Part shown: positions 1-64,000 of the stretch, piece after piece
How the letters are laid out: each line of letters begins with the position of its first letter
How positions within the stretch are numbered: position 1 is the first letter of the stretch
DNA from: Escherichia phage CMSTMSU
Reading direction: 5' to 3' (one strand)
Length of the DNA stretch: 64,000 bases
Sequence record: MH494197.1
Program-made: the position numbers and the translations under genes
The notes under the pieces: generated by a model
What the model saw: the letters and a program-made list of their open reading frames with translations, nothing else
What the model was told of the DNA's origin: nothing
Database searches by the model: none

Positions 1-1371
1 AAAACAAGTCGCTGATAACACTGATTTATCATATGGCGGTGATTATTATGGATCAGATAGTACCGTTGTGTCAAGCATTGGTGATTTAATTTTGGTGACA
101 CTCCAAGTCGTAACTATAATCTCGAAGCTATCACCTTAAGTTGCGTCTACCAAGTCCAAGAAGCAACTCCTGACTTGAAAATCCCGATTGTTCTTCAACT
201 TTAACACTATGGACATCACAATTCATTATAACACAATGATTCAGCGTTTGGGAAGAAAAATTATGCCGTGACGTAATCGAACTTCCTAACTTACGTGATT
301 TTGATGTACTTGGTAAAGATTCTGGTTTAAACCGCTTCTATGTAGTACAAGATGGGTTTAGAACGTCAGAAGGTTACTCAGTTACATGGCAACATCACAT
401 TTACAAACTCCGTGTTAAACCTCTTACTGATTCACCAGAGTACTCTGACCTTCTAGGTAACAATAACTACCCTGATGACCCAGATGATCCAAACAACGGC
501 AATGGTAATACTGATGATGGCTCTTCAGAGAACAGCAGCTATGGTAATGAAATGGATATTATGAACCGTATCATTATGCAAGCTGATGATGAAGTACCAT
601 ACATTCATTTTACTAACGAACACTTGTTCGATGACAGACCAGATACTGTTGATTTGTCTAAGTATATGCTAAATGGATACGAATTACCAGAGGAACCAGC
701 AAATAAAATGTATTTCCTCAAGAAAACTTACCCAGTACTGAAAGAACTATCTAATGATACATGGATTTCTGTAGAAGTCAAGCGTGGAACAATCTTTCCT
801 CGCAAACCGATGGATGGTGACTTCTTCTTTAAAGAAAACGAGGCTGATGTCACTGGCTTCTCATTGTATCAATACGATAAATCTGCCAAAAGTGGCTAAA
901 TTGTGATGTTGAGTATACTACAGAAAGCACACCACCACAAGGGGTTGATGATTTTTATATTGAATACAAAGAACCACACATTTATCAGTACTTAAATGGT
1001 AAATGGGGAGAACCAGAAGTAACTTACGTTAATGACCCATTCACTTCTAATAGTGTTTATGGAAATATCGATTCACAACAAGATTATCGTCCTAAGATTC
1101 CTCCAGCACGAGGTACAGTTCCTGAAGGTAACATGTTCCCAAGTGATGCAGTTGATGGTGATTACTACTATCGTACCGATTATACACCAGTAACCCTATG
1201 GGAATACAGTGCGTCCAAGAATTCTTGGGTGATTTTCGATTACGGTGGTAGAAAACCGTGGAAGGTGCAGATCTTGCTCTAACAGAATTTGTTAATAGCC
1301 CGAACCGTGTGCCATTACATGATGCAGTTAAACCTAATACAGTGTATCGTATACATAAGGATTCAGAATGA
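1..1371 (+). CDS. Virion structural protein, C-terminal part entering from upstream (possibly a neck protein by position before the gp15-like gene); reading frame broken several times
   Basis: Open frame runs about 267-899 (track ORF 552..899) and continues in other frames to a TGA at 1369-1371 that overlaps the next ATG (ATGA). Gly/Asn/Asp-rich linker. No motif recognised. Confidence 0.35.
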
Positions 1372-2690
1372 AAATAGATTATTATTATGATGGTCAATTT
1401 CGTCGAGTACTGAAACATCTTATCAGAGTGTTTGGTGAATTTCAAGTACAAAATGGTGTTGATGCTGACGGAAAACCAAAATATAAGAAAGTTCCTTGCC
1501 GCTATGCAGATATTTCACGTATGGCAGCAGCAATTATTAATGGTAACAGTGAGAACGTGCTTCCAACAGCACCAATCATGACCATTAGTGTAAACCAACT
1601 TAAACTAGATCGCAAGTCAGTTCGTTCAAACGCAAATGAAACATTGGTTATGGGGACTAACAAGTCCCGAATTAACGAATATACTAAAGACTTAGATAAA
1701 CAGTATAAAGTAACTCGTCATAACCCAGTACCTTGGACATTTACTTTTGATGTTAATATTTGGGTTACACAAACACAAACCAAAATGGAACTATTTGAGC
1801 AAATTTCAACATTGTTTGCTCCTAGTATTCAATTACAACTCTCCGAGAACCCATTGGATTGGACATCATTGAGTGATGTGGAGTTAATTGACTGTCAATT
1901 TACTACTCGTGGTTTCCCACAAGGAACCGATAGTGATTTGGATATAATGATTTTGACATTTGAAACAACAATTTGGTTCTCTTTGCCAGCTATTGTTGAG
2001 AAACCAAAACTTATTCAACAAATTACCACCAATATTAAAGGTGCTCGTGATGAACTTGATTTTGAAATTGGTAATTACTCGGATATCATTACTGATGTAT
2101 TCACACCAAAGAACTTATGTATTAAAGTTGATGAAATAACAAACTCTGAACTTAATATTCCAGATACTTACCAACTCACTCTTGTTAGTCAATCACTATC
2201 AGAAACATCACCAAATGGTGGAATTTATTCATGGGAAAAATACCTTAAGTACTTGGACCCAGAATATGAAGACAAGACGGTTGGTATCAAATTCCAACAA
2301 GCTATAGAAGAGGACAACCCACTAAAAGGACACATCTCTTCATTTGGTGAAGGTGCTGAATCTAACAAGATTGTAGTTCAGCTTGATAATAGTAATTATA
2401 CTGTTGATTATACAATACATGGATTCATTAGTAAAAGCTCTTTGTTATATAACGCACTGCCTGAACAATATTATGTAAATAATAGCATACATAACATCAT
2501 TTACAAAGAGACTGAAATCCCAGCGAACTATTTGTTTAAAATTACCAATGATGGAGCAGAACTTATTGAGCCATCACTAGTACACAACTATGTTTATAAT
2601 ATGGAAGATAGTGGATATTATAGATATAATGACAAATTCAAATGGCATAAGAGTATTATGTCAGTATATCGTCAGGGTATTGGAAAATAA
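1368..2690 (+). CDS. Tail sheath stabiliser / tail completion protein (T4 gp15-like), 440 aa
   Basis: N-terminus MKIDYYYDGQFRRVLKHLIRVFGEF and the later PWTFTFDVNIWV resemble the T4 gp15 pattern (Y.Y...FRR and W.LTFEVNGW) as recalled from memory. Intact ORF. Confidence 0.45.
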   Translation: MKIDYYYDGQFRRVLKHLIRVFGEFQVQNGVDADGKPKYKKVPCRYADISRMAAAIINGNSENVLPTAPIMTISVNQLKLDRKSVRSNANETLVMGTNKSRINEYTKDLDKQYKVTRHNPVPWTFTFDVNIWVTQTQTKMELFEQISTLFAPSIQLQLSENPLDWTSLSDVELIDCQFTTRGFPQGTDSDLDIMILTFETTIWFSLPAIVEKPKLIQQITTNIKGARDELDFEIGNYSDIITDVFTPKNLCIKVDEITNSELNIPDTYQLTLVSQSLSETSPNGGIYSWEKYLKYLDPEYEDKTVGIKFQQAIEEDNPLKGHISSFGEGAESNKIVVQLDNSNYTVDYTIHGFISKSSLLYNALPEQYYVNNSIHNIIYKETEIPANYLFKITNDGAELIEPSLVHNYVYNMEDSGYYRYNDKFKWHKSIMSVYRQGIGK

Positions 2691-2719
2691 CTTTCACTGA
2701 CAAATAAGGAGGTGTTGTT

Positions 2720-3181
2720 ATGAATGAAGCAGTAGGTGCTATATTTTTATCTAAAAGTACTGGACATATGATGTTAAACTTGAGATCAGAAAGAAGTACG
2801 TATTCTAACAACTGGGCATTTGTTGGTGGGAAGCTTGAGTATAATGAAACTCCGTTACAGGGTCTTATGCGTGAGATTAAAGAAGAGCTAGGTGATTCTA
2901 TTCCAACGATAATAGATATTATACCATTTGATGTATTCTGTACGAAGAATGGTAAATTTAAATATTATTCATTTGTCATTGTAGTTGAAAATGAATTCGT
3001 ACCTACTTTAAATCATGAGAGTTCGGGTTATGCATGGGTTAAGATTGGCTCATGGCCCAAACCATTACATCCGTGCAAAAACACATTACTTAACACAAAT
3101 TTAATGAAGGATTTCTATTCATTGTGGGAAAGTATACGACAAGGTACACAGTTTGTCAACAGCTTACCATATCGATATTAA
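2720..3181 (+). CDS. NUDIX hydrolase
   Basis: Canonical Nudix box GGKLEYNETPLQGLMREIKEELG (GX5EX7REUXEEXGU). RBS AAGGAGG 7 nt upstream of the ATG. Confidence 0.85.
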   Translation: MNEAVGAIFLSKSTGHMMLNLRSERSTYSNNWAFVGGKLEYNETPLQGLMREIKEELGDSIPTIIDIIPFDVFCTKNGKFKYYSFVIVVENEFVPTLNHESSGYAWVKIGSWPKPLHPCKNTLLNTNLMKDFYSLWESIRQGTQFVNSLPYRY

Positions 3182-3186
3182 TAAAA

Positions 3187-3210
3187 AGGAGCCAATGGCT
3201 CCTTTTTCTT
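3187..3210. terminator. Rho-independent terminator between convergent genes (bidirectional)
   Basis: Hairpin AGGAGCC-AAT-GGCTCCT followed by TTTTTC; A-run on the other side. Confidence 0.6.
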
Positions 3211-4302
3211 TATACCCCAATTAGTGGGATACCTGTTATGTTAAGTAGAACAGATGCTTGAAGCTTAACTGACTCACCTGCCGAAAGGTTGTTTACTATA
3301 CCATCGACGCGGAACCCTAAGTTTTTATTAGAGTTGAGAGAGTTAATCACCCAGTTTTCGTAATCCGCTTTTGTAATACCATTCGGATTTGGGAGAGTTG
3401 GATCAACATCATTAATTACCATAGAAACATCCCAATTCGGGCGACTACTTGTAATTACATCCTTGATTGATTCTAGTTGTGTAATGCGACGTGGATCTGG
3501 AATCTGACTTGCACCAATTGAACCGAAAAATGTACCTTGGTTATCAACATAGAACTGACCTTTAATGAAAAATGTTTTGAATTATACGGAAGAGAAACAA
3601 TTTCACCTGATGAATCACTAACTTCACGAATCATAATTTTCAATTCATAAAAATAGTTACTACCAAATTCAAACACACCAGTACCATTTGTGAATGTTGT
3701 CCAGTTATTTGAATCAACCTGTGAAGTACCACCCATATTGAAGTACGCTAATGGCTTAGTACTGTTACTTTGTGTAAATTCAATATATTTCTTACCTGTA
3801 TCATAGTTGATATCAAGTAGTGTTGAGTACTCTTTATTTTCTGGACGAGATGTTTGAATTTCACGCCATTCTTTATTTTTCATTAGGACACGAAGGAATC
3901 ACCATTACTGGTAAGAACCATACGACCCATAATACTATTTTCACCATCTGGTACTGTGTTGAAAATTGAAATCATTGGGATAGATGCCCAGTCAGCTTCA
4001 GATGCAGTATCTACTGGCTGACGAGCATTATCAACTAATGCAAGAAGTAGTTCGCCAGTGTTGCCAGTATTTCTGTACCAAATCTGACCATTAACGTTAC
4101 CACGAGGTGCAGTAGCTCCACTGAAGTTCTCAACCAAGTGGAGGAAGTTTTCGTTCCATGCTTGACCGTAACCAACTTTATTTCGACCTGCAAAGTTTAA
4201 CGGTACTGGGTTACTACCGTTGGTTTGGTCCTAATATTACGTTATTTGGAATGGTAGCATAAACGCTACCATTACTTCTATAAATTGTATAACTTACACT
4301 CA
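3210..4302 (-). CDS. Structural protein (tail/baseplate-associated?), frame broken into at least 4 pieces
   Basis: Track ORFs 3210..3422, 3473..3883 and 3883..4137 plus N-terminus MSVSYTIYRSNGSVYATIPNN with RBS AAGGTGA at 4302 join across single-base frame changes. Confidence 0.35.
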
Positions 4303-4311
4303 TATCATCAC

Positions 4312-4923
4312 CTTATTATTGTAGTTGGACACGAACTGTGTATTTGATTTGCAAAACACGGTTAGCACTTTTCTCAACTGGGTGAAAAATAATATGGGTA
4401 AGTGGAATACCGCTATCACCATTTGTATATAAACCCAATTCGTCAAATACATATGTCCCATCCATGCTAGTACCAGAGCTAACACCTTGGTCAGATGGCT
4501 CACCTAAACCTAATGTGCAAATACAGACGATATCAGTGTAAGCTTGGCACGGAATGTGAACAGTTGTAATGTTGTTATATTGTGAATCAATACCAGCAGA
4601 GATACGTGGGTTGATTTTTTCAGATAAGTCTGAGAATATAGACCACCGAAAGAAGTAACGCGTGGTTTCTTGTATGTGATACGACCAGTACTCAAAACTA
4701 CTGTTCCACCATTACCAAAACGCATCTCACTAATAGATCCAATAGGAATACCAGTACTATCTTGATTATAAGCCAACGCATTAGCAATAGCAGTACTCAT
4801 ATTTTCAGGGTGAATTGCGTTTGATTTATCCAAAACGATTTTTGGTTAGATGGATCAGTAACGTCAGTAATTAGTACATGACCCTTAACAAATAGTTTTG
4901 GTTGTTCTGTTTCTAATTTCATT
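4312..4923 (-). CDS. Hypothetical structural protein (~200 aa), frameshifted
   Basis: ATG at 4923 (MKLETEQPKLFVKGHV) with RBS AGGA; continues through ORF 4510..4833 and a further frame to a stop near 4312. Confidence 0.35.
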
Positions 4924-4966
4924 TCTAATCCTTAGTAGTTAATTAAAATTTGTTCTAACTTACCAG

Positions 4967-5428
4967 CTAAACTTTTTGTACATCAGATGGATACTTGCTA
5001 ATGTAATCACGGTCAATACCGACTTTCAGATAGGTAAAGTTTCCGGTTAAGGTTTCAGCGAATGTACCAGTTGTACCTTGTTCTCTAATAAGGTCACCGC
5101 CATTTGGGTTAAGAATGACATTATCAGTAAATTCAAGATAGAAGTTGCAGCTTTCGGTAAATTTAATTGGGAACCAATCATCGTCAGATGGATTACTTGC
5201 CAGTGTAGCGAGTACGTAAATTCTACCAATGAAGTTACGTAGGGTAAAGGATATTGTATGTAATCCTGTAGTACTACCATAATAGCCGCCACTAGCTAAT
5301 GGTAATGTTTGTTCGTTCCAATGATAATCTAAGTTAGCAGGATACCAGCTATCTGATTCAGGAAATTCTTGCCATGAACCATCTTTAGTTTTTCTTTTGA
5401 AGAGGAAGTCTTTTGATCTTAATGCCAT
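4967..5428 (-). CDS. Hypothetical protein (153 aa), likely virion-associated
   Basis: Intact ORF in the structural block; no motif recognised. Confidence 0.4.
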   Translation of the reverse strand: MALRSKDFLFKRKTKDGSWQEFPESDSWYPANLDYHWNEQTLPLASGGYYGSTTGLHTISFTLRNFIGRIYVLATLASNPSDDDWFPIKFTESCNFYLEFTDNVILNPNGGDLIREQGTTGTFAETLTGNFTYLKVGIDRDYISKYPSDVQKV

Positions 5429-5537
5429 TGTTAAGCCCTTTTAGTAGTGAACTTTCATTTATTTATTAATGGCAACGAAATGTATTTTGTACTGATAAAT
5501 ATTGGTATATGACATTAACTCATACAAGGGAAATATT

Positions 5538-6663
5538 ATGACAATTTCATTCAACAATGGGTCAGGTGGTTCATGTAATAATTCTGGCATCAAAAGTTTA
5601 GTTATTAACGCTGCTGGACATTTAATTGTAACCTATTCCGACAATACAATCCAAGACCTAGGTCTAGTGGTTGGACAAAATGGTGCTAACGGTAGAAACT
5701 TTTATCCAAATGAGATAGGTTTTGAAGTTCCTAATGAACTCTTCCGTGTTGGTGAAGAACTAGGGTGGTGTTATCTTAGTCTTGCAAACGGCACTAGTAC
5801 TTTATATTTTAAATCAAACGATGCCCAAGAAACAATTAGTACTTGGAACCGTGTAGAGTTTGGTAAAGGTGATACTGGTGAAGCTGGTAAACCATTCCAC
5901 ATTGACAGTTCTGGTACGGCGTTTCCAACAACTGGTCTTTTCGATAATTACACATTCTATAATACTGAAGATGGTAAATTATATTTCTATCAAAGCGTAA
6001 CTGCAACATGGAGTGATGGTATTCCTTTCCGTGGTGAACAAGGTCTACGTGGTCGTTTCCATATTGATAGTACTGGTAGTCAATTCCCAAGCATTGATAA
6101 TCTACCACAAGATTATTGCTTCTATAACACGACAGATGGTAATTTGTATTATGTCGATATCGTAACTACATCATCAACCCCAACTAAAGAGTGGAGTGCT
6201 GGTATCTTATTCCGTGGAAAAGACGGTGAAGAAGGTAAGCAAGGTGAACAAGGTATTCAGGGTGAACGGTAAAGATACAGTTGTTATCATCAACACTATT
6301 GATCATTCATGGACTAACGCATTGTTAGTTATTGGTACATGCCCTGCTGGATACCTAGTAACTAATATCGAAGTTGATATTAACCAAGCATATGATGAAC
6401 CAGTAAATGAAATGTTTGTACGTTTCGGTGGTGAAGCACAAGAAGATATTGGTGGTACTGTAATTGCACCTGTTGATTATTTCGATATCAACCGCAAAAT
6501 GCGTTACATTGTTAACGAAACCAACCACGAAGTATCAAGTAAAGATGAAATCATTTCTTGTGTATTCAATGATTCCGTAAACAACAGTTCATTTGGTGAA
6601 ATGAAGATCGTTTGTACTTTATCATGGCAAGCACCTATTCAGCCTATTCAAGATAACATTTAA
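5538..6663 (+). CDS. Fibre-like protein with three tandem ~55-aa modules each ending in a short collagen-like Gly-X-Y run; one frameshift near 6270
   Basis: Repeats FHIDSxGxxFP...FYNTxDGxLY...WSxGIxFRG followed by GKGDTGEAGKP, RGEQGLRGR and RGKDGEEGKQGEQGIQGE. C-terminal domain continues in ORF 6196..6663. Confidence 0.5.
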
Positions 6664-6705
6664 AGAGGGTTGATAAATGGCAGTTTTTCCAATTTAGAAG
6701 GGACC

Positions 6706-8770
6706 ATGATGCCAACATTCAAGTTGGGTAAACGTGGTGCTTCTATTAATTTTGTAAACGATTCTGTCGCAATCAAAGACTTTTAGGCGAAACGTTCCTA
6801 CCTGTTAAGGTGGGAACTCCTAATGACGATGATTCCGCAGTAAACGTTAGGTATCTTGAAGATAACCCAAATGCTTTATTTGGCGTACTTCCACCAACAA
6901 ATGACATTGGTAAAAATAACAACACTTATTTTCAAGTTGATTCTGAGGGTATTGTTGATATCTTTGCAAAACAAATGATGTTTGGGTAAAATCATTATAC
7001 ATTAATAAAAATGTCCTTTCCAGTGTTAACGGTGCTGATTATATCGGACTTATTACTGGAGGAACACTTCAACAGGCACAGTTTTACATAACACCAGAAG
7101 AGTTTGGTGCAAAGGTGATGGCATCACTGATGACACGGCGGCGTTAACGCATGTGCAGTTTATGCTAAAGAACACAAAATCCAAATTCAAGCTGGTGGTA
7201 ATTATCGTATCAGAACTGCTGTTTATTTGAATGATATTCAATGGTTTGGTGGTACAATCACTGGTAACGGTGGCACAATGGTATCGGTACTGAATAGTAC
7301 AATCCAACAAGCAACATTAACAGGATGTTATTTAAAATTCTTTGGTGGTAATGGTAAATTTTATTTTAATAAATTTATTAATATTACAAGTACTGCTGCA
7401 TTTCTAATGCAAGGTATGACTGAATCAGGTACTATCGACTTCTGCTTTAATGAAATGACACAATGTAAGTACGGTGTTCTTCAGCAAGGCACTGGTGAAA
7501 AATGACAGTTGGGCGTTATTCATACAACCACATCCATGATATATATGGTGATGCAATTGAATTGAACGTAGTCAACTCACATTACCCAGACGGATTTGTA
7601 ATAGAAGGCAACTTGATTGAAAACGTAGATGGTACAAATGCACCAATTCCTCTTTCAAACTGGGGTATTGGTATCGGTGTTGCAGGTTCTGGTCCTTATG
7701 ATGTGAATGCTGATGATTCACAATATGTAAAAAATTCGTTATAAAAATAACCGCTTGTACAATGTCCGTCAATGTATTCACGTTGAGTTGGGTAAAGACT
7801 TTAAAATTCTCAATAATGAAGTTTATCCATCAACGTTGGTATCAATTGGTACTGGTTTGACAACCGCTGGTGTAATTACTTATGGTTCTGTTGATTTTAT
7901 TATTGATGGCCTATCTGGGCATCTATTAAATGATCCATCAGTAACTAACCGTATGGTTTCTATTAACTGGGGCGTAACATCTGGTAAATTTGCTGGTCCT
8001 CCACGAAACTTTAAATTATGTAATCTCCACATTCCTGAGTCGTCTATTATTGTGTATACTTCAGGCTCTGATAATTGGCTAAATACTACTGAACTTTCTA
8101 ATATTACATGTAGTAGAATTCAATGGCGTGGATTGCCGTCATCTTCCAAGTTTAATAATATCAGTACTAAAGAACTTGATGTTATTGGACAACACCTTGC
8201 AACTGAAGGTGAAGGAGGGGCTTATATACTCGCTCTAAATATACATATACCAACTGGACTAATTGTGTTGTTCAAGATGATTGTAACATATCAAAATATA
8301 GTTTCTCAAGAATGTATGTTGACCGTATTGACCAATCATCTAATAACTTTAAAGTAACCACTGCAATTGATGGAACGGGTCATCGTGGACCTGTAGTAAT
8401 ACCTGTAGTTGAACAGTATTACGTGCCTTATGATGTTTTTCCGGTGGGAGATATTTCCCAACAGGAACAATTATCCATAAACAATCAGGTGGAAAATTTA
8501 TTGTTACAGTAGGTGGTTCTTTCTTTGGTCGATATGACACAATTAGACAAACAGTTGCAGGACAAACTTATATCGAAGCATTGGGTGTATCATGGGGTGA
8601 TAATCAATATGCTAAAGCTGCTGGAACCGAAATCCTAATCACAGGAGCAGGGGAAAATGGCGAAGATTTAAAACATATATCACTAGAGCAGTTTATGTTG
8701 TTAATAATGCGTATCGTATCGATATTGCCGATCCGATTGTTACTGCTACCGCAGCAGGGCATTATTGAAA
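6706..8770 (+). CDS. Tailspike / tail fibre with pectate-lyase-3-type beta-helix (putative polysaccharide depolymerase), frameshifted
   Basis: Translation around 7090-7150 gives ITPEEFGAKGDGITDDTAAL, the signature start of pectate_lyase_3 tailspikes. N-terminal module MMPTFKLGKRGAS is shared with the gene at 8850. Track pieces 7227..7505, 7502..7744, 7755..8357, 8312..8512. Confidence 0.55.
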
Positions 8771-8849
8771 GCTGCTCAACCAATAACATATATCACCCTA
8801 TCTTAAAGGAGATTATAAAAATGGCAGTTTTTCTAATTTAGAAGGAACC

Positions 8850-9715
8850 ATGAAGAAGACCTTCATACTTGGTAAAAATGGTGCACAAATTGCCACTAAT
8901 GGTAATGTTGTTCAAATCCAGAACTACACGGGTACACAACTTCTTCCTGTTTCAGCAGGTGACCCAACCGCAAATACACACTTGGTTACATTGGGTTATT
9001 TGAATACACATAGCGGTGGTGGTGGCGGTTCCGGTATTTTACGTGGAACTATTGCACCATCTGAATCAATCGGTGTAGATGGTGACGCTTACTTCTTAGT
9101 TGACAGTACTAATATTATTCAGATCTATATTAAAGACCTTGGTGTTTGGAAGCCTCTCCAAAGCACAACTCCGTACTGATAGTTCTTACGTTACTACTGA
9201 AATCGTTCCTGTATCGGCATTTACATTAGTTCACGGAACAACAGATCAATATACTTATTCTTTACCTGAATCAGTACATGGTCGTGGTCCAGATATTATG
9301 GTTCAGCTACAGGGTGATCCCGGTAACATCCCACTTGACACTGTATTCCAAACTAACGTCACTGTGAGTGGTATTGGTGACATTACGATTGATGTTATTG
9401 GTCAAATTACTGAATACACAAGTGTCAAAGTCAACATCATAGGAGCAACAACAATGACAGTACCTTATAGTAAATTAATTAATATAGCAGATTGGGTAGC
9501 ATCTGGTGATGATTACACCATTACTGTTCCAGCGTCAGAACATAACCAAACACCTGACAATTTGTATATTTCTATATATTCAAATAAAACACCGCAGTAC
9601 AGCAGCATCACCATTTGAACTGGTAATAACCGAAACTCAAATTGATGCAAGTGGTAATGTTACATTCACTTCTGATGAAGCGTTTAGTGGTAAAATAGTA
9701 ATTTCCGGTAAATAA
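8850..9715 (+). CDS. Short tail fibre-like protein with shared N-terminal module and poly-Gly linker, two frameshifts
   Basis: MKKTFILGKNGAQ parallels the 6706 gene start; GGGGGSG linker; continues in ORFs 9100..9618 and 9506..9715. Confidence 0.45.
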
Positions 9716-9721
9716 AAAATA

Positions 9722-9756
9722 ATCCAGACTGCGTTCCATCGAGTCTGGATTTTTAT
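9722..9756 (+). terminator. Rho-independent terminator
   Basis: Hairpin TCCAGACT...AGTCTGGA followed by TTTTT. Confidence 0.6.
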
Positions 9757-9765
9757 ATTAATAAC

Positions 9766-9786
9766 TAAATATATGTATATTAACAA
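9766..9786 (+). promoter_or_regulatory. Conserved 21-nt promoter-like motif TAAATATATGTATATTAACAA, 46 nt upstream of the fibre A start
   Basis: Near-identical copy at 14840..14860 with identical spacing to the fibre B ATG. Confidence 0.4.
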
Positions 9787-9829
9787 GGTCAAATGTATTT
9801 TATGCTTTTGCCTATTTGGAGGGAACTAA

Positions 9830-12800
9830 ATGTACTCGATTAAAACAGATCTAGATATAACTGGTGGTGCAACGGTTGGTAAAGATCTTCTTGTGAAAGG
9901 CGATGCAGTATTCAATAAAAATCTAACAGTTAATGGAACTGTAACTTTTGCTGACGCTGTATTCACTGCAATTGAAGCAGGAACTGTAGACATTTCATCT
10001 ACACTAGATGTTGCTGGTAAAGCATCATTGAATGGTGGAATTGAAGTTCATGGTAATTCCGTAATTGGTAATTTGCCTGTTGGCTCTGATACTGCAACGA
10101 TTAATTCTAATGCACAATTCCAAAGCCCAGTATCAATGGCAGGTAACCTAACACAAACCGCTGGCACTGCTGTACTAAAAGATACCCAAGTGGCATCAAT
10201 GGATGTTCTTGGAACTTCTTCATTTAAAGGTAATATTACTGCTGAAACTGGCACTACCGCAGCATTTGACAAAATAACTGCAACTGATGCAACATTCACA
10301 AACACTGCAACTACTGATATCACATCAACTGGAACTGCAAACTTTAAAGATGTGAATATTTCCGGTACACTAGGTGGAACATTTAGTCTATCTGATGTTA
10401 ATGCAACAACTCTAACTGTTTCTGGTTTAACCAGTCTACAAGGTGGTGTTACATTAGGTTCCAACATTACTGGTGTGAATAGTAGTGCAAACTTCCGTGA
10501 TATTAAAATTGGTTCCAATGCTGCAAACACTAACTACCGTTTGAGCTTTAACTATTCTGCTCCAAGTCTTCGCCCAACTGTAATTCTACAGAACGAAATC
10601 CAATCAGAATTGATGTCTCCAGCTACCCTAAGTGTATTGAAAACTGCATCTTTTGGTGATTCGTCATTATCCACTTTTGGTATTACTGGTAATGGTCTAA
10701 ACAAACTAGATTACCTAACAGTATCTGGTAACTCTGTTCAAGATCCAGCAACTCCACTATTACAAGTAACTTCAGGTAAAACTAAAGTTCATGATTTCGA
10801 AGTAACAGGAACTGCAACTATTCCTAACATTGAAAGTACTGGTACTGCTAATTTTAATAACATCAACGTATCTGGTACACTCGGCGGTACTTTCAGTCTT
10901 GATGATATTGAAGCAAACACTCTAACTGTTTCTGGATTAACTAGCCTTGTTGGTGGTGTAACTTTAGGTGCTGATATTTCCGGTGCTAATAGTACTGCTA
11001 ATTTTAAAGCAGTAAGTTTAGGACAAAACGCAGCCGATGCTAACGTTAAGTATGGTTTTGCTTATTCTGCCCGGTGCTCGTCCAACTGTAATTCTACAAA
11101 ATGAAATTCAGTCTGAACTAGTATCTCCAGCAGTACTAAATGTACAAAAACTGCTACCTTTGGTGATGCATCTCTTGCAACCTATGGTATCACAGGTAAC
11201 GGTCTAAACAAACTAGATTATCTATCTATTACTGGTAATGGTACACAAAGTCCAGCTACCCCACAACTACAAGTAGCTGGTAAATCAGTACTAAATGATG
11301 TTGAATTCACTGGTACTGTAACTGGTCTAACTGTTGATGTGAGTGGACAAGATCTAACTCCTAAATCAGTAGTTGCTGCTGAAGCAATCAAAGGTCAAAC
11401 CCTTGAATCAGTTGGTCAAACCACCGTAGGAACTAACCTACAAGTTGGTGGAACTGCTAATGTTGTTGGTGCACTAACTGGTACTGCTGCTACCTTCACT
11501 GGTGATGTAAGTGCTGCTAAAGGTACTTTCAGTGGTGATGTTAGCGTTACTGGTCAAACTGTAACTGTACGTGATTTAGTAGTAACTGGTACAACTACTG
11601 GTGTAACTGCCCAAGCTGATGTTGATGGTCTTGATATCGCCCCAAATAAAGTTGATGTTACAACAACACTATCTGTTGCTGGGGACACTACTTTAGCTGG
11701 CCTAACTGCTAGTTCAGTAACCAGTACTGGTGATGTTACTGGTGCGTCTGTATCTGGTAATACAGTAACTGCGGCTGGTGCACTATCTGGTGGTTCTCTT
11801 GCAGTAACTGGTGCTGGTTCTATGGCTTCACTAACTGTTCCAAGTATTACTGGTGACACTACTTTTGCTAATAACGTAACTATTACTGGAACACTAACTC
11901 CGAGTAGTATAGATTTAAGCACTACTGATGTAAGTGCTGCTTCTTTAACAACTACTGGTAACGTAACTGTTGGTGGTTCTCTTGCAGTAACTGGTGCTAT
12001 TGATTTGTCTGCTGCTGATGTAGTAACAAAATCAGTTAGTGCAACTAACCCAAGTACATTTGGTGTAATTAATGCATCTTCTGTTGTCGCAACTGGTGAC
12101 GTTTCAGGTGGCACTCTAACTACTACTGGTGCAGCGAAAGTAGGAACACTAACTAGTACTGGTGTAGTATCTGGTTCGCGTTTGTCTTCTGGTACTGCAA
12201 CAATCTCAACTTCTGTAACAGTTCCAACTTTACAAGCTGAAGCTGCTGGTGCTGGTACACTAAATCTAGCAAGTAATGTTGTCGCGGCAAAGATCTAACT
12301 GTCACTGGTGTATTCAAACCTGAAGGTGGTCTTGACCTAACAACTGTTGATATTACTGCAAACTCACTAACTACTACTGCTGATGTTAATGTTGGTGGAA
12401 ACTTAGTAGTTGATGGTACTTTTGACCTAAGTGCTGCTGATGTGTCTGTGAAATCTCTTGCAAGTGCAGAGACAATTACAAGTGCTGGTGTTATTACCGT
12501 TACCGATTCAACCAATACTAGTTCGTTACCTAAAATTACTTCAACTGATGCAACACTCTTTACAGTAAATGCAGGTACTATTAATGCAACTGGCAACAGT
12601 GTACTACAAAGTGTATCAGCTACTCAAGTAACTGCAACTAGTGCTGAATTGACTGGTGTTGGTCTTGGTCTTCAAGTCGATAATGATGCAAACGTTGGTG
12701 GTGCATTATCTGTTGGTGGAATCGCAACTGTTGGTTCTTTAACAACAACTGCTGCTTCTCTTAATATTGCAAAAATACTGCAATCACTGGTGATTTAGCT

Positions 12801-14759
12801 GTATCTGGCACACTAACTGCTGGTTCAATCGACCTAAGCAATACTGATGTAACCGTTAAATCTCTTGATTCACTAGGTAACGCACACATTGCTGGTGACC
12901 TAACTGTAGATGGTGCATTCGACTTAAGTGCAACTAACCTTGTAGCTGCAAGTCTAGCAAGTACTGGTTCTACTACTGTTGGAACTGATCTAGTACTAAC
13001 AACTGGTGTTGTGACTGGTAGCCCAGCTATCTCTGGTAATACAACAATCGGTGGAACTCTTGGTGTAACTGGTGCTGTTAACCTAACTGATATTGTTAAT
13101 ATCGGTAAGAAAGTAACAGTGAGTACTGGTGGTATTCAGGTAGTTGATGGTGGTATCAATACTAACACAATTAACGTTTCTGGTGCTTCTACTCTAGCAG
13201 GAACTTCCATTACTGGAACTTTAGGTGTAACTGGTGCTTCTACTCTAGCAGGTGTATCTGCGACATCACTAACAGTTTCTGGTGACAGTACTGTTCAGAA
13301 ACTAACTGTCCAAGGTGAATTGATCCCACAAGGTGGTCTTGACCTAAGCGGTGCAGACATTACTGCTAATAGTCTAACTACTGCAACAACTATCAATGCA
13401 ACTGGCCTAAGTACTCTAAGTGGTGGTGTTAGTACTTCTACTGTGACTGCATCTGGTCTAGCAACTGTTGGAAGTTTAACTTCTACTGCAAACGCATCAG
13501 TTGGTGGCAATTTGGGTGTAACTGGAACTCTAGATGTTACTGGTGCTACTACTGTATCTTCACTAACAGCTACTGGTGCAGTGAAAACTGGCACAACCCT
13601 AACTGTTGGTACTCCAGTTGGTGAACAACCTGAAACTGTACAGATCATTCCAGATACTTATATTGCTGGTAAATTGCGTGTAATCGGCGGTATTAACGCT
13701 GAAATCGACGTAAGTGGTCAAACACTAGAACCATATGCAATTGAAGCTGCTGCAACACTATCTGCTGTTGGTAACATTACTTCTGGTGCAACCATCGTTT
13801 CTAAAGCTGCAACAATTGGTGATGTTGGTTCACAAAACAACAACCTAACTGTTAATGGTAACGTAGTAACTAATGGTGACTTCACCGTTACTGGTGTACT
13901 AAATGCACAATTGAACCAAGCAGATTCCGATGTAGCTGTTAAATCTTTAACTGCAACTAATAACGTTGCGGCTGGTACTTCAATCACTGCTGGAACATCC
14001 ATCACTGCATCAGGCTTACTAAAAGGTAATTCGTTAGAAGTCACCACTACTGGTTCATTTGGTGGTGCAGTAACTATGTCAAGTGGTGCAAACATCACTG
14101 GTACTGTTGGTATCACTGCTGGTGACCTAACAGTAGGTGGTAATATCTCTGCAACTGGGACTGCTGGATTCGGTGCAACAACCGTTTCTACCATTACAAC
14201 ATCAGGTTTAGCTACACTTGCAAGTGCATCTGTAACTGGTGCTCTAACTGTAGGTGGTACATTAACTGCAAATGGTAACACTGTGATTGGTGATGCTGCT
14301 GCTGATACTTTAACTGTAAATGCAACATCGACATTTAAAGAGAACGCAACATTTGATAAGAACCTAACAGTGACTGGTTCTATTAACACCACCACTGCAA
14401 ACTTCACCACAAACAACATGGTAACTAAGAAATATTCTGTTATCCCTGCTAGTGTTACTGCTTCTACTGCTGCTGTAGGTGGTACTTGGACACCAGATGG
14501 TACTACTAACGTATATCGCTTAACTCTTGACCAAAGTGTTACAATGGATTCCATCGCGGGTCTAATTGGTAGTGGTCAAGCATGTTCAGTGTATATCTAT
14601 GTAACTCCATCTGTTGCTGATACTACTTTCACCTTCGGTGGTGCATACTCTGTAGTTTCTGGTACAGTAAGTGCTGTAGTTGGTCAAACAAGTATTATCC
14701 AAGTAATCTATGATGGTTTCAGTACTGTGTTTGATACCTTCGTTGCACAACGTGTATAA
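9830..14759 (+). CDS. Giant repeat-rich fibre protein A (~1640 aa), reading frame broken at about 11100, 12300 and 12800
   Basis: Track ORFs 9830..11104, 11339..12298, 12442..12798 and 13011..14759 all carry V/T/G/S/A-rich short repeats (xTVxGxxTLxG). RBS GGAGGGA. N- and C-termini are paralogous to fibre B. Confidence 0.6.
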
Positions 14760-14778
14760 CATTTTAAATTAATAATTA

Positions 14779-14806
14779 AAGCCAACTAAAATAGTTGGCT
14801 TTTTCT
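14779..14806 (+). terminator. Rho-independent terminator
   Basis: AAGCCAACT-AAAAT-AGTTGGCTT followed by TTTTCTTT. Confidence 0.6.
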
Positions 14807-14839
14807 TTGTATTAGATAATAGTGTTTTGTGAATTAAAC

Positions 14840-14860
14840 TAAATATAAGTATATTAACAA
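14840..14860 (+). promoter_or_regulatory. Second copy of the conserved promoter-like motif (TAAATATAAGTATATTAACAA)
   Basis: One mismatch to 9766..9786; 46 nt upstream of the ATG at 14906. Confidence 0.4.
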
Positions 14861-14905
14861 AAGATGGGTTATGAATATATAGTTCATCGTTATAGGAGGG
14901 ACTCT

Positions 14906-17900
14906 ATGTACTCGATTAAAACGGATCTTGATGTATCTGGTAATTCCACGGTAGGTAAGGATCTTTTGGTCAAAGGTAATGCAGTATTCAGTAATGACCT
15001 AACGGTTAATGGGGAAGTGTCTTTTGCTAACGCAGTATTCACTGCAATTACCGCTGGTTCTGTGAATGTCACAGGTGCATTGGATGTTGCTGGTAAGGCA
15101 ACCTTATCCGGTGGTGCTGATGTTTCAGGTGCTGCGACATTTGCAGGAAACATTACTGCTGCTGACGGCACAACTGCAAAATTTGATAACTTAGAAGCTA
15201 ATTCAGGATCATTTAATTCTGTTGAATCAACTGATATTACTTCAACTGGCACAGCAACTTTTAAAGATGTAAACATTTCTGGTACACTTGGTGGTACTTT
15301 TAATCTTTCTGATATTAATGCTACAACACTTAATGTGTCTGGTGCTTCAGCACTAACTGGTTCAGTCACATTGGGTGCAAATATCACTGGTCTTGCAAGT
15401 ACTGCAAACTTCCGTGATATTCGTATCGGGCCTAATGAAGAAGGTCAAGCATATAGACTAAACTTTGGTTACACCGTTCGGACAACGACCAACCGTTCTT
15501 CTACAGAACGAAGTTCAATCCGAACTAATGTCTCCTGCTAAGTTGAATGTTCTACAAACTGCAACATTTGGTGATTCTTCACTTTCAACTTACGGTATTA
15601 CAGGTAATGGTTTAAACAAATTAGATTATGTAACTATTTCTGGTAACGCAATTCAATCACCAACCACTCCTTTACTTGAAGTAACTAAAGGTAAAACTAA
15701 AGTTGTTGATTTAGAAGTGACTGGCGTAGCAACTATTCCTAATATCGAAAGTTCTGGTACTGCAAACTTTAACAACATCAACGTATCTGGTACTATTGGT
15801 GGTAGTTTTGATTTAGATGATATCCAAGCAACAACATTATCAGTATCCGGTGCTTCAGCACTAACTGGTGCAGTTACATTGGGTGCAAACATCACTGGTC
15901 TAGCAAGTACTGCAACATTCAAAGCAATCAATTTGGGTCAAAATACCGCTGATGCTAACGTTAAGCTAGGTTTTGCATATACTGCACCTAGTGCACGTCC
16001 AACAGTCTTGTTAGCAAACGAAGTTCAATCTGAACTAATGTCTCCTGCTAAGTTGAACGTTCTACAAACTGCAACCTTCGGTTCTGCTGCACTATCTACC
16101 TATGGTATTACTGGTAATGGTCTAAACAAATTAGATTATCTAACAATTACTGGTAACGCAACACAAAACCCTGCTACTCCACAACTTCAAGTTGGTGGTA
16201 AAGCAATTCTTAATGATGTTGAATTTACAGGTACTGTAACTGGCCTAACTGTTGATGTGAGTGGACAAGATCTAACTCCTAAATCAGTAGTTGCTGCTGA
16301 AGCAATCAAAGGTCAAACTCTTGAATCAGTTGGTCAAACAACTGTAGGTTCATCTCTACAAGTTGGTGGTACTGCAACTGTTACTGGTGCATTATCTGCT
16401 GCCGCTGGTACTTTCAGTGGTGATGTTAGTGGTTCTAAAGGTATCTTCAGTGATAGCGTATCCGGTACAAGTGCAACCTTTACTGGGGATGTTAGCGGTG
16501 ATAACGCAACCTTTAGTGGCGATTTATCTGCTGTAGCTGGCACTTTCAGTGGTGATGTAACCGTAACTGGTCAAACAATCACTGTTAAAGACTTGGTAGT
16601 AACTGGAACTTCAACTGGTGTAACTGCAATCGCTGACGTTGACGGTCTTGATATTGCTCCAAACAAAGTTGATGTTACAACAACTCTATCTGTTGCTGGT
16701 GAATCAACTCTTGCTGGTGTTACAGCAACTTCAATCAATAGTACTGGTGCAATTGCAGGTACTGCAATTTCTGGCTCTACTATTACAGCAACTGGTGAAA
16801 TTTCTGGTGCATCATCTGTAGTAACTGGTCTTTCTAAATCTGGTAGCGTTGAAACTGGTGCTCTAAAGGCATCTTCTGTTGAAACTGCAATCATTAGCAA
16901 CACTGCTGGTGTGTCAATAACAAACAACACTTCAATTGCAGGTAATCTATCTGTAACTGGAACTGTTACCCCGTGCAATTGACCTAAGTACTACTGATAT
17001 TGATGCTAAGTCTCTAACAACTACTGAAGGTGCTAACATTGGTGGTGACCTAGTTGTTGCAGGTACAGTTGATCTAAGTGCTGCTGACGTTGCTGTTAAA
17101 TCTCTAACCAGTACTGGTGCAGTTATTAGTTCTGAAGGTACAGTAAGTAGTGTTCTACCTAAACTTTCCAGTACTGAAGCTAATATTACCACAGTAACTG
17201 CAACCACTGCAAATGCTACCACACTAAATGTAACTGGTACATCAACTCTAGCTGGTGTTAACGCTTCTGGTGCTATTACTTCTGCAACTAACATTACCGC
17301 TACTGGTGTATTAAAGGTGCATCTGTTGAAACTGCGTCAATCAGCAATGCTGATGGTGTAGCAATTAACAATAACACTACAATCACTGGTAATTTGGACG
17401 TATCTGGGACATTGACCCGTGCAATTGACCTAAGTACTACTGATATTAGTTCTAAGTCTCTAACCACAACTGAAGGTGCTACAATTGGTGGCGATCTTGT
17501 GGTAGCAGGTACTGTTGATCTAAGTGCTGCTGATGTGTCGGTGAAATCTCTTGCAAGTGCAGAGACAATTACAAGTGCTGGTGTTATTACAGTTTCGGAT
17601 ACAGTGAATTCTAGCACTCTACCAAAACTAATTACTACTGATGCAACTATTGGTGCTGTCCATGCAGCTACTATTGAAACAACTGGTTCAAGTACACTAA
17701 AACAAGTATCTGCTACTGAAGTAACAGCTACAAGTATTGTACTAAATTCAGTTGGTGAAGGTTTACGTGTTGACAATAATGCAAACATTAATGGTATATT
17801 AAGTGTTAATAATATTACTTCTACCAATGATACTATTGCAATTGCGAAAAGTGCTGCTATTACTGGTGATCTGACCGTATCTGGAACTGTTACCCCGGTG

Positions 17901-20608
17901 CAATTGACCTAAGTACTACCGATATTAGTTCTAAATCCTAAGTACTACTGAAGGTGCTACAATTGGTGGTGACCTAGTTGTTAATGGTTCAATTGATTTA
18001 AGTTCTTCCAATGTTTCAGCAATTACCCTTGCTAGTTCTGGTAATACTACCGTTGGTGGTAACCTAGTACTAACAACTGGTGTTGTGACTGGCAGCCCAT
18101 CTGTATCTGGTAACCTTTCAGTTGCAGGTACTGCGGCAGTAACTGGTGCAACTACCTAACTGATATCGTAAATATCGGTAAGAAAGTAACTGTAAGCACT
18201 GGTGGTATTCAAGTAGTTGCAGGTGGTATTAATACCGACGCTATATTAGTATCCGGTGATACAACTTTAAACAACACTACTGTAAACACTACCTTAAATG
18301 TAACTGGTCAAAGTACAGTTGCTGCACTAAGTGCTGCATCTTTGAATGTATCTGGTGATAGTACTGTTCAAAACTAACAGTTGAAGGTGAATTGGTTCCA
18401 CAAGGTGGTATCGACCTAACTGGTGCAGATATTTCTGCTAATAGTCTTGCAACTGCTTCAACAATCACTGCAACTGGACTAAGCACACTAAGTGGTGGTG
18501 TAAGTACTACTAATGTTACTGCATCTGGTACAGTGAATGCTGGTAGTTTGGATGTTACTAACAACGCAACCGTTGGTGGTAATTTGGGTGTAACTGGTTC
18601 ATTAACTTCTGGACCATTGAGTGTAACAGGCATTGCGAATATTACTGGTGTAACAACTGTTGGTTCATTGGTTTCCGGTGCTGTATCTGGTAGTACTGGT
18701 ACATTTAGTTCAACATTAGGTGTAACTGGTGCAGCTACATTTGACAATGACGTAACTGTTGAAGGTGTATTCACCCCAGCAGGTGGTTTAGACCTAACAA
18801 CTTCTGATATTACAGCTAAGAGTTTGTCAGTATCTGAAACTATTCACTCTGATGGTGCAGCTTCCTTTGGTGGTAACACAACAGTAGGTGGTACATTGGG
18901 TGTAACTGGTGCAGTAACTGCTCCATCGGCAACCCTAAGCGGTACTGGTACTGCACTAGCAGTAACTAATAATGCAACTATTGGTGGTACATTGGGTGTA
19001 ACTGGTCAAGCAACACTTGGTTCTATAGTAACTTCTGGTGTATCTGCAACAAGTGGCTCTTTCAGTACTACTCTTGGCGTTACTGGTGCTGCGACATTTG
19101 GAAACGATGTAACTGTAGTTGGAACACTAACTCCGGTAGCTTAGATCTAACTGGTGCAGATATCTCTGCTAAAACACTAACTCTATCTGAAACATTAAAT
19201 GCGACAGGTAATACTACCCTTGGTGGAACATTAGGTGTAACTGGTTTAGCAACAATTGGTGGAACACTAACGTCTGGTGCAGTAACTGCTCCATCTGCAA
19301 CCTTGAATGGTTCAGGAACTGGTCTAGCAGTAACTAACAACGCAACCGTTGGTGGTACATTAGGTGTAGTTGGTCAAACAACACTAGGTTCTGTTAAAAC
19401 TGGTGCAACTCTAACAGTTGGTACACCATTAGGTGAGCAGCCTGAAACTGTACAGATTATGCCAGACACTTATATTGCTGGTAAACTACGTGTTGAGGGT
19501 GGTATTAACGCAGATATCGATGTTGGTGGACAAACACTAGAACCGTTTGCAGTAATAGCATCTGATTCTTTATCTTCTGCTGGTAATATTACTGCTGGTG
19601 CGGCAATTATTTCAAGTTCTGCAACAATTGGTGAAGTCGGTTCACAAAACAACAACCTAATCGTTAATGGTAACGTTGTAAACAACGGTAACTTCACTGT
19701 TACTGGTGTACTAAATGCACAATTGAACCAAGCAGATTCCGATGTAGCTGTTAAGTCTTTGACTGCAACTAACAACGTAGCTGCTGGAACCACATTAAGT
19801 GCAGGTACTGCAATTACTGCTGGTACTTCCATCACTGCAACTGGATTACTTAAAGGTAATACTTTATTACTACTACTGGTTCATTTGGTGGTGCAGTAAC
19901 TATGTCAAGTGGTGCAAACATCACTGGTACAGTGGGTATTACTGCTGGTAACCTAACAGTGGGTGGTGATATCTCTGCAACTGGCACTGCTGGATTCGGT
20001 GCAACAACCGTTTCTACAATTACAACATCAGGTTTGGCTACACTTGCAAGTACATCCGTTACTGGTAACGCAACAGTAGGTGGAACACTAGCAGTAACAG
20101 GAGCACTAACTGCGAATGGTAACGTAACATTAGGTGACGCAGCGGCTGACGTTCTAACCGTTAATGCAACTTCATCATTTAAAGAAAATGCTGTGTTTGA
20201 TAAGGCAGTAACAGTAACTGGTGAACTAACCACTACTAATGCTAACTTAACTACTACAACAGTAACTACCAAAAGTATGATGTAATCCCAACTCAAGTTA
20301 CATCATCAGTAATTGCTCCAACCGGAACATGGACTCCAGATGGTACAAGTAACGTGTACTTCATCACTCTAGACCAAGATACCACGTTGGCTCCAATTAC
20401 TGGCCTAATTGGTGGCGGTAAAGCTGCATCAGTATACATCTATGTTAAACAAGATACAACTGGTAACAGAAACTTTACAACTGATGGTACTTATGCTGTT
20501 GTTGATGGTGAACTAAACAAAACTGCTGGTAGCGTGACCATTTACCAAGTAATTTATGATGGTGTAAGTCCAGTTACTGATTTGTTCATTGCACAACGTA
20601 CTGCTTAA
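14906..20608 (+). CDS. Giant repeat-rich fibre protein B (~1900 aa), several frame breaks
   Basis: Starts MYSIKTDLDVSG with RBS TAGGAGGGA. Pieces 15465..16982, 17394..17912, 18392..19144, 19303..19899, 19902..20285 and 20354..20608. Shares long near-identical nucleotide blocks with fibre A. Confidence 0.6.
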
Positions 20609-20625
20609 TAATTATAATAAAAAAC

Positions 20626-20649
20626 GGTGTCATCAATTATGGTGACACC
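20626..20649 (+). terminator. Hairpin after fibre B (terminator-like, weak T-tract)
   Basis: GGTGTCA...TGACACC inverted repeat; A-run before it, poor U-run after on the plus strand. Confidence 0.3.
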
Positions 20650-20672
20650 ATCTTAACAAGTGAGGTAGTTAT

Positions 20673-21449
20673 ATGTTTACATATGTAAAAGGTAGTTCTA
20701 AAGAAAATTATGAATTGGGTAACATCATCTCCAACCCAGTTGGTGTTAAGGGTTTAAAAGAACGCCGGGCAACTCCAGATGATGAACAAACATATCGTTA
20801 TTTGTACAGTGATATTCGTGCACTTTATGGTATTTCAAGTAAAGATGGTTCTGAAATTGAACCTAATAACGCTGTTCGCAAAGAAGAGGGTTTCTGGTGG
20901 TTGGAATATAAGAATGTTGGTAATGTGAACGCAATTAATGAGAATTTGGAATATATTAAACTACAAGATAGTAATCAACCAGTCATCACATTCTTAGAAG
21001 AAGCAGAAGGTGAATATAAAGAGTTAACAGTACTGAAAACTTATAATTATGTTGATATGGACATTGCAGCAGTTAAATCTGATCTGAAAGCACGCACAGT
21101 ATCATCTCGTAGTGATCGTATTAATGCTGGTTATATGTTTAACGGTCATCGTTATAGTACTGATCTAGCTGGTCGTCAAATGCTTCTTAATTATTATACA
21201 CAAGTAACTTCCGGTTCAGATAGCGTTTCGATTTTCCTTGATGACGCAATTGTAAAACTATCTGCTGCTGAAATGACTCAACTATACACTGAAGCATTTG
21301 CTATGGTTGAATCCCTATTTGCAGAGTGTAATAAGCAATGTGCTGACATTGATGCAGTTCCTGATGCTGATGAAGATGCAATTTATAAAGCACAACAGGC
21401 GGCTGTATGGGTATATGAAGGTATTGATATTCCTGAGCGTACTCGTTAA
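20673..21449 (+). CDS. Hypothetical protein (258 aa); possible tail-fibre assembly/chaperone by position
   Basis: Intact ORF immediately after the giant fibres, RBS GAGG. Function inferred only from position. Confidence 0.4.
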   Translation: MFTYVKGSSKENYELGNIISNPVGVKGLKERRATPDDEQTYRYLYSDIRALYGISSKDGSEIEPNNAVRKEEGFWWLEYKNVGNVNAINENLEYIKLQDSNQPVITFLEEAEGEYKELTVLKTYNYVDMDIAAVKSDLKARTVSSRSDRINAGYMFNGHRYSTDLAGRQMLLNYYTQVTSGSDSVSIFLDDAIVKLSAAEMTQLYTEAFAMVESLFAECNKQCADIDAVPDADEDAIYKAQQAAVWVYEGIDIPERTR

Positions 21450-21463
21450 TTTATATTTTTTTA

Positions 21464-21491
21464 AAGGTCAACTATGGTTGGCCTTTTCTTT
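21464..21491 (+). terminator. Rho-independent terminator
   Basis: AAGGTCAAC-TAT-GGTTGGCCTT (one G-U pair) followed by TTCTTTT. Confidence 0.55.
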
Positions 21492-21540
21492 TATCTAAAA
21501 TAAATACTTAATATATAATCTATTCTGAGGAAATATTTAA

Positions 21541-23501
21541 ATGAGTATAAATCGAATTAGAGGTGATGGTGGTGTAATTATAGATAGTCAGGCATTTCTA
21601 GAATTACCTAAAGCACCGACTAAAGAAACCGCTGATGTGGTTAGATCAGGGATGATTAGATACAATAAAGGATGGAAAGCATTTGAAGGTGTACTAGACT
21701 TTGAAGATGGTTCAATGGCATATCGACGTTTTGCAAACCTAGATGCAAACGGTAAACTTCTTACTTCCCAATTACCAGATTCAGTAACTAGTGGTTTACA
21801 ATTTGTTGGTACATATAATCCCATCCCAGATGATATCGATCCACCTTTAGCACAAACTCCACTACCAGCACCATCACCATCGCTTAATGGTGATTATTAT
21901 GTCGTTCGTGGTATAATGGATGCCGCACAAGCACATTATGAAGCAAATAATCCACAAACAAGTCCTGTTACATTTACACCTACAAATCCAACTGGACAAG
22001 GTAATTGGATTGAAATTTTATATTATGTTGACTCTAATCCAAATATATCTGGTGCTAAACTAGTAACATACGCTTTTGCTAGAATTATTACTGCATCTAT
22101 TCCCAGTACTGGACATGATGGCCTTGAAAATTTAGCAACAGATACTGACTTGACCAAACCATTTGCATCTGGTGTTCCAATGAACCAAACTGCACTTTCA
22201 GATGGCGATTGGATTATTATAACTGAAGATAAGAATATACGTCTTCGTCAGTCAAGAACAAGCATTTCCGCTGCTTCAGTATTATATGACAATACTGTAA
22301 TGATTGCAAATCATCGTCAATTTAGAACAAACGCAGGGACCGTTCAAACATCCATAGATAACGTTGTGATTGAGTGTTTACGTAGAACTGGCGATTCCAT
22401 GTATAATGATGGAACAGACGGCTCTGGGCGTTTTGGGGTGGTGTATGGCAGTGCAGCAGCACCAGCATTGACATTTAATAATAATCCGTTTGACCCAACG
22501 AACAACCCGTAATGACCCAACTAAGTGGTCCGATGCTAATACTGGTATATTCCATCCAGCAGATGATGCAATTGGTTTTACAACAGCCGGAACTGAGCGT
22601 GTTCGAATTAATAATGGAACACTAACATTATTCCAAACTACCGCTACACCAGCAGCTACGCCAGTAATACGTTTTGATAATGCATCAAACACAAACGTAG
22701 GGATAAGTGCAAGTAGTAATATTATTTCTTTAAGTTCAATGAATAAAATTCAAGTTGAATTTAAAAATGGTGAATCACATTTTCATGGAAATATTATTGT
22801 AGATGGATCAACATCACTAACAGGTGATTTAAACGCAGGTAACATCACTGCCAGCGGAATTTAGTTGTTAAAGGTAATACAACACTAGGCGACACTACTG
22901 GCGACACTATTACAGTTAATGGTGTTAGTACTTATAATGCAAATACTAATTTCAATGGAACTAATAACAAATTCAAAACATAAACTTACTAGAGAATGGT
23001 GTATTCACATTAGAAAGTACTACAAACCAAAGTGATATAAAACTACTTGGTGCAGACTTACGTTTCACTATGGGAAGTTATGCTGATGTAAGTATATATG
23101 ATAACGGTGTTATTCGTACTCGTTTCAACCGATATGGTATTCAATTACCAGTACTGGCTACAATTGATAACTCAGTTGGTGTTGATGGTATGATTGCATA
23201 CTCAAATACCGAACGTACATCGATGCAGAAGGTCCAAGGACAATGGGTTCCAATTGGTTCTGGTTCTGTACGTACTGACCCGTTTACTGCGTCAGCGTGG
23301 GTTTTAAACGGCTCATATTACACATTAACAGTAACTGCTAGTAACATAGTAACTGCTGAAATTCAAGAACTCGTAAGTACTGGTGTTTACACTCGTGTTG
23401 AAGTTGATAGTGTCACATTCAATGGAACAAGCGTAGTGTTCAGTATTCCTGCAACTCCTGATGTGAGATTTGCCGGACGTACACTGGTTACATTAAGATA
23501 A
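21541..23501 (+). CDS. Tail fibre protein (~650 aa), frame broken at about 22500, 22865 and 22985
   Basis: Track ORFs 21541..22512, 22490..22864 and 23070..23501 are collinear with short bridging frames. Recurring G(M)I(R/A)Y(N/S) fibre-like motifs; N-terminal RGD. Confidence 0.5.
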
Positions 23502-23502
23502 T

Positions 23503-23530
23503 AAAAAGGAGACTTATGTCTCCTTTTCTT
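23503..23530. terminator. Bidirectional rho-independent terminator between the fibre gene (+) and thyA (-)
   Basis: GGAGAC-TTAT-GTCTCC flanked by an A-run upstream and a T-run downstream. Confidence 0.6.
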
Positions 23531-24460
23531 TATACAGCCATTGGTGCTTTGATCGTTGGCATTGGATCGTAATTAACTAATTTGAAAGAATCCATAGTGA
23601 AATCTTCAATATCAGTAATAGTAGGATCTAACCATAATTCTGGTAATGTACGTGGTTCACGTTGGAGTTGCTCTTTTACTTGTTCAATATGGTTTTGATA
23701 GATATGGCAGTCGCCACCATTCCAAATAAATTCACCAACATCTAACCCTGTAATTTGTGCAATCATATGAGTTAGTAGTGAGTAACTACTAATATTAAAT
23801 GGCACACCAAGGAATAGATCAGCACTACGTTGATGAAGAATACAACTTAGTTTACCCTGTACAACACAAAACTGCACAAAGCTATGACAGGGTGGCAAAG
23901 TCATAGCATCAAGCTCACCAACGTTCCATGCACTTAGAATGTGACGACGACCATATGGATCAGTATTGATACCTTCAATAACTTGTTTTAGCTGGTCAGT
24001 TACGACGCATAATAACACCATGTGAACCAGTATAATCAATAACTTTATACCCTTTATCTTTTAGTTCTTGAATTTCTTCAGTACTGGAACTGAATTTATA
24101 ATCTTCCCATTCACGCCATTGTTTACCATAAACTGGGCCAAGCTCACCATCAGAATACCCAAGGCTTACACCTTGATTAAGGTAGTTGTCTGTCCAAATT
24201 GTTTTCTTTTCTACATCACGTGTCCCGTGTAAAATTTCACACAGACGACGCTCATCGTGAGAACCTTCAATAAACCATAACAATTCTGAAGTCATTGCTT
24301 TCCAAGCTAAACGTTTAGTAGTTACTGCTGGGAAACCTTCTTTTAGGTCAAAACGCATTTGTTGTCCGATTAGCTTGATAGTGCCAACACCAGTACGATC
24401 AACGCTTTCGACACCTTGATCCAGAATTCTTTGATATAGTTCTTGTAGTTGTTTCATTTT
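23530..24460 (-). CDS. thyA: Thymidylate synthase, split into two overlapping frames near 24000-24040
   Basis: N-terminal piece contains [16 protein letters not shown] and GPVYGKQWR; C-terminal piece contains [29 protein letters not shown] and APMAV. These are the universal ThyA motifs and are collinear with E. coli ThyA. Confidence 0.85.
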
Positions 24461-24461
24461 A

Positions 24462-24820
24462 CGTCCTTGAAAAATGTAATAAAGTGTTCCATGTGTTTTG
24501 TGTAGCATTACGTGAACCAATCCCAGTCCAGTTACCGTGTGGTGCTGGTATTGAGAATGTTTCAGTAAACTCTTTCAGTACTGTATCATAATAAAATACA
24601 GAGCGAGTGTTCATATCATAACAATATATTTCTGGATTGTCAACTGAATCCATATACATCTGTACGGCCCATGCAGTTCCACCTGAAACTTGCGTAGGTG
24701 ATGTAATATTTGCAATACAATATACTCTTTTGTATTAAGTATCTGGTAACTATTCCTTGCAAGTAAGTTATATACATACGAACCGCTTAGGAACTTTACG
24801 GCGTAAAGAGTAACATGCAA
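24462..24820 (-). CDS. Hypothetical small protein(s); two overlapping ORF fragments
   Basis: Track ORFs 24459..24659 and 24611..24820; stop overlaps the thyA start. Confidence 0.25.
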
Positions 24821-24954
24821 TGTTTAATTGTTTTAATATTGAACTATCACAAAGGATATTGGGTGGAATTTCTAATATAGTATTTTCATCTACGCTGCTT
24901 TGGTGACCCTTGAATGAAAAATTTATTACTTCAAATCCATTGTCTTTTGCATAG

Positions 24955-24988
24955 ATAGAAAAAGGCGGTCAGCACCTGCTGCCCGCCA
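24955..24988 (-). terminator. GC-rich hairpin terminator (minus strand)
   Basis: GGCGG-CAGCA-CC-TGCTG-CCGCC with an A-run on the plus side, giving a U-run after the hairpin on the minus transcript. Confidence 0.45.
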
Positions 24989-25040
24989 CTGAAACATACA
25001 TTAGATAAACCATTGATTGCTTCATCTAATTCTATTTTAT

Positions 25041-25700
25041 TCATTTATATTATTTTGCTTTACGTTCTGCAAATGCCTGTTTAACTTTCTCAATTGCTTT
25101 GGTTTGTGAAATTCCTTCTGGGATTTCAATATAGAAAGTTTTGCTATCAGGTGCTACAGGTGTTGCTTGAACTTGTGGACGTAGAGATGGTTCTAAGTTG
25201 TAAGCACGTTCAAAGTGCTCTTTAGCCAACTGCTCATAACGTTGTGCATCTTTAAGTAGTTGCTCAACAATGGTAGCTTCTTCAACAGAAGTATCAACTT
25301 CTTGTGGCTTGAATGGGTTGTATTCTTTAACTTTACCATCTTCATGTTTTTAGCATCATTATCATTGATTGCGTTGTTTAGAACATCAAGAGAAATCTTA
25401 CTGTTTCCACCAACATGCATATCAATATCACAAGTACGTGCACGACGCAAATGTTGTAGATTATGAAGAACATCTAGCATTTTGCGACCGTCTAGATGAC
25501 CAATCTTATGCATAACTTCCCACAAATCTACATTCGATTGACCTTGATTCATTACTAAATCTGCAACAGATTGAGCATATGCTTCAGGAAGTGAGTCGCG
25601 ATAAACAATGAGACAATGTTCTGGATCATCAGGAGTGAACGCCATACCACAAATACTCGTGAACCCGTATTACGTACTACACCAACGTGACGAATAGCCA
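25041..25700 (-). CDS. Hypothetical protein (~220 aa), one frameshift
   Basis: Starts MAIRHVGVVRNTG with RBS AAAGGAGAA; continues through ORF 25193..25645 and a C-terminal frame ending ...AFAERKAK. Confidence 0.35.
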
Positions 25701-25706
25701 TTATTA

Positions 25707-25881
25707 TTCTCCTTTATTTTGTTCAGCAGCAGCTTGTGCAGCATCAGCTTCTTCTTGTGCTTTGATATCTTCGAGTGCAGAGTTAGCAAACTCAACAAAC
25801 TTAGATACGACTGGAGCAACATCAACAAGTTCTTCGACTTTAAATGAATTACGAGCCACAGCAGCTTCCATGATTTTAGCA
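25707..25881 (-). CDS. Small acidic Ala-rich protein (~58 aa)
   Basis: MEAAVARNSFKVEELVDVAPVVSKFVEFANSALEDIKAQEEADAAQAAAEQNKGE; below the track's size cut-off. Confidence 0.25.
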
Positions 25882-25999
25882 GCGTTGATTAGGTCGATTA
25901 GTGTTAGTTGAATTTTTCTGGTTCTTGTTCCATTTTAATACTCTCCATGTATGTTGTTACAAATATAATTATATCACCTTTTTCCAAGCTGTCCCGCTG

Positions 26000-26029
26000 A
26001 AAAAGTAGAAACGGAATTTTCCGTTCTCA
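26000..26029 (-). terminator. Rho-independent terminator after the VWA gene
   Basis: GAAACGGAA-TTT-TCCGTTCTC with a T-run on the minus transcript. Confidence 0.45.
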
Positions 26030-26033
26030 TTAT

Positions 26034-27447
26034 TTAGTACTTAGCTACGTTGACGCTTTTGTCAGCTTCATATTCGTAGTGTACAGTTTCGCCAAATGGT
26101 GCTTGTTTGTTAGGATTGCTGTGGATAACAAACAGTGTCTTACAGTAATCAGGATCACCCCATGACTGCCACGGCTCACCATCGGTAAACATAATAAGCT
26201 GTTTAGGCTTATAGTTGTCATGCTTCATATGAACCCATACTGCTTCAAAGTCAGTACCACCACCACCTTTCACTGGATATTCGAGAATCTTACTCTCTTC
26301 ACCAGTTTTGTAATCTTTCACAGTATAAACTTCAGTATCGAACGTCATGATACGGATTTTAAATTGTTTAAACTGCTTAGTGATACCCAGTACTTCACTG
26401 ATGAAATCACGGAGCATATCTTCAGAGATAGAACCGGATGCATCTAGTGCAATTGCAATATCAATATCATCATCTGGTTTCATACCGGGAAGATTGGATT
26501 CCCGTAGAATGAACCAGAACTACCAAAACCAGCACCCCATGAACGACGATTAGGATTTTGATAAGTTGCATCAGACTTCAACCAGCTACGCAGTGTGCGG
26601 TGAAGTTTAGAACGCCAGTCAATCTTAGGTTCTTTGAAGTTGTTAATCATACGTGCGATTTCAGCAGGAGTACCACCTGCACGAGCAGCATTCATCATTG
26701 CTGTTTTGAAATCATCCATATAATCACGTTTTTGTTTCTCACTTGAACCACCCTCTTGACCTTCTTGTGGAACGTCATGCTGGTCGATTGTTGTACCTTT
26801 GCCTTTACCATCTTTGATATCACCAAAAGTACCGCGTGATTTACCTTCACCCTCACCACTACCAGCCTGTGGATTTCCTTCACCTTCTCCGTCTTGATCC
26901 TGCTTATCTTCTTCTTCGAGAATATTATAAATCTCTTCAGCAGTCATACCATCGTACTTTTTATCGTACAGCCATTGGCTTTGGATTTTACCAATTTTAT
27001 CACGAACAAGAATCTGGTTAATTGCATAGTCAGCAGCACGGTTATAACGCTGCGGGTCACGCATACCACGACGCAAGAAGTGGTCATATGCACAGTGAAG
27101 AATTTCATGACAAATAACTGCAATCAGGTTTTCATCAGTCAAACCTTCTGTCATTTCTTTAAGTTGTTCTTCAGTTACTTCAGGATGTTTCTCACGAATT
27201 GCTTCTTCGTATGCTGACTTTTGGATTGGTCCTGAATACCCATGATGAATTCTACGTTGTAGAATAAATGCTTACCATCTACAGCCAAAGTACGACACCA
27301 TGTGTTGTTTGCAACTGGACGCAGACGAGAAGCCAGTACACCAAAGAATGGGAATGTTAGCATTAAAGATGTGCGAGCTAAGATCAGACGATCTTGACAT
27401 TCTTTCTGGAGAGCCGGAGTAACATCACTGAAACGTTTATCTGACAT
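26034..27447 (-). CDS. Two-domain protein: N-terminal HExxH zinc-metallopeptidase-like domain plus C-terminal von Willebrand factor A domain (DUF2201-like VWA partner of MoxR ATPases); frame broken twice
   Basis: CHEILHCAYDH (HExxH) in ORF 26480..27154; DIAIALDASGSIS (MIDAS DxSxS) and GGGTDF in ORF 26034..26483; N-terminus in ORF 27175..27447. Confidence 0.7.
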
Positions 27448-27520
27448 TTGTATTTCCTCGTTTAGTTAAGATAAAGAAGGATACCATGTGGTATCCTCCT
27501 TGTCAACACTCTTTTAATTA

Positions 27521-28846
27521 TTAACCAAGAGAGCGTGCTTTACGTACTAGGTCAGAGTACTTCATAACGAAGTCTTTAAACGCTGGTACATCTTTAATCG
27601 TAATCGCTACTTTATGAAGCGTGATGGTACGAATCGCCAGTACTGCCAGTTCTGCTTGAGTTGCAGAGAAGTTATGGTCTAGGAAGGTGATGAAGTTGTT
27701 GCACAGCTTACCCCAATCTTCCACTGGTAGACGTTGTTCTTGCTTCTCATTGTAGAGGTCGATAATTTTGTAAACCAGATTCAGAGTGATGAAGTAGTTC
27801 GCGGAAATATCGAGCGAAGCATCAATCTCTTTAATCTCACCCTGTAGGATGGACATGGTATCTGGTAGTTTAGCTACGTTATCAACATACTCGATGTATT
27901 CAGTTGCTACGCCTTCACCAACACGACCTGCAATCATCGCACGGAACACTTCTTTATCAATGTTCTTAACTTTCTTCAGATCTTCGTAGCGTGCTACTGC
28001 TTCCCATGAACGTGGAGAAGTACCACCACAGTGAGAAGGATCTTGTGGGCTAAGGGTGTTGAAGTGTTTAGCACCAGTGTTGTTGATGAACGCTACAGTT
28101 GCTGGGTTCAAACGCTTGCCAATCGCATAATCGTTAATCCAATCTTGATGATAAGGAATCATTTCGATGTGGGTCATACGGTCACGCAGTGGTGTAGCTA
28201 GAGAGAACGTTACACCGCCATCAGTTTCACGGTTACCTGCTGCGAGAATCAGTGCAGTCTTAGGTAGCTTCATCTCACCAACACAACGGTCGAGGATTAG
28301 CTGATAAGACGCTGCCTGTACAATCGGCATTGCAGAGTTGATTTCGTCAAACAGAATAACACCTTTCCAATCTGGAGACAGTTTCAGTACTTTAGGTGCT
28401 GCCCACACAACTGCTGTTTCAGCGATGTAATCTTGTGCACTAGCCAGTTCAGATTCAATCAGTTGCTTACCATCCATATCAAGGAACACTTTCTCTGGAA
28501 CTGGGATACCACGAAGGTCACTTGGTTCAATCTGAGACAAACGGAAATCGATAAAGTTAGTGTCTTGGTCGATTAGTTTGGCTTCAAACGCTGCCAGTTC
28601 ACGGCGAAGTTGATCAGCATTTTCAGTATCAGCTTCGATTTGTTGTTTCATGAACTCAATTTTGCCACGTTATCTTTACGCAGTGGGTAGTTCTCATCAG
28701 CGTATTGACGTGCGATAGCAGATTTACCGATACGGGCTACCCCAAATCATCAGGCTATCTTGAATCATGTCAGCCAGTGCCATTGCTTCTTTAGCTTTCT
28801 TAGGAGTCAGTTTTACGTTCAGGATATCGTTGTTTTGAGTAGACAT
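27521..28846 (-). CDS. MoxR-family AAA+ ATPase (CobS-like); N-terminus with two frame breaks
   Basis: Walker A GSP-IGKSAIARQYA reconstructed at 28700-28750, PSDLRG, Walker B ILFDEINSAMP and sensor AAGNR in track ORF 27521..28651. ATG at 28846 with RBS AAAGGAAA. Confidence 0.75.
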
Positions 28847-29013
28847 GTATATTTTCCTTTTGTTGGATAAAATCGTTTAGGTTTCTATTATAGCCAATCC
28901 GTGGGCAAAGTAAAGGAACTGTGTTAAAAGAATTTTAACTTATCAGTTCCTTTGTTACTTCATGAATCATCCGTGTATTTAAAAGGCATTTCTCTTTGCC
29001 GTCTTGATGTGTC

Positions 29014-29041
29014 ATTATATCACATCGTTCAGGCTTGTCAA
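29014..29041 (-). promoter_or_regulatory. Consensus sigma70-type promoter (TTGACA-16 nt-TATAAT) reading toward the ATPase gene
   Basis: Reverse complement of 29036..29041 is TTGACA and of 29014..29019 is TATAAT; spacer 16 nt. Confidence 0.55.
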
Positions 29042-29104
29042 CAACTTTTTTATTTCTTTTCAATCTCACATCTTGTGATTTTGAAAACTTGCTTCGTGGT
29101 GGTC

Positions 29105-29132
29105 ATTATAACACATCATTCGGCGTTGTCAA
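29105..29132 (-). promoter_or_regulatory. Second consensus sigma70-type promoter, inside a ~75-bp direct repeat of the first
   Basis: Reverse complement gives TTGACA (29127..29132), a 16-nt spacer and TATAAT (29105..29110). Confidence 0.55.
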
Positions 29133-29535
29133 CATCTTTTTCTTTATTTTCGAAGCTACATGTGCATCGAAAATAACATTCTAAAATCATCACCACACAA
29201 TGTTAACTCTGTAACTATCATTTGCGTCGAGAGGTATATGTACTGCCCTTCTACATAGTAGGGTGAAGTACATATCCTATCAAGCGATGTAAAGATTATA
29301 GAACTTTTGAACTCTCTTTGCAAGGGGATTTTTGTAAATTCGTAAAGAATGTTTTCTTTACAAATTGTATATCCAAACTTGCTAAGTCTTAAACCACCGC
29401 CAGTTCTGAAATTTTCAAAATTGACATCAGAAGCATACGGTCTGTTAATTCAGCGTCTGATCCATGTACTTCTCTAACTTTTAAAAGTACATCGTTTTGA
29501 AATTCAGTACTGTTGTGTGGTTCAGGAATCATAAA

Positions 29536-30912
29536 TTACATCCCCACGAAACCCTGTCTTGCTGCATATGAAGGAGCATCTTTAACTTTATAGTCTTGGA
29601 CACCATCTTTACCAATTTTCGGACCCATATCTTTGGTTCCGAAGCAGCAATCAGTGGATTCATCAACTTCTTCAGTACTTTCATCATTATATCGAACATC
29701 CGATAAAATGTCACACGCTTTTGAAGCTTTTCTACGATTTCTTTTGATCTTCACCTGATTTAACCTTATCCACAATGTGGATAAGGCATTCGGTGATATC
29801 TTTAAGTAAATCGGTGGCAACAGCATCAGAAGGAGTCTCAACTGCAAAACTTTCTTCTTCAGTAGATTCTTCACTAGAAGTGATTTCATCTAATGCTTCA
29901 ACCAATTCACGATAATTATATCCCATCTTATTTGTCCCTAGAAATTGTTGATATTTCTTCTGGAGACTTTCGAAAATGTCTTCGACTTCTTCATCGCTTT
30001 CATCTTCTAGTTCTTCGTTACCTTCCACGGACTCATCACTCTCATTAACATTGAGTGGGTTGTCACCTAGAGCAGTACACGGAAACTTAGGTTCAAATTT
30101 GTGAACACGGTTCTCGTTACCGTCATTGTCATAGTACTCTGGTTCAGGACGATTGTCAACATCTTCATCAACGACACGTCTCCAGTAGAACTTGTTACCC
30201 TTGGTAATAACAACAAAGTGGTCACCTTCTACACCATTAGTTTTAGCTTGACCGTCACGAACAGCATCAGCTTCAGTGTTGTAAGGGCCAAAATCAGTAC
30301 TGTCACCTTGTTCTTCATCTTCAGAGATGGTTAGGTCTGGTAGGAAAGTGTTTTCTTCAACTTTAACTTCAGTATCTGGGTTACCTTCTACAGAATATTC
30401 ATCTTCTGGTTCGTCTTGAAGACCAGCTAGAGATAGCATACGACTGAAATCGAATTCTTCTTCGATGATTTCTTCTTCTTCCTCTTCTTCAACTGATTCT
30501 AGTTGAGGTTGACCGGAAAGATCTAAAGAAAACTCTTCTTCATCTGCAACACGGCTCTTCGAACTCTGCATCCATACTTACTTCTTCAGAATCACCACCA
30601 AAATCACCAGCTTCAGCAGATAGTGAGTCAGCAGCAACTTCTAATGGGTCTTCAACAGGTGCATCAATTGCACCATCCATTGAACCACCAACTTCTTCTT
30701 CTGCACCAGCACCAATTGAATCCATATCGAGTGGTGCGATTGGTGTAGAAAGGGTCATTGACCCATAGAAGGAACTGGAGCAGCAACAGGAGAAGCTTGA
30801 CGCTCGGCTTGACCAGCTAGTGCAAGCATACGAGATAGTGTTTCTAGATCTTCAGATTCTAGTCCTGCGATATCGATTTTAACTTGTGCTTCATTAATTT
30901 TTTAGCCATTTT
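29536..30912 (-). CDS. Highly acidic protein (~400 aa, Glu/Asp-rich) with a basic Cys-containing C-terminal tail; frame breaks
   Basis: Track ORFs 30540..30758, 29732..30571 and 29536..29889. Repeated SRML(A/S)LAG motif; runs of EEEEEE. Confidence 0.4.
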
Positions 30913-30946
30913 AAATAAATCCTTTTAGTTATCAATCATTCTTATT

Positions 30947-31380
30947 TAATGATTTTAAAATTTGCACTGTTTCATCCTTTTTACCAGATAGTAAAATGTC
31001 AGCAGCAATTAGAGAAACCTCATCACCACGCGTTAAGAGTACTGTAATTTTCTTAGCGTAAGGTGATTCTTTAATTCGTGAAGCCAATGATTGAACTTCA
31101 TCACCGGAGCAGGAACTTCAGGTTCTGGCTCTGATACAGGTTCTGGTTCTTTAGTAGGTTCAGCTTTTGGTTCAACTACATCAGTACTTGATACTTCAGC
31201 ATCTACTTTATCTTCAGGTTCTTCTTCTTTCTTATCAGCACGTTCTGCATCATAACGAGCAAGAATGTCATCAGCAGTTGATTTTGGAATCAATTTACCA
31301 TCAGCACTAATAAAGCGGTTACCACCGATATAAGAATACTCTGTGCCTTTCTTAGATTTTACTTTAGTTCCGATTTTCAT
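30947..31380 (-). CDS. Hypothetical protein with acidic/Pro-rich low-complexity linker
   Basis: ORF 31033..31380 (MKIGTKVKSKKGTEYSYIGGNRF...) plus a shifted C-terminal frame. Confidence 0.3.
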
Positions 31381-31399
31381 TGCACCAGAACTATTATGG

Positions 31400-32690
31400 C
31401 GAATTATATCACGTTGAGCAGCACGTTCAACACTTTTGCAGCACTAGAATTTAGTTGTTTTTAGTTTCTACATCAAACCATGCATTTTTTGTTTAATGTA
31501 TGTTTTACCTTTATTTGAAGTAATGCGGTAACCATGTGGAACCACAACAGATTCAGTTTCTTCAATCTCTTCATCTGCTTCATTAATGGATTCTTTTGTT
31601 GCGAATACTGGCTGTTTTACTGGTTGTTTAGGTTGTTCTGGCTTTTCACCTGAACCAAAACGTTGTTCACCTGATTCATGATCACCAGTTAGTGAAGGAA
31701 AATCACCGGGTTAGCCTTAACAAATTGTTGATATGCATTAAAGATTACATGTGCATTTTGTTCTGGAATTACAACATTACCATCATTATCACAAAATTCT
31801 TTACCATTCCATTCTGAACGAGTATTACCTTGTACTAATGTAGATTTAATTGGAATTAGTTTGTTTTTGGTGCTAATTGGCGAGCAATACGCATACCTTC
31901 ATCGGAAAGTTTACGTGTCATTGCTGGGTCAACTGGACGTCCAGATTTTGCATCAACAAAACGGTGATTTTAGGGATGAATTTAAATCCACTAACTTCCA
32001 TACCTGCTGGAATAGAAATATCATCAGCATATGGTGGAAGGATATAGAATTTTAGGGAGTTCCATTCTTTTGTAGAGTTTCTTTTGAAACATTATATACA
32101 CGGTGGTCATCTGCCATTAGTTCAGTGATAATTTCACTTTCAGTTAGTAGAATTCCATCTTTAGAATTGAAACGATTTTCACCAAGAAATGTACACTCTT
32201 TACCTTCAAGAATATATTTTTACCAATTTTATATTCACTAGAAGATAGATTGTGCTCAACAATCTGTTGTCGAGCACTTGCGTACATGGATGGGTATTTT
32301 TAGGGTCTACCATTAACATATTATTGTCGTTAAACCAGAAACCTTCTAGAAATACATATTTGCCACCAGTGTGAGAAGTATATACATATCCATTAGGTAC
32401 TGTGGTAGTTTCAGTACTGAAAAAATTATCCATGTGTTGATTCTCCTTAAGAAAGCATACGCAAAAGTTGTTCACGCTGCTCTGGACTTAATTTTTGTAG
32501 AGCATCAGGATACTAGAACCTTGTGCTTTTGGCTGTTCCTGTGGTGCTGGTTGTGGAGCATTGTCAGGTTGAGCTTGTGGTGCAGGACGTTGTTGTTCTT
32601 CACCTTTATCATCATCACGATAATCATTCATCAAGTCACGTGCTGCTGCCAATAGAGCAGAACCAACATCTTTAGGAGTAAAAGTACGAC
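31400..32690 (-). CDS. Fragmented coding region, product unknown (one or two genes with multiple frame breaks)
   Basis: Only short minus-strand ORF pieces (for example 32206..32475) that are collinear across frames; includes a Pro/Gln-rich low-complexity stretch. Confidence 0.2.
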
Positions 32691-32695
32691 GACTG

Positions 32696-32989
32696 TTATT
32701 TCCCGTGTTTTATATCAAGGTTATTTCCTTTGAAGAATTGTGCAACATCAGCATATGGTACTGATGGCTGTGCTTTACCGTATTTGCGACCAACATAGCG
32801 TTTAAATTCAGCCCAAAGACGGTTTGCTTCTGCACCAACTTCTTGTGCACCTTGTTCTACTTGACCACTACCGAAAAAGCCTTTTACTTTTCCTTTTGCA
32901 CTATCTACTGCACTTTGTGAACGACTATATGGACGAGCTTCATTTAGCTCTTCATCATTATAGTCTAACATTTCATTAAGTATACTCAT
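32696..32989 (-). CDS. Hypothetical protein (97 aa)
   Basis: Intact ORF; ATGA overlap with the upstream gene. Confidence 0.4.
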   Translation of the reverse strand: MSILNEMLDYNDEELNEARPYSRSQSAVDSAKGKVKGFFGSGQVEQGAQEVGAEANRLWAEFKRYVGRKYGKAQPSVPYADVAQFFKGNNLDIKHGK

Positions 32990-33527
32990 GTCTCAATCCT
33001 TTTACCAAAACCAGCACTCATATATTGAGAGTATTTATTGTCACTTTTAACTGCTTCAATCGCATCTTTAACTGCGGTTACAGCACGTTCTTCACCAGCT
33101 AAATCATGGCTGTCTTCTGGTTTGCCAAAATCAACACCAATTACTGGTTCGTAATCGTCAAAGTCAATATCATCTTCGAGTTCGGTCATTTCTTGTTGAC
33201 GTGGTTCATCTTTACTACGTACACGGATTAGAGCTTCAGTCATACTTAGTAGGTTGCCAATTTCATACATTAGTACGTTTGATTGAACACCACGGTGGCA
33301 TTTGAAATCAAACATCCAAATTTCACCACAATCTAATTCATAAAAATCTAGTGGTCTTTCCATGAAAATAGTTTTCTTTAGTGCACCAATATCAAATGCA
33401 TCATAACGATCCATTAGGCGTTGTGATACTTTACTTAGTTGCTCATTGGTAGGTTCAACTGCAAACTTGACTCGGTATTCAAAACTGGTTTTTATCCGTT
33501 AGGATTTGTTGTAATCTATTCATTTTA
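32986..33527 (-). CDS. Hypothetical acidic protein (~180 aa), one frameshift near the N-terminus
   Basis: ORF 32986..33414 extended upstream to MNRLQQILTDK in a neighbouring frame. Confidence 0.35.
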
Positions 33528-33544
33528 ATAACTCCATAAGGTCG

Positions 33545-34562
<1,018 letters not shown>

Positions 34563-35015
34563 TTAAAAATCTCCTAATATGTTGCCTAATCCGAATTTTG
34601 AGCTTGCAGAAGAAACGATGCTTCCTAAACCAATAGCATTTGCACCTCTTGTCACTGCGGAACCTATGTTTCGGATGGTATCAGGAGTAATGTCACCACG
34701 AAGGATATCACCAGCACTACTGATTATATCACTAACTGATGTTCCTGCTCGGATAATTTTACCAACTGTCGAAATTCCTTTAGTTTTGTCATCAAGTTCA
34801 CCAAAGTACTTAAAGAATCCACTCACACCAAGACCTTCAGTATCGGTGATGAGTTGTGCAATTTCCATTGTAGGGACACCAATACTCAAGTACCCTTCAG
34901 GACCAAAGTTGTTACACGCTTCATAACGCATAGTCAAAGATAATAGTGCTGGGTCACCTTCACTTTCCATAGATTTAGTTTCTAATTGTATATCTTCGAT
35001 GAATACATTTATCAT
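34563..35015 (-). CDS. Hypothetical protein (150 aa), Gly/Ser-rich C-terminus
   Basis: Intact ORF; no motif recognised. Confidence 0.4.
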   Translation of the reverse strand: MINVFIEDIQLETKSMESEGDPALLSLTMRYEACNNFGPEGYLSIGVPTMEIAQLITDTEGLGVSGFFKYFGELDDKTKGISTVGKIIRAGTSVSDIISSAGDILRGDITPDTIRNIGSAVTRGANAIGLGSIVSSASSKFGLGNILGDF

Positions 35016-35640
35016 GTTATGAACTGTATAGGTTTCATTATCAATTTCATAGATATTAATTGATTTGAAAAGTACTGGTTGTCGTAGTTACCATTGTTCA
35101 TTACAGAACGACCCCAGTTTCCACCTAAACCATTGAAATTTTCTGGTGTACTGAGTACGTCATTTCGGTAAGATTGTGGGTTCTTGTCAAAGAAGTCACC
35201 ATAGTAGAACTTACGATATGCGTCCATTAAAAGATATCCAGCACCATCGACGGTATCATAGAAAACAACATTACTGGGTTTATAAACAATATCACCAGTA
35301 ACTAAACGTTTTTGTTGTATTGGTTTACGGTTTCAACACTGAAAGAAAAGCTAGGAAGTGTTACGTCTTTTACAAAGCACGATACATTATTAACATCAAA
35401 ATCAGTATGTGTATCTGGGAGTTGAGTTTTAATAAAGTTCTTTGCGAACGGGTTAGTACAAATTCGATAATAAAACTGTTCTTAAATTTTGGTAAATTAT
35501 AGAATGAAAAACCCATTTCACCTGCTGTACCAAACACTCGTTGTGCAGCGTTATAATTTTCAAAAGCTGGATCTCTAATGATGTTGATATTGTCAATAAC
35601 ACCATTAACTATACTAGTTCCAGTACTGACAAATGAATCA
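35012..35640 (-). CDS. Hypothetical protein, fragmented
   Basis: ORF 35012..35227 plus upstream frame pieces. Confidence 0.2.
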
Positions 35641-35664
35641 AAAAATCACTCATGGGTTATCTCC

Positions 35665-36441
35665 TTATAATCCAATGCTACCGAAAACACGGTCAATGAT
35701 ATCTAATCCTTGGTTTACGTTTTCAGGTAAAAGTGAATTTATTCTAGTACTGTACATTTCTTCGATATTATCGAATTGGATACAATTATCAGGTTTTATT
35801 GTAATAACCATTTCAACAGGAGAACTTGAACTATAGTCAAGTGAATCATATGATATATTTTGTATAACACATCCTGTTAGTACAAAGTACTCCATAACGC
35901 CAGCACTATTGTATGATGATCCACCAATGAACTGATCAACAGCGTTGACTAATCCAGTATTGTTGGTAGCGGCAGTTGTTGCATTAACTAATGTGTTTCT
36001 TCCCAAGTCTTCTAGTGTATCATCAGAGTTGCGACCATTCAACATCTGAATGACAATTCCGAACTTATATGAACCATAATCATGGTCAGTTCTGGAAGTA
36101 ATTCTTCGTTGAAAATCTAATTGTTTCTGTAATTGTCTTGACAAGGCTTTTGCTGATGCATTACCAACTGAATCACGGATAGTTAAAGTAATTGGGTCCC
36201 AATCGTGACTACCAATGTAAGATGTATTTGTTGTAAATTGATATAGTTTATGAGTACTGAAAGTAACAGTAGGTCTATCAACTTTATCAACATCTAATGC
36301 AATGTGATCACGCTCATCTATATCAGTACCGAAATTATATACAATAACACGAAATTTGTATTTTGCTTTCGGTTGTAACATTGAACGGTTACGTCCTGAT
36401 GGTAGAGGAACGCCATATTTATTAATCATGTTATTTGCCAT
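35665..36441 (-). CDS. Tail tube-like protein, paralog 1 (258 aa)
   Basis: Lies directly downstream of the sheath gene, as tube follows sheath in T4. KYKFRVIVYNFG / DWDPITLTIRD pattern; N-terminus paralogous to 36529..37214. Confidence 0.45.
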   Translation of the reverse strand: MANNMINKYGVPLPSGRNRSMLQPKAKYKFRVIVYNFGTDIDERDHIALDVDKVDRPTVTFSTHKLYQFTTNTSYIGSHDWDPITLTIRDSVGNASAKALSRQLQKQLDFQRRITSRTDHDYGSYKFGIVIQMLNGRNSDDTLEDLGRNTLVNATTAATNNTGLVNAVDQFIGGSSYNSAGVMEYFVLTGCVIQNISYDSLDYSSSSPVEMVITIKPDNCIQFDNIEEMYSTRINSLLPENVNQGLDIIDRVFGSIGL

Positions 36442-36484
36442 AGCAACCTCTTTTATTTTATAAGGTATTATACTTTATTTAGCA

Positions 36485-36511
36485 TAAAAAGCCCCGAACT
36501 AGTTCGAGGCT
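36485..36511 (-). terminator. Rho-independent terminator
   Basis: GCCCCGAAC-TA-GTTCGAGGC hairpin with a U-run on the minus transcript. Confidence 0.45.
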
Positions 36512-36528
36512 TACGTTTAAAAGAAAAA

Positions 36529-37214
36529 TTAATTTTCGTAGAAGTTACTATCTGGTAGAGTAGTACTACTAATGTTGGTTTGTGCACCACTAATAGAGGT
36601 AGCAGTGGATGGGTTACCGAAACCAGTAATTTCATCACCGAACGCTTCACCATTAGGACCGAGTTTTGCACAGCCGTCTGGTTGAATTGTCATAGAAATA
36701 ACTTGTGCTTCACTTGAGGAATAATCCCAGTCACCAAAGTTACTAGATTCGATAAAGCAGCCTTGACATACCCAAGTACTCAAAGTACCTTCAAAAGGTT
36801 AGAAGTGTTTTCACTATTGGAGCCATCTAGCTCTTGAATCCACATTTCAAATTTGAACTGGGAATCAGTCATACGAGATTCTTGACTGTAATAGTTAAAT
36901 TCTTTACGCATTTGGTTATAAAGAGCTTTAGCAGAAGCATTACCAACTGAATCACGGAAAGCCACATCAATAGTATCCCAAGTATACTTACCTTTATAGT
37001 GAGCAGAACTGTTATAACTATGCACAGTGACGTTTTCATGTGATACAGATACAGCACCAACGGTGTTGGTATCTAGGTAATCATATTGCCATCGTCGTTA
37101 GCACCGAAGCCAAAGAAAACAACACGGAATTTATATTTTGCTTTAGGTTGTTTCATAGAGATACGACCACCGCCAGCGAGCGGAACGCCATATCGATCAA
37201 GCATTGTAGCCATT
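36529..37214 (-). CDS. Tail tube-like protein, paralog 2, frameshifted
   Basis: Start MATMLDRYGVPLAGGGRISMKQPKAKYKFRVVFFGFG parallels paralog 1 (MANNMINKYGVPLPSGRNRSMLQPKAKYKFRVIVYNFG). Track pieces 36529..36783 and 36780..37025. Confidence 0.4.
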
Positions 37215-37286
37215 TATATTCTCCTGTTATGGAATGACATCTTTATATTATTTATCTATTACTTACACTTTTATTGAAGTATCTCA

Positions 37287-37562
37287 TCAACAGGAAACCA
37301 ATCTATATTCACACAATACAAGTACTTTTTCTTGTTTATGATCTGTATAGTTTACACCAACCGACCATTTACCATTTGTGTAAACATTGTATTCTCGAAT
37401 TATACCGACAATGTTCCAAATTTTGTATAAAAGCTTTAAGGATTTTACGGCATCGTCCTGTGTCGCTACAGTTTTACTTACATCTTGTAATGTTTTTAAG
37501 TATTTCTTCCATATTATTCCTGATCGTTGAATTAATAACATAACGTATTTAATTTTAAACAA
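37287..37562 (-). CDS. Hypothetical protein (91 aa)
   Basis: ORF between the sheath and tube genes. Confidence 0.3.
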   Translation of the reverse strand: MFKIKYVMLLIQRSGIIWKKYLKTLQDVSKTVATQDDAVKSLKLLYKIWNIVGIIREYNVYTNGKWSVGVNYTDHKQEKVLVLCEYRLVSC

Positions 37563-37585
37563 TAAAAGGAACCAAAAGGTTCCTT
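37561..37585 (-). terminator. Rho-independent terminator after the sheath gene
   Basis: AGGAACC-AAAA-GGTTCCT hairpin with flanking A/T runs. Confidence 0.5.
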
Positions 37586-37593
37586 AGTGTTTT

Positions 37594-40244
37594 ATTGAGT
37601 CTTTTCAATACGAATAGGTACGTAAATGAAGTTGATAGACTTAGTAGGTTGGATTGCAATATCCATCCAAAGTTCGTTACGGTCAATACGTTCAGAAGTG
37701 TTGTTACTTTCGTCACAAACTACTGCGAAGTTGTATAGACCTTGTTGTTGAACGATTTCAGCTAGAAGCTATTCACTACACCACTGAATTCCTGACGAGT
37801 ACTTGGAGTATTCAAACGGAATAGGAATGGTTCAGAGATGATTTCTAGTTGACGACGAATGTAAACAACCAAACGAGCAACGTTAACACGGCTTAGTGCA
37901 GAGGTTTGGTTAGCAGATAGTGTTTTATCACCATATACTAGCAAGCCACGGTTAGGACGCATTGCAATTGGGTTAATGTTGTTGGTATACATCACGTCAC
38001 GTTGACCTTGGTTGTATACTACTGGTTGATATTCACCTTCACTGTTAATGAAACCAGTACTTGCAGCGTTGGTTACAACACCACGAGTAGTACCAGCAGG
38101 TGGATACCATACAAAACTAACACTATCACTGTACGCATAGGTACGCATTGCAACAGTACTGCCGGAACCGCTACTTCTTCACCATCAACGTTAGTACTTA
38201 GACACCAGCCCATGTACTGAGCAGCATAATCATATGCAGAAGTACGGCCTACTGAACCATTACTTGGTGCGTTATTCGCGTTAGTAGCCCATTCTTGAAC
38301 TGCACTACCGTTTCCGGTTGGGTTCAAACGAGCAGGTACATCAGTTACAATGAACGCTGTTTCTTTACGATCAGTGTTTAGGGTAATACATTCATCTAGA
38401 GTTTCTACATAACCGGAACACAGATTAGGTTGAAGTCGATGAATTCAGAACGGATATCATCATTACCGACGATTACAGCAGCTAGTGCTTCAACGATTAG
38501 TTTGCGTTGTGCTGCACGACCGAATAGACCTGCACCATCAAGACTAACACCACTAACAACTTGCCATTGACCATTAACCATTTTCTTAACAACACCTTCG
38601 GTATTACCGAGGTCAATTGCAAGCATACCATTCTGATAAAGAGCAGCAGAAGCAACTTGTTCAGGGAAGTTAAAGTCAGCGAAAATCATACCGTTTAGAG
38701 TACTTTGGTCAGTATTGTCTAGTTTAACCCACTCACCATCAACGTTACGATAGAAATCATAACCATCAATGCCTTGAGATAGAGGGCGTACCCAAATTAG
38801 GCGGTCAGCCGATGGCTCATCAACTTGAACGTATTTGTTATCTTCTTGTACTAGATCCCATTCGTCATTTGCAACATCTGCAATGTACATGGTAACAGTT
38901 AGGTTATCTGAATTACCGAAATCATACCAAATAGTACCGTCTTTAGCAATACTACGTGGAACAGAAGAGCTAACACGCAAGTTATTAACGTTAACTAGAG
39001 AATAGTTGTTACTATCTACAGTTAGTTTAGCTAGTTCATTCGCTGCAAAAATATCATCACCGCTTTGGGTAACTTTAAAGCTATAACCTTTGGTGTTTGT
39101 AACTACCAAACCGCCATTAGATTCACGTTTGAATTTGAATCCATCATTGATAAGATCAGCACTAACATTTAGATTATCGATGATAGTTTGAGTATTAATT
39201 ACGCCACCTTGTGGTACTGCAAGTACTTTAACAGATTTGTTTAGGTAAGCGAAAGTCAAATAACTATTTTCACCAGCTTGCTCAATAACAGTTTCACCTA
39301 GTGGTACTGCTGGAGCACTAATTGCTGATAGTTTTGCACTTTGAATATAGAAAGAGAAACTCTTACTATCGTCATCAAAACGGCAAGCAATATAACTGTT
39401 GTTTAGTACACCACTCTTAGCTTCAACTTCTTGGAAAGAATTACCAGTATATGCTGGAACGATATTCCAAACTTGAGTTAGAGATGCATAACGTTTTAGA
39501 ACAAAGCGAGTGCCAAAATAGTTTGAACCATTTTGAGTATAACCATCACGAATCCATACGTTACCTTGTTCAACAGTTGAACCAACTGGAACTTTGTTGA
39601 TTGGTGATAGATAAGTTTCAACCTGTACTAGACCAGATGCTGCACGTTTGTACATAAGCATTTGACCATTACTTGGCTTATAACGTAGAACTAGATCATC
39701 AACGTTTAGACCAACTAGGCTAACATCGTCAACTTCTTCAGAACTTACGATGGTAACAGGCTTCAATTGCCAGTCATAGAAGCTGCTTGGGCTGTCTTTC
39801 TTAGCAACATAAGCTTCAATTTGTGATTGAGCAGCATCAAACCATAGAGTACCATTTGGTACTGGGCCAGTTGGTGCAGTTGCACTTGGTGATAGTTGAG
39901 CCAAATCGATATCAGCACGAATAACATATGCACGGTTGGTGATACCTAGATAAGAATATACAGCATGTAGACCATATTCGTTTAGTTCGTCACCTTGAAC
40001 AACTGAACCATTGTTCATTTGGAAAATTGGTGAGCCAAATGTATCTAGTGAGCTTTTCTGTGATGTTAGTAGCTGTAGTTTACCAGCGTTTGCTTTAGTG
40101 GTTCCGCAGCGATTGCACTGCTACCGGAACAAGTTTGTCTTCAGCAGTAGCGATTACAAATAGTGGTACTGTGCGAGCAGCAGCAGTACTCATACTTTCA
40201 TCAGTTACTGAAATGGAAACGCCGGTGAGAGTAGATCTCCTGCC
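37594..40244 (-). CDS. Tail sheath protein (~880 aa), frame broken at least 3 times
   Basis: N-terminus MAGDLLSP resembles T4 gp18 MTLLSPG; C-terminus YNFAVVCDESNNTSERIDRNELWMDIAIQPTKSINFIYVPIRIEKTQ matches the T4 gp18 C-terminus (YRVVCDTTNNTPSVIDRNEFVATFYIQPARSINYITLNF). Track ORFs 38405..40018 and 37762..38148. Confidence 0.85.
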
Positions 40245-40340
40245 ATATTAAATCCTCCAAAAATAATTGGTTATTCGAATTATATTCGTATAGTCTTATT
40301 TATTGAAGGATTTGAATGTCAAGTCCTAATTGTTTTAATT

Positions 40341-40580
40341 TCACTTATTGGCATAAATAACGCTCAATGCTTGTTGGTGCAACGCTTCAATTGTGCTATT
40401 ATTTTGTACAATGATATCAGGATTATTGATACCAATCCACGCCCATTCAGATTCATGAACTGATTCTAACTCAATTGGTTTCATGCTAATATCACCTTTA
40501 TTAAAAGATGCTGCTAAACCATACCAGTGTGGGAGGGTACGCTGAACTTCAATCACAATACCATTTAATGAACGAATCAT
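40341..40580 (-). CDS. Hypothetical protein (79 aa)
   Basis: Intact ORF. Confidence 0.3.
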   Translation of the reverse strand: MIRSLNGIVIEVQRTLPHWYGLAASFNKGDISMKPIELESVHESEWAWIGINNPDIIVQNNSTIEALHQQALSVIYANK

Positions 40581-40589
40581 TTTTAGTTC

Positions 40590-40962
40590 ATTTGGGAATC
40601 GACAGTCAGTAATGATAATATTCCTTCAACAGATTGCATTGACTTCTAAACTATGGACCCAAATATCATTATGAAAGTACTTACGCAAAATATTAGTACC
40701 GTAATTCTGTAATACCCATCGAGGGAAACATCATCACGCCCCAACTTCTCGCACCAGTACTGGTCTGGCTCTTCACGGAGTTTACGACTTTCCTTAGTCG
40801 AACCCTCAAGCATTTCACGATCCATCCAAAGATAGCAGCAACTGAATCTTTAAGATTAGTTGCAAATGACATTCTTGTGTAACCATTATTGATAAAAGTT
40901 TCACCAAAAGTATCTTTGCCACTACCGATAGTACCGTTAATTGCAATTATTTGTCTTTCCAT
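40590..40962 (-). CDS. Deoxynucleoside monophosphate kinase (T4 gp1-like), frameshifted
   Basis: P-loop INGTIGSGKDTFGETF and ATNLKDSVAAIFGW parallel T4 gp1 (SGVKRSGKDTTADF, AGPIKDALAYAWG). Confidence 0.5.
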
Positions 40963-40980
40963 AATACTTCTCCATGTATA

Positions 40981-41259
40981 TTATATAAGTACTACTAAAT
41001 CCTTTCCTACTAAACATTCAAGTAATCCAACTATAAACTCACTCCCATAATATATAGTAACATAAGTGATGTAGAATGTTTCACCATTATCATCACGACA
41101 TATACTCGCCCACGCGTTTATTCGATCTCTACCGAAAACATCTACGATTGATTCTTTTATAAATTTCCAGTTCTTTTCGGTTGATTCATAATCCAATGTA
41201 GGTGCTCCACAAGTATATTTGTTATACATTGCATACACTGCATCTATGTTGTTATTCAT
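40981..41259 (-). CDS. Hypothetical protein (92 aa)
   Basis: Intact ORF. Confidence 0.35.
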   Translation of the reverse strand: MNNNIDAVYAMYNKYTCGAPTLDYESTEKNWKFIKESIVDVFGRDRINAWASICRDDNGETFYITYVTIYYGSEFIVGLLECLVGKDLVVLI

Positions 41260-41339
41260 GTCAGGTTCCTTTAGATTAATATTATCATTATATCACAACA
41301 TATAAAAAGACCCCATATAGAGTCTTTTTTGTTTTATCC

Positions 41340-42121
41340 GATAATCATTCCAAGTGGATCACCACCATCTTTGTATCTCTTCAACTGTTCTTTAAGCTGT
41401 TCTTGAAGTTGTGCACCTTCATTACGTAATGTATCACCATCCATAGAGAATGTACCCTGTGGTCCGCAATGTAGCAAATTTAGCACGGTTGCGACCCAAC
41501 ATAATCATAGCTTCAGACAATGCCCAGTCACGTAGCCAAGGATAGCTTTGTTGACGTTGGAATAGCAATGGTTCAGGTATATTATGATATACATGTAATA
41601 GCACTTCTTCAGTACCACGAATATCACGGTCAATTATTAGTTTTTGGTCATTGGGTTGAACTGGAAGATGATTTCTCTACCAAACATACGCCCAACTAAT
41701 TCTTGGAACTGAAAACTAAAATCATAAGTAGTTAAGTCATAACCACCAGCGTTACGTGCAGACGTTAAAAGGTAAGTGTTGGTAAATGCGAGTGAAAAAG
41801 GGTCTACTGAGTTACCACTTCCAGAACTTAGATAACCGTTACCATAACGATAAATCTGTTTGACAATTTCAACTTCAGTAGGGAGCATGTATACAGATTG
41901 TGAATCATAGAATTTCATGTTCAAGAATGCTTCTTCTTTGAAGCAGAACTCCATGCTCGGTAGTTTGATACCGCATTATCAATTGCAATTTCCAATTGAC
42001 CATCAGTAATTTCAACTTCAACTGCACCAGCACCTAACATTTGAGTGATAACATCTTTCAGTTTTTCACGATGATCAAAGTTTGGAGCATCTGGGTTTCC
42101 ACCCATATAATCGTAAGACAT
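41340..42121 (-). CDS. Hypothetical protein (~260 aa, possibly structural), frameshifted
   Basis: Starts MSYDYMGGNPDAPNF; track ORFs 41921..42151 and 41637..41954 plus a C-terminal frame. Confidence 0.3.
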
Positions 42122-42328
42122 AAAAAGCACCTCATTAATGTTTATATACATTATTTAGAGGTGCTAATAGTTATTTGGAATTATACAAGCAATACAAGTA
42201 TACCATAGGAGCAAAATGTTCGGTATCAACTAAGTATATTAACTGGGTGTCATATATACCGTACAAATCTCGAAATTTATCTCTGTACAGCAACAATGAC
42301 TTATTGTTGTGTGGGTCAACCCAGTACT

Positions 42329-42757
42329 TTAAGTCATTGTAGTGCAACGTGTTATTACGGTAACCTGATAATATTTGTTTTTAGCCAACTTTTTACAATT
42401 ACTTAGTAAATGCATGATGGCATCAGCGGTAAATGGTCCCAGTACTAAAACTTCTTCTCCATTACCGAAGATACTCAATGGTACAGATTGTTGTCCTGCT
42501 AGATATTCGATTTGTTCTAATTCGAAAATGTCATCAGCAGCATAAACAACCTGTTCCATTTCATTATCTTTAATCCATGACTGCCAATGTTCTTTAAACT
42601 GCTTCGCTTCGTATTCCAGTACATAGTTAGGTGATTCTGGATTGTACTGATGTAGCATTGTCATACCAGCCATAACCAGTTCTTTTGGTGATGGAGTAGA
42701 ATCTTTCAGTACTACGATAGCTTGGATAGTTTTAACTTTAACGTTTTGAGCAGCCAT
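42329..42757 (-). CDS. Hypothetical protein (142 aa)
   Basis: Intact ORF. Confidence 0.4.
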   Translation of the reverse strand: MAAQNVKVKTIQAIVVLKDSTPSPKELVMAGMTMLHQYNPESPNYVLEYEAKQFKEHWQSWIKDNEMEQVVYAADDIFELEQIEYLAGQQSVPLSIFGNGEEVLVLGPFTADAIMHLLSNCKKLAKNKYYQVTVITRCTTMT

Positions 42758-42779
42758 TAGATACCTCTATTATAGAATG

Positions 42780-43075
42780 ATTTTGTTATCAGGAACAATC
42801 AGTGCTGGTTTTTCTTCGATAGCCTTGATTGCTTCAACATAAGCTTCAACTAGTGCAGGGTTTGCATCGCTGATGCTAATGATGTTGGATTTATAAAAAT
42901 AACGCCTTTTTCAGAACTAATGAATTCTAGGTAATCACGTAGAATGATTTCACCTTGTTCGTCAGTACCTAGCTGTGCTGGGTAGTTAACTACTACTGCT
43001 TCTGGTGCATCATTTTGTAGAATTGCTAGTACTGCCAACGCTGTTGATGTTTAGTAGTTTAACGGTCATAGTCAT
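42780..43075 (-). CDS. Hypothetical protein, frameshifted
   Basis: ORF 42850..43038 with flanking frames. Confidence 0.2.
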
Positions 43076-43093
43076 TTTGTCAAGTCCTTTTGT

Positions 43094-43570
43094 TTATTTT
43101 AGAAAGTATAAGTGTTTTTCTGCATTAACCAGTCTGTGGTCAATGATTTCTTTGATAACGTTCCAGTTACCACCGCCTAAATCGGCTCCAATTTTCGGGA
43201 AGTGTACATGAACAGTGCGTTCAACGTTACATAAGTAATTGAGTTGTTTGAAAACATCATCGATTGCATCATAACTCACATACTTAGAACCGTCATTACC
43301 ATAGTACTTTTGGGTAATGCAGTTTGCGATAAGCAAATCATCACTTATAGAAGAATATGAAATTTGTCCTGTTCTTAGAAATCCCATTTCCTTTTCATAT
43401 GCTTTATAATCATCATATGCCATCGGATAACGATTTCTTAGTTCTTTTGCAAAACCCGAACCCATCTTACCCTGTGCATTACAACCATGAGCGATTATAT
43501 GCAACGCGGTTTGATCATCAGTAACAGTGTTGAACAATTCAAACAAATTACCTAGGTGTTCATGTATCAT
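43094..43570 (-). CDS. Macro-domain protein (ADP-ribose binding/processing family)
   Basis: HIIAHGCNAQGKMGSGFA matches the macro-domain glycine-rich ADP-ribose-binding motif (HGCN..G.MG.G.A). Confidence 0.5.
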   Translation of the reverse strand: MIHEHLGNLFELFNTVTDDQTALHIIAHGCNAQGKMGSGFAKELRNRYPMAYDDYKAYEKEMGFLRTGQISYSSISDDLLIANCITQKYYGNDGSKYVSYDAIDDVFKQLNYLCNVERTVHVHFPKIGADLGGGNWNVIKEIIDHRLVNAEKHLYFLK

Positions 43571-43613
43571 TATATTCTCCGAAAGAAAGGACTCTGTAAT
43601 CAGAGTCCTTAAT

Positions 43614-43877
43614 TTATATTTTATTCTTCTTCACCGAATCGAATTTTTTCAATTCTTTTCGTTGTTTGCGAGCAATGGTACTTTTGTGAAGTCTATTACC
43701 ACGTTTTGTGTCTTTCGTAATGTACCATGAATCTTCTGGTGCATCATAATCACAATAACCATCTTCTGTAATCGTCCCTAAGAAAGCAGACTTTTTAGGA
43801 ATGGATGTTTGAGCTTTAGCAGCGAATTGGCCTTTTGCTAATTGTTCACGAAAACTGAGCATAATAGTATCTCCCAA
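43614..43877 (-). CDS. Hypothetical basic protein (87 aa)
   Basis: Intact ORF. Confidence 0.35.
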   Translation of the reverse strand: MGDTIMLSFREQLAKGQFAAKAQTSIPKKSAFLGTITEDGYCDYDAPEDSWYITKDTKRGNRLHKSTIARKQRKELKKFDSVKKNKI

Positions 43878-43907
43878 ATTGTTACGAAGAACTTGTGTTC
43901 TTCATTA

Positions 43908-44150
43908 TTATTTAGGGTTGCTCGAAACCTCTACTGAAGCGATGAATGCCAAAATATCATCTTTACTGAAAGCTTCAATAATATAAGCAACCGCTTTATC
44001 GTACTGTTCTTTCTTAGTAGTGTATTCTTTCATTTTGTGAATTTTACGTTGTGCTTTAACTTTTGCAGCTTCCATATCAGGCATTTTAAATTCAACACCC
44101 AATGTGTCAGCTAAATGTTTTGCACGAGATGATACTTTATCAATATTCAT
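43908..44150 (-). CDS. Hypothetical protein (80 aa)
   Basis: Intact ORF; its start overlaps the glutaredoxin stop (TAATG). Confidence 0.35.
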   Translation of the reverse strand: MNIDKVSSRAKHLADTLGVEFKMPDMEAAKVKAQRKIHKMKEYTTKKEQYDKAVAYIIEAFSKDDILAFIASVEVSSNPK

Positions 44151-44397
44151 TAATTCCAGCGACCTTCTTTAAGACCTTCAACGAAACCAGTACAGCCACG
44201 GAACGTAAACATCGTTTACGAAAATTTGTGGAACCTGTCGTACTGGCTCACCACATAGTTCAGATAGTTTAGCACCATCAATACCAGCGGTAACATATCG
44301 ATAAACTCCATATCAAATTTGTTATTTTCACATACTGCTTTAGCAGTGTCGCAGAATTTACAACCAGTAGTGCGACCATAAATTTTAACTTTCATTT
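44149..44397 (-). CDS. Glutaredoxin/thioredoxin-like protein (T4 NrdC-like), frameshifted
   Basis: MKVKIYGRTTGCKFCDTAKAV parallels T4 NrdC MFKVYGYDSNIHKCVYCDNAKRL (CxxC); downstream frames give VPQIFVNDVYV and GGCTGFVEGLKEG. Confidence 0.5.
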
Positions 44398-44579
44398 CTT
44401 TTCCTTTATTTCGTTGAAACATCGTAACAGCCTTTATTATACTGTTACACATTCGTTCAGTCAAATACTTTTGACAATCTAGTACATCAATGTACATGAA
44501 CTTATCCAATTCTGGGTGACTTCTACCATATCTGTTTGTGTAAGTACTTTTACACTCCAACTCTTCTGGTATAGGCTTA

Positions 44580-44830
44580 TCTTTGGCTGTATAGAAAAAT
44601 AAAACTAAACGTTTCCCTTTCTATACGATACATCACCAAGAAACAGAAGATCATCTTCATCGATTTCATATCCTGTCTCTTCGTAGCATTCACGTACAGC
44701 AGCCTCTTTAAATGTTTCTGTACCTTCAGTTTTACCTTTAGGTAAGTCCCAGTGATTCTGTCCGTGTTGTATGCCCGATAAGTATCTGACCATCACGATA
44801 AAATATTATACCACAGCTATAACGCATAAT
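44580..44830 (-). CDS. Second NUDIX hydrolase (fragmented)
   Basis: Nudix box GKTEGTETFKEAAVRECYEETGY in ORF 44605..44796. Confidence 0.45.
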
Positions 44831-44902
44831 CTTATCTCTTTATCATCAAGTGATGTTCAGATACTAGTAATTATATCAGAAGATGTTAACTTGTCCCAGC
44901 TT

Positions 44903-46136
44903 TTAGAACATTTGCTTGATTGCTTCAATACGCAATTCAGCAACAAAATCACGAATCTCCGATGTTTGGAGTTCACCATCTTTCACTAACTGCTGAATAT
45001 CAGGTAATTCAACATCAGTATAACGATCATAAACTTTAATAATCAAATCTTCAAGTTCAGAATCAATTTCTTTGTTCAAAATGAAGTTTTCCAGTACTTT
45101 GTAAAGGAAATCTTCACCACCATTGTTTTTGATATTCATATCCAGTAAGATTTGTCCCATTTCAACTGGGGTCTTCTTACGGAAGGTTTTAATATCTTCA
45201 CGGAAACGCTTGATGTAATTATAAACTTCACGTACTTAACTGGAACCTTAATGGAACCGTTAAGTACTGAATCATTATTTACTTCTTCATTTTCAAGAAG
45301 TACTGTCCATAAGAAATATGGTTTATATTCTTCTGTACAATTTACAGAGATAGAATCAATTAATTCCAGACGTTTCTTGGTAACTGGAACTGTAGTAAAT
45401 GCCTTTTCGTAATAACCAAATTGTACCAGAGTTTTGATAAACTTGGAAGGGTTTTCTTCAGAAAGTGCTTTTCGAATTCAACAAAACACGATCTGGAACT
45501 AGATGGTCTAGTTCACCAGTACTAACCATATCTTTACACATTGTCATAGTATCATCATGGATTGTAAAGTCGGAGTAACGCGTAGCGAAACGGGCCAAAC
45601 GTAGAACACGCAATGGATCTTCTTTAAAGTGTTCTGATACATGACGAAGTACTTTGTTCTTGATATCAGCTTTCCCGCCATAAGGGTCGATGTGAATCTG
45701 GAGTACTGGATCATATGCAATACTATTGATTGTGAGATCACGACGATATAGATCTTGTTCTAGTGTCACACCTTTGTATTCACTTCGAAACCACCATATC
45801 CAGTACCAGTTTTACGCTCAGTACGGGCTAATGCGTGTTCATTACCTTCTGGACTTAGATATACAGGAAATCCTTACCTACTTGCTTGTATCCAATACTT
45901 TGCAAGTATTTAATATCGGATTCGGTAGCACCGACAATAACATAATCTTTGTCTTTTGCACGGATGCCCATTAAACGGTCACGAACGTAGCCACCAACCA
46001 AATACTTTTTCATATCATTCCCCATCAACCAATCACGTAGACGTTCCCAGAAGCCTTTTGGCTGATATTCTGGATATTCATATTCATCTGTTCCTTGCTC
46101 GGAAACACCCCAATCTTCTTCTAATACTGTAATCAC
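44903..46136 (-). CDS. cca: tRNA nucleotidyltransferase (CCA-adding enzyme), frameshifted; likely true start MKKYLVGG near 46013, preceded by an in-frame ~40-aa module
   Basis: [29 protein letters not shown] and [13 protein letters not shown] are the head-domain signatures of class II CCA enzymes (E. coli: YLVGGAVRD, RRDLTINALA). Confidence 0.7.
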
Positions 46137-46149
46137 AATGCCTCCAATT

Positions 46150-46569
46150 AAATTAATCTATCACGTAGACGGTCGTAATATTTTGCATGTATATCTAGTA
46201 TACACTGAAATGACGGATAGTCAATACTAAATGTATCATCAATGAACATGTACTGATCAAGTGTTTCAGGACCATTATCATAAACTGGCAATGAACCTTC
46301 TTTTTTAACAGTGTGTTCCACATCAAATCACATGTAGTATCGAAAATTGCGTATGCTAATTCTATCTTACTTTTTCTAAGTGTAATTAATAATTCATCAT
46401 TCTCTACTAACGCGTTTCGTATTTTTACACGTACTGTACCCTGAAATTTATTAGTGGTTAGTACTCTATATTGATTATACGAAATCATGCCTCGTATTTC
46501 AGTACTGATTTCTTGTTCAGAAAAGTACCTTAATGTACTGTGGAAATTTGGTATTTTACGAATGTCCAT
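46150..46569 (-). CDS. Hypothetical protein, tandem paralog (frameshifted C-terminus)
   Basis: C-terminal [27 protein letters not shown] parallels SGSLPIDASYEEYLQYQFIDDTFGFDF of the 46556..46966 gene. Confidence 0.35.
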
Positions 46570-46966
46570 TCAAATTCCTTTCGTATATATGGTATACGTT
46601 CATTATACTATTATATAGTTCAAAGTCAAATCCAAATGTGTCATCAATGAACTGATATTGTAGATACTCTTCATATGAAGCATCAATTGGTAATGAGCCA
46701 GAACGAATATCATCTGATTTAAAATCGTCAATATATCTTAATGTTATTTCTTCATCAACAGTGATATCTATCATCAACGTATCGTCACTGTACCAAAGGT
46801 TATGTATACGGATGTAAAGTTTCTTAGCACGATTAAAACTAGATACATTGGTATTGCGATGGAGTTTATCTAAGTTGAAGTAAAACCGGCTCGTTTTACT
46901 TATGTTTTTCATATGTTCTGCAATCGAATCAATTATATAATCAATGTTGAATGTTCTCATAAACAA
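46556..46966 (-). CDS. Hypothetical protein, tandem paralog (136 aa)
   Basis: Intact ORF. Confidence 0.4.
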   Translation of the reverse strand: MFMRTFNIDYIIDSIAEHMKNISKTSRFYFNLDKLHRNTNVSSFNRAKKLYIRIHNLWYSDDTLMIDITVDEEITLRYIDDFKSDDIRSGSLPIDASYEEYLQYQFIDDTFGFDFELYNSIMNVYHIYERNLNGHS

Positions 46967-46989
46967 ATCTCATAGCGGTTTGTGTTTGG

Positions 46990-47264
46990 ATTGTAGCAAT
47001 AGGTATCATTAATTTTAACACGGTTTAAGTGTTATTGTTGTTCCTACTTCAGTACTGGGTTCTGCATCACAATAAATCATCACACCAACGCCACAGATTA
47101 AAGCTAAGATACAAATAATAGCACATATTATATATTCCATCACTCCCCATCAGCCAATCAAAGAGACGTTCCAAGAAGCCATTAGGCTTGTATTCTGGTT
47201 CTTTGTTCACGTCGGTTTCTTGTTCATAAACACCCAAATCTTCTTCAAGTATAATTGTATTCAT
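46990..47264 (-). CDS. Small protein: conserved N-terminal module plus C-terminal transmembrane segment (frame break between them)
   Basis: MNTIILEEDLGVYEQETDVNKEPEYKPNGFLERLFDWLMG followed, in a neighbouring frame, by MEYIICAIICILALICGVGVMIYCDAEPS. Confidence 0.3.
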
Positions 47265-47647
47265 TATATATTATACTCTATTATACCATCATCACTTTCA
47301 CCAGACAACCACTTAATGTAATTTACTTTGTAGAAATTAATCAATGCATAAGTGCTGTACTCAATCAACAAGTGATCTCTCAAGAATTCGTCTTGAGCAT
47401 ATCCATCTTCATCCAAATCTGTTGGAATATCAGTTTCTTTGTCTTGAATGTGTAAAGTTATTGTGTCTTTTGTTATACAAATTTTTATATGATTACAAAT
47501 AGTAATGATGATTATGCTATATGTTCTATTGAAATATATTGTGAAATCTTCATTAATATTATATCTTCGACTTTCTTCATATTTCTGATATGGGTCGAAA
47601 TGTGATAAATTAACTTTAATTAATGTATTTCTCAACTTACACCTCAA
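47264..47647 (-). CDS. Hypothetical protein (127 aa)
   Basis: Intact ORF. Confidence 0.4.
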   Translation of the reverse strand: MRCKLRNTLIKVNLSHFDPYQKYEESRRYNINEDFTIYFNRTYSIIIITICNHIKICITKDTITLHIQDKETDIPTDLDEDGYAQDEFLRDHLLIEYSTYALINFYKVNYIKWLSGESDDGIIEYNI

Positions 47648-48039
47648 TCATATAAAGTAATTATACATTTTATTGTACAATATAAAAGGTCTTTCACATT
47701 ATCATAAGTAATATCAGATATATCATGAATTAATGATAACTGAAAAATGAAGCTTCGTCTATCTCTACTGGGATTATAACATCATAGTCTTCGTCAATTT
47801 TATGGGTGTAGTATTTTATGTGATCAGCATTCAACACAAGGTTGTATTTTGTATCATCTTCAATTAATCCGACAAATTGAGATTTTTGATTAATAAAAAT
47901 CCAATCCCAACACAACGGTTATCTGGATATGGATAGTACCATCTATTAATAACTAGGTGTTCAGGTAAGTCCATATCATGTGTTGATATTAAAGATTTTA
48001 CAATTCCCATCCGGAATAATTCATAATTAAAACTCCATA

Positions 48040-48070
48040 AGAAAAGGGACAGAATAATCTCTGTCCCTTT
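48040..48070 (-). terminator. Rho-independent terminator
   Basis: AGGGACAG-AATAATCT-CTGTCCCT with flanking A/T runs. Confidence 0.5.
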
Positions 48071-48077
48071 ATTATAT

Positions 48078-48409
48078 CTTACTCTTCGTCTTCAGTCAAG
48101 TCTTCTTGAACTGGATGTTCGGGTGGTTACGGCGATGCAATTTGATGCTTTTGTCTTTACCTAAGACAGTTTCCATTTTTCAAATGAATCACCAATTGCT
48201 TTGTATAAATCTGCATCATCGGCGGTGACAATCTTACCACCTGATGTTAAAGTTACGGAATATTGATTCTTATGCTCTTTCTTCACATGAACACCGATAT
48301 AAAGTACTGAAGAATCACTAAATTTCGTTAGTACATTTGCTTCTGCATGAATCGCGTCATTGATTGCTGGAGTAATATCAACATTACCTTGGATAACTAA
48401 ATCTAGCAT
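48078..48409 (-). CDS. Hypothetical protein
   Basis: ORF 48161..48409 plus a shifted C-terminus. Confidence 0.3.
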
Positions 48410-48423
48410 AATTTACCTACCTT

Positions 48424-49017
48424 TTAGAGTGAGCTTAACAGCAAATCCGCTCTGTTTGTAACTTGGCGATACCACAAGGAATTCATGATTTCTTTCTTGA
48501 ACTTCTTAGGGTTATCCATTTTAACACTTTTCCAAAGTTTGTCAAATGTTGCCAACTTATCAACGCCCATTGTGTATGACATTTCAAACAGGATACGCTG
48601 CTGTTCTTTTGTCAGATTAACTGCATCTTTCTTCTGCATCAATAGTGTAAAGTCCTCGTAAGTCCTTTTCATATCTTGCATTAAAAGTTTGTTGGCCTGT
48701 GCTTTGGTAATCCCGTTTCTGTACTTCATTGCATCAGAATCTTTCTTACCCAAATAATGCCCATAACCAATTGTATAATTACCTTTCATGTCCTTATAGG
48801 GATGAAATTTAGAATTGTGGAAAGGAACTCCAACTTTCCCACCAAGTAATTTACGTTTGTTCTTGGACTGAAATTCAATAGAACCTTCAGCTTCTTTGAT
48901 GTGATCGACAATTTCTGGATCTTTATAATCAAACAGTACAGTCACATCTGGTAACAATACGTTCTTCAAATCCTCTTTGTTGGGATAAAGATACCTGAGA
49001 AGTATGAAGAGTTGCAT
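48424..49017 (-). CDS. T4-type lysozyme (GH24 family), probable endolysin
   Basis: IKEAEGS...KDMKGNYTIGYGHYL and LWYRQVTNRADLL parallel T4 lysozyme ([38 protein letters not shown]). Confidence 0.8.
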   Translation of the reverse strand: MQLFILLRYLYPNKEDLKNVLLPDVTVLFDYKDPEIVDHIKEAEGSIEFQSKNKRKLLGGKVGVPFHNSKFHPYKDMKGNYTIGYGHYLGKKDSDAMKYRNGITKAQANKLLMQDMKRTYEDFTLLMQKKDAVNLTKEQQRILFEMSYTMGVDKLATFDKLWKSVKMDNPKKFKKEIMNSLWYRQVTNRADLLLSSL

Positions 49018-49032
49018 TTAAGTTGATATTCT

Positions 49033-49299
49033 TCAACAAAATGACATAATCTTCAATCTGTACATTTTAGGTTTAAATTTCTGTGCAATAGAATAATAAC
49101 TATCTCCGGTTGAACCGTATAATGTTTCTCGCTGCTTGGAACTGCCTTTGGTACTGATACCTTTAGTAGTTCCTGCTTTTGAATTTACAACTTGTGGTTT
49201 TAAATTATGCACCTGACTTTCGTCTAATGATGATGCACGATCACTTTGAGAAAAACCATAAAATCCAATCGCAGCGAATAGGGCTGATGAAACTAACAC
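49033..49299 (-). CDS. Small protein with N-terminal hydrophobic segment (signal/TM)
   Basis: VLVSSALFAAIGFYGF hydrophobic N-terminus; sits immediately upstream of the lysozyme on the same strand. Confidence 0.3.
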   Translation of the reverse strand: MLVSSALFAAIGFYGFSQSDRASSLDESQVHNLKPQVVNSKAGTTKGISTKGSSKQRETLYGSTGDSYYSIAQKFKPKMYRLKIMSFC

Positions 49300-49923
49300 G
49301 CCTATGGCAATTTTAGTTTTCAGTGCTTTTTCGCTTTTTCAAAACGCCTCCTTTGTTGGTTGTTAACAATGAGCAATCACAAAGAGGGCAAAGAGGCCAT
49401 TTGCAAAAGCCTCATTGGACTTTCTACAGTACTCATTTGTTCTTTGGAACATTTAAGTAGTATAGCATACTTTTTAGTTATATCAAGACCTATTTACCAA
49501 ATAACCACATTAATCGTAGTATGTTCTACCAATGGTGATGTGATATTTGAAATATTTAGATGCCAAACCCAGTTCATTACGAATATGTGCAATGAAATCA
49601 TCTTCAAACTCTATGATAAAGAATGACCGGTTTCTTATTGTCTTTTACTTCTTCGATGAAAGGATCGAACTTAATCTTAACTTTCATACCATCGTACTTT
49701 TCCAGTACTCTGGATTTGGTGGCACTTCACCACGAACGATACTGACATGTGCTCCCCATTGTGGGTCTTTAATATCAATATGTAAGTCAGTTCTGATGAA
49801 GTACTGGTAGTATCGAACCAACTGTAATGGAAGTTGCAGTACTAACCAGAAGTCCTTCTTCTTTTCATAGTGCCACGATCTGGATCATACACCAGAGTTC
49901 CTTCCATTTCAATCATATTTTAC

Positions 49924-50127
49924 CTATAAATTTACATATATATTTTTATTTTCAATACGAACATAAGTTTCTAAAACATCTTTCGGAATTTTATTACTTG
50001 TTTTGTACCATGTAGTATTATCTACTAAAACAAAAGTTTCACCTTCAGTTTCACCAAATGTACTTAGTGCATAAATGAAGTAGTTTGGTGATGCACTACA
50101 ATAAACATCAGCATTAATTTCAATCAT
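49924..50127 (-). CDS. Hypothetical protein (67 aa)
   Basis: Intact ORF. Confidence 0.3.
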   Translation of the reverse strand: MIEINADVYCSASPNYFIYALSTFGETEGETFVLVDNTTWYKTSNKIPKDVLETYVRIENKNIYVNL

Positions 50128-50273
50128 ATTTTACACCACAATAAAGCTTAATACAACGAGTGTAATAAACACACCCACAATGGCGGTCATTTCAGGGTTA
50201 GCATCGTATGTATAACGGATGCACTTTAGAAAATCTTTACCAAACTTTTTTAGTCCATTCATATATTTTCCTT

Positions 50274-50625
50274 TCATTTCTTGTGTAAAGGGTCGGCACT
50301 TTCATAATAGATTGTATCATTGTTTCGCTCAATAGTAAAACTCTTTTGACACAACTCTTCAGCTAAACCCTTAGCATAGTTTAATACATCTCGGTTGAGA
50401 TATACTTCTTCTTTTGGGAAGCGTGGGTACTGAATAATACGAGCACACATTCCACTTTCAAGACCACCCGTGTAGATGTATTCACACGGAATCAATTGTA
50501 CACAAAATCCAAGCTTGAATGCAAACTTTCGTGTGTACTCTCTTGCTGTTTGATATCACCAGCAATATGAATATTCCAGTACTGTGTTTCAACTGTACCT
50601 TTGTCGATGTATTTCATACTCATCT
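50274..50625 (-). CDS. Hypothetical protein, one frameshift
   Basis: ORF 50274..50495 extended upstream to MSMKYIDKGT. Confidence 0.3.
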
Positions 50626-51014
50626 CCAATTATAGCATAAAAATCCTACTTGCCCAAATCTTCTATAATTCTTTTATGATATCATTGTTTTCCAGACATA
50701 AAGTACTGAAATTTCTACCTGTTTTTCATTGAGTTCATTAATCTCAAGCATAAGATAACCATAAGTGATATCTTGAACCCTACTTCGTTTTACCCTTGAG
50801 TACAGTCTGATGGGTACAGATACGCGAGTATTCAAAAGAATTCTGATAAATCATAACGATATACGGTATTCATTCTTGTAACGTTTACGACTGTACGATT
50901 CTAAACACTGTGGAAACGTCTATCAAACATACTACTTCTTAGTTGAAGTATGATTGGATCTAACTTATGCGAGAAATACTTTTGATTATTTTATTAAATC
51001 TTGTTACATGTCGT

Positions 51015-51506
51015 TTACGCCATCTCATAATCAAACCTTAAAAATATAATAGGAAAGTATTTTGTTTCCGAATCTGAAATACTGTTACAGTAATCTTTCA
51101 ATTCATCATGGATAACATTCAAATGAATAGTAGGATAGTTCATAGGTTTCTGTACTGGGCCAGTGGCATATACGCAATCTGTTCTATCCCAACTTACATA
51201 TTGGGTTGGGTAATTATCTTTAGTACGTTCTTCAATAATAATATTATATTCTGGTGTATTGAATACATACATATCACATTGTGAAATGTACTGAACATTA
51301 AAATCACCATCAGTTAGATGGATCATGTTCCCATCGCAATATAAGCATGATGGTTCAGTGTATCCTAAAATTGAAGATAAAGTTCTGAAGTTTGCTCGGA
51401 CCCAAATATACCAAATTCGTGTGTAAACAAATATCAATGAAACGTTTGAAGACTTCAGTTTCGTTATGCATATAGATACCTTAAAAGACCCACATAGTGA
51501 GGTCAA
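51015..51506 (-). CDS. Hypothetical protein (163 aa)
   Basis: Intact ORF. Confidence 0.35.
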   Translation of the reverse strand: MTSLCGSFKVSICITKLKSSNVSLIFVYTRIWYIWVRANFRTLSSILGYTEPSCLYCDGNMIHLTDGDFNVQYISQCDMYVFNTPEYNIIIEERTKDNYPTQYVSWDRTDCVYATGPVQKPMNYPTIHLNVIHDELKDYCNSISDSETKYFPIIFLRFDYEMA

Positions 51507-51652
51507 ACACTTTTAAACGTTATCATCATCCAAAGCTTCACGGTAAACATAATAAACATGCGTACCTAGAAGAACAATGAGTACAATGAATACTAACCAG
51601 AATGGTACAAAATGCAGTACAAGTGCAAATGCCATTACGGTAATAACCATCA

Positions 51653-52308
51653 CTACTGAACTAAAAATAAGACTAGTCGCTTTTTAAATCCAGATAGTAC
51701 ATCATTCAAAACGCGTTTCATAAATGAATCAACCATTTTATTCCTCATATAATCCATATAGCAAGTTCTGCATAGACTCTTGTATGATTCATCACCACCA
51801 ATAAAGACTTTATCAGTACTTTCAACTATACGGGCATTCATAGTGGCTTCTTTGCCACACTTCTGATTCTCACACACGTTCTTAAGTTCATGTATGTCAT
51901 CAGCTATTTCGAACAGTCTTTGTGAACCTTCAAAAGATTGATTCAAAATCTGTTCGTATTCCATAACAGGAAACATCAACACCATAATTATCTGCTATAT
52001 CAGCTAAATGGTCAATTTGTTCTCTGTTTAAAATTGACATTCATCAACATAGATACTGTTAATGTCAACGTCATTTTTGAGTGTTTCTTTAACTTTAAGA
52101 AGAACACTAATGTCATTTTTGGAATTACTTCAGCCACAGCTTCGATGCCAATTCTTGAAGTAATCTTTCCTGTTCCATAACGATCATCAAGTGCACTGGT
52201 TAAGTAAATTACCTTCATTCCATTTTTCTTATGGTTATATGCTTTTTGTAAAAGATGAGTACTTTTACCACTAGACATACTACCATAGTAATATACTAAT
52301 TTACCCAT
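51653..52308 (-). CDS. tdk: Thymidine kinase, at least 3 frame breaks
   Basis: MGKLVYYYGSMSSGKSTHLLQ (P-loop) and DDRYGTGKITSRIGIEA; shifted frames give VDECQF, CYGIRTDF and the zinc-ribbon region CGKEATMNARI...VFIGGDESYKSLCRTCY. All collinear with E. coli Tdk. Confidence 0.8.
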
Positions 52309-52747
52309 TTTAATCCTTAAGTACGTGTGCTTACATTTTAATCTATTACCATAGGATGAAATTGGGATATTGAACATTTCTATTTTACCCTCTTTTAAAA
52401 GACGTAAAATATCTGGATCGTTTTGGTTTGTACACAATGAAGACCATTGACTTGAATTTCTAAACCATTCTTCAGAAATTCATAAATCTTCTGTCTACGC
52501 TTCCCACCGAAACTTTCATTTCGGATAACATCTCTTAGGTCTTTATATTCTTGTTTTAATTTCCTGTCAAAAGTGTTCCATCTTTCTTTCTGATTTCTTC
52601 AATACACTTATATTGAGTTTGTCCTCTAAGAGCCATATTTGACCTCGTTGGGATATTTCTTCATTAACTCATGTAAACGTTGAATTTCCTGATTTTTCTT
52701 ATGTTCTTCATCATACTTCTTAGAAAGATTCTTTCTTGTATTTGTTT

Positions 52748-53104
52748 CTAATAATCTAAAATTAGTACAGAATCTATCATTTTTAGCAACGTTCTTACGT
52801 AACGCATCAAAACAGTACTGAAATAGTTATCCAATGGAAAAGAAGTATCAGTGTAATTATAAAAATCCATTACATTTGTCATGTTCACATGTTCAATTAC
52901 CGCACCATTGTGCGTTACAATAAACATTATATCACCATAATTACAATTTGCATCAGTACGGTACAGATATAAATGATCACGTAAATAATCTTTTAATTTA
53001 TGTTCAATACCACTTTGTTCAGTACTTTGAAATACCAAAACTTCACCATAGATTGTATTACCTTCATAATCATTTGGTTCGCGGATAATTGTAAGGTTAT
53101 ACAT
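52748..53104 (-). CDS. Hypothetical protein (118 aa)
   Basis: Intact ORF. Confidence 0.4.
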   Translation of the reverse strand: MYNLTIIREPNDYEGNTIYGEVLVFQSTEQSGIEHKLKDYLRDHLYLYRTDANCNYGDIMFIVTHNGAVIEHVNMTNVMDFYNYTDTSFPLDNYFSTVLMRYVRTLLKMIDSVLILDY

Positions 53105-53112
53105 ATAACTCC

Positions 53113-53403
53113 TTATACCGGAGATACGGTACTCAGCATTAGTAGAGCAGTGTTTTCATCAATTTCATGTTGATTGTCGCACACTAGTGTTTCCAATAGG
53201 TCTGGATTGTAATAATAATGTTCATAATCTGTATCATTTGGAATATGGTGATAGGTGAATACAATGTCAAATACATCATCATCATTTTCACTTTTGAAAC
53301 GCTTTAATTCTTCTACACTTTCAACAAAACCATACTCTTCAAAAGCAGTAGTACCATCAGTAAGTTTCATCCATGCACTTGCGACAATTTTCATAAATTT
53401 CAA
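53113..53403 (-). CDS. Hypothetical acidic protein (96 aa)
   Basis: Intact ORF. Confidence 0.4.
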   Translation of the reverse strand: MKFMKIVASAWMKLTDGTTAFEEYGFVESVEELKRFKSENDDDVFDIVFTYHHIPNDTDYEHYYYNPDLLETLVCDNQHEIDENTALLMLSTVSPV

Positions 53404-53462
53404 ATCCTTATTCTTTTGTAATGTTTAGTTTAGAAACGAAATGGTTTTTGCTTCTTCAAATG

Positions 53463-54680
53463 TCATTGAAGTATATACTGGTTCCAATTATCGTCAAGAT
53501 CTGTAAGTACTTTAACTTCCATTACATCTTCAGGTGTGTAGAATTGCCATGTGTTATGATCTGGTTCATAATTAGGGTCTAGTGTGAAAACTGTTCCATT
53601 CTGACCATAAACTTGTCCATCCTCTAATAGCTCACGAAATAAGTCTTCCCCAGTTGTTGGGTCTTCGTATGCATTATAAAAGGAAAACAACATTCTCAAC
53701 ATCAGTTCGGTAGTACCATCGTCTTCATCATATTCAACCAAACGGTCCTGATGAAATACTAGGTCAATAGCACCAATGCGAGGTTTATTATGTGGAGTTT
53801 TGATTTCTTGCTGGGAATTGTAATCCATACGTTCAGTACTGATGAATACACCACTTGGTGTGATTTCAATACCAGATACATTTTCTGGTGAATAATAAGA
53901 GTCACACATATCATCAATATGCATGTGCTCATGATACACTTCCATTTCAGGGTTCTGCATCAACAGTGCTGCTAGGTCTTTTGCTTTCAATCTTCAATCT
54001 CCATAGAGTCATCACTTTCGTAATCATCACTAGTGTACTTAGTTTTACCTCAATACCATTCTCATGAAGGTATGTGATAAAGCCATTACCATGAACGAAT
54101 TGATTATAATATGTATTTTCTTCTACATGTGAGTCATAATCATCTTCGTAATATGTGGGCATTGTAACATCATGACCAGCACTTTGCAAGTACTGGAACA
54201 ATTCTTTCAGAACTACTTCGATATCACCTTCTTCTGTGCCATAACAATATGCAGGTTCACCGTGAGTGAATTTGAATCCTTTACAGGAAACTGTATAAAT
54301 GTCACTCATGTTCATACCACAATCATCACATTCATGTATAGAACAATGCTGGTGGAATTTAATCTTTTGATTTGCATTTAGAAAATCCTGTAAAGATGTA
54401 GTAGACATTGGACTATCAGCACCATCATACCACAGTGATGTATATGGCTGAACTGAACTAATATCAATACAGAATCCTTCACGCTCACATTTTCGAGCGA
54501 ATTCTTCAGTAGTTAGTTTGTTACCAAAAGAAATCTCAAATTCATAACTAGACATATCAATATCAGTACTGTAAATCAATGTACCATCATATGTAATATG
54601 GAGTTTAGAATCTGCGTCAAAAGACGATCTGAAATAGCTTCATAATCATCTTCAGGAACTGCTTCAATAAGACGGGCCAT
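53463..54680 (-). CDS. Hypothetical protein with Cys/His cluster; C-terminal module paralogous to 54762..55340; frameshifts
   Basis: Track ORFs 53947..54579 (HQHCSIHECDDCGMNM) and 53463..53990 (MKAKDLAALLMQNPEMEVYH...TPSGVF); the latter has no ATG in frame, consistent with a shifted continuation. Confidence 0.35.
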
Positions 54681-54761
54681 TAGTCCAGATGTTACGCGTA
54701 ATCACTCATTTTTAATCCTTTTTTTATTTTTCAAGTTTATCAATAATAGAAGGTGATACTT

Positions 54762-55340
54762 TTACATTGAATTCAGAATCAGGAAAATCTTTAGAAAATG
54801 AATCAATTTGTTCTTGTGAAAGTTCTTCTTTTGTGGAAATAACATTTTAACTAAATTTTTACCACATTCAATTGCTTCATCATACGACATAGTTTCCCAT
54901 GTTCCATGCCAAGTACTAGGTTCATATTCTGTCAGTACAGAAATGAAATCAATATCATCGGGTGTATACCAAACAGCATTTTGATTCCCTGATGGTGCTG
55001 ATTGATTTTTACCTAATAAAACAATTGGCTTTTCATAAGGAATGTTAAATATCAACCCAGATTCTAAGTTAAGAACAGTTTGAATAGATGAACCCTCCAA
55101 TTTTGGAGTAATAGTACCATCCTTAAAGAAAATTTGTACATGACCCAAGAGTGGGGTTTCATATGGTGTAAGTACATTTTCAGAAACTGATGTGGGTTTT
55201 GCCGTTGTGAAAATACCAGATGGGGTGACCATTAATTTATTATCAAAATTCTGATAATGCAATTCACTATCCACATCATAATGATAAATGTCTAGATTTG
55301 GTTGAGATAGTAGTAATTTTGCTAAATCATGAGATTTCAT
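54762..55340 (-). CDS. Hypothetical protein, paralog of the 53463 module
   Basis: MKSHDLAKLLLSQPNLDIYH...TPSGIF; ATG at 55340 with RBS GGAGAAA. Confidence 0.4.
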   Translation of the reverse strand: MKSHDLAKLLLSQPNLDIYHYDVDSELHYQNFDNKLMVTPSGIFTTAKPTSVSENVLTPYETPLLGHVQIFFKDGTITPKLEGSSIQTVLNLESGLIFNIPYEKPIVLLGKNQSAPSGNQNAVWYTPDDIDFISVLTEYEPSTWHGTWETMSYDEAIECGKNLVKMLFPQKKNFHKNKLIHFLKIFLILNSM

Positions 55341-55351
55341 TTTATTTCTCC

Positions 55352-55381
55352 AAAGAAAAGGAGAGTCACAATGACTCTCCA
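55352..55381 (-). terminator. Rho-independent terminator
   Basis: GGAGAGTCA-CAA-TGACTCTCC with a U-run on the minus transcript. Confidence 0.5.
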
Positions 55382-55574
55382 TATATTTTATTGTAAAACT
55401 TTGAGTTTGTAAAGCATTCCTTCACAAAAACTCATAATGTCTTCTAGCGTGTTAGTACTACCATAGTCTTCAGCCTCTTCTAGCATAGCATGAATGGCTT
55501 TACATTGACTAACATATTCTTCAAGAATTGGTACACAATCCTCGATAGGGTAAAACGATAACTGTTACCAGTAC

Positions 55575-55826
55575 CTACCTGCAATGCCCGCGAGTGTTCA
55601 TAATACCCTCTACAAATGCATCAACGTACTCAGGTAACTCTTTGTATAGTTCATCCAATTGTAGGTGCTTCGTGTAGAAATGGCTCTGTAAATGCCAGTT
55701 GTGAGCAGCAGCACTTAAAAATAAACTATTCTCAATAAATGTAAGTAGTACTTCATCATAAGAACTATCTTCTTCAGTATCTCCGATAAAGTCCATTACA
55801 TGTCGTAAATCATTAATATTTTCCAT
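55575..55826 (-). CDS. Hypothetical protein (possible shifted C-terminal extension)
   Basis: ORF 55575..55826. Confidence 0.35.
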   Translation of the reverse strand: MENINDLRHVMDFIGDTEEDSSYDEVLLTFIENSLFLSAAAHNWHLQSHFYTKHLQLDELYKELPEYVDAFVEGIMNTRGHCR

Positions 55827-56002
55827 AAATCTCTCCTTAGAGTTATTCTATGGTATTTAGTTAATAATAAAGGTAACTTCAGGATTCATTTCTGAAACTG
55901 CATTTCTCTTACTTCTATTCCATAGTACTCTATTGTTATATAATGAAGAATCACAAATTATAAGTAAGCAATTCCTTAATCTACTTACAGTACTTTGATT
56001 AC

Positions 56003-56284
56003 TTAAATCAGTTTCTGTAACAAAAATACATTATCAGGAACTTCTACAGGAATTGATTTATCAAAGAAGAAAACTACAATAGGTCTGTTTGTATGAACTA
56101 AATTAATAAAGTCTAAAATACTGTTATAAAATTCAGTTCCTTTGTTTAAACTTAATGGATCTTTGATTCTCTTCAAATAGGTCTGAACCAAATTATGATC
56201 GCTTTTGATTTGATACTCAAAATATTCTTTGAATAACATTTGTGTTAATTCAGATGTATTGGATATTTTCGTTGTGTTACTCAT
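56003..56284 (-). CDS. Hypothetical protein (93 aa)
   Basis: Intact ORF. Confidence 0.4.
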   Translation of the reverse strand: MSNTTKISNTSELTQMLFKEYFEYQIKSDHNLVQTYLKRIKDPLSLNKGTEFYNSILDFINLVHTNRPIVVFFFDKSIPVEVPDNVFLLQKLI

Positions 56285-57123
56285 TCACTTCGTTCTCTCG
56301 TAACTCAAGAAGTCACTACGTTTACTTCGTAAACTAGTTCCTTCTGAAAATGATAATGTACTTTAAAAGCTTGACGGATTTGTTGAGGACTATTTCATCC
56401 CCGAGGAAGAAGGTAATAAAAAGAGACAATTAAGTCTCTCTGACGATGATGGCATCGGATATTATCGAATTGCGAATTTCTCAAATTTTGGACGGATCTT
56501 TCCTGTACCAAAATTTAGAGAAAAGCGGGTTGCTCGGTTTCTCTCTATCGCAGTCATATGCAACGGTCGCTGGTCTTTTCATCAACAGCACTCAGTACTA
56601 AACTCTATTCGATCAAAGTAGTACCTGTTCTCAAATTTTGGACGCAACTTTCTTGTAAAATCGCGTCCACAATCCTGAACTCCTTAGCAAATTCGTAAGG
56701 TGCGAACCTTATACATCTATCTAGGAACTCTCTGTGTGCTTGGAGTTCTTTATACAGCCGTGTCGCCGTGATTCGTGGTCTTATCTCGTGTTTGTTTGAT
56801 TGCCAGTACTCTAACAGGTTTCTTTTGCTGTTCGCTACAACGGTAAAGCTCATCTATCCTTTACATTTTCAAGAGAAGTAGGTTCTCATTATCCATTTTT
56901 CAATGTCCGTTGTCATTTTACAATATACATTATATCACTAGGATGTATTATGTCCCGTTACATGTATACCTTTTTCAAATCCTTGGAACAACGGTCAAAA
57001 TTGTGTTGATGAATTCGACATCCTCTTTGATATTGGAGTCTATAGCATCATTCTCGTTTCTTGTTGTGTTCCTGTATTTGTGTTCAGGGTGATTGTATAC
57101 CACCTTGACTACATTATTTAGGT
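56285..57123. other. ORF-poor segment, GC-richer than its surroundings, with a ~35-bp imperfect direct repeat and hairpins; nature unknown
   Basis: Only one 82-aa ORF (56605..56853, no motif). TTCTCAAATTTTGGACG occurs at 56479..56494 and 56629..56644; hairpin GGACGC...GCGTCC at 56641-56664. Confidence 0.3.
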
Positions 57124-57369
57124 CTACAAAAATGACGATTTTTGCGTATAGGAAGCCTGAAGCTTGATGAGTTTACCATCGTTTTGTAGATTAGTCTTGT
57201 GAATTAGTTCTTCAATACCATCTAAATGGCTATAGCTATCCTGTTCTTTGACGAATGTAACAGTTACCAGTACTGACTTCTCATCTCCAAAGTCAGAGAT
57301 ATTTTTAACAGCACTGATGATTTCTAAGTTTGAAAAATCTAATTCTTTTAGCATTACAAATATTTCCAC
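57124..57369 (-). CDS. Hypothetical protein (81 aa)
   Basis: Intact ORF. Confidence 0.35.
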   Translation of the reverse strand: MEIFVMLKELDFSNLEIISAVKNISDFGDEKSVLVTVTFVKEQDSYSHLDGIEELIHKTNLQNDGKLIKLQASYTQKSSFL

Positions 57370-57710
57370 AAAGTTCGATAAGTGATAATTTCTTCTCTGG
57401 TAACAGAAACTTCATAGCACTTAACACCATCAGTTTCATTTCTGAATGGTTCTGCTGGTCTATCTTCTGTTAAACCTCGTTCATACGTACAATGATAATA
57501 TTTGTTCGTGTTCATGTCAAGAAAAACTAGATCAAATTCTTCTGTCCATCGTCTATGCCCTTTACTTTCATTACTAATGATTTTGTACTTAACATCGGGA
57601 TTGAATGATTCAGTACTGTCATCCCATGTACCATAGTCAGTATATTCATCATCTTCATCTAACTCTGCCAGATGCCACATTAACTGTGGTAAAAAGATTT
57701 TAGATTTCAT
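57354..57710 (-). CDS. Hypothetical acidic protein (118 aa)
   Basis: Intact ORF, RBS GGAGAAAA. Confidence 0.4.
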   Translation of the reverse strand: MKSKIFLPQLMWHLAELDEDDEYTDYGTWDDSTESFNPDVKYKIISNESKGHRRWTEEFDLVFLDMNTNKYYHCTYERGLTEDRPAEPFRNETDGVKCYEVSVTREEIITYRTLWKYL

Positions 57711-57720
57711 TTATTTTCTC

Positions 57721-57752
57721 CAAAAATAGGGACTCGATTTCTCAAGTCCCTA
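57721..57752 (-). terminator. Rho-independent terminator
   Basis: AGGGACT-CGATTTCTCA-AGTCCCT with a U-run on the minus transcript. Confidence 0.5.
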
Positions 57753-57776
57753 TCATAACATATTAATTGTGATTAT

Positions 57777-57980
57777 TCAATTTCTTTTGTTCTTTTTAGA
57801 GCTTTCATATGTCAAAATCACGAACATGCCATATATGGTCGGTTTCCCATAGTTCTGTACGTAAACGGCGTTCTTCCAATTCTTCTGGAGTAGGAATTTT
57901 AGATTTCTTCTTATCTTTATTGAAAAATCATTCATATGTTCTTCCAGTAGATTTCTACCCTTAACTTTTTCGGAATTCAT
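57777..57980 (-). CDS. Hypothetical protein (67 aa)
   Basis: ORF overlapping the HNH gene stop region. Confidence 0.3.
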   Translation of the reverse strand: MNSEKVKGRNLLEEHMNDFSIKIRRNLKFLLQKNWKNAVYVQNYGKPTIYGMFVILTYESSKKNKRN

Positions 57981-58365
57981 CTACTGATTCAGTTTTATTA
58001 GAACGAAGACTGTTACAACGTGAACACATGGTGTTGTAATTTGACTCTAAATCAGGTCCACCCTTAGATGCTAGTTGGTTATGATCTACTGTCATCAGTA
58101 CTTCATATAGACCACAAACTGCATAGACATTTAAGTGAGGTTTACCATATACCGGATCAGTGCTATGTGAACGCTCAATGCGAACTTCAGTGGCTTCAAT
58201 ACCACACGCAACGCATTTACAATTCTTAACGAATGTAAGTACTTTTTGTGGGAAGTATCGGAAAGTAACACCGTTATATGTATAGCGTTTCATCTGTGTA
58301 CTTCTTTGATTTAACTCATCAAGAAGTGATAGTTTGGCAACATAGTAGACCTGATATTTTGACAT
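57961..58365 (-). CDS. HNH endonuclease (free-standing homing-endonuclease-like)
   Basis: CKCVACG...HLNVYAV...TVDHNQLASKGG...NYNTMCSRCNSLRSN: Cys pairs flanking the DH-N..SKGG-N core of HNH nucleases. Confidence 0.8.
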   Translation of the reverse strand: MSKYQVYYVAKLSLLDELNQRSTQMKRYTYNGVTFRYFPQKVLTFVKNCKCVACGIEATEVRIERSHSTDPVYGKPHLNVYAVCGLYEVLMTVDHNQLASKGGPDLESNYNTMCSRCNSLRSNKTESVDEFRKS

Positions 58366-58477
58366 TTTTAATCCTCGGATTTAATTTTAACCTTAACATC
58401 TTGATTTTGTAAATCACGAATAGTTTTAATTAATGCATCATGTTTTAGTGCACAGTCATTGTACATTGCATCCCATT

Positions 58478-58681
58478 TTACGAGTACTGCAAGAATTTCA
58501 GCACCATCATATCCTCTGAACCCGTTTTATCGACCATGATTTTACTTGGTAGTGGTGTATTTTCGTCACAACGTTCAAGTAAGATTTCTTGTTCTACAAT
58601 TGGTTTAGGTTGATACTTAATTTCTTCAGCACAACCACTAATTAATAGAAAAGAAATTGCAAATACTAAAGCGTATTTCAT
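58478..58681 (-). CDS. Outer-membrane spanin subunit (o-spanin), lipoprotein
   Basis: MKYALVFAISFLLISGC: signal peptide with lipobox L-I-S-G-C; Pro-rich 67-aa product; ATGA overlap with the upstream i-spanin. Confidence 0.65.
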   Translation of the reverse strand: MKYALVFAISFLLISGCAEEIKYQPKPIVEQEILLERCDENTPLPSKIMVDKTGSEDMMVLKFLQYS

Positions 58682-59050
58682 TTGAATTTATTCCTCGCTG
58701 CAAGGGAATTCTGTTTAAGTTCATTCAGAAGTTTAACGCCATCTTCATCTAGACATACGTTTTTGTAAACTTCTCTTTCTACTATAATAGGCACTTGTGT
58801 CTCGATAACTTTAGCATTATCTTGCATTATCTTTTTGGTTTCTATATAGTTTTTGCATTTTCTTGCTGCATCTTAGCGAGTGCAGAATCAACTTTCTTTT
58901 CTATTTTTGGTCAATACTTTCTTTATAACCAGTATAATAAGTATTTGCTGACCATCCACCGTAAACACAACCTGCCATTACTCCTACTACCAAAATTGGT
59001 TTCCAATATGGTATTAAAACTTTTGAAACAATAATTTCTAGTACACTCAT
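58678..59050 (-). CDS. Inner-membrane spanin subunit (i-spanin), one frameshift
   Basis: MSVLEIIVSKVLIPYWKPILVVGVMAGCVYGGW (N-terminal TM helix) followed by a Lys/Glu-rich coiled-coil region; below the track cut-off because of the frame break. Confidence 0.5.
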
Positions 59051-59090
59051 AATAACATCTCCTATAGTTGGTAATATTATTTAGAGTGTA

Positions 59091-59279
59091 CTATATTATA
59101 TGTTTACAACATTTTTGAATATGATCTACGAGTTTATACAGTTTAGTGTTTTCATTCTCGTATTCCAAATCAACTTCAACTTTGAATTCTTCTTCAAGTT
59201 CCATGATCATTTCAATCCAGTCAAGCCAATCGAATTTAAATTTTTCCACGACTTCACATTTAGTAAGATGGAAGTTCAT
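59091..59279 (-). CDS. Hypothetical small acidic protein
   Basis: ORF 59091..59279. Confidence 0.3.
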   Translation of the reverse strand: MNFHLTKCEVVEKFKFDWLDWIEMIMELEEEFKVEVDLEYENENTKLYKLVDHIQKCCKHII

Positions 59280-59520
59280 TGATACATCTTTTTCGGATGC
59301 ATTTTGTCGCGACTTGTAATGAATTTGACAATTGCTTTTTCAACGTCAGTTAGTTCACGTGTGCGATATTCTGGTTCAAGATACCATTCGCCATTATTGA
59401 TAGCTTCCAACGAAAGTCTAAGTTCATGCATTAGTTTATAACGATCAGTACTTTTATGGATGCGGTTAACTTCGCGATTCAGTACACGTAGTGCGTCTTT
59501 GATTTGTTCGTTTAGCATAA
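59276..59520 (-). CDS. Hypothetical protein (~80 aa; internal start MLNEQIKDAL likely)
   Basis: The upstream part of ORF 59276..59683 overlaps the next gene; RBS before the internal ATG. Confidence 0.3.
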
Positions 59521-59586
59521 CAATCCTCTTATTTTTTCTGTACCATTGCATTTCACGGATATCTAATAGTACCTTCGTAGCCAACT

Positions 59587-60717
59587 TTATGTTTGGTCGC
59601 TTCGGTAGATGGGTCTTATGATACGCCACATTTCGGATGTAGCCTTTTCGTTGAAATAATCCATAACTTCTTGATACAACCACTTCCCGTTACGAATGTC
59701 CATCAACATAGCAGCATCCGGTCGGTGAACTTGGATGATGCCAGTTTCAAGTGCTTCCTGTGCTGTATTCAGCAGCCTGATTATGCATAGCATGTTTGCA
59801 GTCATAACCGTGGTGTGATTCAAGAATAGCACGTTTGGCATTACGATTCTGCTTCCATTTGTGATAACTCTTACGGTTCTCACTATTTTCTTTGTATTCC
59901 TTTTCATTGAATTTTACAATGAGTTCAGGACGAACTTTCAATTCTTCTGTAGTACGTTCTTTGTTGAAGTAACGTAGTGAACCATCAGCATTCACTGTAC
60001 TTTCATTCGGGTTGATAATTACCCCAAAGATGTTTTCACCGTAATGGATTAGTTCATATCCAGAATTGTAATTCAATAAATTGAAATCACGATCTAATAC
60101 TTTATCAGTACTATAATTATGTACTAAACGTACAAAATGATATTGTTTCAATGCTTGTGTTGAAACTTAATAAGTATCACGCATGTATTTTTCAAAATCA
60201 ATTTTTGTAGCATTGAATGGGTGAAGATTGGATTTATTCAAACGTCAGAATATCATTCGTCAACTGGATGTTCTTCTAAAATTTCATTTAGTTTACGTTC
60301 AGCAATTCGTTCCTTATCGAGCCAGCCGTGGTGATTAGACATACGCTTAACCTGATTGTATGCATATCCACTGTATGAGTGTGCAATCTTTGAACTCAAT
60401 AATTGCTGATTGAATGAGCGTAGATAGTCATAGATTTCAGTACTTTCTACGATGTGTTCCGGTTTAACCCATAGTGATTCAAGAATGTTTGGGTTAGCTT
60501 CAGTATGAACTTAAGTACTGATTGATTTCATAAAATTTAGTATCTTCTTCAGAAGTATCTGAAACTTCCTTAACATTAAAAAAGGAGTTAGGATATATTC
60601 TTTGTTTGCAAGGAAGATACCACGATAATCTGTATCACTTTCTGGTGTGCTTGTGCCATACGCCTGTGAACCAGCTAAGTGTTTCACAATAGTTTGTTCT
60701 AGAAAATTGTTTTTCAT
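59587..60717 (-). CDS. Pol-beta-superfamily nucleotidyltransferase-like protein (~375 aa), frame broken several times
   Basis: N-terminal HLAGSQAYGTSTPESDTDYRGIF fits the minimal nucleotidyltransferase signature hG[GS]x(9-13)[DE]h[DE]h. Track pieces 60511..60717, 59747..60151 and 59587..59907. Confidence 0.4.
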
Positions 60718-61144
60718 AAGTAAATCGTTAACTCCTTTAGAAAACCATTATAGTATCGTTTAAAATCATGATCCAGTACTTGATAGTCATTGTAACTAAA
60801 TCCAAGATTGATGATGGTATCTTCTTGGAAGAATTTCTCTTCATTCATTACTTCGATGGGTTCGTATTCTTTCCCACCTTTATATACTTTGTAAAGAACA
60901 TACCATCATTGTTAATTTCAACGTACATGAAATTATTTTCTGGATCTCGTGGACACACAATGTTTAGTGAACTTGTCCCATTGTTATTATATTCGTATGA
61001 AATAATATCAAAAGAATCGATACCATAACATTTGGACTTTTCTTTGTCACCAAGACTTTTCTATCTGTACTCATATTGCGTATAGTACTGTAGATATCAT
61101 CGATTGTAGTCATAATTAACCACCGTACTTTGACTTATATGTTT

Positions 61145-61537
61145 CTAAAGATAAAGAAATGCGATTTTGCTTTTAATTCTTTCATCAATATCCTTTGAAT
61201 TCTTAACACTTCTGTATACATCAGCTAATAAATTATAATCTTCTTTATTTGAGCTATGTAATGCCCAACCTATATCTGTTTTGATTCGAACATATGCTTT
61301 ATTTGATGTGAAATAAAAATTGAATCCGTTAGACCCATCAAAAATATCATAAGTATTTACCCAATCTCCATAAGGAAAACTCATTGGTACTGACTCATAA
61401 TCAATGGTGATATCCGATAAATTTTTAGAACAGTACTTTACAAAGTGGTAAACAATCGGATCACATTTTGATAATTCGTATTTGTATTCAATGATAGTTT
61501 TTCTATTAGTATCATTGATGGCATATTCTTTTATCAA
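61145..61537 (-). CDS. Hypothetical protein (130 aa)
   Basis: Intact ORF. Confidence 0.4.
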   Translation of the reverse strand: MIKEYAINDTNRKTIIEYKYELSKCDPIVYHFVKYCSKNLSDITIDYESVPMSFPYGDWVNTYDIFDGSNGFNFYFTSNKAYVRIKTDIGWALHSSNKEDYNLLADVYRSVKNSKDIDERIKSKIAFLYL

Positions 61538-61616
61538 TGGACTTTTTGATGATAAGAGTCCATAGAAACGATTCTAATCCAGTTTCATCAACTTTTCTTT
61601 CTTTTGAAAAATGAAA

Positions 61617-62140
61617 TCATTTATATAAACCCTTAATTTTTTGTCTATTATGTATATCATTTTGCTGAATTTTCAAATTAGTAAGATTGTGTCTTACACC
61701 TTCAACGCCACGCATTATTTGTAACATAATTAGTGATTCGTCATATGTTAGAACATTGCTATTATTATCGATATATACTTTCACTCCACTTTCAAGATAA
61801 TCATTTTCTTTGGAGTTAAAGTTTCTAATAAAACTTAACGCCATTTGTTGCATCACTGAATACATATCGTTCCGCACCGTAGAATGTTTTCCACGAAATA
61901 AACCGCCTTCTTCAAACTTCCAACGACTGGATTCATAATCATTAACGTAATCAATGATTAATGGTAGCAAAGGTGTTTGCTCAATTTATATTTTGCTTCT
62001 AAAGAACAGACGATCTTGATCTGTATTGATGATATCTTTAAGTGTGAAACTTTTTGATATAATTTTAAAGATAATTTCATGCCAAATTAAAGTACTGTTT
62101 TGTTTTCCAACTGGGCCAAAAACATATTCATTCCTCATTA
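61617..62140 (-). CDS. Hypothetical protein, one frameshift
   Basis: ORF 61617..61970 extended upstream to MRNEYVFGP. Confidence 0.35.
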
Positions 62141-62344
62141 GTATAAATCAGTAATGTCTTTGTATGCATTAATCTGTTTTTGTTGTAATGAAAGTTCATT
62201 GAGTTTAGTTACCATTTTATCTACACCAACACGTATATAGAAAATAATAAATGAATCTAACTTGCCTAGAGTAATTCTTGAACTGTAAGTTGAAAGTTTT
62301 CTTGCATAAACATAAATTTCTTCTTCACGGTAAACGTTTCTCAA
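62138..62344 (-). CDS. Hypothetical protein (68 aa)
   Basis: Intact ORF. Confidence 0.3.
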   Translation of the reverse strand: MRNVYREEEIYVYARKLSTYSSRITLGKLDSFIIFYIRVGVDKMVTKLNELSLQQKQINAYKDITDLY

Positions 62345-62724
62345 TCAGCAAGTTTTCCACACCATTCGGCTCATAATCAATTTCGAACTCTACGCCTATC
62401 ACAGTATCTTGAATGATATCAGTATATGAACCACCGAAAAATACTCTCTTGGTTTGGCTCTCCAACGAGGACTAAATGGGTCAGATGCGTATTCTTTAAA
62501 AATTTGTAAAAGGACATTTTACTGAGCATATATTTCATCTCAATTAGTGCTTTGCGGTCATCATCAGTTTTAAACTCTGCTTTGAGCGATGGACTTTTAC
62601 ACGCTTAACTAAATTGTTGTACATCTTTAATGTACGTTGGTCTTTCATTTCTTGGATTTTGTGACGCTTTGGTGGTAGTAAAGATTTGACCATAATTTCC
62701 TCCTGTATTTTCTAGCATTATACA

Positions 62725-62754
62725 CATAAAGAAAAGCCCGTCAATAGACGAGCT
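62725..62754 (-). terminator. Rho-independent terminator
   Basis: AAGCCCGTC-AATA-GACGAGCTT overlapping the stop codon, with a U-run on the minus transcript. Confidence 0.45.
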
Positions 62755-64000
62755 TAAAATTTTAATGCCAACGTGTACCAGAGCTTGAAGGAACACCAGA
62801 ACTTGCAGGGATAAGAACCACGCTTGGTTGTACTAGGTCTGTATGTCAAGAATCGTGTTACCTTTTCCGTATCAATTGACGTGATACTCGTACTTCCAGT
62901 AACAATATCACCAACGTATACGTTTGTCAATGTCTCATCAAGAAGAGTTGTACTGATAACGTATGCCGCTTTTCTTGTGTTACGGTTCATTTGAATGTAA
63001 AGATAAAAAAGTACTGTTAGCTGGGTTAGTTTTAATAGACTTAATTCTATGGTTTGAATCGCTAATCTATCAAACATACCACCAAGGAATACCGGAACTT
63101 CACGGGTGAAGTACACCGTGAAACCTTCAGCAACATCTTGTGAAACTACTACGATTTTATCTTGTACAGTTCCTGAACCATCAATCAACCCATCCATCTG
63201 TGCTGATGTTGTCCCAAAGAGACTAAACACTGCTTTAGTTTGATAATCTGAATCTTGAAGATGATAGTATCCAAATCCAACACGGTATAACTCCGTGCTG
63301 GAATGCATTGCCATTATCTATGTAGCTGGATGACATAAATCGGTTAGATGTAATCAAACCATTCACTGTTTTAGCAATCATCAATTTGAATTGAGCATTA
63401 CCAGTTGTGAAAACTGATGAACTGCATCAACCCCAATATAACCAAATCCAGAATACTTTGCAACAGTTAGACCAGTACAGCGTTTCATATAGGCTTCAGT
63501 TACAATACCTGTTACAGAATTAAGTGTTTCGTATCTAGAACTCACCATAGTCGCAGAACTAATATTGGTTCCTGAAATGGTAACATCAACTTCAGAATAT
63601 ATTGCATAACCTTGGTTATTGCCTAAGTTATGCAGAAACCACCGCAATAGATTTTGAGAAAGAACTATCTGGTACATAATATAAAGCAATTTTACCAGTA
63701 AATGCTCCTACTATTCCAATATTAGCAAGTATTTCTTGTTTTAATGTTTCCAGAACATTATCACCAATTATAAGAACCATCAAATTCTAAAGTATCTGGG
63801 TTAAACAAACCACCACTTGTTTGTATACACCTTCAATGAATGATGTCCCATAGCATTTAACTGAACCGTCGTGTCAATTAATGAAATCATACCTGTATAT
63901 TTGTAGTTGTCGAGGCGAATTCGGTTGGCTTGTGGTGCAAAACCATTAAGTGTTGTATTGTTTTGTACTGAATTGAACTGGAAGGTTGGTTCAGTACCAA
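62754..64000 (-). CDS. Structural-type protein(s), frameshifted, continuing beyond the window end
   Basis: Track ORFs 62754..63314 and 63381..63689 plus bridging frames; Ser/Thr/Gly-rich composition. Confidence 0.3.

What the first reader, a model, noticed from the sequence alone, without database searches (positions are those of the whole stretch)
6677..8852. Identical 6-codon mini-ORF (MAVF[P/L]I-stop) overlapping the RBS of two different fibre genes
ATGGCAGTTTTTC(C/T)AATTTAG sits at 6677-6697 and again at 8821-8841, in each case ending 9 nt before the main ATG (6706, 8850) with AAGG(G/A)ACC in between. Either this is a conserved upstream leader or coupling element shared by fibre genes, or the true N-terminus is MAVFSNLEGTM... 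and the T5 run is one T short in both copies, in which case both genes need the same +1 correction. The exact same arrangement at two loci makes random error less likely than a systematic homopolymer under-call or real biology.
Basis: seen in the sequence. Interest (0 to 1): 0.45.

Follow-up and report, generated by a model that had tools for sequence, protein, structure and literature searches.

The report
Sequencing-error mini-ORFs in fibre genes
The two identical six-codon "mini-ORFs" are not real: each is the true start of a phage tail-fibre-type gene, cut short because the assembly dropped one T from a run of six, one of hundreds of such sequencing errors in this window.

Summary
ATGGCAGTTTTTCYAATTTAGAAGGRACCATGA occurs exactly twice (6677-6709 and 8821-8853; none expected by chance). 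The mini-ORF reading is an artefact.

The window is a 121Q/PBECO4-like E. coli jumbo phage (Asteriusvirus), about 98-99% identical to phage Ecwhy_1. Every intact relative examined reads straight through from that first ATG. The run is T6, or GTA TTT TCT at one 121Q site. The start reads MAVFSNLEGTM in most relatives, with A->S, V->I, L->F, E->D and M11->L variants in some, and it is the annotated start of the genes in Ecwhy_1 and 121Q. The T5 form is absent from three public collections; the T6 form is in 10 viral contigs.

The window carries 317 deletion against 19 insertion events relative to Ecwhy_1. Of 6-base homopolymers, 89% are shortened (T6: 30 of 35). Of 48 Dcm sites (CCWGG), 43 carry deletions and none survives. 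Of 79 reference genes, 71 carry indels. This is the known error signature of unpolished nanopore assemblies.

Restoring only the indels gives a 713-aa colanidase tailspike and a 299-aa virion protein, each matching its Ecwhy_1 counterpart at all but one position. The two sites look alike because the genes share a roughly 110-residue N-terminal module.

The parts
6677..6697 (+). Apparent mini-ORF 1 (MAVFPI*). In reality these are codons 1-7 of the colanidase tailspike gene, read out of frame after a lost T.
   Evidence: Ecwhy_1 has ATGGCAGTTTTTTCCAATTTAGAAGGG in frame as the annotated CDS start.
6684..6688 (+). T5 run that is T6 in the closest relative (codons GTT TTT TCC = Val-Phe-Ser). This is the site of the one-base under-call.
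   Evidence: deletion called at window 6684 within a reference T6 run; 30 of 35 T6 runs are shortened in the window.
6663..6669 (+). Shine-Dalgarno-like AAGAGGG, 7 nt upstream of the true start codon at 6677.
   Evidence: Read directly from the sequence. An AGGAG/GGAGG-type SD precedes the first ATG in all relatives.
6677..8806 (+). Colanic-acid-degrading tailspike gene (ortholog of Ecwhy1_205 / 121Q gp573, 713 aa). It is fragmented in the window by 12 missing bases.
   Evidence: restoring the 12 deleted bases gives 713 aa, no internal stop, 713/714 identity to Ecwhy_1; phrog_6117 'colanic acid degradation', E = 3.5e-252. Searches give the annotations.
6706..6708 (+).
   Evidence: The raw ORF from here is only 26 codons.
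8821..8841 (+). Apparent mini-ORF 2 (MAVFLI*). In reality these are codons 1-7 of the 299-aa virion protein gene, read out of frame after a lost T.
   Evidence: Ecwhy_1 and 121Q have ATGGCAGTTTTTTCTAATTTAGAAGGA in frame as the annotated CDS start.
8828..8832 (+). T5 run that is T6 in relatives (GTT TTT TCT). This is the site of the one-base under-call.
   Evidence: the T6 form is in 10 IMG/VR contigs; the T5 form is in none of the viral, metagenome or genome collections.
8806..8811 (+). Shine-Dalgarno AAGGAG, 9 nt upstream of the true start codon at 8821. It overlaps the last base of the stop codon of the tailspike gene.
   Evidence: Read directly from the sequence. Conserved in relatives.
8821..9713 (+). 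Gene for a 299-aa virion structural protein (ortholog of Ecwhy1_206 / 121Q gp572). It is fragmented in the window by 7 missing bases.
   Evidence: the repaired gene gives 299 aa, 299/300 identity; phrog_10468 'virion structural protein', E = 2.6e-92; the record note for the fENko-Kae01 homolog says 'identified with LC-MS/MS analysis'.
8850..8852 (+).

Best explanation
Both mini-ORFs are artefacts of a one-base homopolymer under-call (T6 read as T5). The assembly behind this window has the systematic error profile of unpolished Oxford Nanopore data.

In the real phage genome, the ATGs at 6677 and 8821 are the start codons of two adjacent virion genes. One is a 713-aa colanic-acid-degrading tailspike and the other a 299-aa structural protein. 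Each start has its own Shine-Dalgarno sequence, and both proteins begin MAVFSNLEGTM. Codons 3-5 (GTT TTT TCY = Val-Phe-Ser) happen to form a T6 run. Dropping one T shifts the frame into a TAG six codons in. The in-frame Met-11 codon, preceded by the Glu-Gly-Thr codons GAA GGR ACC, then looks like a new start with an RBS.

The two sites look identical because the genes are paralogous over a roughly 110-residue N-terminal module whose first 11 residues are the same. Shown here: the under-call, the error profile, the restored reading frames and the paralogy. Inferred: that the platform was nanopore, and that the shared module serves to attach both proteins to the virion.
For: (1) Relatives. Ecwhy_1 has T6 at both sites and annotates both CDSs from that ATG. 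121Q has GTA TTT TCT at site 1, a synonymous change that breaks the T run and keeps the frame, and T6 at site 2. All 15 homologous gene starts listed (11 phages from several genera) read through in frame. Their only changes are synonymous or conservative (V->I, E->D, A->S, L->F). A4 has TTG in place of the internal ATG.

(2) Public collections. The T6 form of the motif is in 10 IMG/VR contigs. The T5 form has 0 matches in viral, metagenome and genome collections.

(3) Window-wide error profile against Ecwhy_1. There are 317 deletion and 19 insertion events. The fraction of reference homopolymers shortened in the window is 0.3% (length 1), 5.5% (4), 42% (5), 89% (6), 88% (7) and 100% (8-9); for T6 it is 30 of 35. 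Of 48 CCWGG sites, 43 carry deletions, against 1-8% for control motifs, and the window retains no CCWGG at all. In 52-56 kb there are 21 deletion events and no substitutions. Of 79 reference CDSs, 71 carry indels.

(4) Repair test. Restoring only the indels gives full-length proteins with 713/714 and 299/300 identity and no internal stops.

(5) Literature. Dcm-motif errors and homopolymer-length errors are the two dominant consensus error classes in ONT assemblies of enterobacterial DNA (Wick et al. 2019, PMC6591954, read).

(6) Paralogy. The two proteins align over residues 1-110 at 41% identity, E = 2e-19. The module is found in 71 jumbo-phage records, at two places per genome in every listed Asteriusvirus record (E. 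coli phages and the related Salmonella SD phages).
Against: No raw reads are available, so the true run length in this particular isolate is inferred from relatives and from the window-wide error profile, not observed. The main reference, Ecwhy_1, is flagged UNVERIFIED in GenBank. This is mitigated because eight other relatives at 98.1-99.1% DNA identity show the same extra 16-17 bases over the 3-kb query, and because the reference genes are intact while the window's are not. About a third of the deletion events (104 of 317) fall in neither a homopolymer of 4 or more bases nor a CCWGG site. Some of those may be real differences or a further error class.
Confidence: 0.97

Rival explanations
1. 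A real, conserved six-codon upstream ORF (leader peptide or translational-coupling element) precedes both fibre genes. Its stop lies next to the RBS of the main ORF, so that terminating ribosomes reinitiate at 6706 / 8850.
For: In the raw window the arrangement is duplicated exactly, and an AAGG lies 5-8 nt before each downstream ATG.
Against: No relative has the stop codon; all read through in frame. The T5 form is found in no public collection. Variation in the 'leader' follows a codon pattern, with third-position and conservative changes. The downstream ATG is TTG in A4. The ORFs downstream of 6706 / 8850 are themselves broken after 26 and 109 codons.
Confidence: 0.01
2. This isolate truly has T5 at both sites. 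Expression of the full-length proteins would then need programmed +1 frameshifting or transcriptional slippage on the T run, or the genes are true pseudogenes.
For: T runs can support polymerase slippage (general knowledge). The same change is present at two sites.
Against: The same kind of loss affects 89% of all 6-base runs and 71 of 79 genes, including the tail sheath and other essential virion genes. A phage with that many real frameshifts would not be viable. CCWGG-specific deletions have no biological rationale but are a known basecaller artefact. 121Q lacks the T run at site 1, so the run is not a conserved slippery site.
Confidence: 0.01
3. The window is correct, and the relatives carry homopolymer over-calls (T6 is the error).
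For: Ecwhy_1 is flagged UNVERIFIED.
Against: The relatives' genes are intact and annotated full-length in many independently sequenced genomes from several genera. The window's genes are the fragmented ones. The deletions also hit CCWGG sites that are not homopolymers.
Confidence: 0.005

Closest known systems
Oxford Nanopore consensus errors: homopolymer-length deletions and Dcm (CCWGG) motif errors (Wick, Judd & Holt 2019, Genome Biol 20:129, PMC6591954)
   Same: Deletions far outnumber insertions. The error rate climbs steeply with homopolymer length. Nearly every CCAGG/CCTGG site is corrupted while control motifs are not. The DNA comes from a phage of E. coli, a host that carries Dcm.
   Different: The platform is inferred from the error signature alone; no run metadata or reads are available. 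The per-site rates here (89% of 6-mers, 90% of Dcm sites) imply that no effective polishing was applied.
Annotated genes 121Q gp573 / Ecwhy1_205 (colanic-acid-degrading tailspike) and 121Q gp572 / Ecwhy1_206 (structural protein)
   Same: Same synteny, between the gp574-like tail protein gene and the long-tail-fibre genes. Each repaired protein matches its Ecwhy_1 counterpart at all but one position. Same MAVFSNLEGTM start.
   Different: Only the frameshifting indels of the window; no biological difference was detected.
Shared N-terminal anchor modules of phage receptor-binding proteins (paralogous tailspikes or fibres with a conserved N-terminus and divergent C-terminal receptor-binding or enzymatic parts). 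The comparison rests on my own knowledge of multi-tailspike phages such as CBA120 and G7C and of the branched fibres of RaK2-like phages.
   Same: Two adjacent virion proteins share about 110 N-terminal residues (41% identity) and then diverge completely. One carries a pectate-lyase-like depolymerase body.
   Different: The profile built from the N-terminal-module alignment (A1) found no PDB match, and neither Pfam (full-length proteins) nor NCBIfam detected any family over these residues. The docking function is inferred, not shown. In RaK2 the module exists as a stand-alone 115-aa ORF.

Membership tests
Upstream ORF / leader peptide / translational-coupling element | The short ORF, with its in-frame stop, is conserved in related genomes. 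| tested here: not met
   None of the 15 homologous gene starts in 11 relatives has the stop. The T5 form has 0 matches in three public collections.
Upstream ORF / leader peptide / translational-coupling element | The downstream ATG is the conserved start of the main gene and has its own RBS. | tested here: not met
   The ATG is TTG (Leu) in A4 gp570. AAGGRACC is the Glu-Gly-Thr codons. The SD sequences lie upstream of the first ATG in all relatives.
Programmed frameshift / transcriptional slippage site | The frame discontinuity and the slippery run are conserved across relatives. | tested here: not met
   The relatives are in frame. At site 1, 121Q has GTA TTT TCT, with no long T run.
Nanopore-type systematic assembly error | Strong excess of deletions over insertions, with a rate that rises with homopolymer length. 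| tested here: met
   317 against 19 events. Shortened runs: 5.5% (length 4), 42% (5), 89% (6), 100% (8-9).
Nanopore-type systematic assembly error | Errors concentrated at Dcm methylation motifs CCAGG/CCTGG. | tested here: met
   43 of 48 sites deleted against 1-8% at control motifs; no CCWGG is left in the window. The signature is described in PMC6591954.
Nanopore-type systematic assembly error | Raw reads or signal show ambiguous run length, and accurate reads give T6. | not testable with these tools
   No reads are available.
Colanic-acid-degrading tailspike (phrog_6117; 121Q gp573-like) | Full-length homology to the family once the frame is restored. | tested here: met
   phrog_6117 E = 3.5e-252 for the Ecwhy_1 ortholog. 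The repaired window gene is 713/714 identical to it. Enzymatic activity was not tested.
Shared N-terminal anchor module of phage receptor-binding proteins | Homologous N-termini on proteins with unrelated C-terminal parts. | tested here: met
   Residues 1-110 align at 41% identity, E = 2e-19, with no significant similarity beyond. Alignment A1 has 18 invariant columns.
Shared N-terminal anchor module of phage receptor-binding proteins | The module physically docks the proteins to the baseplate or to another fibre. | not testable with these tools
   There are only record notes that homologs are virion proteins. The structure prediction was unusable.

The most novel reading that the evidence does not exclude
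The most novel reading left open concerns the real protein, not the mini-ORF. The 11-residue N-terminus MAVFSNLEGTM is nearly invariant and is kept in at least 71 RaK2-like jumbo phage genomes, including on two different proteins in Asteriusvirus. Together with the roughly 110-residue module behind it, it could be a common docking tag that lets different receptor-binding proteins plug into the same partner, perhaps the adjacent gp574-like tail protein. It could also serve as a recombination handle for swapping receptor-binding bodies. The reading that the T5 frameshifts are real and are decoded by programmed slippage is not strictly excluded without reads, but its probability is below 0.01.
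Probability: 0.35. Interest if true: 0.25.

Novelty: not a real feature. Interest (0 to 1): 0.05.

Why it matters
It matters as quality control, not as biology. This window cannot be read at face value. About 90% of its genes carry frameshifts, so any first-stage finding here that rests on short ORFs, 'overlapping' genes, split genes, missing CCWGG sites or odd start codons is likely to be the same artefact. The record needs polishing before annotation. The underlying biology is ordinary for branched-fibre jumbo phages and is already annotated in related records: two adjacent virion proteins share an N-terminal module.

Tried and rejected
- The T5 motif was searched in the viral, metagenome and genome collections. 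There were no matches, so neither the window's own record nor any other T5 carrier was found.
- A profile search of the N-terminal module against PDB sequences and an NCBIfam scan found nothing. Pfam gave only sub-threshold pectate-lyase-like and endosialidase-N hits in the tailspike body.
- A single-sequence AlphaFold2 model of the one intact window fragment (8850-9176) gave mean pLDDT 35. It is unusable, so no fold search was run.
- The RaK2 papers say nothing about the RaK2 homolog ORF061.
- tRNA and Rfam scans of the window found nothing.
- I considered whether the first 33 nt are conserved at the nucleotide level beyond the protein constraint, as an RNA element or a gene-conversion tract. 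I rejected it. The perfect identity among the IMG/VR hits comes from the exact-pattern search itself. Relatives found by protein similarity show ordinary synonymous and conservative variation.

Full report
**Observation.** ATGGCAGTTTTTCCAATTTAG lies at 6677-6697 and ATGGCAGTTTTTCTAATTTAG at 8821-8841. Each is followed by 8 nt (AAGGGACC / AAGGAACC) and then an ATG at 6706 / 8850. They translate to MAVFPI* and MAVFLI*. The 33-nt pattern occurs exactly twice in the window, and 100 dinucleotide-preserving shuffles gave none. The T5 runs are at 6684-6688 and 8828-8832. The region downstream is shattered into many short ORFs, and the supposed main ORFs from 6706 and 8850 run only 26 and 109 codons.

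**What the window is.** Megablast of 6400-9400 against phage genomes finds 35 records, 32 of which cover at least 80% of the query. Apart from one Erwinia and one Xanthomonas record that were not listed, they are E. coli and Salmonella phages, and all 30 listed are jumbo genomes (310-384 kb). The records whose taxonomy was retrieved (Ecwhy_1, 121Q) are Asteriusvirus. The nine best hits are 98.1-99.2% identical: Ecwhy_1, vB_Ec-M-J, WPEC5, EC.P1, fEgEco12, WPEC3, TH47, BF17 and Turkey3. In all nine, the 3001-base query spans 3017-3018 bases of the record, so the window is 16-17 bases short over 3 kb. In Ecwhy_1 and 121Q the region holds a gp574-like structural/tail protein gene. Then come a 713-aa 'colanic acid-degrading protein' (colanidase tailspike; Ecwhy1_205, 121Q gp573), a 299-aa 'structural protein' (Ecwhy1_206, gp572) and two long-tail-fibre genes.

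**The two sites in relatives.** Ecwhy_1 reads ATG GCA GTT TTT TCC AAT TTA GAA GGG ACC ATG ATG... and ATG GCA GTT TTT TCT AAT TTA GAA GGA ACC ATG AAG.... It has T6 at both sites, in frame, and these ATGs are the annotated CDS starts.
- At site 1, 121Q reads GCA GTA TTT TCT AAT TTT GAA GGA ACT ATG. The synonymous GTT->GTA change breaks the T run and keeps the frame.
- Fifteen homologous gene starts were examined in RaK2, Kaldavass, pEa_SNUABM_47, XbC2, XaC1, fENko-Kae01, PHA46, A4, JNE01, Ecwhy_1 and 121Q. All read through from the first ATG.
- The changes among them are synonymous or conservative (V->I, E->D, A->S, L->F).
- Each start has an AGGAG/GGAGG-type Shine-Dalgarno 6-10 nt upstream of the first ATG.
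- In A4 gp570 the internal 'main ATG' is TTG, coding Leu.

The exact T6 motif is present in 10 IMG/VR contigs. The T5 motif has no match in the viral, metagenome or genome collections. So the 'AAGGRACC RBS' is simply the Glu-Gly-Thr codons, and the 'main ATG' is Met-11.

**Is the missing T an isolated event or part of a pattern?** I aligned the whole window to Ecwhy_1.
- There are 317 deletion events against 19 insertion events.
- The fraction of reference homopolymers that are shorter in the window rises from 0.3% (length 1) through 5.5% (length 4) and 42% (5) to 89% (6), 88% (7) and 100% (8-9).
- For T6 runs the figure is 30 of 35, so losing a T at both sites is the expected outcome (0.73).
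- Of 79 complete reference CDSs in the aligned region, 71 carry indels.

The multi-base deletions fall on CC(A/T)GG. Of 48 Dcm sites, 43 carry a deletion, against 1-8% for control motifs (GGWCC, DCWGG, GATC, GTAC, CATG), and the window retains no CCWGG site. Deletions occur in every 2-kb bin. In 52-56 kb there are 21 deletion events and no substitutions, which is not an evolutionary pattern for coding DNA. Homopolymer-length errors and Dcm-motif errors are the two dominant consensus error classes reported for ONT assemblies of enterobacterial DNA (Wick et al. 2019, PMC6591954). That the platform was nanopore is an inference from this signature.

**Repair test.** I restored only the indels and kept the window's own substitutions. 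This yields a 713-aa protein (12 bases restored, no internal stop, 713/714 identical to Ecwhy1_205) from 6677-8806. It yields a 299-aa protein (7 bases restored, 299/300 identical to Ecwhy1_206) from 8821-9713. The first belongs to phrog_6117 'colanic acid degradation' (E = 3.5e-252), with weak pectate-lyase-like signals in Pfam. The second belongs to phrog_10468 'virion structural protein' (E = 2.6e-92).

**Why the two sites look alike.** The two proteins are paralogous over their first ~110 residues (41% identity, E = 2e-19) and unrelated beyond. The first 11 residues are identical. Across 12 homologs the invariant columns include M1, F4, S5, N6, G9, T10, F15, G18, K19 and G21. tblastn finds the module in 71 phage records; all those listed but one are jumbo genomes of 310-384 kb. 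It occurs at two places per genome in the 20 listed E. coli and Salmonella records (those whose taxonomy was retrieved — 121Q, A4 and JNE01 — are Asteriusvirus). It occurs once in RaK2, K64-1, GAP32, CBB, BF and in Erwinia, Yersinia and Xanthomonas phages. In RaK2 it is a stand-alone 115-aa ORF061w. A GenBank note says the fENko-Kae01 homolog was detected by LC-MS/MS. I infer that this is an N-terminal attachment module shared by two virion proteins, as is usual for phages with several receptor-binding proteins. This is not demonstrated. The profile built from the module alignment (A1) found no PDB match, and neither Pfam (run on the full-length proteins) nor NCBIfam detected any family over these residues. 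The only structure prediction I was allowed to run had pLDDT 35.

**Nucleotide-level conservation.** The perfect identity of the first ~33 nt among the IMG/VR hits is a consequence of the exact-pattern search. Relatives retrieved by protein similarity show ordinary third-position variation. There is no evidence for an RNA element, and Rfam finds nothing in the window.

**Verdict.** The mini-ORF, leader and coupling interpretation is refuted. The feature is not real biology. The underlying genes are already annotated in related public genomes. The useful result is a warning: about 90% of the genes in this window are frameshifted by sequencing error, and other findings from it should be read with that in mind.

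Noticed in passing
window 1-64000 (whole window): The window contains no CCWGG (Dcm) sites; the aligned part of Ecwhy_1 has 48, and 43 of them carry 1-3-nt deletions in the window. If read naively, this could be mistaken for restriction-site avoidance. It also implies that the phage DNA was Dcm-methylated when sequenced.
   Followed up: yes
window 52001-56000: There are 21 deletion events and 0 mismatches relative to Ecwhy_1. Apart from the technical indels, this segment has no substitutions relative to that phage.
   Followed up: partly
window 42001-44000 and 46001-50000: Mismatches cluster here (83, 94 and 130 per 2 kb, against about 0-35 elsewhere), together with most of the insertion events. 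There is also a dense run of non-homopolymer deletions at about 43210-43415. These are probably truly divergent or mosaic segments relative to Ecwhy_1, in the neck-protein to lysozyme region of the reference.
   Followed up: no
window 9830-14760 and 14906-about 20560: A second pair of paralogous fibre genes (long tail fibre proximal subunit, Ecwhy1_207/208) also share an N-terminus (MYSIKTDLD...) and several internal segments of 73-83% DNA identity. Both are fragmented by indels in the window.
   Followed up: partly
window 60247-60256: An 11-nt stretch replaces 45 nt of Ecwhy_1, a net loss of about 34 nt at the junction between the two BLAST segments. It is larger than the systematic errors, so it is probably a real indel or divergent patch.
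   Followed up: no
L016 (Erwinia phage Kaldavass) 301-331; L023 (phage JNE01) 444-2586: There are annotation inconsistencies in relatives. The Kaldavass homolog is annotated from the internal Met-11 codon although the upstream in-frame ATG with its SD is intact. The JNE01 colanidase gene is split into two overlapping CDSs, which suggests a frameshift in that record too.
   Followed up: no
L015 (RaK2) 4001-4348: In RaK2 the shared N-terminal module exists as a stand-alone 115-aa ORF (ORF061w) with no C-terminal body. It is not discussed in the RaK2 papers I checked.
   Followed up: partly

What the first reader, a model, noticed from the sequence alone, without database searches (positions are those of the whole stretch)
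6706..8770. Tailspike with pectate-lyase-type signature: probable capsule or LPS depolymerase
ITPEEFGAKGDGITDDTAAL (around 7090-7150) is the hallmark N-terminal strand of right-handed beta-helix depolymerase domains. It is fused to an N-terminal module shared with the neighbouring fibre at 8850. This points to polysaccharide-degrading host recognition and a possible enzyme of applied interest.
Basis: partly seen in the sequence, partly recalled or inferred. Interest (0 to 1): 0.45.

Follow-up and report, generated by a model that had tools for sequence, protein, structure and literature searches.

The report
Known colanic-acid-degrading phage tailspike gene
This is the already characterised colanic-acid-degrading tailspike ("colanidase") gene of a 121Q/PBECO4-like jumbo E. 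coli phage; it looks broken here only because the assembly dropped single bases in homopolymer runs, so it is ordinary.

Summary
The window is part of an Asteriusvirus (121Q/PBECO4-like jumbo coliphage) genome, 99.2% identical in DNA to phage Ecwhy_1. The flagged region does encode a beta-helix depolymerase, but not as one open frame. The gene (true extent 6677-8806, + strand) is interrupted by 12 single-base deletions, mostly in homopolymer runs. One lies inside the quoted motif and another ends it. The same error pattern covers the aligned 49.7 kb (213 deletion versus 18 insertion events against Ecwhy_1), so this is a sequencing or assembly artefact, not a pseudogene.

After repair, the 713-aa protein differs by one residue from Ecwhy_1 "colanic acid-degrading protein". 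It is 87% identical to PBECO4 ORF547, the published colanic-acid-degrading enzyme. Residues 96-712 match the crystal structure of phage Phi92 colanidase tailspike gp150 (6E0V; E 1e-233, 57% identity). An AlphaFold model superposes on 6E0V (TM 0.92), followed by other beta-helix tailspikes.

The substrate is therefore most likely colanic acid rather than K capsule or LPS, probably cut by hydrolysis. The Pfam pectate-lyase-like model matches only below threshold. Verdict: real, correctly interpreted in outline, already known, low interest.

The parts
6677..8806 (+). Colanidase (colanic-acid-degrading) tailspike gene. It encodes 713 aa after repair of 12 single-base deletions, after window positions 6683, 6780, 6967, 7110, 7142, 7498, 7728, 7742, 8216, 8442, 8669 and 8756.
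   Evidence: Global alignment to Ecwhy_1 shows 14 one-base gaps and 4 mismatches in 6600-8900. The repaired protein differs from Ecwhy1_205 by one residue. PBECO4 ORF547 tblastn hits step through frames 1/3/2/3/2/1/3/2 across the region.
6677..6985 (+). N-terminal module (aa 1-104), a paralogue of the N-terminus of the next gene. It is inferred to be the virion-attachment adaptor.
   Evidence: BLASTP to Ecwhy1_206 gives 41% identity, E 4e-21. The module alone is found in other Rak2-like jumbo phages of Klebsiella, Erwinia, Pectobacterium and Xanthomonas. The CBB_227 homologue was detected in virions by MS (PMC5259590). It has no Pfam or PHROG match of its own, and the AlphaFold model is low-confidence here.
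6986..7090 (+). Linker or neck region (aa 105-139). From aa 96 onward the protein is homologous to Phi92 gp150.
   Evidence: The PDB alignment starts at query residue 96. pLDDT is 46-62 in this stretch.
7088..7145 (+). The flagged motif ITPEEFGAKGDGITDDTAAV (aa 139-158), which opens the beta-helix. It is interrupted by the deletion after 7110 and followed by the one at 7142.
   Evidence: It matches the start of PF12708 (profile positions 6-86) and PF12218 below threshold. It aligns to VTPEQFGAIGDGVTDDTQAI of Phi92 gp150.
7091..8347 (+). Right-handed parallel beta-helix catalytic domain (about aa 140-560). It contains invariant D294/E297 (GDAIELN, 7547-7567) and H371/E373 (CIHVE, 7773-7787), which are candidate catalytic residues.
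   Evidence: AlphaFold pLDDT is mostly above 90, with short repetitive strands. Foldseek finds 6e0v_A at E 7.5e-62, TM 0.92, then Sf6, HK620 and CBA120 tailspikes. Invariant columns across 36 homologues, including a WcaM-named protein, come. The catalytic role is inferred, not shown.
8405..8803 (+). C-terminal beta-rich domain(s) (about aa 580-713), homologous to the C-terminus of Phi92 gp150.
   Evidence: The PDB alignment runs to residue 712 only in the repaired frame. The model is confident here. The Phi92-like homologue P0006 carries PF20745 TSP_Ig-like at its C-terminus.
8821..9715 (+). Neighbouring gene (orthologue of Ecwhy1_206, 299 aa, 'virion structural protein') that shares the N-terminal module. 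It is also frameshifted in the window.
   Evidence: It matches phrog_10468 'virion structural protein' at E 2.6e-92. The same T6 to T5 deletion sits at 8827.

Best explanation
The region encodes the colanidase tailspike of an Asteriusvirus jumbo coliphage. It has three parts: an N-terminal adaptor of about 104 aa, a right-handed parallel beta-helix that binds and cleaves colanic acid, and a C-terminal beta domain. Colanic acid is the slime exopolysaccharide that E. coli and Salmonella overproduce under envelope stress. By analogy with other tailspikes, the protein is probably a trimer docked to the baseplate or fibre complex through the adaptor. It would then digest the colanic acid layer so that the phage reaches its outer-membrane receptors. 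Homology, fold and modular architecture are shown here. The substrate, the hydrolytic mechanism, trimerisation, virion attachment and the catalytic residues D294/E297/H371/E373 are inferred from homologues. The 12 frame breaks in the window are single-base losses introduced by sequencing or assembly, so the gene is most likely intact in the phage.
For: The DNA is 99.2% identical to Ecwhy_1 and five other Asteriusvirus genomes, where the gene is annotated colanic acid-degrading protein or colanidase tailspike. The repaired protein is 1 aa from Ecwhy1_205. It is 86.8% identical overall, and 88% over aa 96-713, to PBECO4 AGC35227.1. That protein is the 547th CDS of the record, that is ORF547/gp547, which PMC10059673 cites Kim et al. 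[quoted passage not shown] The match to Phi92 gp150 crystal structure 6E0V/6E0W has E 1e-233 over residues 96-712. [quoted passage not shown] PHROG 6117 'colanic acid degradation' matches at E 2.5e-252. The AlphaFold model has mean pLDDT 81.9 (above 90 for most of 140-713) and matches 6e0v_A at TM 0.92, followed by beta-helix tailspikes. Homologues carry the same catalytic module (precomputed PF27800) behind different phage adaptors: P22 head-binding, T7 fibre, TSP1/gp66 N-terminal and tail-collar domains. This is typical of receptor-binding protein cassettes. For the artefact reading, relative to Ecwhy_1 the aligned 49.7 kb of the window (positions 1-49693) has 213 deletion and 18 insertion events. 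Of the 165 one-base deletions, 100 fall in runs of 4 or more, hitting 31 of 37 runs of length 6. CBB gp227 independently shows T6 where both window genes have T5.
Against: No experiment was done on this exact protein. Its catalytic domain is only 88% identical to the PBECO4 enzyme and 57% to Phi92 gp150, so specificity could differ in detail. I could not read Kim et al. 2015 or Xu et al. 2025; their content is taken from titles and from citing papers. Virion association of the Asteriusvirus protein is not demonstrated. The phAPEC6 virion proteome list does not contain it, although that record also lacks CDS entries for the gene, so the absence is uninformative. A 2026 cryo-EM study could not fit Phi92 gp150 into its fibre density. 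Three of the 12 deletions in the gene are not in long homopolymers. Without reads, a real frameshift cannot be formally excluded.
Confidence: 0.9

Rival explanations
1. The gene is a genuine pseudogene: this phage lineage has lost its colanidase through accumulated frameshifts.
For: The window sequence as given has 12 frame breaks and no ORF longer than 200 aa in the region. Two or three deletions are outside long homopolymers.
Against: The same excess of deletions runs through the aligned 49.7 kb at a similar density, including essential structural genes: 213 deletions versus 18 insertions, concentrated in homopolymers. There are only 4 substitutions in 2.3 kb, of which one changes an amino acid, so there is no sign of relaxed selection. 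Six near-identical genomes carry an intact frame, or one break only in vB_Ec-M-J.
Confidence: 0.03
2. It is a beta-helix depolymerase directed at a different polysaccharide, such as a K capsule or an O antigen, or it acts as a lyase, as the 'pectate-lyase' signature suggests.
For: Beta-helix tailspikes change specificity readily. PF12708 and PF12218 give weak hits at the motif. Structural neighbours include lyases and epimerases such as 8ja4 and 9ozl.
Against: The protein is 88% identical across the catalytic region to PBECO4 ORF547 and 57% to Phi92 gp150, both reported as colanic-acid-degrading. gp150 is reported to hydrolyse a glycosidic bond. The other structural neighbours share only 6-13% identity. 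The family also includes a protein named after WcaM of the colanic acid gene cluster.
Confidence: 0.05
3. The enzyme is a soluble, non-virion protein released at lysis (PHROGs files the family under 'moron/auxiliary metabolic gene') rather than a tailspike.
For: The PHROG 6117 category. The protein is absent from the phAPEC6 virion MS list. Phi92 gp150 did not fit the fibre density in the 2026 study.
Against: The gene sits inside the tail-fibre gene block between a 'tail protein' and a 'virion structural protein'. Its N-terminal 104 aa are paralogous to that virion protein, whose CBB homologue was found in virions by MS. Homologues carry classical tailspike adaptors. The phAPEC6 record lacks the CDS, so it may not have been searchable by MS.
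Confidence: 0.1

Closest known systems
Escherichia phage PBECO4 ORF547 (AGC35227.1), the colanic acid-degrading enzyme (CAE) of Kim et al. 2015, Appl Environ Microbiol 81:900
   Same: It belongs to the same genus (Asteriusvirus) and has the same length (713 aa), the same position in the tail-fibre block and the same N-module plus beta-helix architecture. Identity is 86.8% overall, 78% in aa 1-95 and 88% in aa 96-713.
   Different: About 13% of residues differ, and DNA identity is only about 80%. Activity has been tested on the PBECO4 protein, not on this allele.
Phage Phi92 gp150 colanidase tailspike (PDB 6E0V/6E0W)
   Same: Catalytic beta-helix and C-terminal domains match: E 1e-233 and 57% identity over residues 96-712, with model-to-structure TM 0.92. 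It is reported to hydrolyse colanic acid.
   Different: The N-terminal adaptor is different. Phi92-like proteins are about 804 aa and carry PF26208, whereas this protein has a 104-aa jumbo-phage module. The phage family also differs (Justusliebigvirus, about 148 kb).
Ecwhy_1 gp205, BF17 ORF313, fEgEco12, WPEC3/5 and vB_Ec-M-J colanidase annotations
   Same: They are essentially the same gene: 98-99% DNA identity, and 1 aa difference to Ecwhy1_205.
   Different: Those records have an open frame (two CDS in vB_Ec-M-J). The window copy has 12 one-base deletions.
WcaM of the bacterial colanic acid gene cluster
   Same: It belongs to the same precomputed Pfam family PF27800, E 1.6e-12, 27% identity over 44% of the query, and shares the invariant D/E/H residues.
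   Different: It is a bacterial protein of 428 aa without phage adaptor or C-terminal domains, and its function is not established. Its name has caused several phage records to mislabel this gene 'colanic acid biosynthesis protein'.

Membership tests
Phi92 gp150 / PBECO4 ORF547-type colanidase tailspikes (PHROG 6117; precomputed Pfam PF27800) | Sequence homology across the whole catalytic and C-terminal region | tested here: met
   phmmer against PDB: 6e0v_A E 1e-233 over residues 96-712. PHROG 6117 E 2.5e-252. 88% identity to PBECO4 ORF547 in aa 96-713. The closest homologues all carry PF27800.
Phi92 gp150 / PBECO4 ORF547-type colanidase tailspikes (PHROG 6117; precomputed Pfam PF27800) | Right-handed parallel beta-helix fold | tested here: met
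   AlphaFold2 model of the 99%-identical protein P0001 with a 36-sequence alignment gives pLDDT mostly above 90 for 140-713. Foldseek against PDB gives 6e0v_A at TM 0.92, then Sf6, HK620, CBA120 and Dettilon tailspikes, alginate epimerases and polygalacturonases.
Phi92 gp150 / PBECO4 ORF547-type colanidase tailspikes (PHROG 6117; precomputed Pfam PF27800) | Enzymatic degradation of colanic acid | not testable with these tools
   Inferred from PBECO4 ORF547 (Kim et al. 2015, via PMC10059673) and Phi92 gp150 (Xu et al. 2025, via PMC13450770). Neither primary paper could be read.
Phi92 gp150 / PBECO4 ORF547-type colanidase tailspikes (PHROG 6117; precomputed Pfam PF27800) | Uninterrupted reading frame (a functional gene) | tested here: inconclusive
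   The frame is broken 12 times in the window as given. The pattern is window-wide, deletion-biased and homopolymer-centred, so it is judged an artefact. Reads are needed for proof.
Phi92 gp150 / PBECO4 ORF547-type colanidase tailspikes (PHROG 6117; precomputed Pfam PF27800) | Virion attachment through an N-terminal adaptor (what makes it a tailspike rather than a free enzyme) | tested here: inconclusive
   The N-module is paralogous to the neighbouring virion protein, whose CBB homologue is MS-verified in virions. The colanidase itself has not been shown in Asteriusvirus virions.
Phi92 gp150 / PBECO4 ORF547-type colanidase tailspikes (PHROG 6117; precomputed Pfam PF27800) | Homotrimeric assembly | not tested
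   Only a monomer model was made. Trimer formation is assumed from other tailspikes.
Pfam PF12708 (formerly Pectate_lyase_3; now Pect-lyase_RHGA_epim) | Score at or above the curated gathering threshold (27 bits) | tested here: not met
   17 bits, E 0.0052, covering residues 143-225 only. The motif resembles the start of this model, but the protein is not a member by Pfam's criterion. It shares the fold class only.
Polysaccharide lyases of the pectate-lyase type (beta-elimination) | Lytic beta-elimination mechanism at a uronic acid | not testable with these tools
   The closest characterised homologue is described as hydrolysing a Glc-Fuc linkage, which argues against a lyase mechanism.

The most novel reading that the evidence does not exclude
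The 104-aa N-terminal module, whose first 33 nt are nearly identical in the colanidase gene, in the adjacent 299-aa virion-protein gene and in the homologous gene of Pectobacterium phage CBB, may be an uncharacterised docking and recombination handle of Rak2-like jumbo phages. On this reading the colanidase cassette was inserted in Asteriusvirus by copying that handle, so the two proteins would occupy equivalent sites on the baseplate or fibre complex. That would give a route to swapping receptor-binding cassettes in jumbo phages.
Probability: 0.4. Interest if true: 0.3.

Novelty: already known. Interest (0 to 1): 0.1.

Why it matters
Colanidases let phages infect mucoid, colanic-acid-overproducing E. 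coli, which resist many other phages. They are used as anti-biofilm adjuvants and to make colanic acid oligosaccharides. That value is already established for the PBECO4 and Phi92 enzymes, and this allele adds nothing beyond another close variant. The practically useful result is a caution. The window carries systematic single-base deletions, so every gene call, motif and boundary read from it needs frameshift-aware handling.

Tried and rejected
(1) I treated the region as one ORF and rejected that: table-11 ORFs are fragments in three frames.

(2) I considered stop-codon reassignment or programmed frameshifting as the cause of fragmentation. I rejected it because the breaks are frame changes at single missing bases relative to six near-identical genomes, and they occur window-wide.

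(3) The Pfam scan hoped for a clear Pectate_lyase_3 hit. It gave only sub-threshold PF12708 and PF12218 matches. The local Pfam copy lacks PF27800 and PF26208, so I could not obtain their names.

I used the 99%-identical database protein P0001 instead.

(5) I tried to read the primary papers, Kim et al. 2015 (PMC4292498) and Schwarzer et al. 2012 (PMC3457257). Neither is held.

(6) I looked for virion-proteome evidence in phAPEC6. It was uninformative because gp254 and gp255 are not annotated in that record although the ORFs are intact.

(7) The N-terminal module alone matched nothing in Pfam or PHROGs.

Full report
**What is in the sequence.** Listing table-11 ORFs over 4000-14000 shows no long ORF between 6706 and 8770. 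It shows only a chain of + strand fragments of 66-200 aa in all three frames. A three-frame translation shows sensible protein sequence hopping between frames. The quoted motif is itself split.

**Identity of the window.** Megablast of 6600-8900 against the phage collection finds 35 records, nearly all Asteriusvirus (121Q/PBECO4-like jumbo coliphages).
- Six records are at least 99% identical, with Ecwhy_1 best at 99.2%.
- In those records the region is annotated 'colanic acid-degrading protein' or 'colanidase tailspike'.
- It is flanked upstream by a 'tail protein' or structural protein, and downstream by a 299-aa 'virion structural protein' and the giant tail-fibre genes.

**Nature of the frame breaks.** A global alignment of 6600-8900 to Ecwhy_1 has 4 substitutions and 14 gaps, every gap a single base missing from the window.
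- Twelve gaps lie inside the gene, after 6683, 6780, 6967, 7110, 7142, 7498, 7728, 7742, 8216, 8442, 8669 and 8756.
- Nine of the twelve shorten runs of four or more identical bases.
- Over the 49.7 kb that aligns to Ecwhy_1 there are 213 deletion events and 18 insertion events.
- Of the 165 one-base deletions, 100 are in runs of at least 4. Thirty-one of the 37 length-6 runs and 41 of the 98 length-5 runs are affected.
- This is the signature of homopolymer under-calling, not of gene decay. Only one of the four substitutions changes an amino acid.
- tblastn with the more distant PBECO4 protein follows the coding signal through frames 1/3/2/3/2/1/3/2 without loss of similarity.
- The CBB homologue of the neighbour gene has T6 where both window genes have T5.

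I conclude that the gene is intact in the phage. Its true extent is 6677-8806.
The real ATG at 6677 has an AAGAGG Shine-Dalgarno sequence and is put out of frame by the lost T.
- The stop at 8770 is created by the lost G at 8756.
- The repaired C-terminus (…TAAGALLKAAQPITYITLS) aligns with the C-terminus of Phi92 gp150.

**What the protein is.** The repaired 713-aa protein differs from Ecwhy1_205 by one residue.
- It is 86.8% identical to PBECO4 AGC35227.1, the 547th CDS of that genome. This is ORF547/gp547, for which PMC10059673 cites Kim et al. [quoted passage not shown]
- From my own recollection of that abstract, which I could not re-read, purified ORF547 degraded colanic acid and restored T7 infection of a mucoid mutant.
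- Residues 96-712 match the crystal structure of the Phi92 colanidase tailspike gp150 (6E0V/6E0W) at E 1e-233, with 56-57% identity.
- PMC13450770 states that gp150 is a colanic acid-degrading enzyme hydrolysing the beta-1,4 glucose-fucose linkage, citing Xu et al. 2025.
- PHROG 6117 'colanic acid degradation' matches at E 2.5e-252.

**Fold.**
- The model has pLDDT mostly above 90 from residue 140 to the end, with the short, regular strands of a beta-helix. The N-terminal 135 residues are uncertain.
- Foldseek against the PDB returns 6e0v_A (E 7.5e-62, TM 0.92).
- It then returns Sf6, HK620, CBA120, Dettilon and Klebsiella or Acinetobacter depolymerase tailspikes, alginate epimerases and polygalacturonases.
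- The fold is therefore confirmed.
The motif is a fold-class hallmark, not proof of Pfam membership or of a lyase mechanism.

**Modularity.** The N-terminal 104 residues are 41% identical (E 4e-21) to the N-terminus of the next gene. tblastn of the module against the window finds only that second copy.

Across phages the two parts travel separately.
- The catalytic part occurs in Asteriusvirus (80-99%), Phi92-like Justusliebigvirus (57%), Seunavirus-like phages (37%), J8-65-like podophages (31-33%) and Phapecoctavirus (36% over residues 243-692).
- The N-module alone occurs in other Rak2-like jumbo phages of Klebsiella, Erwinia, Pectobacterium and Xanthomonas.

In the large protein database the catalytic family (precomputed PF27800) sits behind P22 head-binding, T7 fibre, TSP1/gp66 and tail-collar adaptors. 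The family also includes a protein named WcaM.

In Pectobacterium phage CBB the syntenic block goes directly from the tail protein (gp228) to the 286-aa virion protein (gp227), with no colanidase between them. CBB_227 was detected in virions by mass spectrometry. The first 33 nt of the colanidase gene, the neighbour gene and CBB gp227 are nearly identical. The simplest inference is that a colanidase cassette was inserted in the Asteriusvirus lineage behind a copy of the neighbour's N-terminal adaptor.

**Mechanism (inferred).** The adaptor docks a probably trimeric spike to the baseplate or fibre complex. The beta-helix binds colanic acid along its groove and cleaves it, probably by hydrolysis. 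This strips the slime layer so the phage can reach the cell surface. Seven residues are invariant in all 36 aligned homologues: D294 and E297 (GDAIELN), H371 and E373 (CIHVE), Q272, Q368 and W331. They are candidates for the catalytic and substrate-binding site, but this is untested.

**Open points.**
- Direct evidence that the Asteriusvirus protein is in the virion is lacking. It is not in the phAPEC6 virion proteome list.
- That GenBank record lacks CDS features for gp254 and gp255 although both ORFs are intact, so the absence is uninformative.
- A 2026 cryo-EM study could not place Phi92 gp150 in its fibre density.

**Verdict.** The gene is already known, annotated in dozens of genomes, biochemically characterised in a congeneric phage and structurally solved in a homologue. 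Interest is low.

Noticed in passing
window 1-49693 (the part aligned to Ecwhy_1): There is a systematic loss of single bases relative to Ecwhy_1: 213 deletion versus 18 insertion events, concentrated in homopolymers of at least 4 (31 of 37 length-6 runs affected). Nearly every gene in the window will look frameshifted, so any first-stage finding based on ORF boundaries here needs repair.
   Followed up: yes
window 6677-6709 and 8821-8853; L006 4001-4034: The first 33 nt (MAVFSNLEGTM) of the colanidase gene and of the next gene are nearly identical to each other and to the start of Pectobacterium phage CBB gp227. Megablast also finds this roughly 64-nt stretch at 91% identity in Erwinia phage Kaldavass and Xanthomonas phage XbC2. 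This is unusually strong nucleotide conservation across genera. It could be a recombination handle or a translation-initiation element.
   Followed up: partly
L006 (CBB) 2779-4861 versus window 5538-9715: CBB has no gene between the 'tail protein' and the 286-aa virion protein, whereas Asteriusvirus has the colanidase there. The colanidase looks like a lineage-specific cassette insertion.
   Followed up: partly
L007 (phAPEC6 MK817115) 3068-5209 and 5226-6122: Intact 713-aa and 298-aa ORFs are present, but the record jumps from gp253 to gp256 with no CDS for them. The published virion proteome therefore cannot speak to whether the colanidase is structural.
   Followed up: partly
L002 (vB_Ec-M-J) 6079-8221: That GenBank record splits the same gene into two 'colanidase tailspike' CDS, which suggests a frameshift error in that assembly as well.
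   Followed up: no
Database annotations: Several records name this protein 'colanic acid biosynthesis protein', a name transferred from WcaM. PHROGs files the family under 'moron, auxiliary metabolic gene and host takeover'. Both are probably misleading for a tailspike depolymerase.
   Followed up: no
window about 9830-14760 and about 14900-20600: Two giant paralogous fibre genes (orthologues of Ecwhy1_207 and 208, 'long tail fiber proximal subunit') share segments of 73-83% nucleotide identity. Both are fragmented in the window by the same deletions.
   Followed up: no
window about 5538-6663: The upstream 'tail protein' (orthologue of Ecwhy1_204, PHROG 13565) contains a short collagen-like G-x-y stretch (GKDGEEGKQGEQGIQGE; sub-threshold Pfam Collagen hit). 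It is a candidate docking partner for the N-module proteins.
   Followed up: no

What the first reader, a model, noticed from the sequence alone, without database searches (positions are those of the whole stretch)
9766..14860. Conserved 21-nt motif at identical spacing upstream of both giant fibre genes
TAAATATATGTATATTAACAA (9766-9786) and TAAATATAAGTATATTAACAA (14840-14860) each end 46 nt before the respective ATG, and each follows a rho-independent terminator. The AT-rich TATA-like core resembles the T4-type late promoter (TATAAATA) but is not identical, so this may be this phage's late-promoter variant or an operator. The window has too few clean intergenic regions to define a consensus by eye.
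Basis: seen in the sequence. Interest (0 to 1): 0.45.

Follow-up and report, generated by a model that had tools for sequence, protein, structure and literature searches.

The report
Late promoters of two tail-fibre genes
The repeated 21-base motif is this jumbo coliphage's version of the phage-T4-type late promoter plus the first ten bases of the transcript, placed in front of both large tail-fibre genes; it is a real signal, but of a kind already known.

Summary
The motif is real: 9766-9786 and 14840-14860, 20/21 identical, with no other copy at up to 3 mismatches (0.02 expected). Each follows a strong terminator hairpin. The spacing to the ATG is similar, not identical (44 vs 46 nt), and orthologues vary widely.

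The window is an Asteriusvirus (121Q/Rak2-like) jumbo coliphage, 98.7% identical to Ecwhy_1. The functional core is the motif's 5' end, CTAAATA, not the "TATA-like" middle. In 300 kb of Ecwhy_1, TAAATA is the rarest A/T-only hexamer. Its intergenic copies concentrate, sense-oriented, upstream of virion genes.

In a 200-kb subset, position -1 is A or C and never T, and an A lies 6 nt after the hexamer in 22/32 sites. That matches T4 geometry (TATAAATA at -13..-6). The same class was predicted for phages CBB and GAP32, and CTAAATA for phage Aeh1. Ecwhy_1 encodes a gp55-like late sigma factor.

Predicted starts are A9777 and A14851. The rest of the 21-mer (ATATTAACAA, +1..+10) is conserved among fibre-gene orthologues more than the coding sequence (84% vs 73%). 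Its role is unknown.

Verdict: a new member of a known kind, low to moderate interest. The breaks in the fibre ORFs are deletion artefacts.

The parts
9721..9754 (+). Intrinsic terminator (hairpin 9721-9751 plus T run) ending the upstream structural-protein gene
   Evidence: -15.8 kcal/mol, z -6.4, 0 of 200 shuffles fold as well. The hairpin is kept by compensatory changes in JNE01 and A4 orthologues.
9765..9771 (+). CTAAATA, late-promoter -10-type element of fibre gene 1 (predicted -12..-6)
   Evidence: genome-wide (A/C)TAAATA class before virion genes; 95% mean pairwise identity among six Asteriusvirus fibre promoters.
9766..9786 (+). The 21-mer as reported (copy 1)
9777..9786 (+). Predicted transcription start (A9777) and conserved initial transcribed block ATATTAACAA
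   Evidence: Inferred from T4 geometry (PMC1524935). A at this position in 22/32 sites. Block 84% conserved against 28% for the spacer.
9818..9824 (+). Ribosome-binding site GGAGGGA of fibre gene 1
   Evidence: the GGAGGG core is present in all seven sequences (72% mean identity over the RBS-to-ATG stretch in the six Asteriusvirus sequences)
9830..14759 (+). Fibre gene 1 (orthologue of Ecwhy1_207, 1644 aa), frame-broken in the window by small deletions
14778..14807 (+). Intrinsic terminator after fibre gene 1 (hairpin 14778-14802 plus T run)
   Evidence: -13.3 kcal/mol, z -5.4
14839..14845 (+). CTAAATA, late-promoter element of fibre gene 2
14840..14860 (+). The 21-mer as reported (copy 2)
14851..14860 (+). 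Predicted start (A14851) and initial transcribed block ATATTAACAA
   Evidence: Inferred as for copy 1
14895..14901 (+). Ribosome-binding site GGAGGGA of fibre gene 2
14906..20608 (+). Fibre gene 2 (orthologue of Ecwhy1_208, 1899 aa), frame-broken in the window
5460..5465 (-). TAAATA of another late-promoter candidate (before the structural gene orthologous to Ecwhy1_203), one half of a divergent pair
   Evidence: Conserved in 121Q, JNE01, A4 and Erwinia phage Hallingskeid.
5496..5501 (+). TAAATA of a late-promoter candidate before the tail/structural gene orthologous to Ecwhy1_204
21501..21506 (+). TAAATA of a late-promoter candidate before the structural gene orthologous to Ecwhy1_210
36476..36481 (-). 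TAAATA of a late-promoter candidate before a structural gene (Ecwhy1_226)
37249..37254 (-). TAAATA of a late-promoter candidate before a structural gene (Ecwhy1_227)
   Evidence: gene identity
40297..40302 (-). TAAATA of a late-promoter candidate before the tail sheath gene
42152..42157 (-). TAAATA of a late-promoter candidate before the neck protein gene

Best explanation
Each 21-mer is a T4-type (gp55-type) late promoter plus the first ten transcribed bases of a tail-fibre mRNA.

Late in infection, host core RNA polymerase carrying the phage's gp55-like sigma factor recognises the single element (C)TAAATA at about -12..-6. There is no -35 element. The enzyme melts the entirely A/T stretch downstream and starts at the A six bases after the hexamer (A9777 and A14851). 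The resulting 5' leaders of 53 and 55 nt end in a strong GGAGGGA ribosome-binding site. The terminator just upstream insulates each fibre gene as its own late transcription unit.

The two copies are nearly identical because two constrained blocks sit side by side: the promoter hexamer and the +1..+10 start region. They probably also share descent with the tandem paralogous genes.

Shown: the motif, the terminators, the genome-wide association of TAAATA with virion genes, its avoidance elsewhere, conservation in orthologues, and a gp55 homologue in the close relative. Inferred: which sigma factor reads it, the exact start site, and late timing.
For: (1) The window is an Asteriusvirus, 98.7% identical to Ecwhy_1 and EC.P1.

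(2) In 300 kb of Ecwhy_1, TAAATA is the rarest of the 64 A/T-only hexamers: 154 copies, next 338, median 457. In the 200-kb subset there are 113 copies against 208 expected from a Markov model, and 44 of the 113 lie in the 6.8% of DNA that is intergenic.

(3) 32-35 copies lie sense-oriented within about 120 nt upstream of gene starts. They precede the major capsid, scaffold, protease, portal-operon, baseplate hub and wedge, sheath, neck and three fibre genes, and many 'structural protein' genes.

(4) By genes, 21/63 in the structural module (100-185 kb) carry such a site against 3/124 in the non-structural 185-250 kb region (Fisher p = 8e-9; site and gene totals were tallied by hand). None of 131 genes in 250-300 kb has one. 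The lone + strand structural gene at 7405, in an early-type region, has one 37 nt upstream.

(5) Flank statistics: position -1 is A 21, C 8, G 3, T 0. The base 6 nt after the hexamer is A in 22/32 sites. No informative positions lie upstream. This fits TATAAATA at -13..-6 in T4 (PMC1524935).

(6) In the window itself, TAAATA is the A/T hexamer most often found 20-90 nt upstream of an RBS+ATG+ORF start: 10/37 (27%) against 4.8% pooled.

(7) The same class has been published. Phage CBB Table S7 lists CTAAATATGATATA, CTAAATATAATATA, ATAAATACGGTATA and others before structural genes, and the paper reports the same motif before structural genes of GAP32 (PMC5259590). Phage Aeh1 has the late consensus CTAAATA from -12.

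(8) Ecwhy1_188 matches phrog_12791 'sigma factor for late transcription' (1e-152) and phrog_234 (1.5e-16). T4 gp55 is in phrog_234 (2.9e-69) and also hits phrog_12791. Direct BLASTP gives 25% identity over 121 aa, E = 3e-4.

(9) Footprint across six Asteriusvirus fibre promoters, as mean pairwise identity: CTAAATA 95%, -5..-1 55%, +1..+10 84%, spacer 28%, coding sequence 73%.
Against: There is no transcript mapping for any Asteriusvirus, so the start site and late timing rest on analogy.

The gp55-like gene lies outside the window (about 24 kb upstream in Ecwhy_1).

The T4 co-activators gp33 and gp45 were not identified. The CBB authors found none, and my PHROG scan of five candidates found a clamp loader but no clamp. 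Activation may therefore differ from T4.

The two bases that complete the T4 octamer (TA at -13/-12) are absent here (AC). The perfect TATAAATA does not occur anywhere in the window.

The generic promoter model does not explain why +1..+10 is conserved more than the coding sequence.
Confidence: 0.85

Rival explanations
1. The conserved bases beyond the generic promoter are an operator for a phage DNA-binding protein. That protein would co-regulate the two fibre genes, for example by delaying or tuning them relative to other late genes. The candidate site is the near-palindrome AATATA-NN-TATATT spanning -9..+5, and/or ATATTAACAA.
For: The 14-bp stretch has perfect 6-bp inverted arms in both copies (read directly). 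The 121Q/JNE01 version keeps 6 of 7 symmetric pairs. The full 21-mer occurs only at the two fibre genes in 300 kb. The +1..+10 block is 84% conserved against 28% for the spacer. A third, non-paralogous fibre gene (Ecwhy1_172) has a similar start block, TAAATAtagtaTatattaatca.
Against: In all-A/T sequence, 6 of 7 symmetric pairs arise by chance about 6% of the time. The symmetry decays in A4, JNE01 fibre 2 and Hallingskeid. No candidate regulator was identified. Other late promoters (the 574 and 569 orthologues) also keep their start regions across species, so conservation to about +10 is not specific to the fibres.
Confidence: 0.08
2. The 21-nt identity is only a neutral remnant of the tandem duplication that produced the two fibre genes, or a product of gene conversion between them. 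On this view the sequence has no function beyond chance resemblance to a promoter.
For: The two genes are tandem paralogues with the same N-terminus.
Against: Between the paralogues, the sequence on both sides of the block is unalignable (28% identity in the spacer) while the block is 20/21 identical. The block persists in orthologues whose coding DNA is only about 73-75% identical. The hexamer is part of a genome-wide, oriented, gene-class-specific signal.
Confidence: 0.03
3. It is a promoter read by a different holoenzyme: host sigma-70 (TTAACA as a -35 with a downstream -10), or the phage's second, RpoD-like sigma factor.
For: The consensus scan finds TTAACA-18-TATAGT (10/12) at 14854-14883. 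Asteriusviruses carry an additional RpoD-like sigma gene (Ecwhy1_4 remnant; fEgEco12 gp519).
Against: Sigma-70-like hits in the region are fewer than in shuffles (12 against 16.2). Copy 1 has no usable -10 at 16-18 nt after TTAACA (read). In 121Q the RBS begins about 9 nt after the motif, which leaves no room. A distinct class, GAGACAAA-N14-TATAAT, already marks the replication genes and is the likelier target of sigma-70-family factors.
Confidence: 0.04

Closest known systems
Phage T4 late promoters (TATAAATA at -13..-6, read by gp55 with gp33 and the gp45 clamp)
   Same: A single A/T-rich -10-type element with no -35. It is located directly upstream of virion genes. The TAAATA core is identical. 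The preferred start lies 6 nt after the element. The phage encodes a gp55 homologue.
   Different: The first two bases of the octamer are not conserved: (A/C) precedes TAAATA, and the fibre sites have AC. The gp55 homologue is 312 aa against 185 aa, with an N-terminal extension and only 25% identity. gp33 and gp45 counterparts were not found, so clamp-dependent activation is unproven.
Predicted 'promoter 3' (ATAAATA) of Rak2-like jumbo phages CBB and GAP32 (PMC5259590, Table S7)
   Same: The same phage group and the same word, (A/C)TAAATA followed by A/T-rich sequence, found upstream of structural genes. Listed sites such as CTAAATATAATATA are near-matches to the fibre motif.
   Different: That prediction was made for other genera (Pectobacterium and Cronobacter hosts). 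I found no promoter analysis for Asteriusvirus in the searchable literature, and no promoter is annotated at this site in the records I viewed. The conserved +1..+10 block at fibre genes is not described there.
Aeromonas phage Aeh1 late promoters (CTAAATA from -12; PMC1524935)
   Same: The same heptamer, with C at -12, as at both fibre genes. Aeh1 likewise has a strongly diverged gp55.
   Different: Aeh1 is a true T4-like phage (Straboviridae). Here C is the minority base at that position (8/32) and A is commoner.

Membership tests
T4-type (gp55-dependent) late promoter | -10-type element matching TATAAATA or its accepted variants (the core TAAATA) | tested here: met
   CTAAATA at 9765-9771 and 14839-14845. 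The CTAAATA variant is documented for Aeh1, and -13 is poorly conserved in several T4-like phages.
T4-type (gp55-dependent) late promoter | No conserved -35 element | tested here: met
   Information content is 0.28 bit or less at every position from -10 to -2 relative to the hexamer in 32 aligned sites.
T4-type (gp55-dependent) late promoter | Occurs genome-wide upstream of late (virion) genes and not early genes | tested here: met
   Tested in the 98.7%-identical relative Ecwhy_1: 21/63 genes in the structural module against 3/124 in 185-250 kb, p = 8e-9, and 0/131 in 250-300 kb. In the window itself, 10/37 TAAATA copies lie before gene starts against a 4.8% background.
T4-type (gp55-dependent) late promoter | The word is avoided elsewhere in the genome | tested here: met
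   TAAATA is the rarest A/T-only hexamer in 300 kb (154 against a median of 457). It is second rarest in the window, after A6/T6.
T4-type (gp55-dependent) late promoter | The phage encodes a gp55-family sigma factor | tested here: met
   Ecwhy1_188 matches phrog_12791 (1e-152) and phrog_234 (1.5e-16). T4 gp55 gives reciprocal hits, and BLASTP gives E = 3e-4. The gene is outside the window, so its presence in this phage is inferred from 98.7% identity and synteny. Pfam and a PDB sequence search gave nothing.
T4-type (gp55-dependent) late promoter | Activation through gp33 and the gp45 sliding clamp | tested here: inconclusive
   A clamp loader is present (phrog_168, 1.7e-78), but no clamp or gp33 was recognised among five candidates. 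The CBB authors also found none.
T4-type (gp55-dependent) late promoter | Transcripts start about 6 nt downstream of the element, late in infection | not testable with these tools
   The only support is indirect: A in 22/32 sites at the predicted +1.
Rak2-like jumbo-phage 'promoter 3' (CBB/GAP32) | (A/C)TAAATA followed by A/T-rich sequence within 100 bp upstream of structural genes | tested here: met
   Direct comparison with CBB Table S7 sequences and with the site list.

The most novel reading that the evidence does not exclude
The fibre genes of Asteriusviruses form a sub-class of late promoters. A conserved start-region block (GTATAT/ATATTAAC, -2..+10, partly palindromic with the promoter) would be a separate regulatory element. 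It could be an operator or a 5'-leader signal that sets the timing or stoichiometry of fibre synthesis apart from other late genes.
Probability: 0.1. Interest if true: 0.4.

Novelty: new member of a known kind. Interest (0 to 1): 0.2.

Why it matters
It gives Asteriusvirus (121Q-like) jumbo coliphages a usable late-promoter definition: (A/C)TAAATA-N5-A, with no -35 element. This allows late transcription units to be annotated. It shows that each large fibre gene is an insulated terminator-promoter-gene cassette. It also extends the reach of the gp55-type late system from T4-like phages to this jumbo-phage group, on statistical evidence.

Practically, it marks the boundaries to respect when swapping fibre genes for host-range engineering. 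It does not open a new question, apart from the unexplained conservation of the first ten transcribed bases.

Tried and rejected
(1) Stop-codon reassignment as the cause of the broken fibre ORFs. No single reassignment restores them. The breaks are 1-2 nt deletions relative to Ecwhy_1.

(2) An unbiased collection of fibre-gene upstream regions from IMG/VR, using the N-terminal 200 aa as query. No relatives were confirmed, so I used GenBank phage records instead.

(3) A sigma-70 promoter reading. Hits are no more frequent than in shuffles, and the reading is incompatible with copy 1 and with 121Q.

(4) A structured 5' leader. Predicted leaders fold no better than shuffles (z -0.5 and -0.3), and the first 9-12 nt are unpaired.

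(5) Pfam and PDB sequence searches for the late sigma factor. Nothing significant was found. PHROGs and BLASTP against T4 gp55 gave the link.

(6) A search for a gp45-like clamp next to the clamp loader. It was not recognised.

(7) RNA-seq papers on relatives. PA5oct reports only sigma-70-like motifs (TATAATA and TTGAC), and its text describes no late-promoter class. The RaK2 paper does not mention promoters, and the fEgEco12 paper does not either.

(8) About 54 kb of Ecwhy_1 (300-354 kb) was not fetched. The statistics cover 85% of that genome.
Full report
**Observation**

A search allowing three mismatches finds only these two in the 64-kb window, against 0.02 expected from dinucleotide shuffles.

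Both sites follow convincing intrinsic terminators. The first hairpin is at 9721-9751 (-15.8 kcal/mol, z = -6.4). The second is at 14778-14802 (-13.3 kcal/mol, z = -5.4). Each is followed by a T run.

Both genes begin MYSIKTDL behind a GGAGGGA ribosome-binding site, with ATGs at 9830 and 14906. The distance from the motif end to the ATG is therefore 44 and 46 nt. That is similar, not identical.

**Context**

The window is an Asteriusvirus (121Q/Rak2-like) jumbo coliphage. It is 98.7% identical to Ecwhy_1 and EC.P1 and about 74% identical to 121Q over the fibre region.

In Ecwhy_1 the two genes are intact 'long tail fiber proximal subunit' genes of 1644 and 1899 aa. In the window they are split across frames. 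An alignment of 9000-16000 with Ecwhy_1 shows 13 indels, all of them deletions in the window. They are single bases in A, T or G runs, or two bases inside CCWGG. These look like systematic sequencing errors, not biology.

**What the motif is**

I assembled 300 kb of Ecwhy_1 and examined the upstream regions of its genes. One word recurs in front of virion genes: TAAATA.

- It is the rarest of all 64 A/T-only hexamers: 154 copies in 300 kb on both strands, against 338 for the next and a median of 457.
- In the 200-kb subset it occurs 113 times against 208 expected from a maximal-order Markov model. 44 of those 113 copies lie in the 6.8% of DNA that is intergenic.
- 32-35 copies lie sense-oriented within about 120 nt upstream of a gene start.
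- They precede the major capsid, scaffold, prohead protease, portal-operon, baseplate hub and wedge, tail sheath, neck and three fibre genes, and many proteins annotated 'structural'.
- By genes, 21/63 in the structural module (100-185 kb) carry such a site, against 3/124 in the adjoining non-structural region (Fisher p = 8e-9; totals tallied by hand).
- None of 131 genes in 250-300 kb has one.
- The single + strand 'structural protein' gene embedded in an early-type region (7405-8562) has one 37 nt upstream.

Aligning the 32 sites gives further detail. The base before the hexamer is A 21, C 8, G 3 and never T, whereas T is the commonest base there in the 69 coding-region copies. The base six positions after the hexamer is A in 22/32 sites. 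Nothing upstream is informative, so there is no -35 element.

In the window alone, TAAATA is the A/T hexamer most often found 20-90 nt before an RBS+ATG+ORF start: 27% against 4.8% pooled. The in-window sites include those before the sheath, neck and several structural genes.

**Comparison with known systems**

T4 late promoters are TATAAATA at -13..-6. The -13 position is loose in many relatives, and phage Aeh1 uses CTAAATA from -12 (PMC1524935).

For the Rak2-like phage CBB a third promoter class, ATAAATA plus A/T-rich downstream sequence, was predicted at 35 sites upstream of structural genes, and the authors report the same motif before structural genes of GAP32. CBB Table S7 lists CTAAATATGATATA, CTAAATATAATATA, ATAAATACGGTATA and others.

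The fibre motif's 5' end, CTAAATA, is therefore the promoter element. With T4 geometry the starts fall at A9777 and A14851, which is exactly the position enriched for A.

Ecwhy_1 encodes a gp55-family sigma factor, Ecwhy1_188. It matches phrog_12791 'sigma factor for late transcription' (1e-152) and phrog_234 (1.5e-16). T4 gp55 is in phrog_234 (2.9e-69) and cross-hits phrog_12791. Direct BLASTP gives 25% identity over 121 aa, E = 3e-4. That gene lies outside the window.

I could not recognise gp33 or gp45 counterparts, and the CBB authors could not either. Whether activation is clamp-dependent as in T4 is therefore open.

**Why 21 bases and not 7**

I aligned the upstream regions of fibre orthologues and paralogues from 121Q, JNE01 (two genes), A4 and Erwinia phage Hallingskeid. 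The footprint is bipartite. Mean pairwise identity among the six Asteriusvirus sequences is as follows:

| Region | Mean pairwise identity |
|---|---|
| CTAAATA | 95% |
| -5..-1 | 55% |
| +1..+10 (ATATTAAC[A/G]A) | 84% |
| spacer to the RBS | 28% |
| first 178 coding bases | 73% |

The spacer to the RBS ranges from about 9 nt (121Q) to 25-34 nt, so distance to the ATG is not a conserved property.

The near-identity of the two window copies thus reflects two constrained blocks lying side by side. It probably also reflects common descent with the tandem duplication.

The full 21-mer is unique to the two fibre genes in 300 kb; the next best match has 5 or more mismatches. A third fibre gene with an unrelated N-terminus, Ecwhy1_172, has a similar start block, TAAATAtagtaTatattaatca. 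Other late promoters also keep their start regions across species.

The predicted leaders have no significant structure. The stretch AATATA-NN-TATATT is an inverted repeat in both copies, but in all-A/T sequence this is weak evidence for an operator.

**Rivals**

- A neutral duplication remnant is contradicted by the unalignable flanks and the cross-species footprint.
- A sigma-70 reading (TTAACA-18-TATAGT at copy 2) fails at copy 1 and in 121Q. A separate class, GAGACAAA-N14-TATAAT, already marks replication genes.
- An operator overlapping the start site remains possible for the extra conserved bases, at roughly one chance in ten.

**Novelty**

This is a new member of a known kind. I found no promoter analysis for Asteriusvirus in the searchable literature. 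No promoter is annotated at this site in the records I viewed; G17 annotates only the terminator. Even so, the class was predicted for sister genera and is a textbook T4-type signal.

The finding is sound but of low to moderate interest. The one loose end is the conservation of the first ten transcribed bases at fibre genes.

Noticed in passing
window 9000-16000 (9173, 9594, 9714, 9750, 9806, 11073, 11146, 12289, 12771, 14806, 14825, 14898, 15480): All 13 indels relative to Ecwhy_1 are deletions in the window. Eight are 1 nt in A, T or G runs, one is 2 nt in an A run, and four are 2 nt inside CCWGG (Dcm) sites. This pattern looks like systematic long-read basecalling error. It breaks both fibre genes, and probably other genes such as the tail sheath (38405-40018 is a fragment), into several ORFs. 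AAAAAA/TTTTTT is also the rarest A/T hexamer in the window, but not in Ecwhy_1.
   Followed up: partly
window 8235-8249 (+): An intragenic copy, CTAAATATAcatAta, with C at -1 and A at the predicted +1. It lies inside the depolymerase-like ('colanic acid-degrading') gene, about 590 nt before the next structural gene. The nine bases CTAAATATA are unchanged in 121Q (L007:5389) and JNE01 (L008:5532) while neighbouring codons vary. The site is absent in A4. It may be an internal late promoter.
   Followed up: partly
window 5460-5501 (both strands): A divergent pair of TAAATA late-promoter candidates, back to back in a 109-nt intergenic region between two structural genes. Both are conserved in 121Q, JNE01, A4 and Erwinia phage Hallingskeid.
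   Followed up: partly
whole window: The perfect T4 late consensus TATAAATA does not occur at all on either strand of the 64-kb window (about 13 expected from base composition; my estimate). In Ecwhy_1 the few copies sit before the major capsid, scaffold and a lysozyme gene, which suggests graded promoter strength.
   Followed up: partly
window 48079-48409 (-): The gene annotated 'putative sigma 54' in Ecwhy_1 is a homologue of ribosome hibernation factor / S30AE (Pfam PF02482, 7e-11). It is not a sigma factor.
   Followed up: partly
window 25995, 44897, 56956 (- strand; first base of each site): GGGACA-N16-GATATAAT sites. They belong to a second promoter-like class (GAGACAAA-N14-TATAAT) seen upstream of many replication and nucleotide-metabolism genes in Ecwhy_1. 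The class is reported for CBB and GAP32 as a TGAAACG '-35' variant, and these are probably middle promoters.
   Followed up: no
L002:18012-18950 (-) (Ecwhy_1, outside the window): The gp55-like late sigma factor is 312 aa against 185 aa in T4. It has an N-terminal extension of about 150 aa with no family match. The co-activators gp33 and gp45 were not recognisable.
   Followed up: partly

What the first reader, a model, noticed from the sequence alone, without database searches (positions are those of the whole stretch)
9830..20608. Two tandem giant fibre genes (~1640 and ~1900 aa) built as mosaics of shared near-identical blocks
Both genes start MYSIKTDLD... and end with related C-terminal domains (...TWTPDGT.NVY...IYQVIYDG...). 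Between these ends they share long blocks that are almost identical at the nucleotide level (for example 12423-12510 vs 17516-17603; 13000-13160 vs 18070-18240; 13865-14035 vs 19680-19860), interspersed with divergent segments. This is the pattern expected for modular recombination between paralogous fibres, which is a route to host-range switching, and it is also a likely source of assembly collapse.
Basis: seen in the sequence. Interest (0 to 1): 0.6.

Follow-up and report, generated by a model that had tools for sequence, protein, structure and literature searches.

The report
Two paralogous jumbo-phage tail fibre genes
Two neighbouring, related genes for very long tail fibres of a giant E. 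coli phage exchange pieces with each other; they are real and already annotated in sister phages, but in this sequence both are broken by sequencing errors.

Summary
The window comes from an Asteriusvirus-type jumbo coliphage, 99% identical to fEgEco12, WPEC5 and EC.P1. Two tandem paralogous fibre genes lie at 9830-14759 and 14906-20608. As given, neither is an open reading frame: 15 small deletions (23 bases) break them. These deletions are part of 63 window-specific deletions in 22.8 kb. They sit in homopolymers and at 15 of 18 CCWGG (Dcm) sites, which is a nanopore-type error signature. Seven close relatives have both genes intact (about 1640 and 1900-1906 aa), and an eighth also carries the pair, so the duplication is not an assembly artefact.

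The paralogues are colinear but only 71% identical in DNA. The "near-identical blocks" are short tracts of 83-96% identity, yet they exceed chance (exact runs of 74, 59 and 56 nt; at most 51 in 1000 shuffles). They are lineage-specific. One tract of about 200 nt is polymorphic among 97-99% identical isolates, with gene 2 as the apparent donor, which indicates recent gene conversion. One isolate carries a single gene1/gene2 hybrid. Another has a foreign 4.2-kb central part in gene 2.

Recombination between the paralogues is therefore supported. The link to host range is untested. This is a known kind of tail-fibre evolution in already annotated genes, of modest interest.

The parts
9723..9754 (+). 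Hairpin (TCCAGACT...AGTCTGGA) followed by T5; terminator-like end of the upstream virion-protein gene
   Evidence: Read directly. The scan did not list it because its loop is longer than 8 nt.
9763..9786 (+). Conserved upstream element AACTAAATATATGTATATTAACAA; candidate promoter of gene 1
   Evidence: There are only two copies in the 64-kb window, one before each fibre gene. The core AACTAAATATA is invariant upstream of the 121Q gene and both Turkey5 fibre genes. Its function is inferred.
9830..14759 (+). Fibre gene 1, orthologue of fEgEco12 g317 (1644 aa when intact). In the window it is broken by deletions at about 11073 (-2), 11146 (-1), 12289 (-1) and 12771 (-1).
   Evidence: PHROG 4549 'tail fiber protein', E = 1e-182.
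10277..11323 (+). Two tandem copies of a 170-aa module (aa 150-335 and 322-499) containing RPTVILQNE.QSE...GITGNGLNKLDY
   Evidence: (D3, D20). The phiTE long tail fibre shares this module. T5_2 and JP4 have three copies.
11180..11534 (+). High-identity tract with gene 2 (16098-16452; 86% over 355 nt). It contains the 74-nt exact run.
   Evidence: The paralogues group together here to the exclusion of 121Q and Turkey5.
12415..12497 (+). High-identity tract with gene 2 (17508-17590; 96.4% over 83 nt)
14016..14224 (+). Recent gene-conversion tract (gene-1 nt ~4192-4400), 92-93% identical to gene 2 at ~19846-20056. BF17 and Turkey3 (and partly WPEC3) lack it.
   Evidence: It lies inside the broader 83% tract 13584-14240 / 19396-20066.
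14424..14756 (+). C-terminal tip domain of gene 1, 'type 1'. It is a beta-sandwich and lacks the family's QDxTG motif.
   Evidence: AF2 model with pLDDT 91.9; alignment A2; distribution; fold matches.
14778..14811 (+). Intrinsic-terminator-like hairpin (11-bp stem) plus T-run between the two genes
14837..14860 (+). Second copy of the conserved upstream element AACTAAATATAAGTATATTAACAA, followed by the Shine-Dalgarno sequence AGGAGGG at 14894-14900
14906..20608 (+). Fibre gene 2, orthologue of fEgEco12 g316 (1906 aa when intact). In the window it is broken by 11 deletion events totalling 18 nt (15480, 16973, 17313, 17419, 17897, 17937, 18155, 18370, 19135, 19867, 20271).
   Evidence: PHROG 4549, E = 4e-203. 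The true start is ATG 14906, not the upstream ATG 14864.
16364..16568 (+). Run of diverged 33-nt (11-aa) repeats, GTFSGDVSxxx; gene 1 has a shorter run at 11446-11551
   Evidence: D7; offsets 11 and 33. Tandem Repeats Finder did not detect them.
16800..18090 (+). Three copies of a 150-160-aa module (aa 635-760, 785-910, 964-1063), up to 93% aa identity between copies; gene 1 has two to three weaker copies
   Evidence: (D4, D5, D18). Coordinates are approximate.
18640..19400 (+). Stretch of about 250 aa specific to gene 2 (aa ~1250-1500), built of ~120-aa repeats (NNATVGGTLGVTG...). Gene 1 lacks it; 121Q has part of it.
   Evidence: Coordinates are approximate.
20275..20605 (+). C-terminal tip domain of gene 2, 'type 2', orthologous to the tip of the single 121Q/phAPEC6 fibre
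   Evidence: (0.81-0.85 nt identity to 121Q)

Best explanation
The region holds two real, adjacent, separately signalled genes for very long fibre proteins of the virion of an Asteriusvirus-type jumbo coliphage. Each gene has its own upstream hairpin, conserved upstream element and Shine-Dalgarno sequence.

Origin. The two genes are old tandem paralogues. Gene 2 (1906 aa) corresponds to the single fibre gene of 121Q, PBECO4 and phAPEC6. Gene 1 (1644 aa) is the extra copy and carries a distinct C-terminal tip.

Architecture. Each protein has:
- a shared N-terminus (MYSIKTDLD...), inferred to be the attachment to the virion;
- a very long repetitive shaft built of modules of 170 aa, about 150 aa, about 120 aa and 11 aa, whose copy number varies between phages;
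- a beta-sandwich tip of about 105 aa.

Ongoing exchange. Because the paralogues are colinear and partly similar, they recombine in three ways:
- short gene-conversion tracts homogenise some segments in one lineage only;
- unequal crossing-over can fuse the two genes into one hybrid;
- central parts are swapped with diverged alleles from other phages.

Frame breaks. The broken reading frames in this window are not biological. They are systematic single-molecule (nanopore-type) errors at homopolymers and at Dcm-methylated CCWGG sites, found throughout the window.

Inferred, not shown:
- both proteins form homotrimeric fibres on the same virion;
- the two tips give two binding specificities;
- the fibres are roughly 105-125 nm long, scaled from the phiTE homologue (793 aa, predicted 512 A).
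For: Identity of the phage and of the genes:
- The region is 99% identical to fEgEco12, WPEC5 and EC.P1, where two intact CDS of 4935 and 5721 nt are annotated as tail fibre proteins.
- Eight close relatives from five or more countries carry the pair. It is intact in seven; in vB_Ec-M-J gene 1 is split. The more distant Turkey5 has it as well.
- 121Q, phAPEC6, JP4 and UE-S1 have one gene at the same genomic position.
- The phAPEC6 orthologue gp256 (180 kDa) was detected in virions by mass spectrometry (PMC7247149).
- Both proteins match PHROG 4549 'tail fiber protein'. The only PDB sequence match is the phiTE long tail fibre 9CUY chain g, E = 1e-28 to 3e-31, covering shaft and tip.

Frame breaks are technical:
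- All 63 indels over 22.8 kb are deletions in the window, in every gene.
- 41 lie in homopolymers and 15 at CCWGG. 15 of 18 CCWGG sites and 13 of 13 six-base homopolymers are affected.
- Restoring the missing bases gives intact proteins of 1644 and 1906 aa.

Gene conversion:
- Identity is heterogeneous, including at synonymous positions.
- Exact shared runs far exceed the shuffles and the orthologue control.
- Relationships are incongruent along the gene and the blocks are lineage-specific.
- Differences between the window's gene 1 and that of BF17/Turkey3 are concentrated at nt 4050-4500. There the window's gene 1 matches its own gene 2 at 0.92-0.93, while BF17 gene 1 against BF17 gene 2 is 0.52-0.62.

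Other recombinant forms:
- TH47 has a single in-frame hybrid of 1652 aa.
- vB_Ec-M-J gene 2 is a mosaic.

Tip domain: confident AF2 model with pLDDT 91.9, and 117 viral structural matches, mostly C-termini of tail fibres.

Separate expression signals for each gene.
Against: - There is no direct evidence that both proteins are assembled into virions in this clade. The mass-spectrometry data are for the single-gene phage phAPEC6.
- Where the fibres sit is unknown. They could be at the baseplate or be the 'hairy' fibres on sheath and capsid described for 121Q and phAPEC6.
- No receptor is known.
- The shaft fold could not be modelled (pLDDT 48).
- Alignments inside repetitive shafts are uncertain, so tract boundaries are approximate.
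- The direction of conversion rests on few outgroups. The BF17-type segment has no close relative in the set (best 69%), so it could instead be a foreign insert in BF17 and Turkey3.
- Seven of the 63 deletions are not in the two classic error contexts. They include a 4-nt deletion inside gene 2 at 19867, and a real mutation cannot be excluded for these.
- TH47 is an UNVERIFIED record and its hybrid may be an assembly collapse.
Confidence: 0.85

Rival explanations
1. The tandem pair is an assembly artefact: a single fibre gene was wrongly duplicated, or the locus was otherwise misassembled.
For: The locus is highly repetitive. One related record, TH47, shows a single gene.
Against: - The two copies are only 71% identical and differ in length by 262 aa, with distinct tips. 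An assembler does not create such copies.
- The same arrangement is found in 8 close relatives sequenced independently in different countries, and in Turkey5.
- The window's error profile indicates a long-read assembly, which would span the locus.
Confidence: 0.02
2. The frame breaks are biological: the two genes are decaying pseudogenes, or they are expressed by programmed frameshifting or phase variation at homopolymers.
For: Both genes are interrupted many times. Some breaks are at homopolymers, which can act as phase-variation tracts. vB_Ec-M-J gene 1 is also split, by a 14-nt deletion.
Against: - The same kind of deletion occurs about once per 350 nt across all 22.8 kb compared, including in thymidylate synthase and baseplate genes. 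Every event is a deletion.
- The deletions hit 15 of 18 Dcm sites and 13 of 13 six-base homopolymers.
- 99%-identical relatives are intact.
- This is a basecalling signature, not the result of selection or regulation.
Confidence: 0.04
3. The blocks of high similarity reflect only stronger purifying selection on some structural segments of two anciently diverged paralogues. No recombination took place between them.
For: Some blocks (for example gene-1 aa 441-520) are also fairly conserved in 121Q (0.78-0.87), as expected for constrained segments.
Against: - Identity is also raised at synonymous positions: identical codons make up 0.83-0.89 of conserved residues in the blocks, against about 0.5-0.65 elsewhere.
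- Exact runs of 56-74 nt are never reached in shuffles or in orthologue pairs of equal divergence.
- The same segments are not similar in the Turkey5 pair.
- One block is present in the window/fEgEco12 lineage but absent in BF17 and Turkey3, while gene 2 is unchanged.
Confidence: 0.06
4. The two proteins are not alternative fibres. They are consecutive or co-assembled parts of one fibre, like the T4 proximal (gp34) and distal (gp37) half-fibres, or they form a heterotrimer.
Against: - Both proteins have homologous N-termini and homologous C-terminal domains. This suggests equivalent rather than complementary positions.
- Many related phages manage with a single gene.
- A hybrid of the two is in frame in TH47.
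- No sequence similarity to solved T4-type gp34 structures was found.
Confidence: 0.12

Closest known systems
fEgEco12 g317/g316 (XBS49399, XBS49398) and their orthologues in WPEC5, EC.P1, Ecwhy_1, WPEC3, BF17 (ORF310/311) and Turkey3
   Same: They are the same two genes in the same order and context, 97-99.6% identical in DNA. The BF17 paper mentions them as the longest tail fibre subunit genes (PMC10059673).
   Different: The window copy carries 23 missing bases that break the frames. Compared with BF17, Turkey3 and WPEC3, it also differs by a conversion tract of about 200 nt and an 18-nt indel.
Single fibre gene of 121Q (gp571), phAPEC6 (gp256, found in virions by mass spectrometry), PBECO4, JP4 and UE-S1
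   Same: It occupies the same genomic position, between the same flanking virion genes. It has the same N-terminus, module types and tip family. Gene 2 shares its tip type at 0.81-0.89 nt identity (PMC7247149).
   Different: These phages have one gene instead of two. Overall DNA identity is only about 69%. Module copy numbers differ: JP4 has three 170-aa modules.
Long tail fibre of Pectobacterium phage phiTE (793 aa; PDB 9CUY/9MJN chain g)
   Same: It is the only solved-structure entry with sequence similarity (E = 1e-28 to 3e-31). It shares the 170-aa-type module, the shaft repeats and the C-terminal domain. It is a trimer attached to the baseplate wedge, with a predicted long beta-helical shaft (PMC11972413).
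   Different: The phiTE N-terminal anchor (residues 14-171), the only part actually modelled, has no counterpart here. The proteins in the window are 2-2.4 times longer, and phiTE has a single copy.
T4 gp34, the long tail fibre proximal subunit (the name used in the annotations)
   Same: Both are very long, repetitive, presumably trimeric fibre proteins of a myovirus.
Mosaic evolution of tail fibre genes by recombination at conserved motifs (T-even gp37/gp38, P2/Mu/P1 fibres). This precedent is from my own knowledge of the classic literature and was not retrieved here.
   Same: Blocks of high similarity are interspersed with divergent segments. Segments are exchanged between phages and between paralogous fibre genes. 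Repeat copy number varies.
   Different: Here the donor and recipient are two tandem paralogues in one jumbo-phage genome. The exchanged tracts seen so far are mainly in the shaft and tip-proximal region, not in the tip itself.

Membership tests
phiTE/CR3/Asteriusvirus-type long fibre family (PHROG 4549) | Significant profile match over the shaft region | tested here: met
   PHROG 4549 'tail fiber protein', E = 1.4e-182 and 4.2e-203, with 8 matched stretches in each protein.
phiTE/CR3/Asteriusvirus-type long fibre family (PHROG 4549) | C-terminal domain of about 105 aa with the motifs (W/Y/F)xPDG..x(V/I)Y, GxGK, QDxTG and Y.G....D....R at the extreme C-terminus | tested here: met
   Alignment A2 has invariant P, G, Y, Y, Y, G, D and R. 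The exhaustive search found 19 clusters, nearly all with the domain at the C-terminal end. Gene 2 has all the motifs. Gene 1 lacks QDxTG, so it is a divergent member.
phiTE/CR3/Asteriusvirus-type long fibre family (PHROG 4549) | Component of the virion and trimeric fibre | not testable with these tools
   Only indirect evidence: phAPEC6 gp256 was found in virions by mass spectrometry (PMC7247149), and the phiTE long tail fibre is a trimer in cryo-EM (PMC11972413).
T4 gp34 long tail fibre proximal subunit | Sequence homology to gp34 | tested here: not met
   No hit to any gp34 chain among 177,635 PDB sequences at E <= 1. No Pfam or NCBIfam family.
T4 gp34 long tail fibre proximal subunit | N-terminus docks on baseplate gp9 and C-terminus joins a knee protein and a distal half-fibre | not testable with these tools
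YadA-like / autotransporter adhesin (annotation of homologues in PBECO4 and Yersinia phages) | YadA head, stalk or anchor Pfam domains | tested here: not met
   No Pfam family at E <= 0.1. The only hits are sub-threshold, to bactofilin and MmoB.
Colanic-acid-degrading tailspike (annotation of WPEC5 gene 1) | Match to the colanidase family (PHROG 6117) or to a glycosidase/lyase beta-helix domain | tested here: not met
   The fibre proteins match only PHROG 4549. PHROG 6117 matches the separate upstream gene, the g319 homologue.
Tandem paralogues evolving by gene conversion (concerted evolution) | Paralogues within one genome are more alike than orthologues between lineages, in discrete tracts | tested here: met
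   Window gene 1 against window gene 2 is 0.89-0.93 where window gene 1 against Turkey5 gene 1 is 0.52-0.83 and the Turkey5 pair is 0.47-0.69. The tract at gene-1 nt 4192-4400 is polymorphic among close isolates.
Tandem paralogues evolving by gene conversion (concerted evolution) | The clustering of identity exceeds chance and is also seen at synonymous sites | tested here: met
   Exact runs of 74, 59 and 56 nt, against at most 51 in 1000 shuffles. Identical-codon fraction is 0.83-0.89 in the blocks, against about 0.5-0.65 elsewhere.

The most novel reading that the evidence does not exclude
The tandem pair, together with its internal repeat modules, acts as a built-in diversification cassette. 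Frequent gene conversion, unequal crossing-over (two genes becoming one hybrid, and back) and changes in module copy number would remodel fibre length and the region next to the tip. This would be fast enough to be polymorphic among 97-99% identical isolates, and would change which E. coli strains the jumbo phage can infect.
Probability: 0.25. Interest if true: 0.5.

Novelty: new member of a known kind. Interest (0 to 1): 0.3.

Why it matters
For anyone annotating this genome, the main message is practical. Both fibre genes, and many other genes in the window, appear as pseudogenes only because of nanopore-type errors at homopolymers and Dcm sites. They need polishing before any interpretation.

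Biologically, the locus is a clean natural example of intragenomic recombination between two giant fibre paralogues in jumbo coliphages that are being developed for therapy and biocontrol. The available isolates already contain:
- a polymorphic conversion tract;
- a one-gene hybrid;
- an allele with a foreign central part.

These variants give ready-made material for testing which fibre parts set host range. None of this changes current concepts of tail-fibre evolution.

Tried and rejected
- **Stop-codon reassignment** as the cause of the broken ORFs. Rejected: the breaks are frame shifts, not in-frame stops.
- **Pfam and NCBIfam.** No family for either protein or for the neighbouring genes. 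PF26209, listed for the E. coli-labelled fragment P0001, is not in the local Pfam copy, so I could not name it.
- **Word-indexed protein search.** It returned only 3 and 2 hits and was of little use. The exhaustive search was more informative.
- **AF2 model of the 170-aa shaft module.** It failed (pLDDT 48, pTM 0.22), as expected for one chain of an intertwined trimer. I did not use it for fold search.
- **Tandem Repeats Finder.** It did not detect the diverged 33-nt repeats.
- **A blastp self-comparison script.** It gave no off-diagonal hits. I replaced it with a diagonal identity scan.
- **Other paralogues in the window.** None found outside 9.7-20.7 kb.
- **The upstream element as a general late promoter.** It occurs only before the two fibre genes in this window, so that idea is unsupported here.
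- **121Q as a gene1-N/gene2-C hybrid like TH47.** I considered this. The shared 53-aa N-terminal segment is also present in both Turkey5 genes, so its absence is a derived deletion in gene 2 of the window clade. The idea was dropped.
- **Literature search** for earlier descriptions of conversion between these paralogues. Nothing found.

Full report
**1. What is at the coordinates**

Under the bacterial code, the span 9830-20608 does not contain two giant ORFs.
- Gene 1 falls into four plus-strand ORFs: 9830-11104, 11339-12298, 12442-12798 and 13011-14759.
- Gene 2 falls into seven: 14864/14906-15541, 15465-16982, 17394-17912, 18392-19144, 19303-19899, 19902-20285 and 20354-20608.

Translation in one frame shows that the protein sequence continues in other frames. 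The interruptions are therefore frame shifts, not recoded stop codons.

**2. Source of the window and cause of the breaks**

Megablast places the window in the Asteriusvirus group of jumbo coliphages (350-384 kb).
- The fibre region is 99.1-96.8% identical over its full length to WPEC5, fEgEco12, EC.P1, Ecwhy_1, WPEC3, BF17 and Turkey3.
- The next 19 kb is 98.3-99.1% identical to the same phages.
- In these records the region holds two intact CDS: 4935 or 4917 nt, and 5721 or 5700 nt, equal to 1644/1638 aa and 1906/1899 aa. They are annotated 'long tail fiber proximal subunit', 'tail fiber protein' or 'hypothetical protein'.

I aligned 22.8 kb of the window with fEgEco12. The result was 143 substitutions and 63 internal indels, and every indel is a deletion in the window. 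They occur about once per 350 nt, in every gene and intergenic region.
- 41 of the deletions lie in homopolymers and 15 lie at CCWGG.
- 15 of the 18 CCWGG sites, and all 13 six-base homopolymers, are affected.

This is the known systematic error pattern of nanopore basecalling at homopolymers and Dcm-methylated sites (my own knowledge).

Gene 1 lacks 5 bases in 4 events, and gene 2 lacks 18 bases in 11 events. Restoring them gives uninterrupted proteins of 1644 and 1906 aa.

**3. Is the duplication real?**

Yes.
- Eight close relatives from Finland, Thailand, China, Poland, the Czech Republic and elsewhere carry the pair. It is intact in seven; in vB_Ec-M-J gene 1 is split by a 14-nt deletion.
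- The more distant Turkey5 has a pair of 1628 and 2120 aa.
- A tblastn search with the tip domain finds two copies in 10 of the 65 phage records that have it.
- 121Q, phAPEC6, JP4 and UE-S1 have a single gene of 1827-2129 aa at the same position, between the same flanking virion genes.
- The two copies in the window are only 71% identical in DNA. No assembler would generate them from one gene.

**4. How alike are the two genes?**

They are colinear over their whole length. Gene 2 lacks about 53 aa near the N-terminus and has about 250 extra aa near aa 1250-1500. Nucleotide identity is 71.0% over 4,722 aligned positions. In 40-codon windows it ranges from 0.41 to 0.93.

- 96.2% over 79 nt;
- 80.1% over 161 nt;
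- 91.7% over 108 nt plus 86.0% over 57 nt.

With stringent scoring, the main tracts are:
- 11180-11534 / 16098-16452 (86%, 355 nt);
- 12415-12497 / 17508-17590 (96%, 83 nt);
- 13278-13457 / 18351-18529 (85%);
- 13584-14240 / 19396-20066 (83%, 675 nt).

So 'long, almost identical blocks' is too strong. The clustering of identity is still not chance.
- Exact shared runs reach 74, 59, 56 and 50 nt.
- In 1000 codon shuffles the longest run averaged 26 and never exceeded 51.
- The orthologue pair of window gene 1 and Turkey5 gene 1, which has the same overall identity (71.3%), reaches only 26.
- Within the blocks, identical codons make up 0.83-0.89 of conserved residues, against about 0.5-0.65 elsewhere. 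The excess similarity therefore extends to synonymous positions.

**5. Evidence for recombination**

(a) *Incongruent relationships along the gene.* In the C-terminal 150 aa and at aa 730-820, gene 2 groups with the single 121Q gene (0.69-0.89), while gene 1 is distant from both (0.40-0.63). At gene-1 aa 481-625 and 1321-1465 the two window paralogues group together (0.76-0.94), and 121Q is more distant (0.39-0.81).

(b) *Lineage specificity.* Where the window paralogues are 0.89-0.93 identical, the Turkey5 paralogues are 0.47-0.69. Conversely, the Turkey5 paralogues are 0.90 identical in a segment where the window pair is 0.74. Orthology is preserved elsewhere: window gene 1 against Turkey5 gene 1 is 0.80-0.85 at aa 680-815, and 0.70-0.88 in the tip. 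The duplication therefore predates the split of these lineages, and homogenisation came later and independently.

(c) *A tract that is polymorphic among close isolates.*
- Of the 134 differences between window gene 1 and BF17 gene 1, 87 lie in nt 4051-4500. In long uninterrupted runs the window's state equals its own gene 2.
- At nt 4192-4372 the window pair is 0.92-0.93 identical and the BF17 pair is 0.52-0.62. Window gene 1 against BF17 gene 1 is 0.55-0.64, while window gene 2 against BF17 gene 2 is 0.94-0.98.
- The window-type segment is 93-95% identical to gene 2 of the clade and 80% to 121Q. The BF17-type segment has no close relative in the set.
- The simplest reading is a gene 2 to gene 1 conversion of about 200 nt in the window/fEgEco12/vB_Ec-M-J lineage. 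In window coordinates this is about 14016-14224, copied from about 19846-20056.
- Immediately upstream (nt 4120-4190) the reverse holds: the BF17 and Turkey3 pairs are 0.97 identical and the window pair is 0.82. Such events are therefore recurrent.

(d) *A hybrid gene.* TH47 has a single in-frame gene of 1652 aa. It follows gene 1 up to about nt 4050-4150 and gene 2 thereafter, with the junction inside a high-identity block. Its flanks are 97-99.9% identical to the two-gene clade. It is therefore either a secondary unequal crossover or an assembly collapse; the record is UNVERIFIED.

(e) *Exchange with outside alleles.* Gene 2 of vB_Ec-M-J is 95-100% identical to the window at its first 450 nt and last 1000 nt. 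Its central 4.2 kb is only 47-81% identical, and it is no closer to gene 1, 121Q or JP4.

**6. Anatomy of the proteins**

Both proteins start MYSIKTDLD. Other jumbo-phage fibres begin with a similar motif (P0008). After the N-terminus come:
- two copies of a 170-aa module (RPTV.LQNE.QSE ... GITGNGLNKLDY); Turkey5 gene 2 and JP4 have three;
- a run of 11-aa repeats, longer in gene 2;
- two to three copies of a 150-160-aa module, with three copies in gene 2 reaching 93% aa identity in 40-aa windows;
- repeats of about 120 aa in gene 2 only;
- a conserved pre-tip shaft;
- a C-terminal domain of about 105 aa.

Among close isolates there are in-frame 18-nt indels in the pre-tip shaft.

Database results:
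- Pfam and NCBIfam recognise nothing.
- PHROG 4549 'tail fiber protein' matches strongly.
- The only PDB sequence match is the 793-aa long tail fibre of the flagellotropic myophage phiTE. It covers the module, the shaft and the tip.
- In phiTE cryo-EM that protein is a trimer bound to the baseplate wedge through its N-terminal 171 residues, the only part modelled. The rest is predicted to be a long beta-helix of 512 A (PMC11972413). That N-terminal anchor has no counterpart in the window's proteins.

The tip domain:
- It is rare: 19 clusters among 1.84 billion representatives.
- It is found in 65 phage records. These are Asteriusvirus, the CBB, GAP32, Serratia BF, Erwinia and Yersinia jumbo phages, and phages of about 150 kb of the CR3 type (CR8, POP15).
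- Its AF2 model is confident (pLDDT 91.9, pTM 0.82) and shows a beta-sandwich.
- Foldseek finds 117 viral models at E <= 0.001, mostly C-termini of fibres.
- Gene 1's tip lacks the QDxTG motif present in nearly all other members.
- The tips fall into two types. Type 1 is gene 1 of the window clade and of Turkey5. Type 2 is gene 2 of both, together with all single-gene phages.

The AF2 model of one shaft module was unusable (pLDDT 48).

**7. Expression signals and context**

Each gene is preceded by three elements:
- a hairpin with a T-run (9723-9754 and 14778-14811);
- a conserved element, AACTAAATATA(T/A)GTATATTAACAA, at 9763-9786 and 14837-14860. These are its only two occurrences in the window, and its core is invariant upstream of the 121Q gene and both Turkey5 genes;
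- a GGAGGG Shine-Dalgarno sequence.

The neighbours are tail and baseplate genes: a tail protein, a colanidase-type tailspike and a virion protein upstream, and two virion proteins downstream followed by thymidylate synthase on the other strand.

The phAPEC6 orthologue gp256 (180 kDa) was found in virions by mass spectrometry (PMC7247149). 121Q, phAPEC6 and fEgEco12 virions show baseplate fibres as well as unusual 'hairy' fibres on sheath and capsid (PMC5646251, PMC7247149, PMC13070987). Which of these structures the proteins form is unknown.

**8. Most likely mechanism**

*Shown:*
- two paralogous fibre genes with separate signals;
- a modular repeat architecture;
- two conserved tip types;
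- recurrent conversion tracts between the paralogues;
- hybrid and mosaic alleles in nature;
- frame breaks that are technical.

*Inferred:*
- each protein forms a homotrimeric fibre;
- both use the shared N-terminus for equivalent attachment to the virion;
- the different tips give the two-gene phages a second binding specificity;
- recombination and changes in module number alter fibre length and the region next to the tip;
- the fibres are about 105-125 nm long, scaled from the phiTE homologue.

The host-range consequence is plausible but untested. The conversion tracts seen lie outside the tips, which remain distinct. This looks as if selection keeps two tip types apart while the shafts are free to homogenise.

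**9. Comparison with what is known, and novelty**

The genes are already present and annotated in public genomes, and the BF17 paper mentions them in passing (PMC10059673). I found no description of their paralogous mosaic structure. Mosaicism, domain duplication and exchange between fibre genes are classic features of phage tail fibres (my own knowledge).

The annotation names do not hold up as family assignments:
- 'long tail fiber proximal subunit' (T4 gp34) is not supported by any sequence test here;
- 'colanic acid-degrading protein', 'YadA domain protein', 'autotransporter' and 'flagellar hook-length control protein', given to this gene or its homologues, are misannotations.

I class the finding as a new member of a known kind. 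It is of modest interest, with one practical caveat: this window needs error correction before any gene-level interpretation.

Noticed in passing
whole window; compared in detail over 3860-26580: There are systematic 1-4-nt deletions about once per 350 nt relative to 99%-identical genomes. They hit 15 of 18 CCWGG sites and all six-base homopolymers. They fragment many other genes, for example 5502-6272/6196-6663, 21541-22512/22490-22864 and 23530-24039/23996-24520. The errors at CCWGG imply that the phage DNA carries Dcm 5-methylcytosine, so its cytosines are not replaced by a hypermodified base.
   Followed up: yes
9763-9786 and 14837-14860: A conserved 22-24-nt element, AACTAAATATA(T/A)GTATATTAACAA, occurs only before the two fibre genes in this window. 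It is conserved upstream of the fibre genes of 121Q and Turkey5. It may be a promoter or regulatory site specific to the fibre genes.
   Followed up: partly
L006 (TH47, MT446416) 8001-12959: A single 1652-aa hybrid fibre gene, with the 5' part from gene 1 and the 3' part from gene 2, sits where relatives have two genes. It is either a natural unequal crossover or an assembly collapse in an UNVERIFIED record.
   Followed up: partly
L004 (vB_Ec-M-J, OQ718158) 3001-7921 and 8071-14037: Gene 1 is split into two CDS by a 14-nt deletion. This is either a possible natural loss of gene 1 or a sequencing error. Gene 2 has a 4.2-kb central segment of unknown origin, 47-81% identical to all other alleles examined.
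   Followed up: partly
L013 (Turkey5, PQ471516) 4486-15873: This is a second, divergent lineage with the tandem pair (1628 and 2120 aa). JNE01 probably belongs to it as well. Its flanking genes are the most divergent of all the phages compared (0.64-0.75). The single-gene state of 121Q-type phages may therefore be a secondary loss, or the cassette may move horizontally.
   Followed up: partly
P0023 and P0001 (protein database hits): Fragments 99-100% identical to these phage fibre proteins are deposited as proteins of 'Actinomadura adrarensis' and 'Escherichia coli', on contigs of 1.2-2.2 kb. This is probably phage contamination or carry-over in bacterial assemblies.
   Followed up: no
14424-14756 (gene 1 tip): The tip domain of gene 1 has lost the QDxTG motif that nearly all other members of this rare domain family conserve. 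It has TPSVADTT in its place.
   Followed up: no
public annotations of homologues: The same fibre gene or its homologues are variously annotated as 'colanic acid-degrading protein', 'YadA domain protein', 'autotransporter', 'flagellar hook-length control protein' and 'long tail fiber proximal subunit'. None of these names is supported by the profile searches run here.
   Followed up: partly
10048-10530, 11554-12114, 13718-14554, 17300-17827 and others, minus strand: Long antisense ORFs (up to 278 aa) lie inside the fibre genes. None is annotated in any relative. They are the expected by-product of the Gly/Thr/Ala/Val-rich repetitive coding sequence.
   Followed up: no

What the first reader, a model, noticed from the sequence alone, without database searches (positions are those of the whole stretch)
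10210..11260. Intragenic tandem duplication of a ~170-aa module in both giant fibres
The module ...RPTVILQNEIQSELMSPATLSVLKTASFGDSSLSTFGITGNGLNKLDYLTVSGN...TGTANFNNINVSGTLGGTFSL... occurs twice in tandem in fibre A (about 10210-10730 and 10740-11260) and twice in fibre B (about 15130-15650 and 15650-16170). In fibre A the second copy carries a 2-nt deficit relative to the first copy (the GCTCCAAGTCTTCGCCCAACT versus GCCCGGTGCTCGTCCAACT context near 11066) that breaks the frame. That is either a read error or a real inactivating lesion.
Basis: seen in the sequence. Interest (0 to 1): 0.45.

Follow-up and report, generated by a model that had tools for sequence, protein, structure and literature searches.

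The report
Real fibre module repeat, artefactual frameshift
The two long tail-fibre genes of this jumbo E. coli phage really do each contain two tandem copies of a 170-residue module, an old and conserved layout, and the "frame break" in one copy is a sequencing error of the kind nanopore basecalling makes at methylated CCWGG sites, not a damaged gene.

Summary
The window comes from a jumbo E. coli myophage of the 121Q/Asteriusvirus group, 98.9% identical to phage WPEC5. The tandem 170-aa module is real. The copies lie at 10316-10825 and 10826-11329 in fibre A, and at 15233-15740 and 15741-16247 in fibre B. Copies within a gene are 66-68% identical in protein; copies at the same position in different genes are 75-77% identical.

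The duplication is older than the A/B gene duplication and older than the split from 121Q, whose single fibre has the same two modules. Family members carry 1, 2 or 3 copies. It is a conserved architecture, not an assembly artefact.

The 2-nt deficit at 11073 is also real in the sequence, but it is a CCTGG read as CC--GG. A 1-nt loss in an A6 run at 11146 restores the frame.

Across the window:
- All 46 CCWGG sites present in WPEC5 are corrupted, and the window contains no CCWGG at all.
- There are 304 deletion events against 8 insertions.
- Homopolymers of 6 or more bases are shortened in 93-100% of cases.

Illumina-sequenced relatives keep every CCWGG site and have intact 1644- and 1906-aa ORFs. 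Restoring the missing bases gives full-length fibres with no stop codons.

Verdict: an ordinary fibre gene in an unpolished nanopore-type assembly. Interest is low.

The parts
9830..14759 (+). Fibre A gene. It is the long tail fibre paralogue, 1644 aa when intact. In the raw window it is split over three frames by 4 deletion events at 11073, 11146, 12289 and 12771.
   Evidence: It is colinear with WPEC5 CDS0403, Ecwhy1_207 and fEgEco12 g317, each an intact 4935-nt CDS. Translations are, the indel list, and the patched ORF has 0 stops.
10316..10825 (+). Module copy A1 (fibre A aa 163-332). It is intact in the window.
10826..11329 (+). Module copy A2 (fibre A aa 333-501). It lacks 3 nt in the window.
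11072..11074 (+). Site of the 2-nt deficit. CCTGG (codons Pro-Gly of 'SAPGARPTV') is read as CC--GG. This is a Dcm-motif basecalling deletion.
11142..11150 (+). A6 run read as A5. This 1-nt homopolymer deletion puts the reading back in frame 1, so only about 25 codons read out of frame.
14906..20608 (+). Fibre B gene. It is the second long tail fibre paralogue, 1906 aa when intact. In the raw window it is fragmented by 11 deletion events (18 nt).
   Evidence: It is colinear with WPEC5 CDS0404 and fEgEco12 g316, each 5721 nt.
15233..15740 (+). Module copy B1 (fibre B aa 110-279). It carries a 2-nt Dcm-site deletion at 15480 (CCAGG read as C--GG), at the codon position homologous to the A2 break.
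15741..16247 (+). Module copy B2 (fibre B aa 280-448). It is intact in the window.

Best explanation
The locus holds two paralogous long tail-fibre genes of an Asteriusvirus-like jumbo coliphage. Each starts with an N-terminal region of about 110-160 aa and continues with two tandem copies of a 170-aa beta-rich module, followed by the rest of the shaft. The doubled module arose by an ancient intragenic duplication that is now a fixed part of the fibre. Copy number in the wider family is 1 to 3.

By homology and gene order, the modules most likely form the proximal part of a trimeric fibre shaft just beyond the region that attaches to the baseplate. That step is inferred, not shown.

The frame break in copy A2 is not biological. 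The window is an uncorrected long-read (Oxford Nanopore type) consensus. 5-methylcytosine at Dcm sites (CCWGG) and long homopolymers are systematically called too short in such data. The CCTGG that encodes Pro-Gly in 'APGARPTV' lost two bases, and an A6 run 73 nt downstream lost one. The real phage almost certainly encodes intact fibres of 1644 and 1906 aa.
For: Identity of the locus. The window is 98.9% identical to WPEC5 and 96-99% identical to eight other 121Q-like phages. In the three whose annotation was read (WPEC5, Ecwhy_1, fEgEco12), fibre A is an intact 4935-nt CDS and fibre B an intact 5700- or 5721-nt CDS. fEgEco12 was assembled from Illumina reads (PMC13070987).

Error signature:
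- Against WPEC5 over 18 kb there are 49 indel events, all deletions in the window, and most sit at CCWGG or in A/T/G runs.
- 16/16 CCWGG sites in that stretch and 46/46 across the window are altered. The window has 0 CCWGG against about 46 expected from composition.
- There are 304 deletions against 8 insertions.
- Homopolymer shortening rises with run length: 6% of 4-mers, 44% of 5-mers, 93% of 6-mers and 100% of 7- and 8-mers.

Control at equal divergence. WPEC5 compared with Ecwhy_1 or fEgEco12 shows 1-4 gap events and 16/16 CCWGG kept.

Motif dependence within the four paralogous module copies. A2 and B1 have CCWGG at the homologous codon and both are broken there. A1 has CCAAG and is intact.

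Restoring 5 nt in A and 18 nt in B gives ORFs with 0 internal stops, differing from WPEC5 by only 10 and 6 aa.

This error profile is documented. Dcm motifs made up about 70% of ONT consensus errors with default models, followed by homopolymer length errors (Wick et al. 2019, PMC6591954). Base modification in general induces nanopore errors (PMC11610603).

Age of the duplication. First copies (A1, B1, 121Q-1) group at 71-75% identity and second copies at 77-78%. First against second is 58-68%. Family members have 1, 2 or 3 modules.

Fibre identity. The proteins match PHROG 4549 'tail fiber protein' at E = 1e-182 to 1e-204. The ortholog phAPEC6 gp256 (180 kDa) was detected in virions by mass spectrometry (PMC7247149). 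The module profile matches the phiTE tail fibre chain 9cuy_g at residues 178-329 with E = 1.7e-21, and the C-terminal domain also matches.
Against: No reads or signal data are available, so the sequencing platform is inferred from the error signature alone.

The reference genomes are other isolates, 1-2% diverged, not the same phage.

A few deletions are neither at CCWGG nor in homopolymers, for example the 4-nt GAAG loss at 19867. These could be random errors or real differences.

The structural role of the module is inferred. AlphaFold monomer models were poor, and the homologous stretch of the phiTE fibre lies outside the experimentally modelled residues 14-171 (PMC11972413).
Confidence: 0.95

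Rival explanations
1. The 2-nt loss is a real frameshift mutation that inactivates or truncates fibre A. On this reading fibre A is a decaying paralogue made redundant by fibre B.
For: The gene has a paralogue (fibre B) that could in principle cover for its loss. The raw sequence does contain the deficit.
Against: Fibre B is broken even more often, by 11 events, as are neighbouring genes whose products relatives annotate as structural proteins. The loss lies in a Dcm motif, and all 46 such motifs in the window are miscalled. The frame is restored after 25 codons. The patched ORF has no stop codon and differs from WPEC5 by only 10 aa. Relatives keep the gene intact.
Confidence: 0.02
2. The phage genuinely lacks CCWGG, for example to avoid an EcoRII-type restriction enzyme, and the differences from relatives are real sequence evolution.
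For: There are no CCWGG sites in 64 kb against about 46 expected. Three of the 16 sites examined in detail are changed by substitution rather than deletion.
Against: Thirteen of those 16 sites are removed by 1-3-nt deletions that break coding frames, including genes relatives annotate as structural. Relatives at 99% identity keep all the sites. The same sequence also shows length-dependent homopolymer truncation, which has nothing to do with restriction avoidance.
Confidence: 0.01
3. The breaks are bypassed by programmed ribosomal frameshifting or another recoding mechanism, so the fibre is made from the sequence as written.
For: Two shifts totalling -3 lie 73 nt apart, which could superficially suggest a bypass.
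Against: There is no slippery X XXY YYZ heptamer at GCCCGGTGC. The out-of-frame stretch contains two stop codons in the frame entered. Close relatives encode the same peptide in a single frame. The rival would require hundreds of such sites across the window.
Confidence: 0.005
4. The module duplication is an assembly copy-number artefact, a repeat mis-assembled as two copies.
For: Long-read assemblies can mis-count tandem repeats, and the window is demonstrably error-rich.
Against: The copies are only 74-75% identical in DNA, so they cannot be confused in assembly. The same two copies occur in independently sequenced genomes, including Illumina-only fEgEco12, 121Q and phAPEC6. The copies follow a consistent pattern of first copy against second copy across genomes.
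Confidence: 0.01

Closest known systems
Long tail-fibre proteins of Asteriusvirus jumbo coliphages: 121Q gp571, phAPEC6 gp256, fEgEco12 g317/g316, WPEC5 CDS0403/0404, Ecwhy_1 207/208
   Same: They share the gene neighbourhood: structural genes and a 'colanic acid-degrading protein' gene upstream, structural genes and then thymidylate synthase downstream. They share the N-terminus MYSIKTDL... and two tandem 170-aa modules at the same positions (aa 163-332 and 333-501 in 121Q). DNA identity is 96-99% to the WPEC5 clade, and module protein identity to 121Q is about 71-78%. phAPEC6 gp256 is a virion protein by mass spectrometry (PMC7247149).
   Different: 121Q and phAPEC6 have one fibre gene. The window's clade has two tandem paralogues, A and B. 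The raw window sequence carries technology-type deletions that the relatives lack.
Systematic Oxford Nanopore consensus errors at Dcm sites (CCAGG/CCTGG) and in homopolymers (Wick, Judd and Holt 2019, Genome Biol 20:129, PMC6591954)
   Same: The errors are concentrated in CCWGG and in homopolymer length. Deletions dominate. The host is an enterobacterium, where Dcm methylation is expected.
   Different: Here 100% of sites are affected and no polishing is evident. The platform is inferred from the signature, not documented.
Tail fibre of Pectobacterium myophage phiTE (PDB 9CUY/9MJN chain g, 793 aa)
   Same: The module profile matches residues 178-329 at E = 1.7e-21. The shaft and the C-terminal domain of about 110-210 aa also align (E = 1e-28 to 1e-30). 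The paper describes the long fibre as a trimer with an N-terminal attachment region followed by a predicted extended beta-helix (PMC11972413).
   Different: It has one module rather than two and is less than half as long. If chain g is the paper's long tail fibre, which I infer, only residues 14-171 were modelled experimentally, so there are no experimental coordinates for the module itself.
T4 gp34, the 'long tail fiber proximal subunit' (the label used for these genes in several GenBank records)
   Same: Both are large fibre proteins of a contractile-tailed phage with internal repeats. This is a functional analogy only.
   Different: No sequence relationship was detected. No Pfam family passed threshold, and the PDB sequence searches returned only the phiTE fibre. 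The label appears to be annotation transfer.

Membership tests
Asteriusvirus / RaK2-like and rV5-like long tail fibre family (PHROG 4549) | Significant match to the family profile | tested here: met
   phrog_4549 'tail fiber protein' matches fibre A at E = 9e-182, fibre B at 1.5e-203 and the single module at 2.5e-29.
Asteriusvirus / RaK2-like and rV5-like long tail fibre family (PHROG 4549) | Conserved position in the structural gene block, orthologous to 121Q gp571 | tested here: met
   The flanking genes are the same in WPEC5, Ecwhy_1, fEgEco12, 121Q and phAPEC6.
Asteriusvirus / RaK2-like and rV5-like long tail fibre family (PHROG 4549) | The product is a virion component that forms a trimeric fibre | not testable with these tools
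   The ortholog phAPEC6 gp256 was found in virions by mass spectrometry (PMC7247149). The phiTE homologue is trimeric (PMC11972413). No multimer prediction was available, and monomer AF2 models were poor.
Nanopore-type Dcm/homopolymer consensus error | Errors concentrated at CCAGG/CCTGG | tested here: met
   46/46 sites are altered, and there are 0 CCWGG in 64 kb against about 46 expected. Relatives keep 16/16.
Nanopore-type Dcm/homopolymer consensus error | Length-dependent shortening of homopolymers, with deletions far outnumbering insertions | tested here: met
   Shortened runs: 6% of 4-mers, 44% of 5-mers, 93% of 6-mers, 100% of 7- and 8-mers. There are 304 deletions against 8 insertions.
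Nanopore-type Dcm/homopolymer consensus error | Disagreement between raw reads or signal and an accurate short-read consensus of the same sample | not testable with these tools
   No reads are available. Only other isolates could be compared.
Pseudogene (real inactivating lesion) | Lesions independent of error-prone motifs, nonsense substitutions, relaxed constraint | tested here: not met
   After the deletions are restored there are 0 internal stops and only 10 (A) and 6 (B) aa differences from WPEC5. All 4 events in fibre A lie at a CCWGG site or in an A run.
Programmed ribosomal frameshift | A slippery site, and conservation of the two-frame arrangement in relatives | tested here: not met
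   There is no slippery heptamer at 11066-11080. Relatives encode the region in one frame.
T4 gp34-like long tail fibre proximal subunit | Sequence homology to gp34 or its solved fragments | tested here: not met
   No Pfam family passed threshold. PDB sequence searches with both fibres and with the module profile return only the phiTE fibre.

The most novel reading that the evidence does not exclude
The 170-aa module may be a self-contained structural cassette. Its copy number (1, 2 or 3 in different family members) would be changed by unequal recombination to tune the length or a hinge of the proximal fibre. In this clade the whole fibre gene has also been duplicated. Short patches where both copies within a gene agree against the other gene (module residues 38-40 and 81-109) hint at intragenic gene conversion. 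The phage could thus carry two different fibre sets. Separately, the miscalling of 46/46 CCWGG sites implies that the packaged DNA was essentially fully Dcm-methylated.
Probability: 0.3. Interest if true: 0.2.

Novelty: already known. Interest (0 to 1): 0.08.

Why it matters
The main value is quality control. This window, and presumably the whole genome record it comes from, is an unpolished long-read assembly. Every CCWGG site and nearly every homopolymer of 6 or more bases is wrong, so almost every long gene appears fragmented.

Any other first-stage finding in this window that rests on frameshifts, split genes, pseudogenes, short ORFs or motif depletion should be read in that light.

Biologically, the doubled module is a normal, conserved feature of the long tail fibre of 121Q-like jumbo phages. 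It adds a small descriptive point: copy number of 1-3 and a duplication older than the A/B gene duplication.

Tried and rejected
- Tandem Repeats Finder did not report the 510-nt repeat. Its longest period is 500 nt and the copies are about 74% identical. The repeat was shown by the repeat finder and by protein offset alignment.
- BLASTP of each fibre against itself returned only the full-length self-match, so the copies had to be located by motif.
- The search for homologous proteins with module A1 returned only one 146-aa fragment, so it gave no useful alignment.
- The exhaustive HMMER search found only 12 representative proteins. These were used to count module copies and to build an 18-row alignment.
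- AlphaFold2 on fibre A residues 1-414 without an alignment gave mean pLDDT 48.
- AlphaFold2 on module A1 with the 18-row alignment gave pLDDT 62, pTM 0.24 and almost no secondary structure. This is expected for a chain that folds only as an intertwined trimer.
- No fold search was run, because such models give meaningless matches.
- Pfam found nothing above threshold in either fibre.
- I considered and rejected a real pseudogene, programmed frameshifting, true CCWGG avoidance and an assembly copy-number artefact (see the rival explanations).
- I considered stop-codon reassignment as a cause of the fragmented ORFs. I dropped it once the frame changes were seen to be indels.
- A 630-bp stretch at 54.7-55.3 kb that is absent from WPEC5 is an ordinary gene present in Ecwhy_1 and fEgEco12.

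Full report
**What the window is.** The region 9800-14800 is 98.9% identical in DNA to Escherichia phage WPEC5. It is 96-99% identical to eight further jumbo coliphages (EC.P1, Ecwhy_1, fEgEco12, vB_Ec-M-J, WPEC3, BF17, Turkey3, TH47). It is about 74% identical to 121Q, PBECO4, phAPEC6 and other Asteriusvirus members. In WPEC5, Ecwhy_1 and fEgEco12 the stretch holds two adjacent plus-strand genes. One is an intact 4935-nt CDS (1644 aa, here fibre A). The other is an intact 5700- or 5721-nt CDS (1906 aa in WPEC5, here fibre B). They are annotated variously as 'long tail fiber proximal subunit', 'tail fiber protein' or 'hypothetical protein'. In the window the same DNA yields only fragments. Fibre A runs in frame 1, then 2, 1, 3 and 2.

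**Checking the duplication.**
- The protein motifs RPTV, GTA(N/T)F and GITGNGLNKLDY recur at a spacing of exactly 170 residues in both fibres. An offset-170 self-comparison delimits the repeated span.
- Module positions in the intact proteins are A1 aa 163-332, A2 aa 333-501, B1 aa 110-279 and B2 aa 280-448.
- In window coordinates these are A1 10316-10825, A2 10826-11329, B1 15233-15740 and B2 15741-16247.
- Protein identities are A1-A2 66%, B1-B2 68%, A1-B1 75%, A2-B2 77% and cross pairs 61%. DNA identities are 70-79%. The A1-A2 alignment score lies 41 standard deviations above shuffles.
- The duplication is therefore real and far beyond chance.

**How old and how general it is.**
- 121Q has a single fibre gene, gp571 (1841 aa), at the same place in the same gene block. 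It also contains two modules, at aa 163-332 and 333-501.
- First copies (A1, B1, Q1) group together at 71-75% identity. Second copies (A2, B2, Q2) group at 77-78%. First against second is 58-68%.
- The intragenic duplication therefore predates both the split from 121Q and the A/B gene duplication.
- A tblastn of one module against 50,697 phage records finds 4 copies in the window's clade and 2 in 121Q, PBECO4, GAP32 and CBB. It finds 1 in several Erwinia, Serratia, Yersinia and Klebsiella jumbo phages and in rV5-like phages, and 5 in vB_EcoM_JNE01.
- An exhaustive HMMER search of 1.84 billion representative proteins finds only 12 members.
- A module HMM counts 1 copy in P0005 and P0012, 2 copies in most members (including ones at about 35% identity) and 3 copies in P0002.
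- The doubled module is thus a conserved architecture of a small fibre family, with some variation in copy number.
- It cannot be an assembly artefact. The copies differ by about 25% in DNA and recur in independently sequenced genomes, including the Illumina-only fEgEco12 (PMC13070987).

**The frame break.** The window reads TTCTGCCC--GGTGCTCGTCC where WPEC5 and Ecwhy_1 read TTCTGCCCCTGGTGCTCGTCC. The lost bases lie inside CCTGG. Seventy-three nucleotides downstream an A6 run is read as A5, which restores the original frame. Only about 25 codons read out of frame.

**The pattern is general.**
- Over the 18 kb aligned to WPEC5 there are 49 indel events, every one a deletion in the window. Most lie at CCWGG or in A, T or G runs.
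- All 16 CCWGG sites of that stretch are corrupted, 13 by deletion and 3 by substitution. The entire 64-kb window contains no CCWGG at all, against about 46 expected from composition.
- Over the full window, 46 of 46 CCWGG sites are changed. There are 304 deletion events against 8 insertions.
- The fraction of homopolymers shortened rises from 6% for 4-mers to 44% for 5-mers, 93% for 6-mers and 100% for 7- and 8-mers.
- GATC sites are largely untouched, with 108 of 116 unchanged.
- As a control at equal divergence, WPEC5 against Ecwhy_1 or fEgEco12 over the same 18 kb shows 68-156 substitutions but only 1-4 gap events, and 16/16 CCWGG are retained.
- The four paralogous module copies provide an internal control. 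At the homologous codon position A2 has CCTGG and B1 has CCAGG in relatives, and both have lost 2 nt in the window (11073 and 15480). A1 has CCAAG and is intact.
- Filling in the missing bases (5 nt in A, 18 nt in B) gives ORFs of 1644 and 1906 codons with no internal stop. They differ from WPEC5 by only 10 and 6 amino acids.

**Interpretation of the break.** This is the documented error profile of Oxford Nanopore consensus sequence from Dcm-positive enterobacteria. With default basecalling models about 70% of consensus errors fell in CCAGG/CCTGG motifs, and homopolymer length errors were the next largest class (Wick et al. 2019, PMC6591954). DNA modification in general induces nanopore read errors (PMC11610603). 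I conclude with about 95% confidence that the frame break is a basecalling artefact at a methylated Dcm site. The platform itself is inferred from the signature, not shown.

**What the module is and does.**
- Both fibres match PHROG 4549 'tail fiber protein' (E = 1e-182 and 1e-204). No Pfam family passes threshold.
- The ortholog phAPEC6 gp256 (same length as 121Q gp571, about 180 kDa) was recovered from virions by mass spectrometry (PMC7247149; locus check).
- The only solved relative is the phiTE 'putative tail fiber protein' (9CUY/9MJN chain g, 793 aa). The module profile matches its residues 178-329 (E = 1.7e-21), and the shaft and C-terminal domain also align.
- The phiTE paper describes its long tail fibre as a trimer. 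[quoted passage not shown] A predicted long, partly flexible beta-helix follows (PMC11972413).
- If chain g is that fibre, which I infer, the module begins right after the attachment region. The most likely role of the two modules is to form the first segments of the trimeric shaft next to the baseplate, with copy number setting length or flexibility. This step is inference.
- AlphaFold2 monomer models were uninformative, with pLDDT 48 without an alignment and pLDDT 62, pTM 0.24 with an 18-row alignment. No fold search was run.

**Comparison with what is known, and novelty.** The genes are close orthologues of annotated fibre genes in at least nine GenBank genomes. Internal repeats and paralogous duplication of tail fibres are commonplace, and tandem gene duplication has been noted for jumbo phages of this group (PMC7247149). 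The label 'long tail fiber proximal subunit' (T4 gp34) is not supported by any sequence match found here. The frame break is not a biological feature. Nothing here is new in kind.

**Verdict.** Interest is low (0.08). The useful by-product is a warning that every frameshift, split gene and motif-depletion signal in this window is suspect.

Noticed in passing
window 1-64000: The whole window carries a long-read error signature relative to WPEC5: 304 deletion events (396 nt) against 8 insertions. All 46 CCWGG sites are altered and none remains. Homopolymers of 6 or more bases are shortened in 93-100% of cases. Nearly all long genes therefore look fragmented, and the longest ORF is 582 aa.
   Followed up: yes
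window 14906-20608: Fibre B is broken by 11 deletion events (18 nt). One is a 2-nt loss at 15480 (CCAGG) at the codon position of module B1 that is homologous to the A2 break.
   Followed up: yes
window 16970-17134, 17416-17580, 17895-17937; 12323-12487, 12820-12984: A second family of internal repeats of about 150-165 aa ('TPGAIDLSTTD(I/V)...KSL...GG(D/N)LVV(A/D)GT(V/F)DLSAADV') occurs 3 times in fibre B and 2-3 times in fibre A. In fibre B each copy encodes 'TPG' with CCTGG, and each has a deletion there in the window (16973, 17419, 17897).
   Followed up: partly
window 16364-16568 and 11446-11551: There is an array of 33-nt (11-aa) repeats of the type 'G(T/I)FSGDVS(G/A)xx'. Fibre B has about 5-6 units and fibre A has 2-3.
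   Followed up: no
window 19867: A 4-nt loss (GAAG in WPEC5) in fibre B lies neither at a Dcm motif nor in a homopolymer. It breaks the frame and is probably also an error, but the two systematic error classes do not explain it.
   Followed up: no
module residues 38-40, 55, 81, 90, 95, 109 (for example window about 10427-10435 and 10937-10945): At 8 sites the two copies within a gene agree with each other and differ from the other gene (for example SGLTSL in A1 and A2 against SGASAL in B1 and B2). At 21 sites the grouping is by copy position instead. With 121Q as outgroup, this suggests short tracts of intragenic gene conversion.
   Followed up: partly
window about 46300-48050: This stretch diverges from WPEC5 with clustered substitutions and true insertions and deletions, including a 10-nt gap. 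It looks like a genuinely mosaic or variable segment rather than sequencing error.
   Followed up: no
window 54709-55343: About 630 bp containing a 206-aa minus-strand ORF (54762-55382) is absent from WPEC5 but present at 99% identity in Ecwhy_1, fEgEco12 and EC.P1. It has no Pfam match and appears to be an ordinary accessory-gene presence/absence difference.
   Followed up: partly
window-wide GATC sites: Dam sites are almost unaffected, with 108 of 116 identical to WPEC5. The motif-specific miscalling is confined to the 5mC (Dcm) motif.
   Followed up: yes
protein P0002 (2120 aa, from the representative library): This is a fibre homologue with three tandem modules (aa 164-332, 333-501, 503-671). 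The first two resemble copy 1 and the third resembles copy 2. It shows that further duplication of the module occurs in nature.
   Followed up: partly
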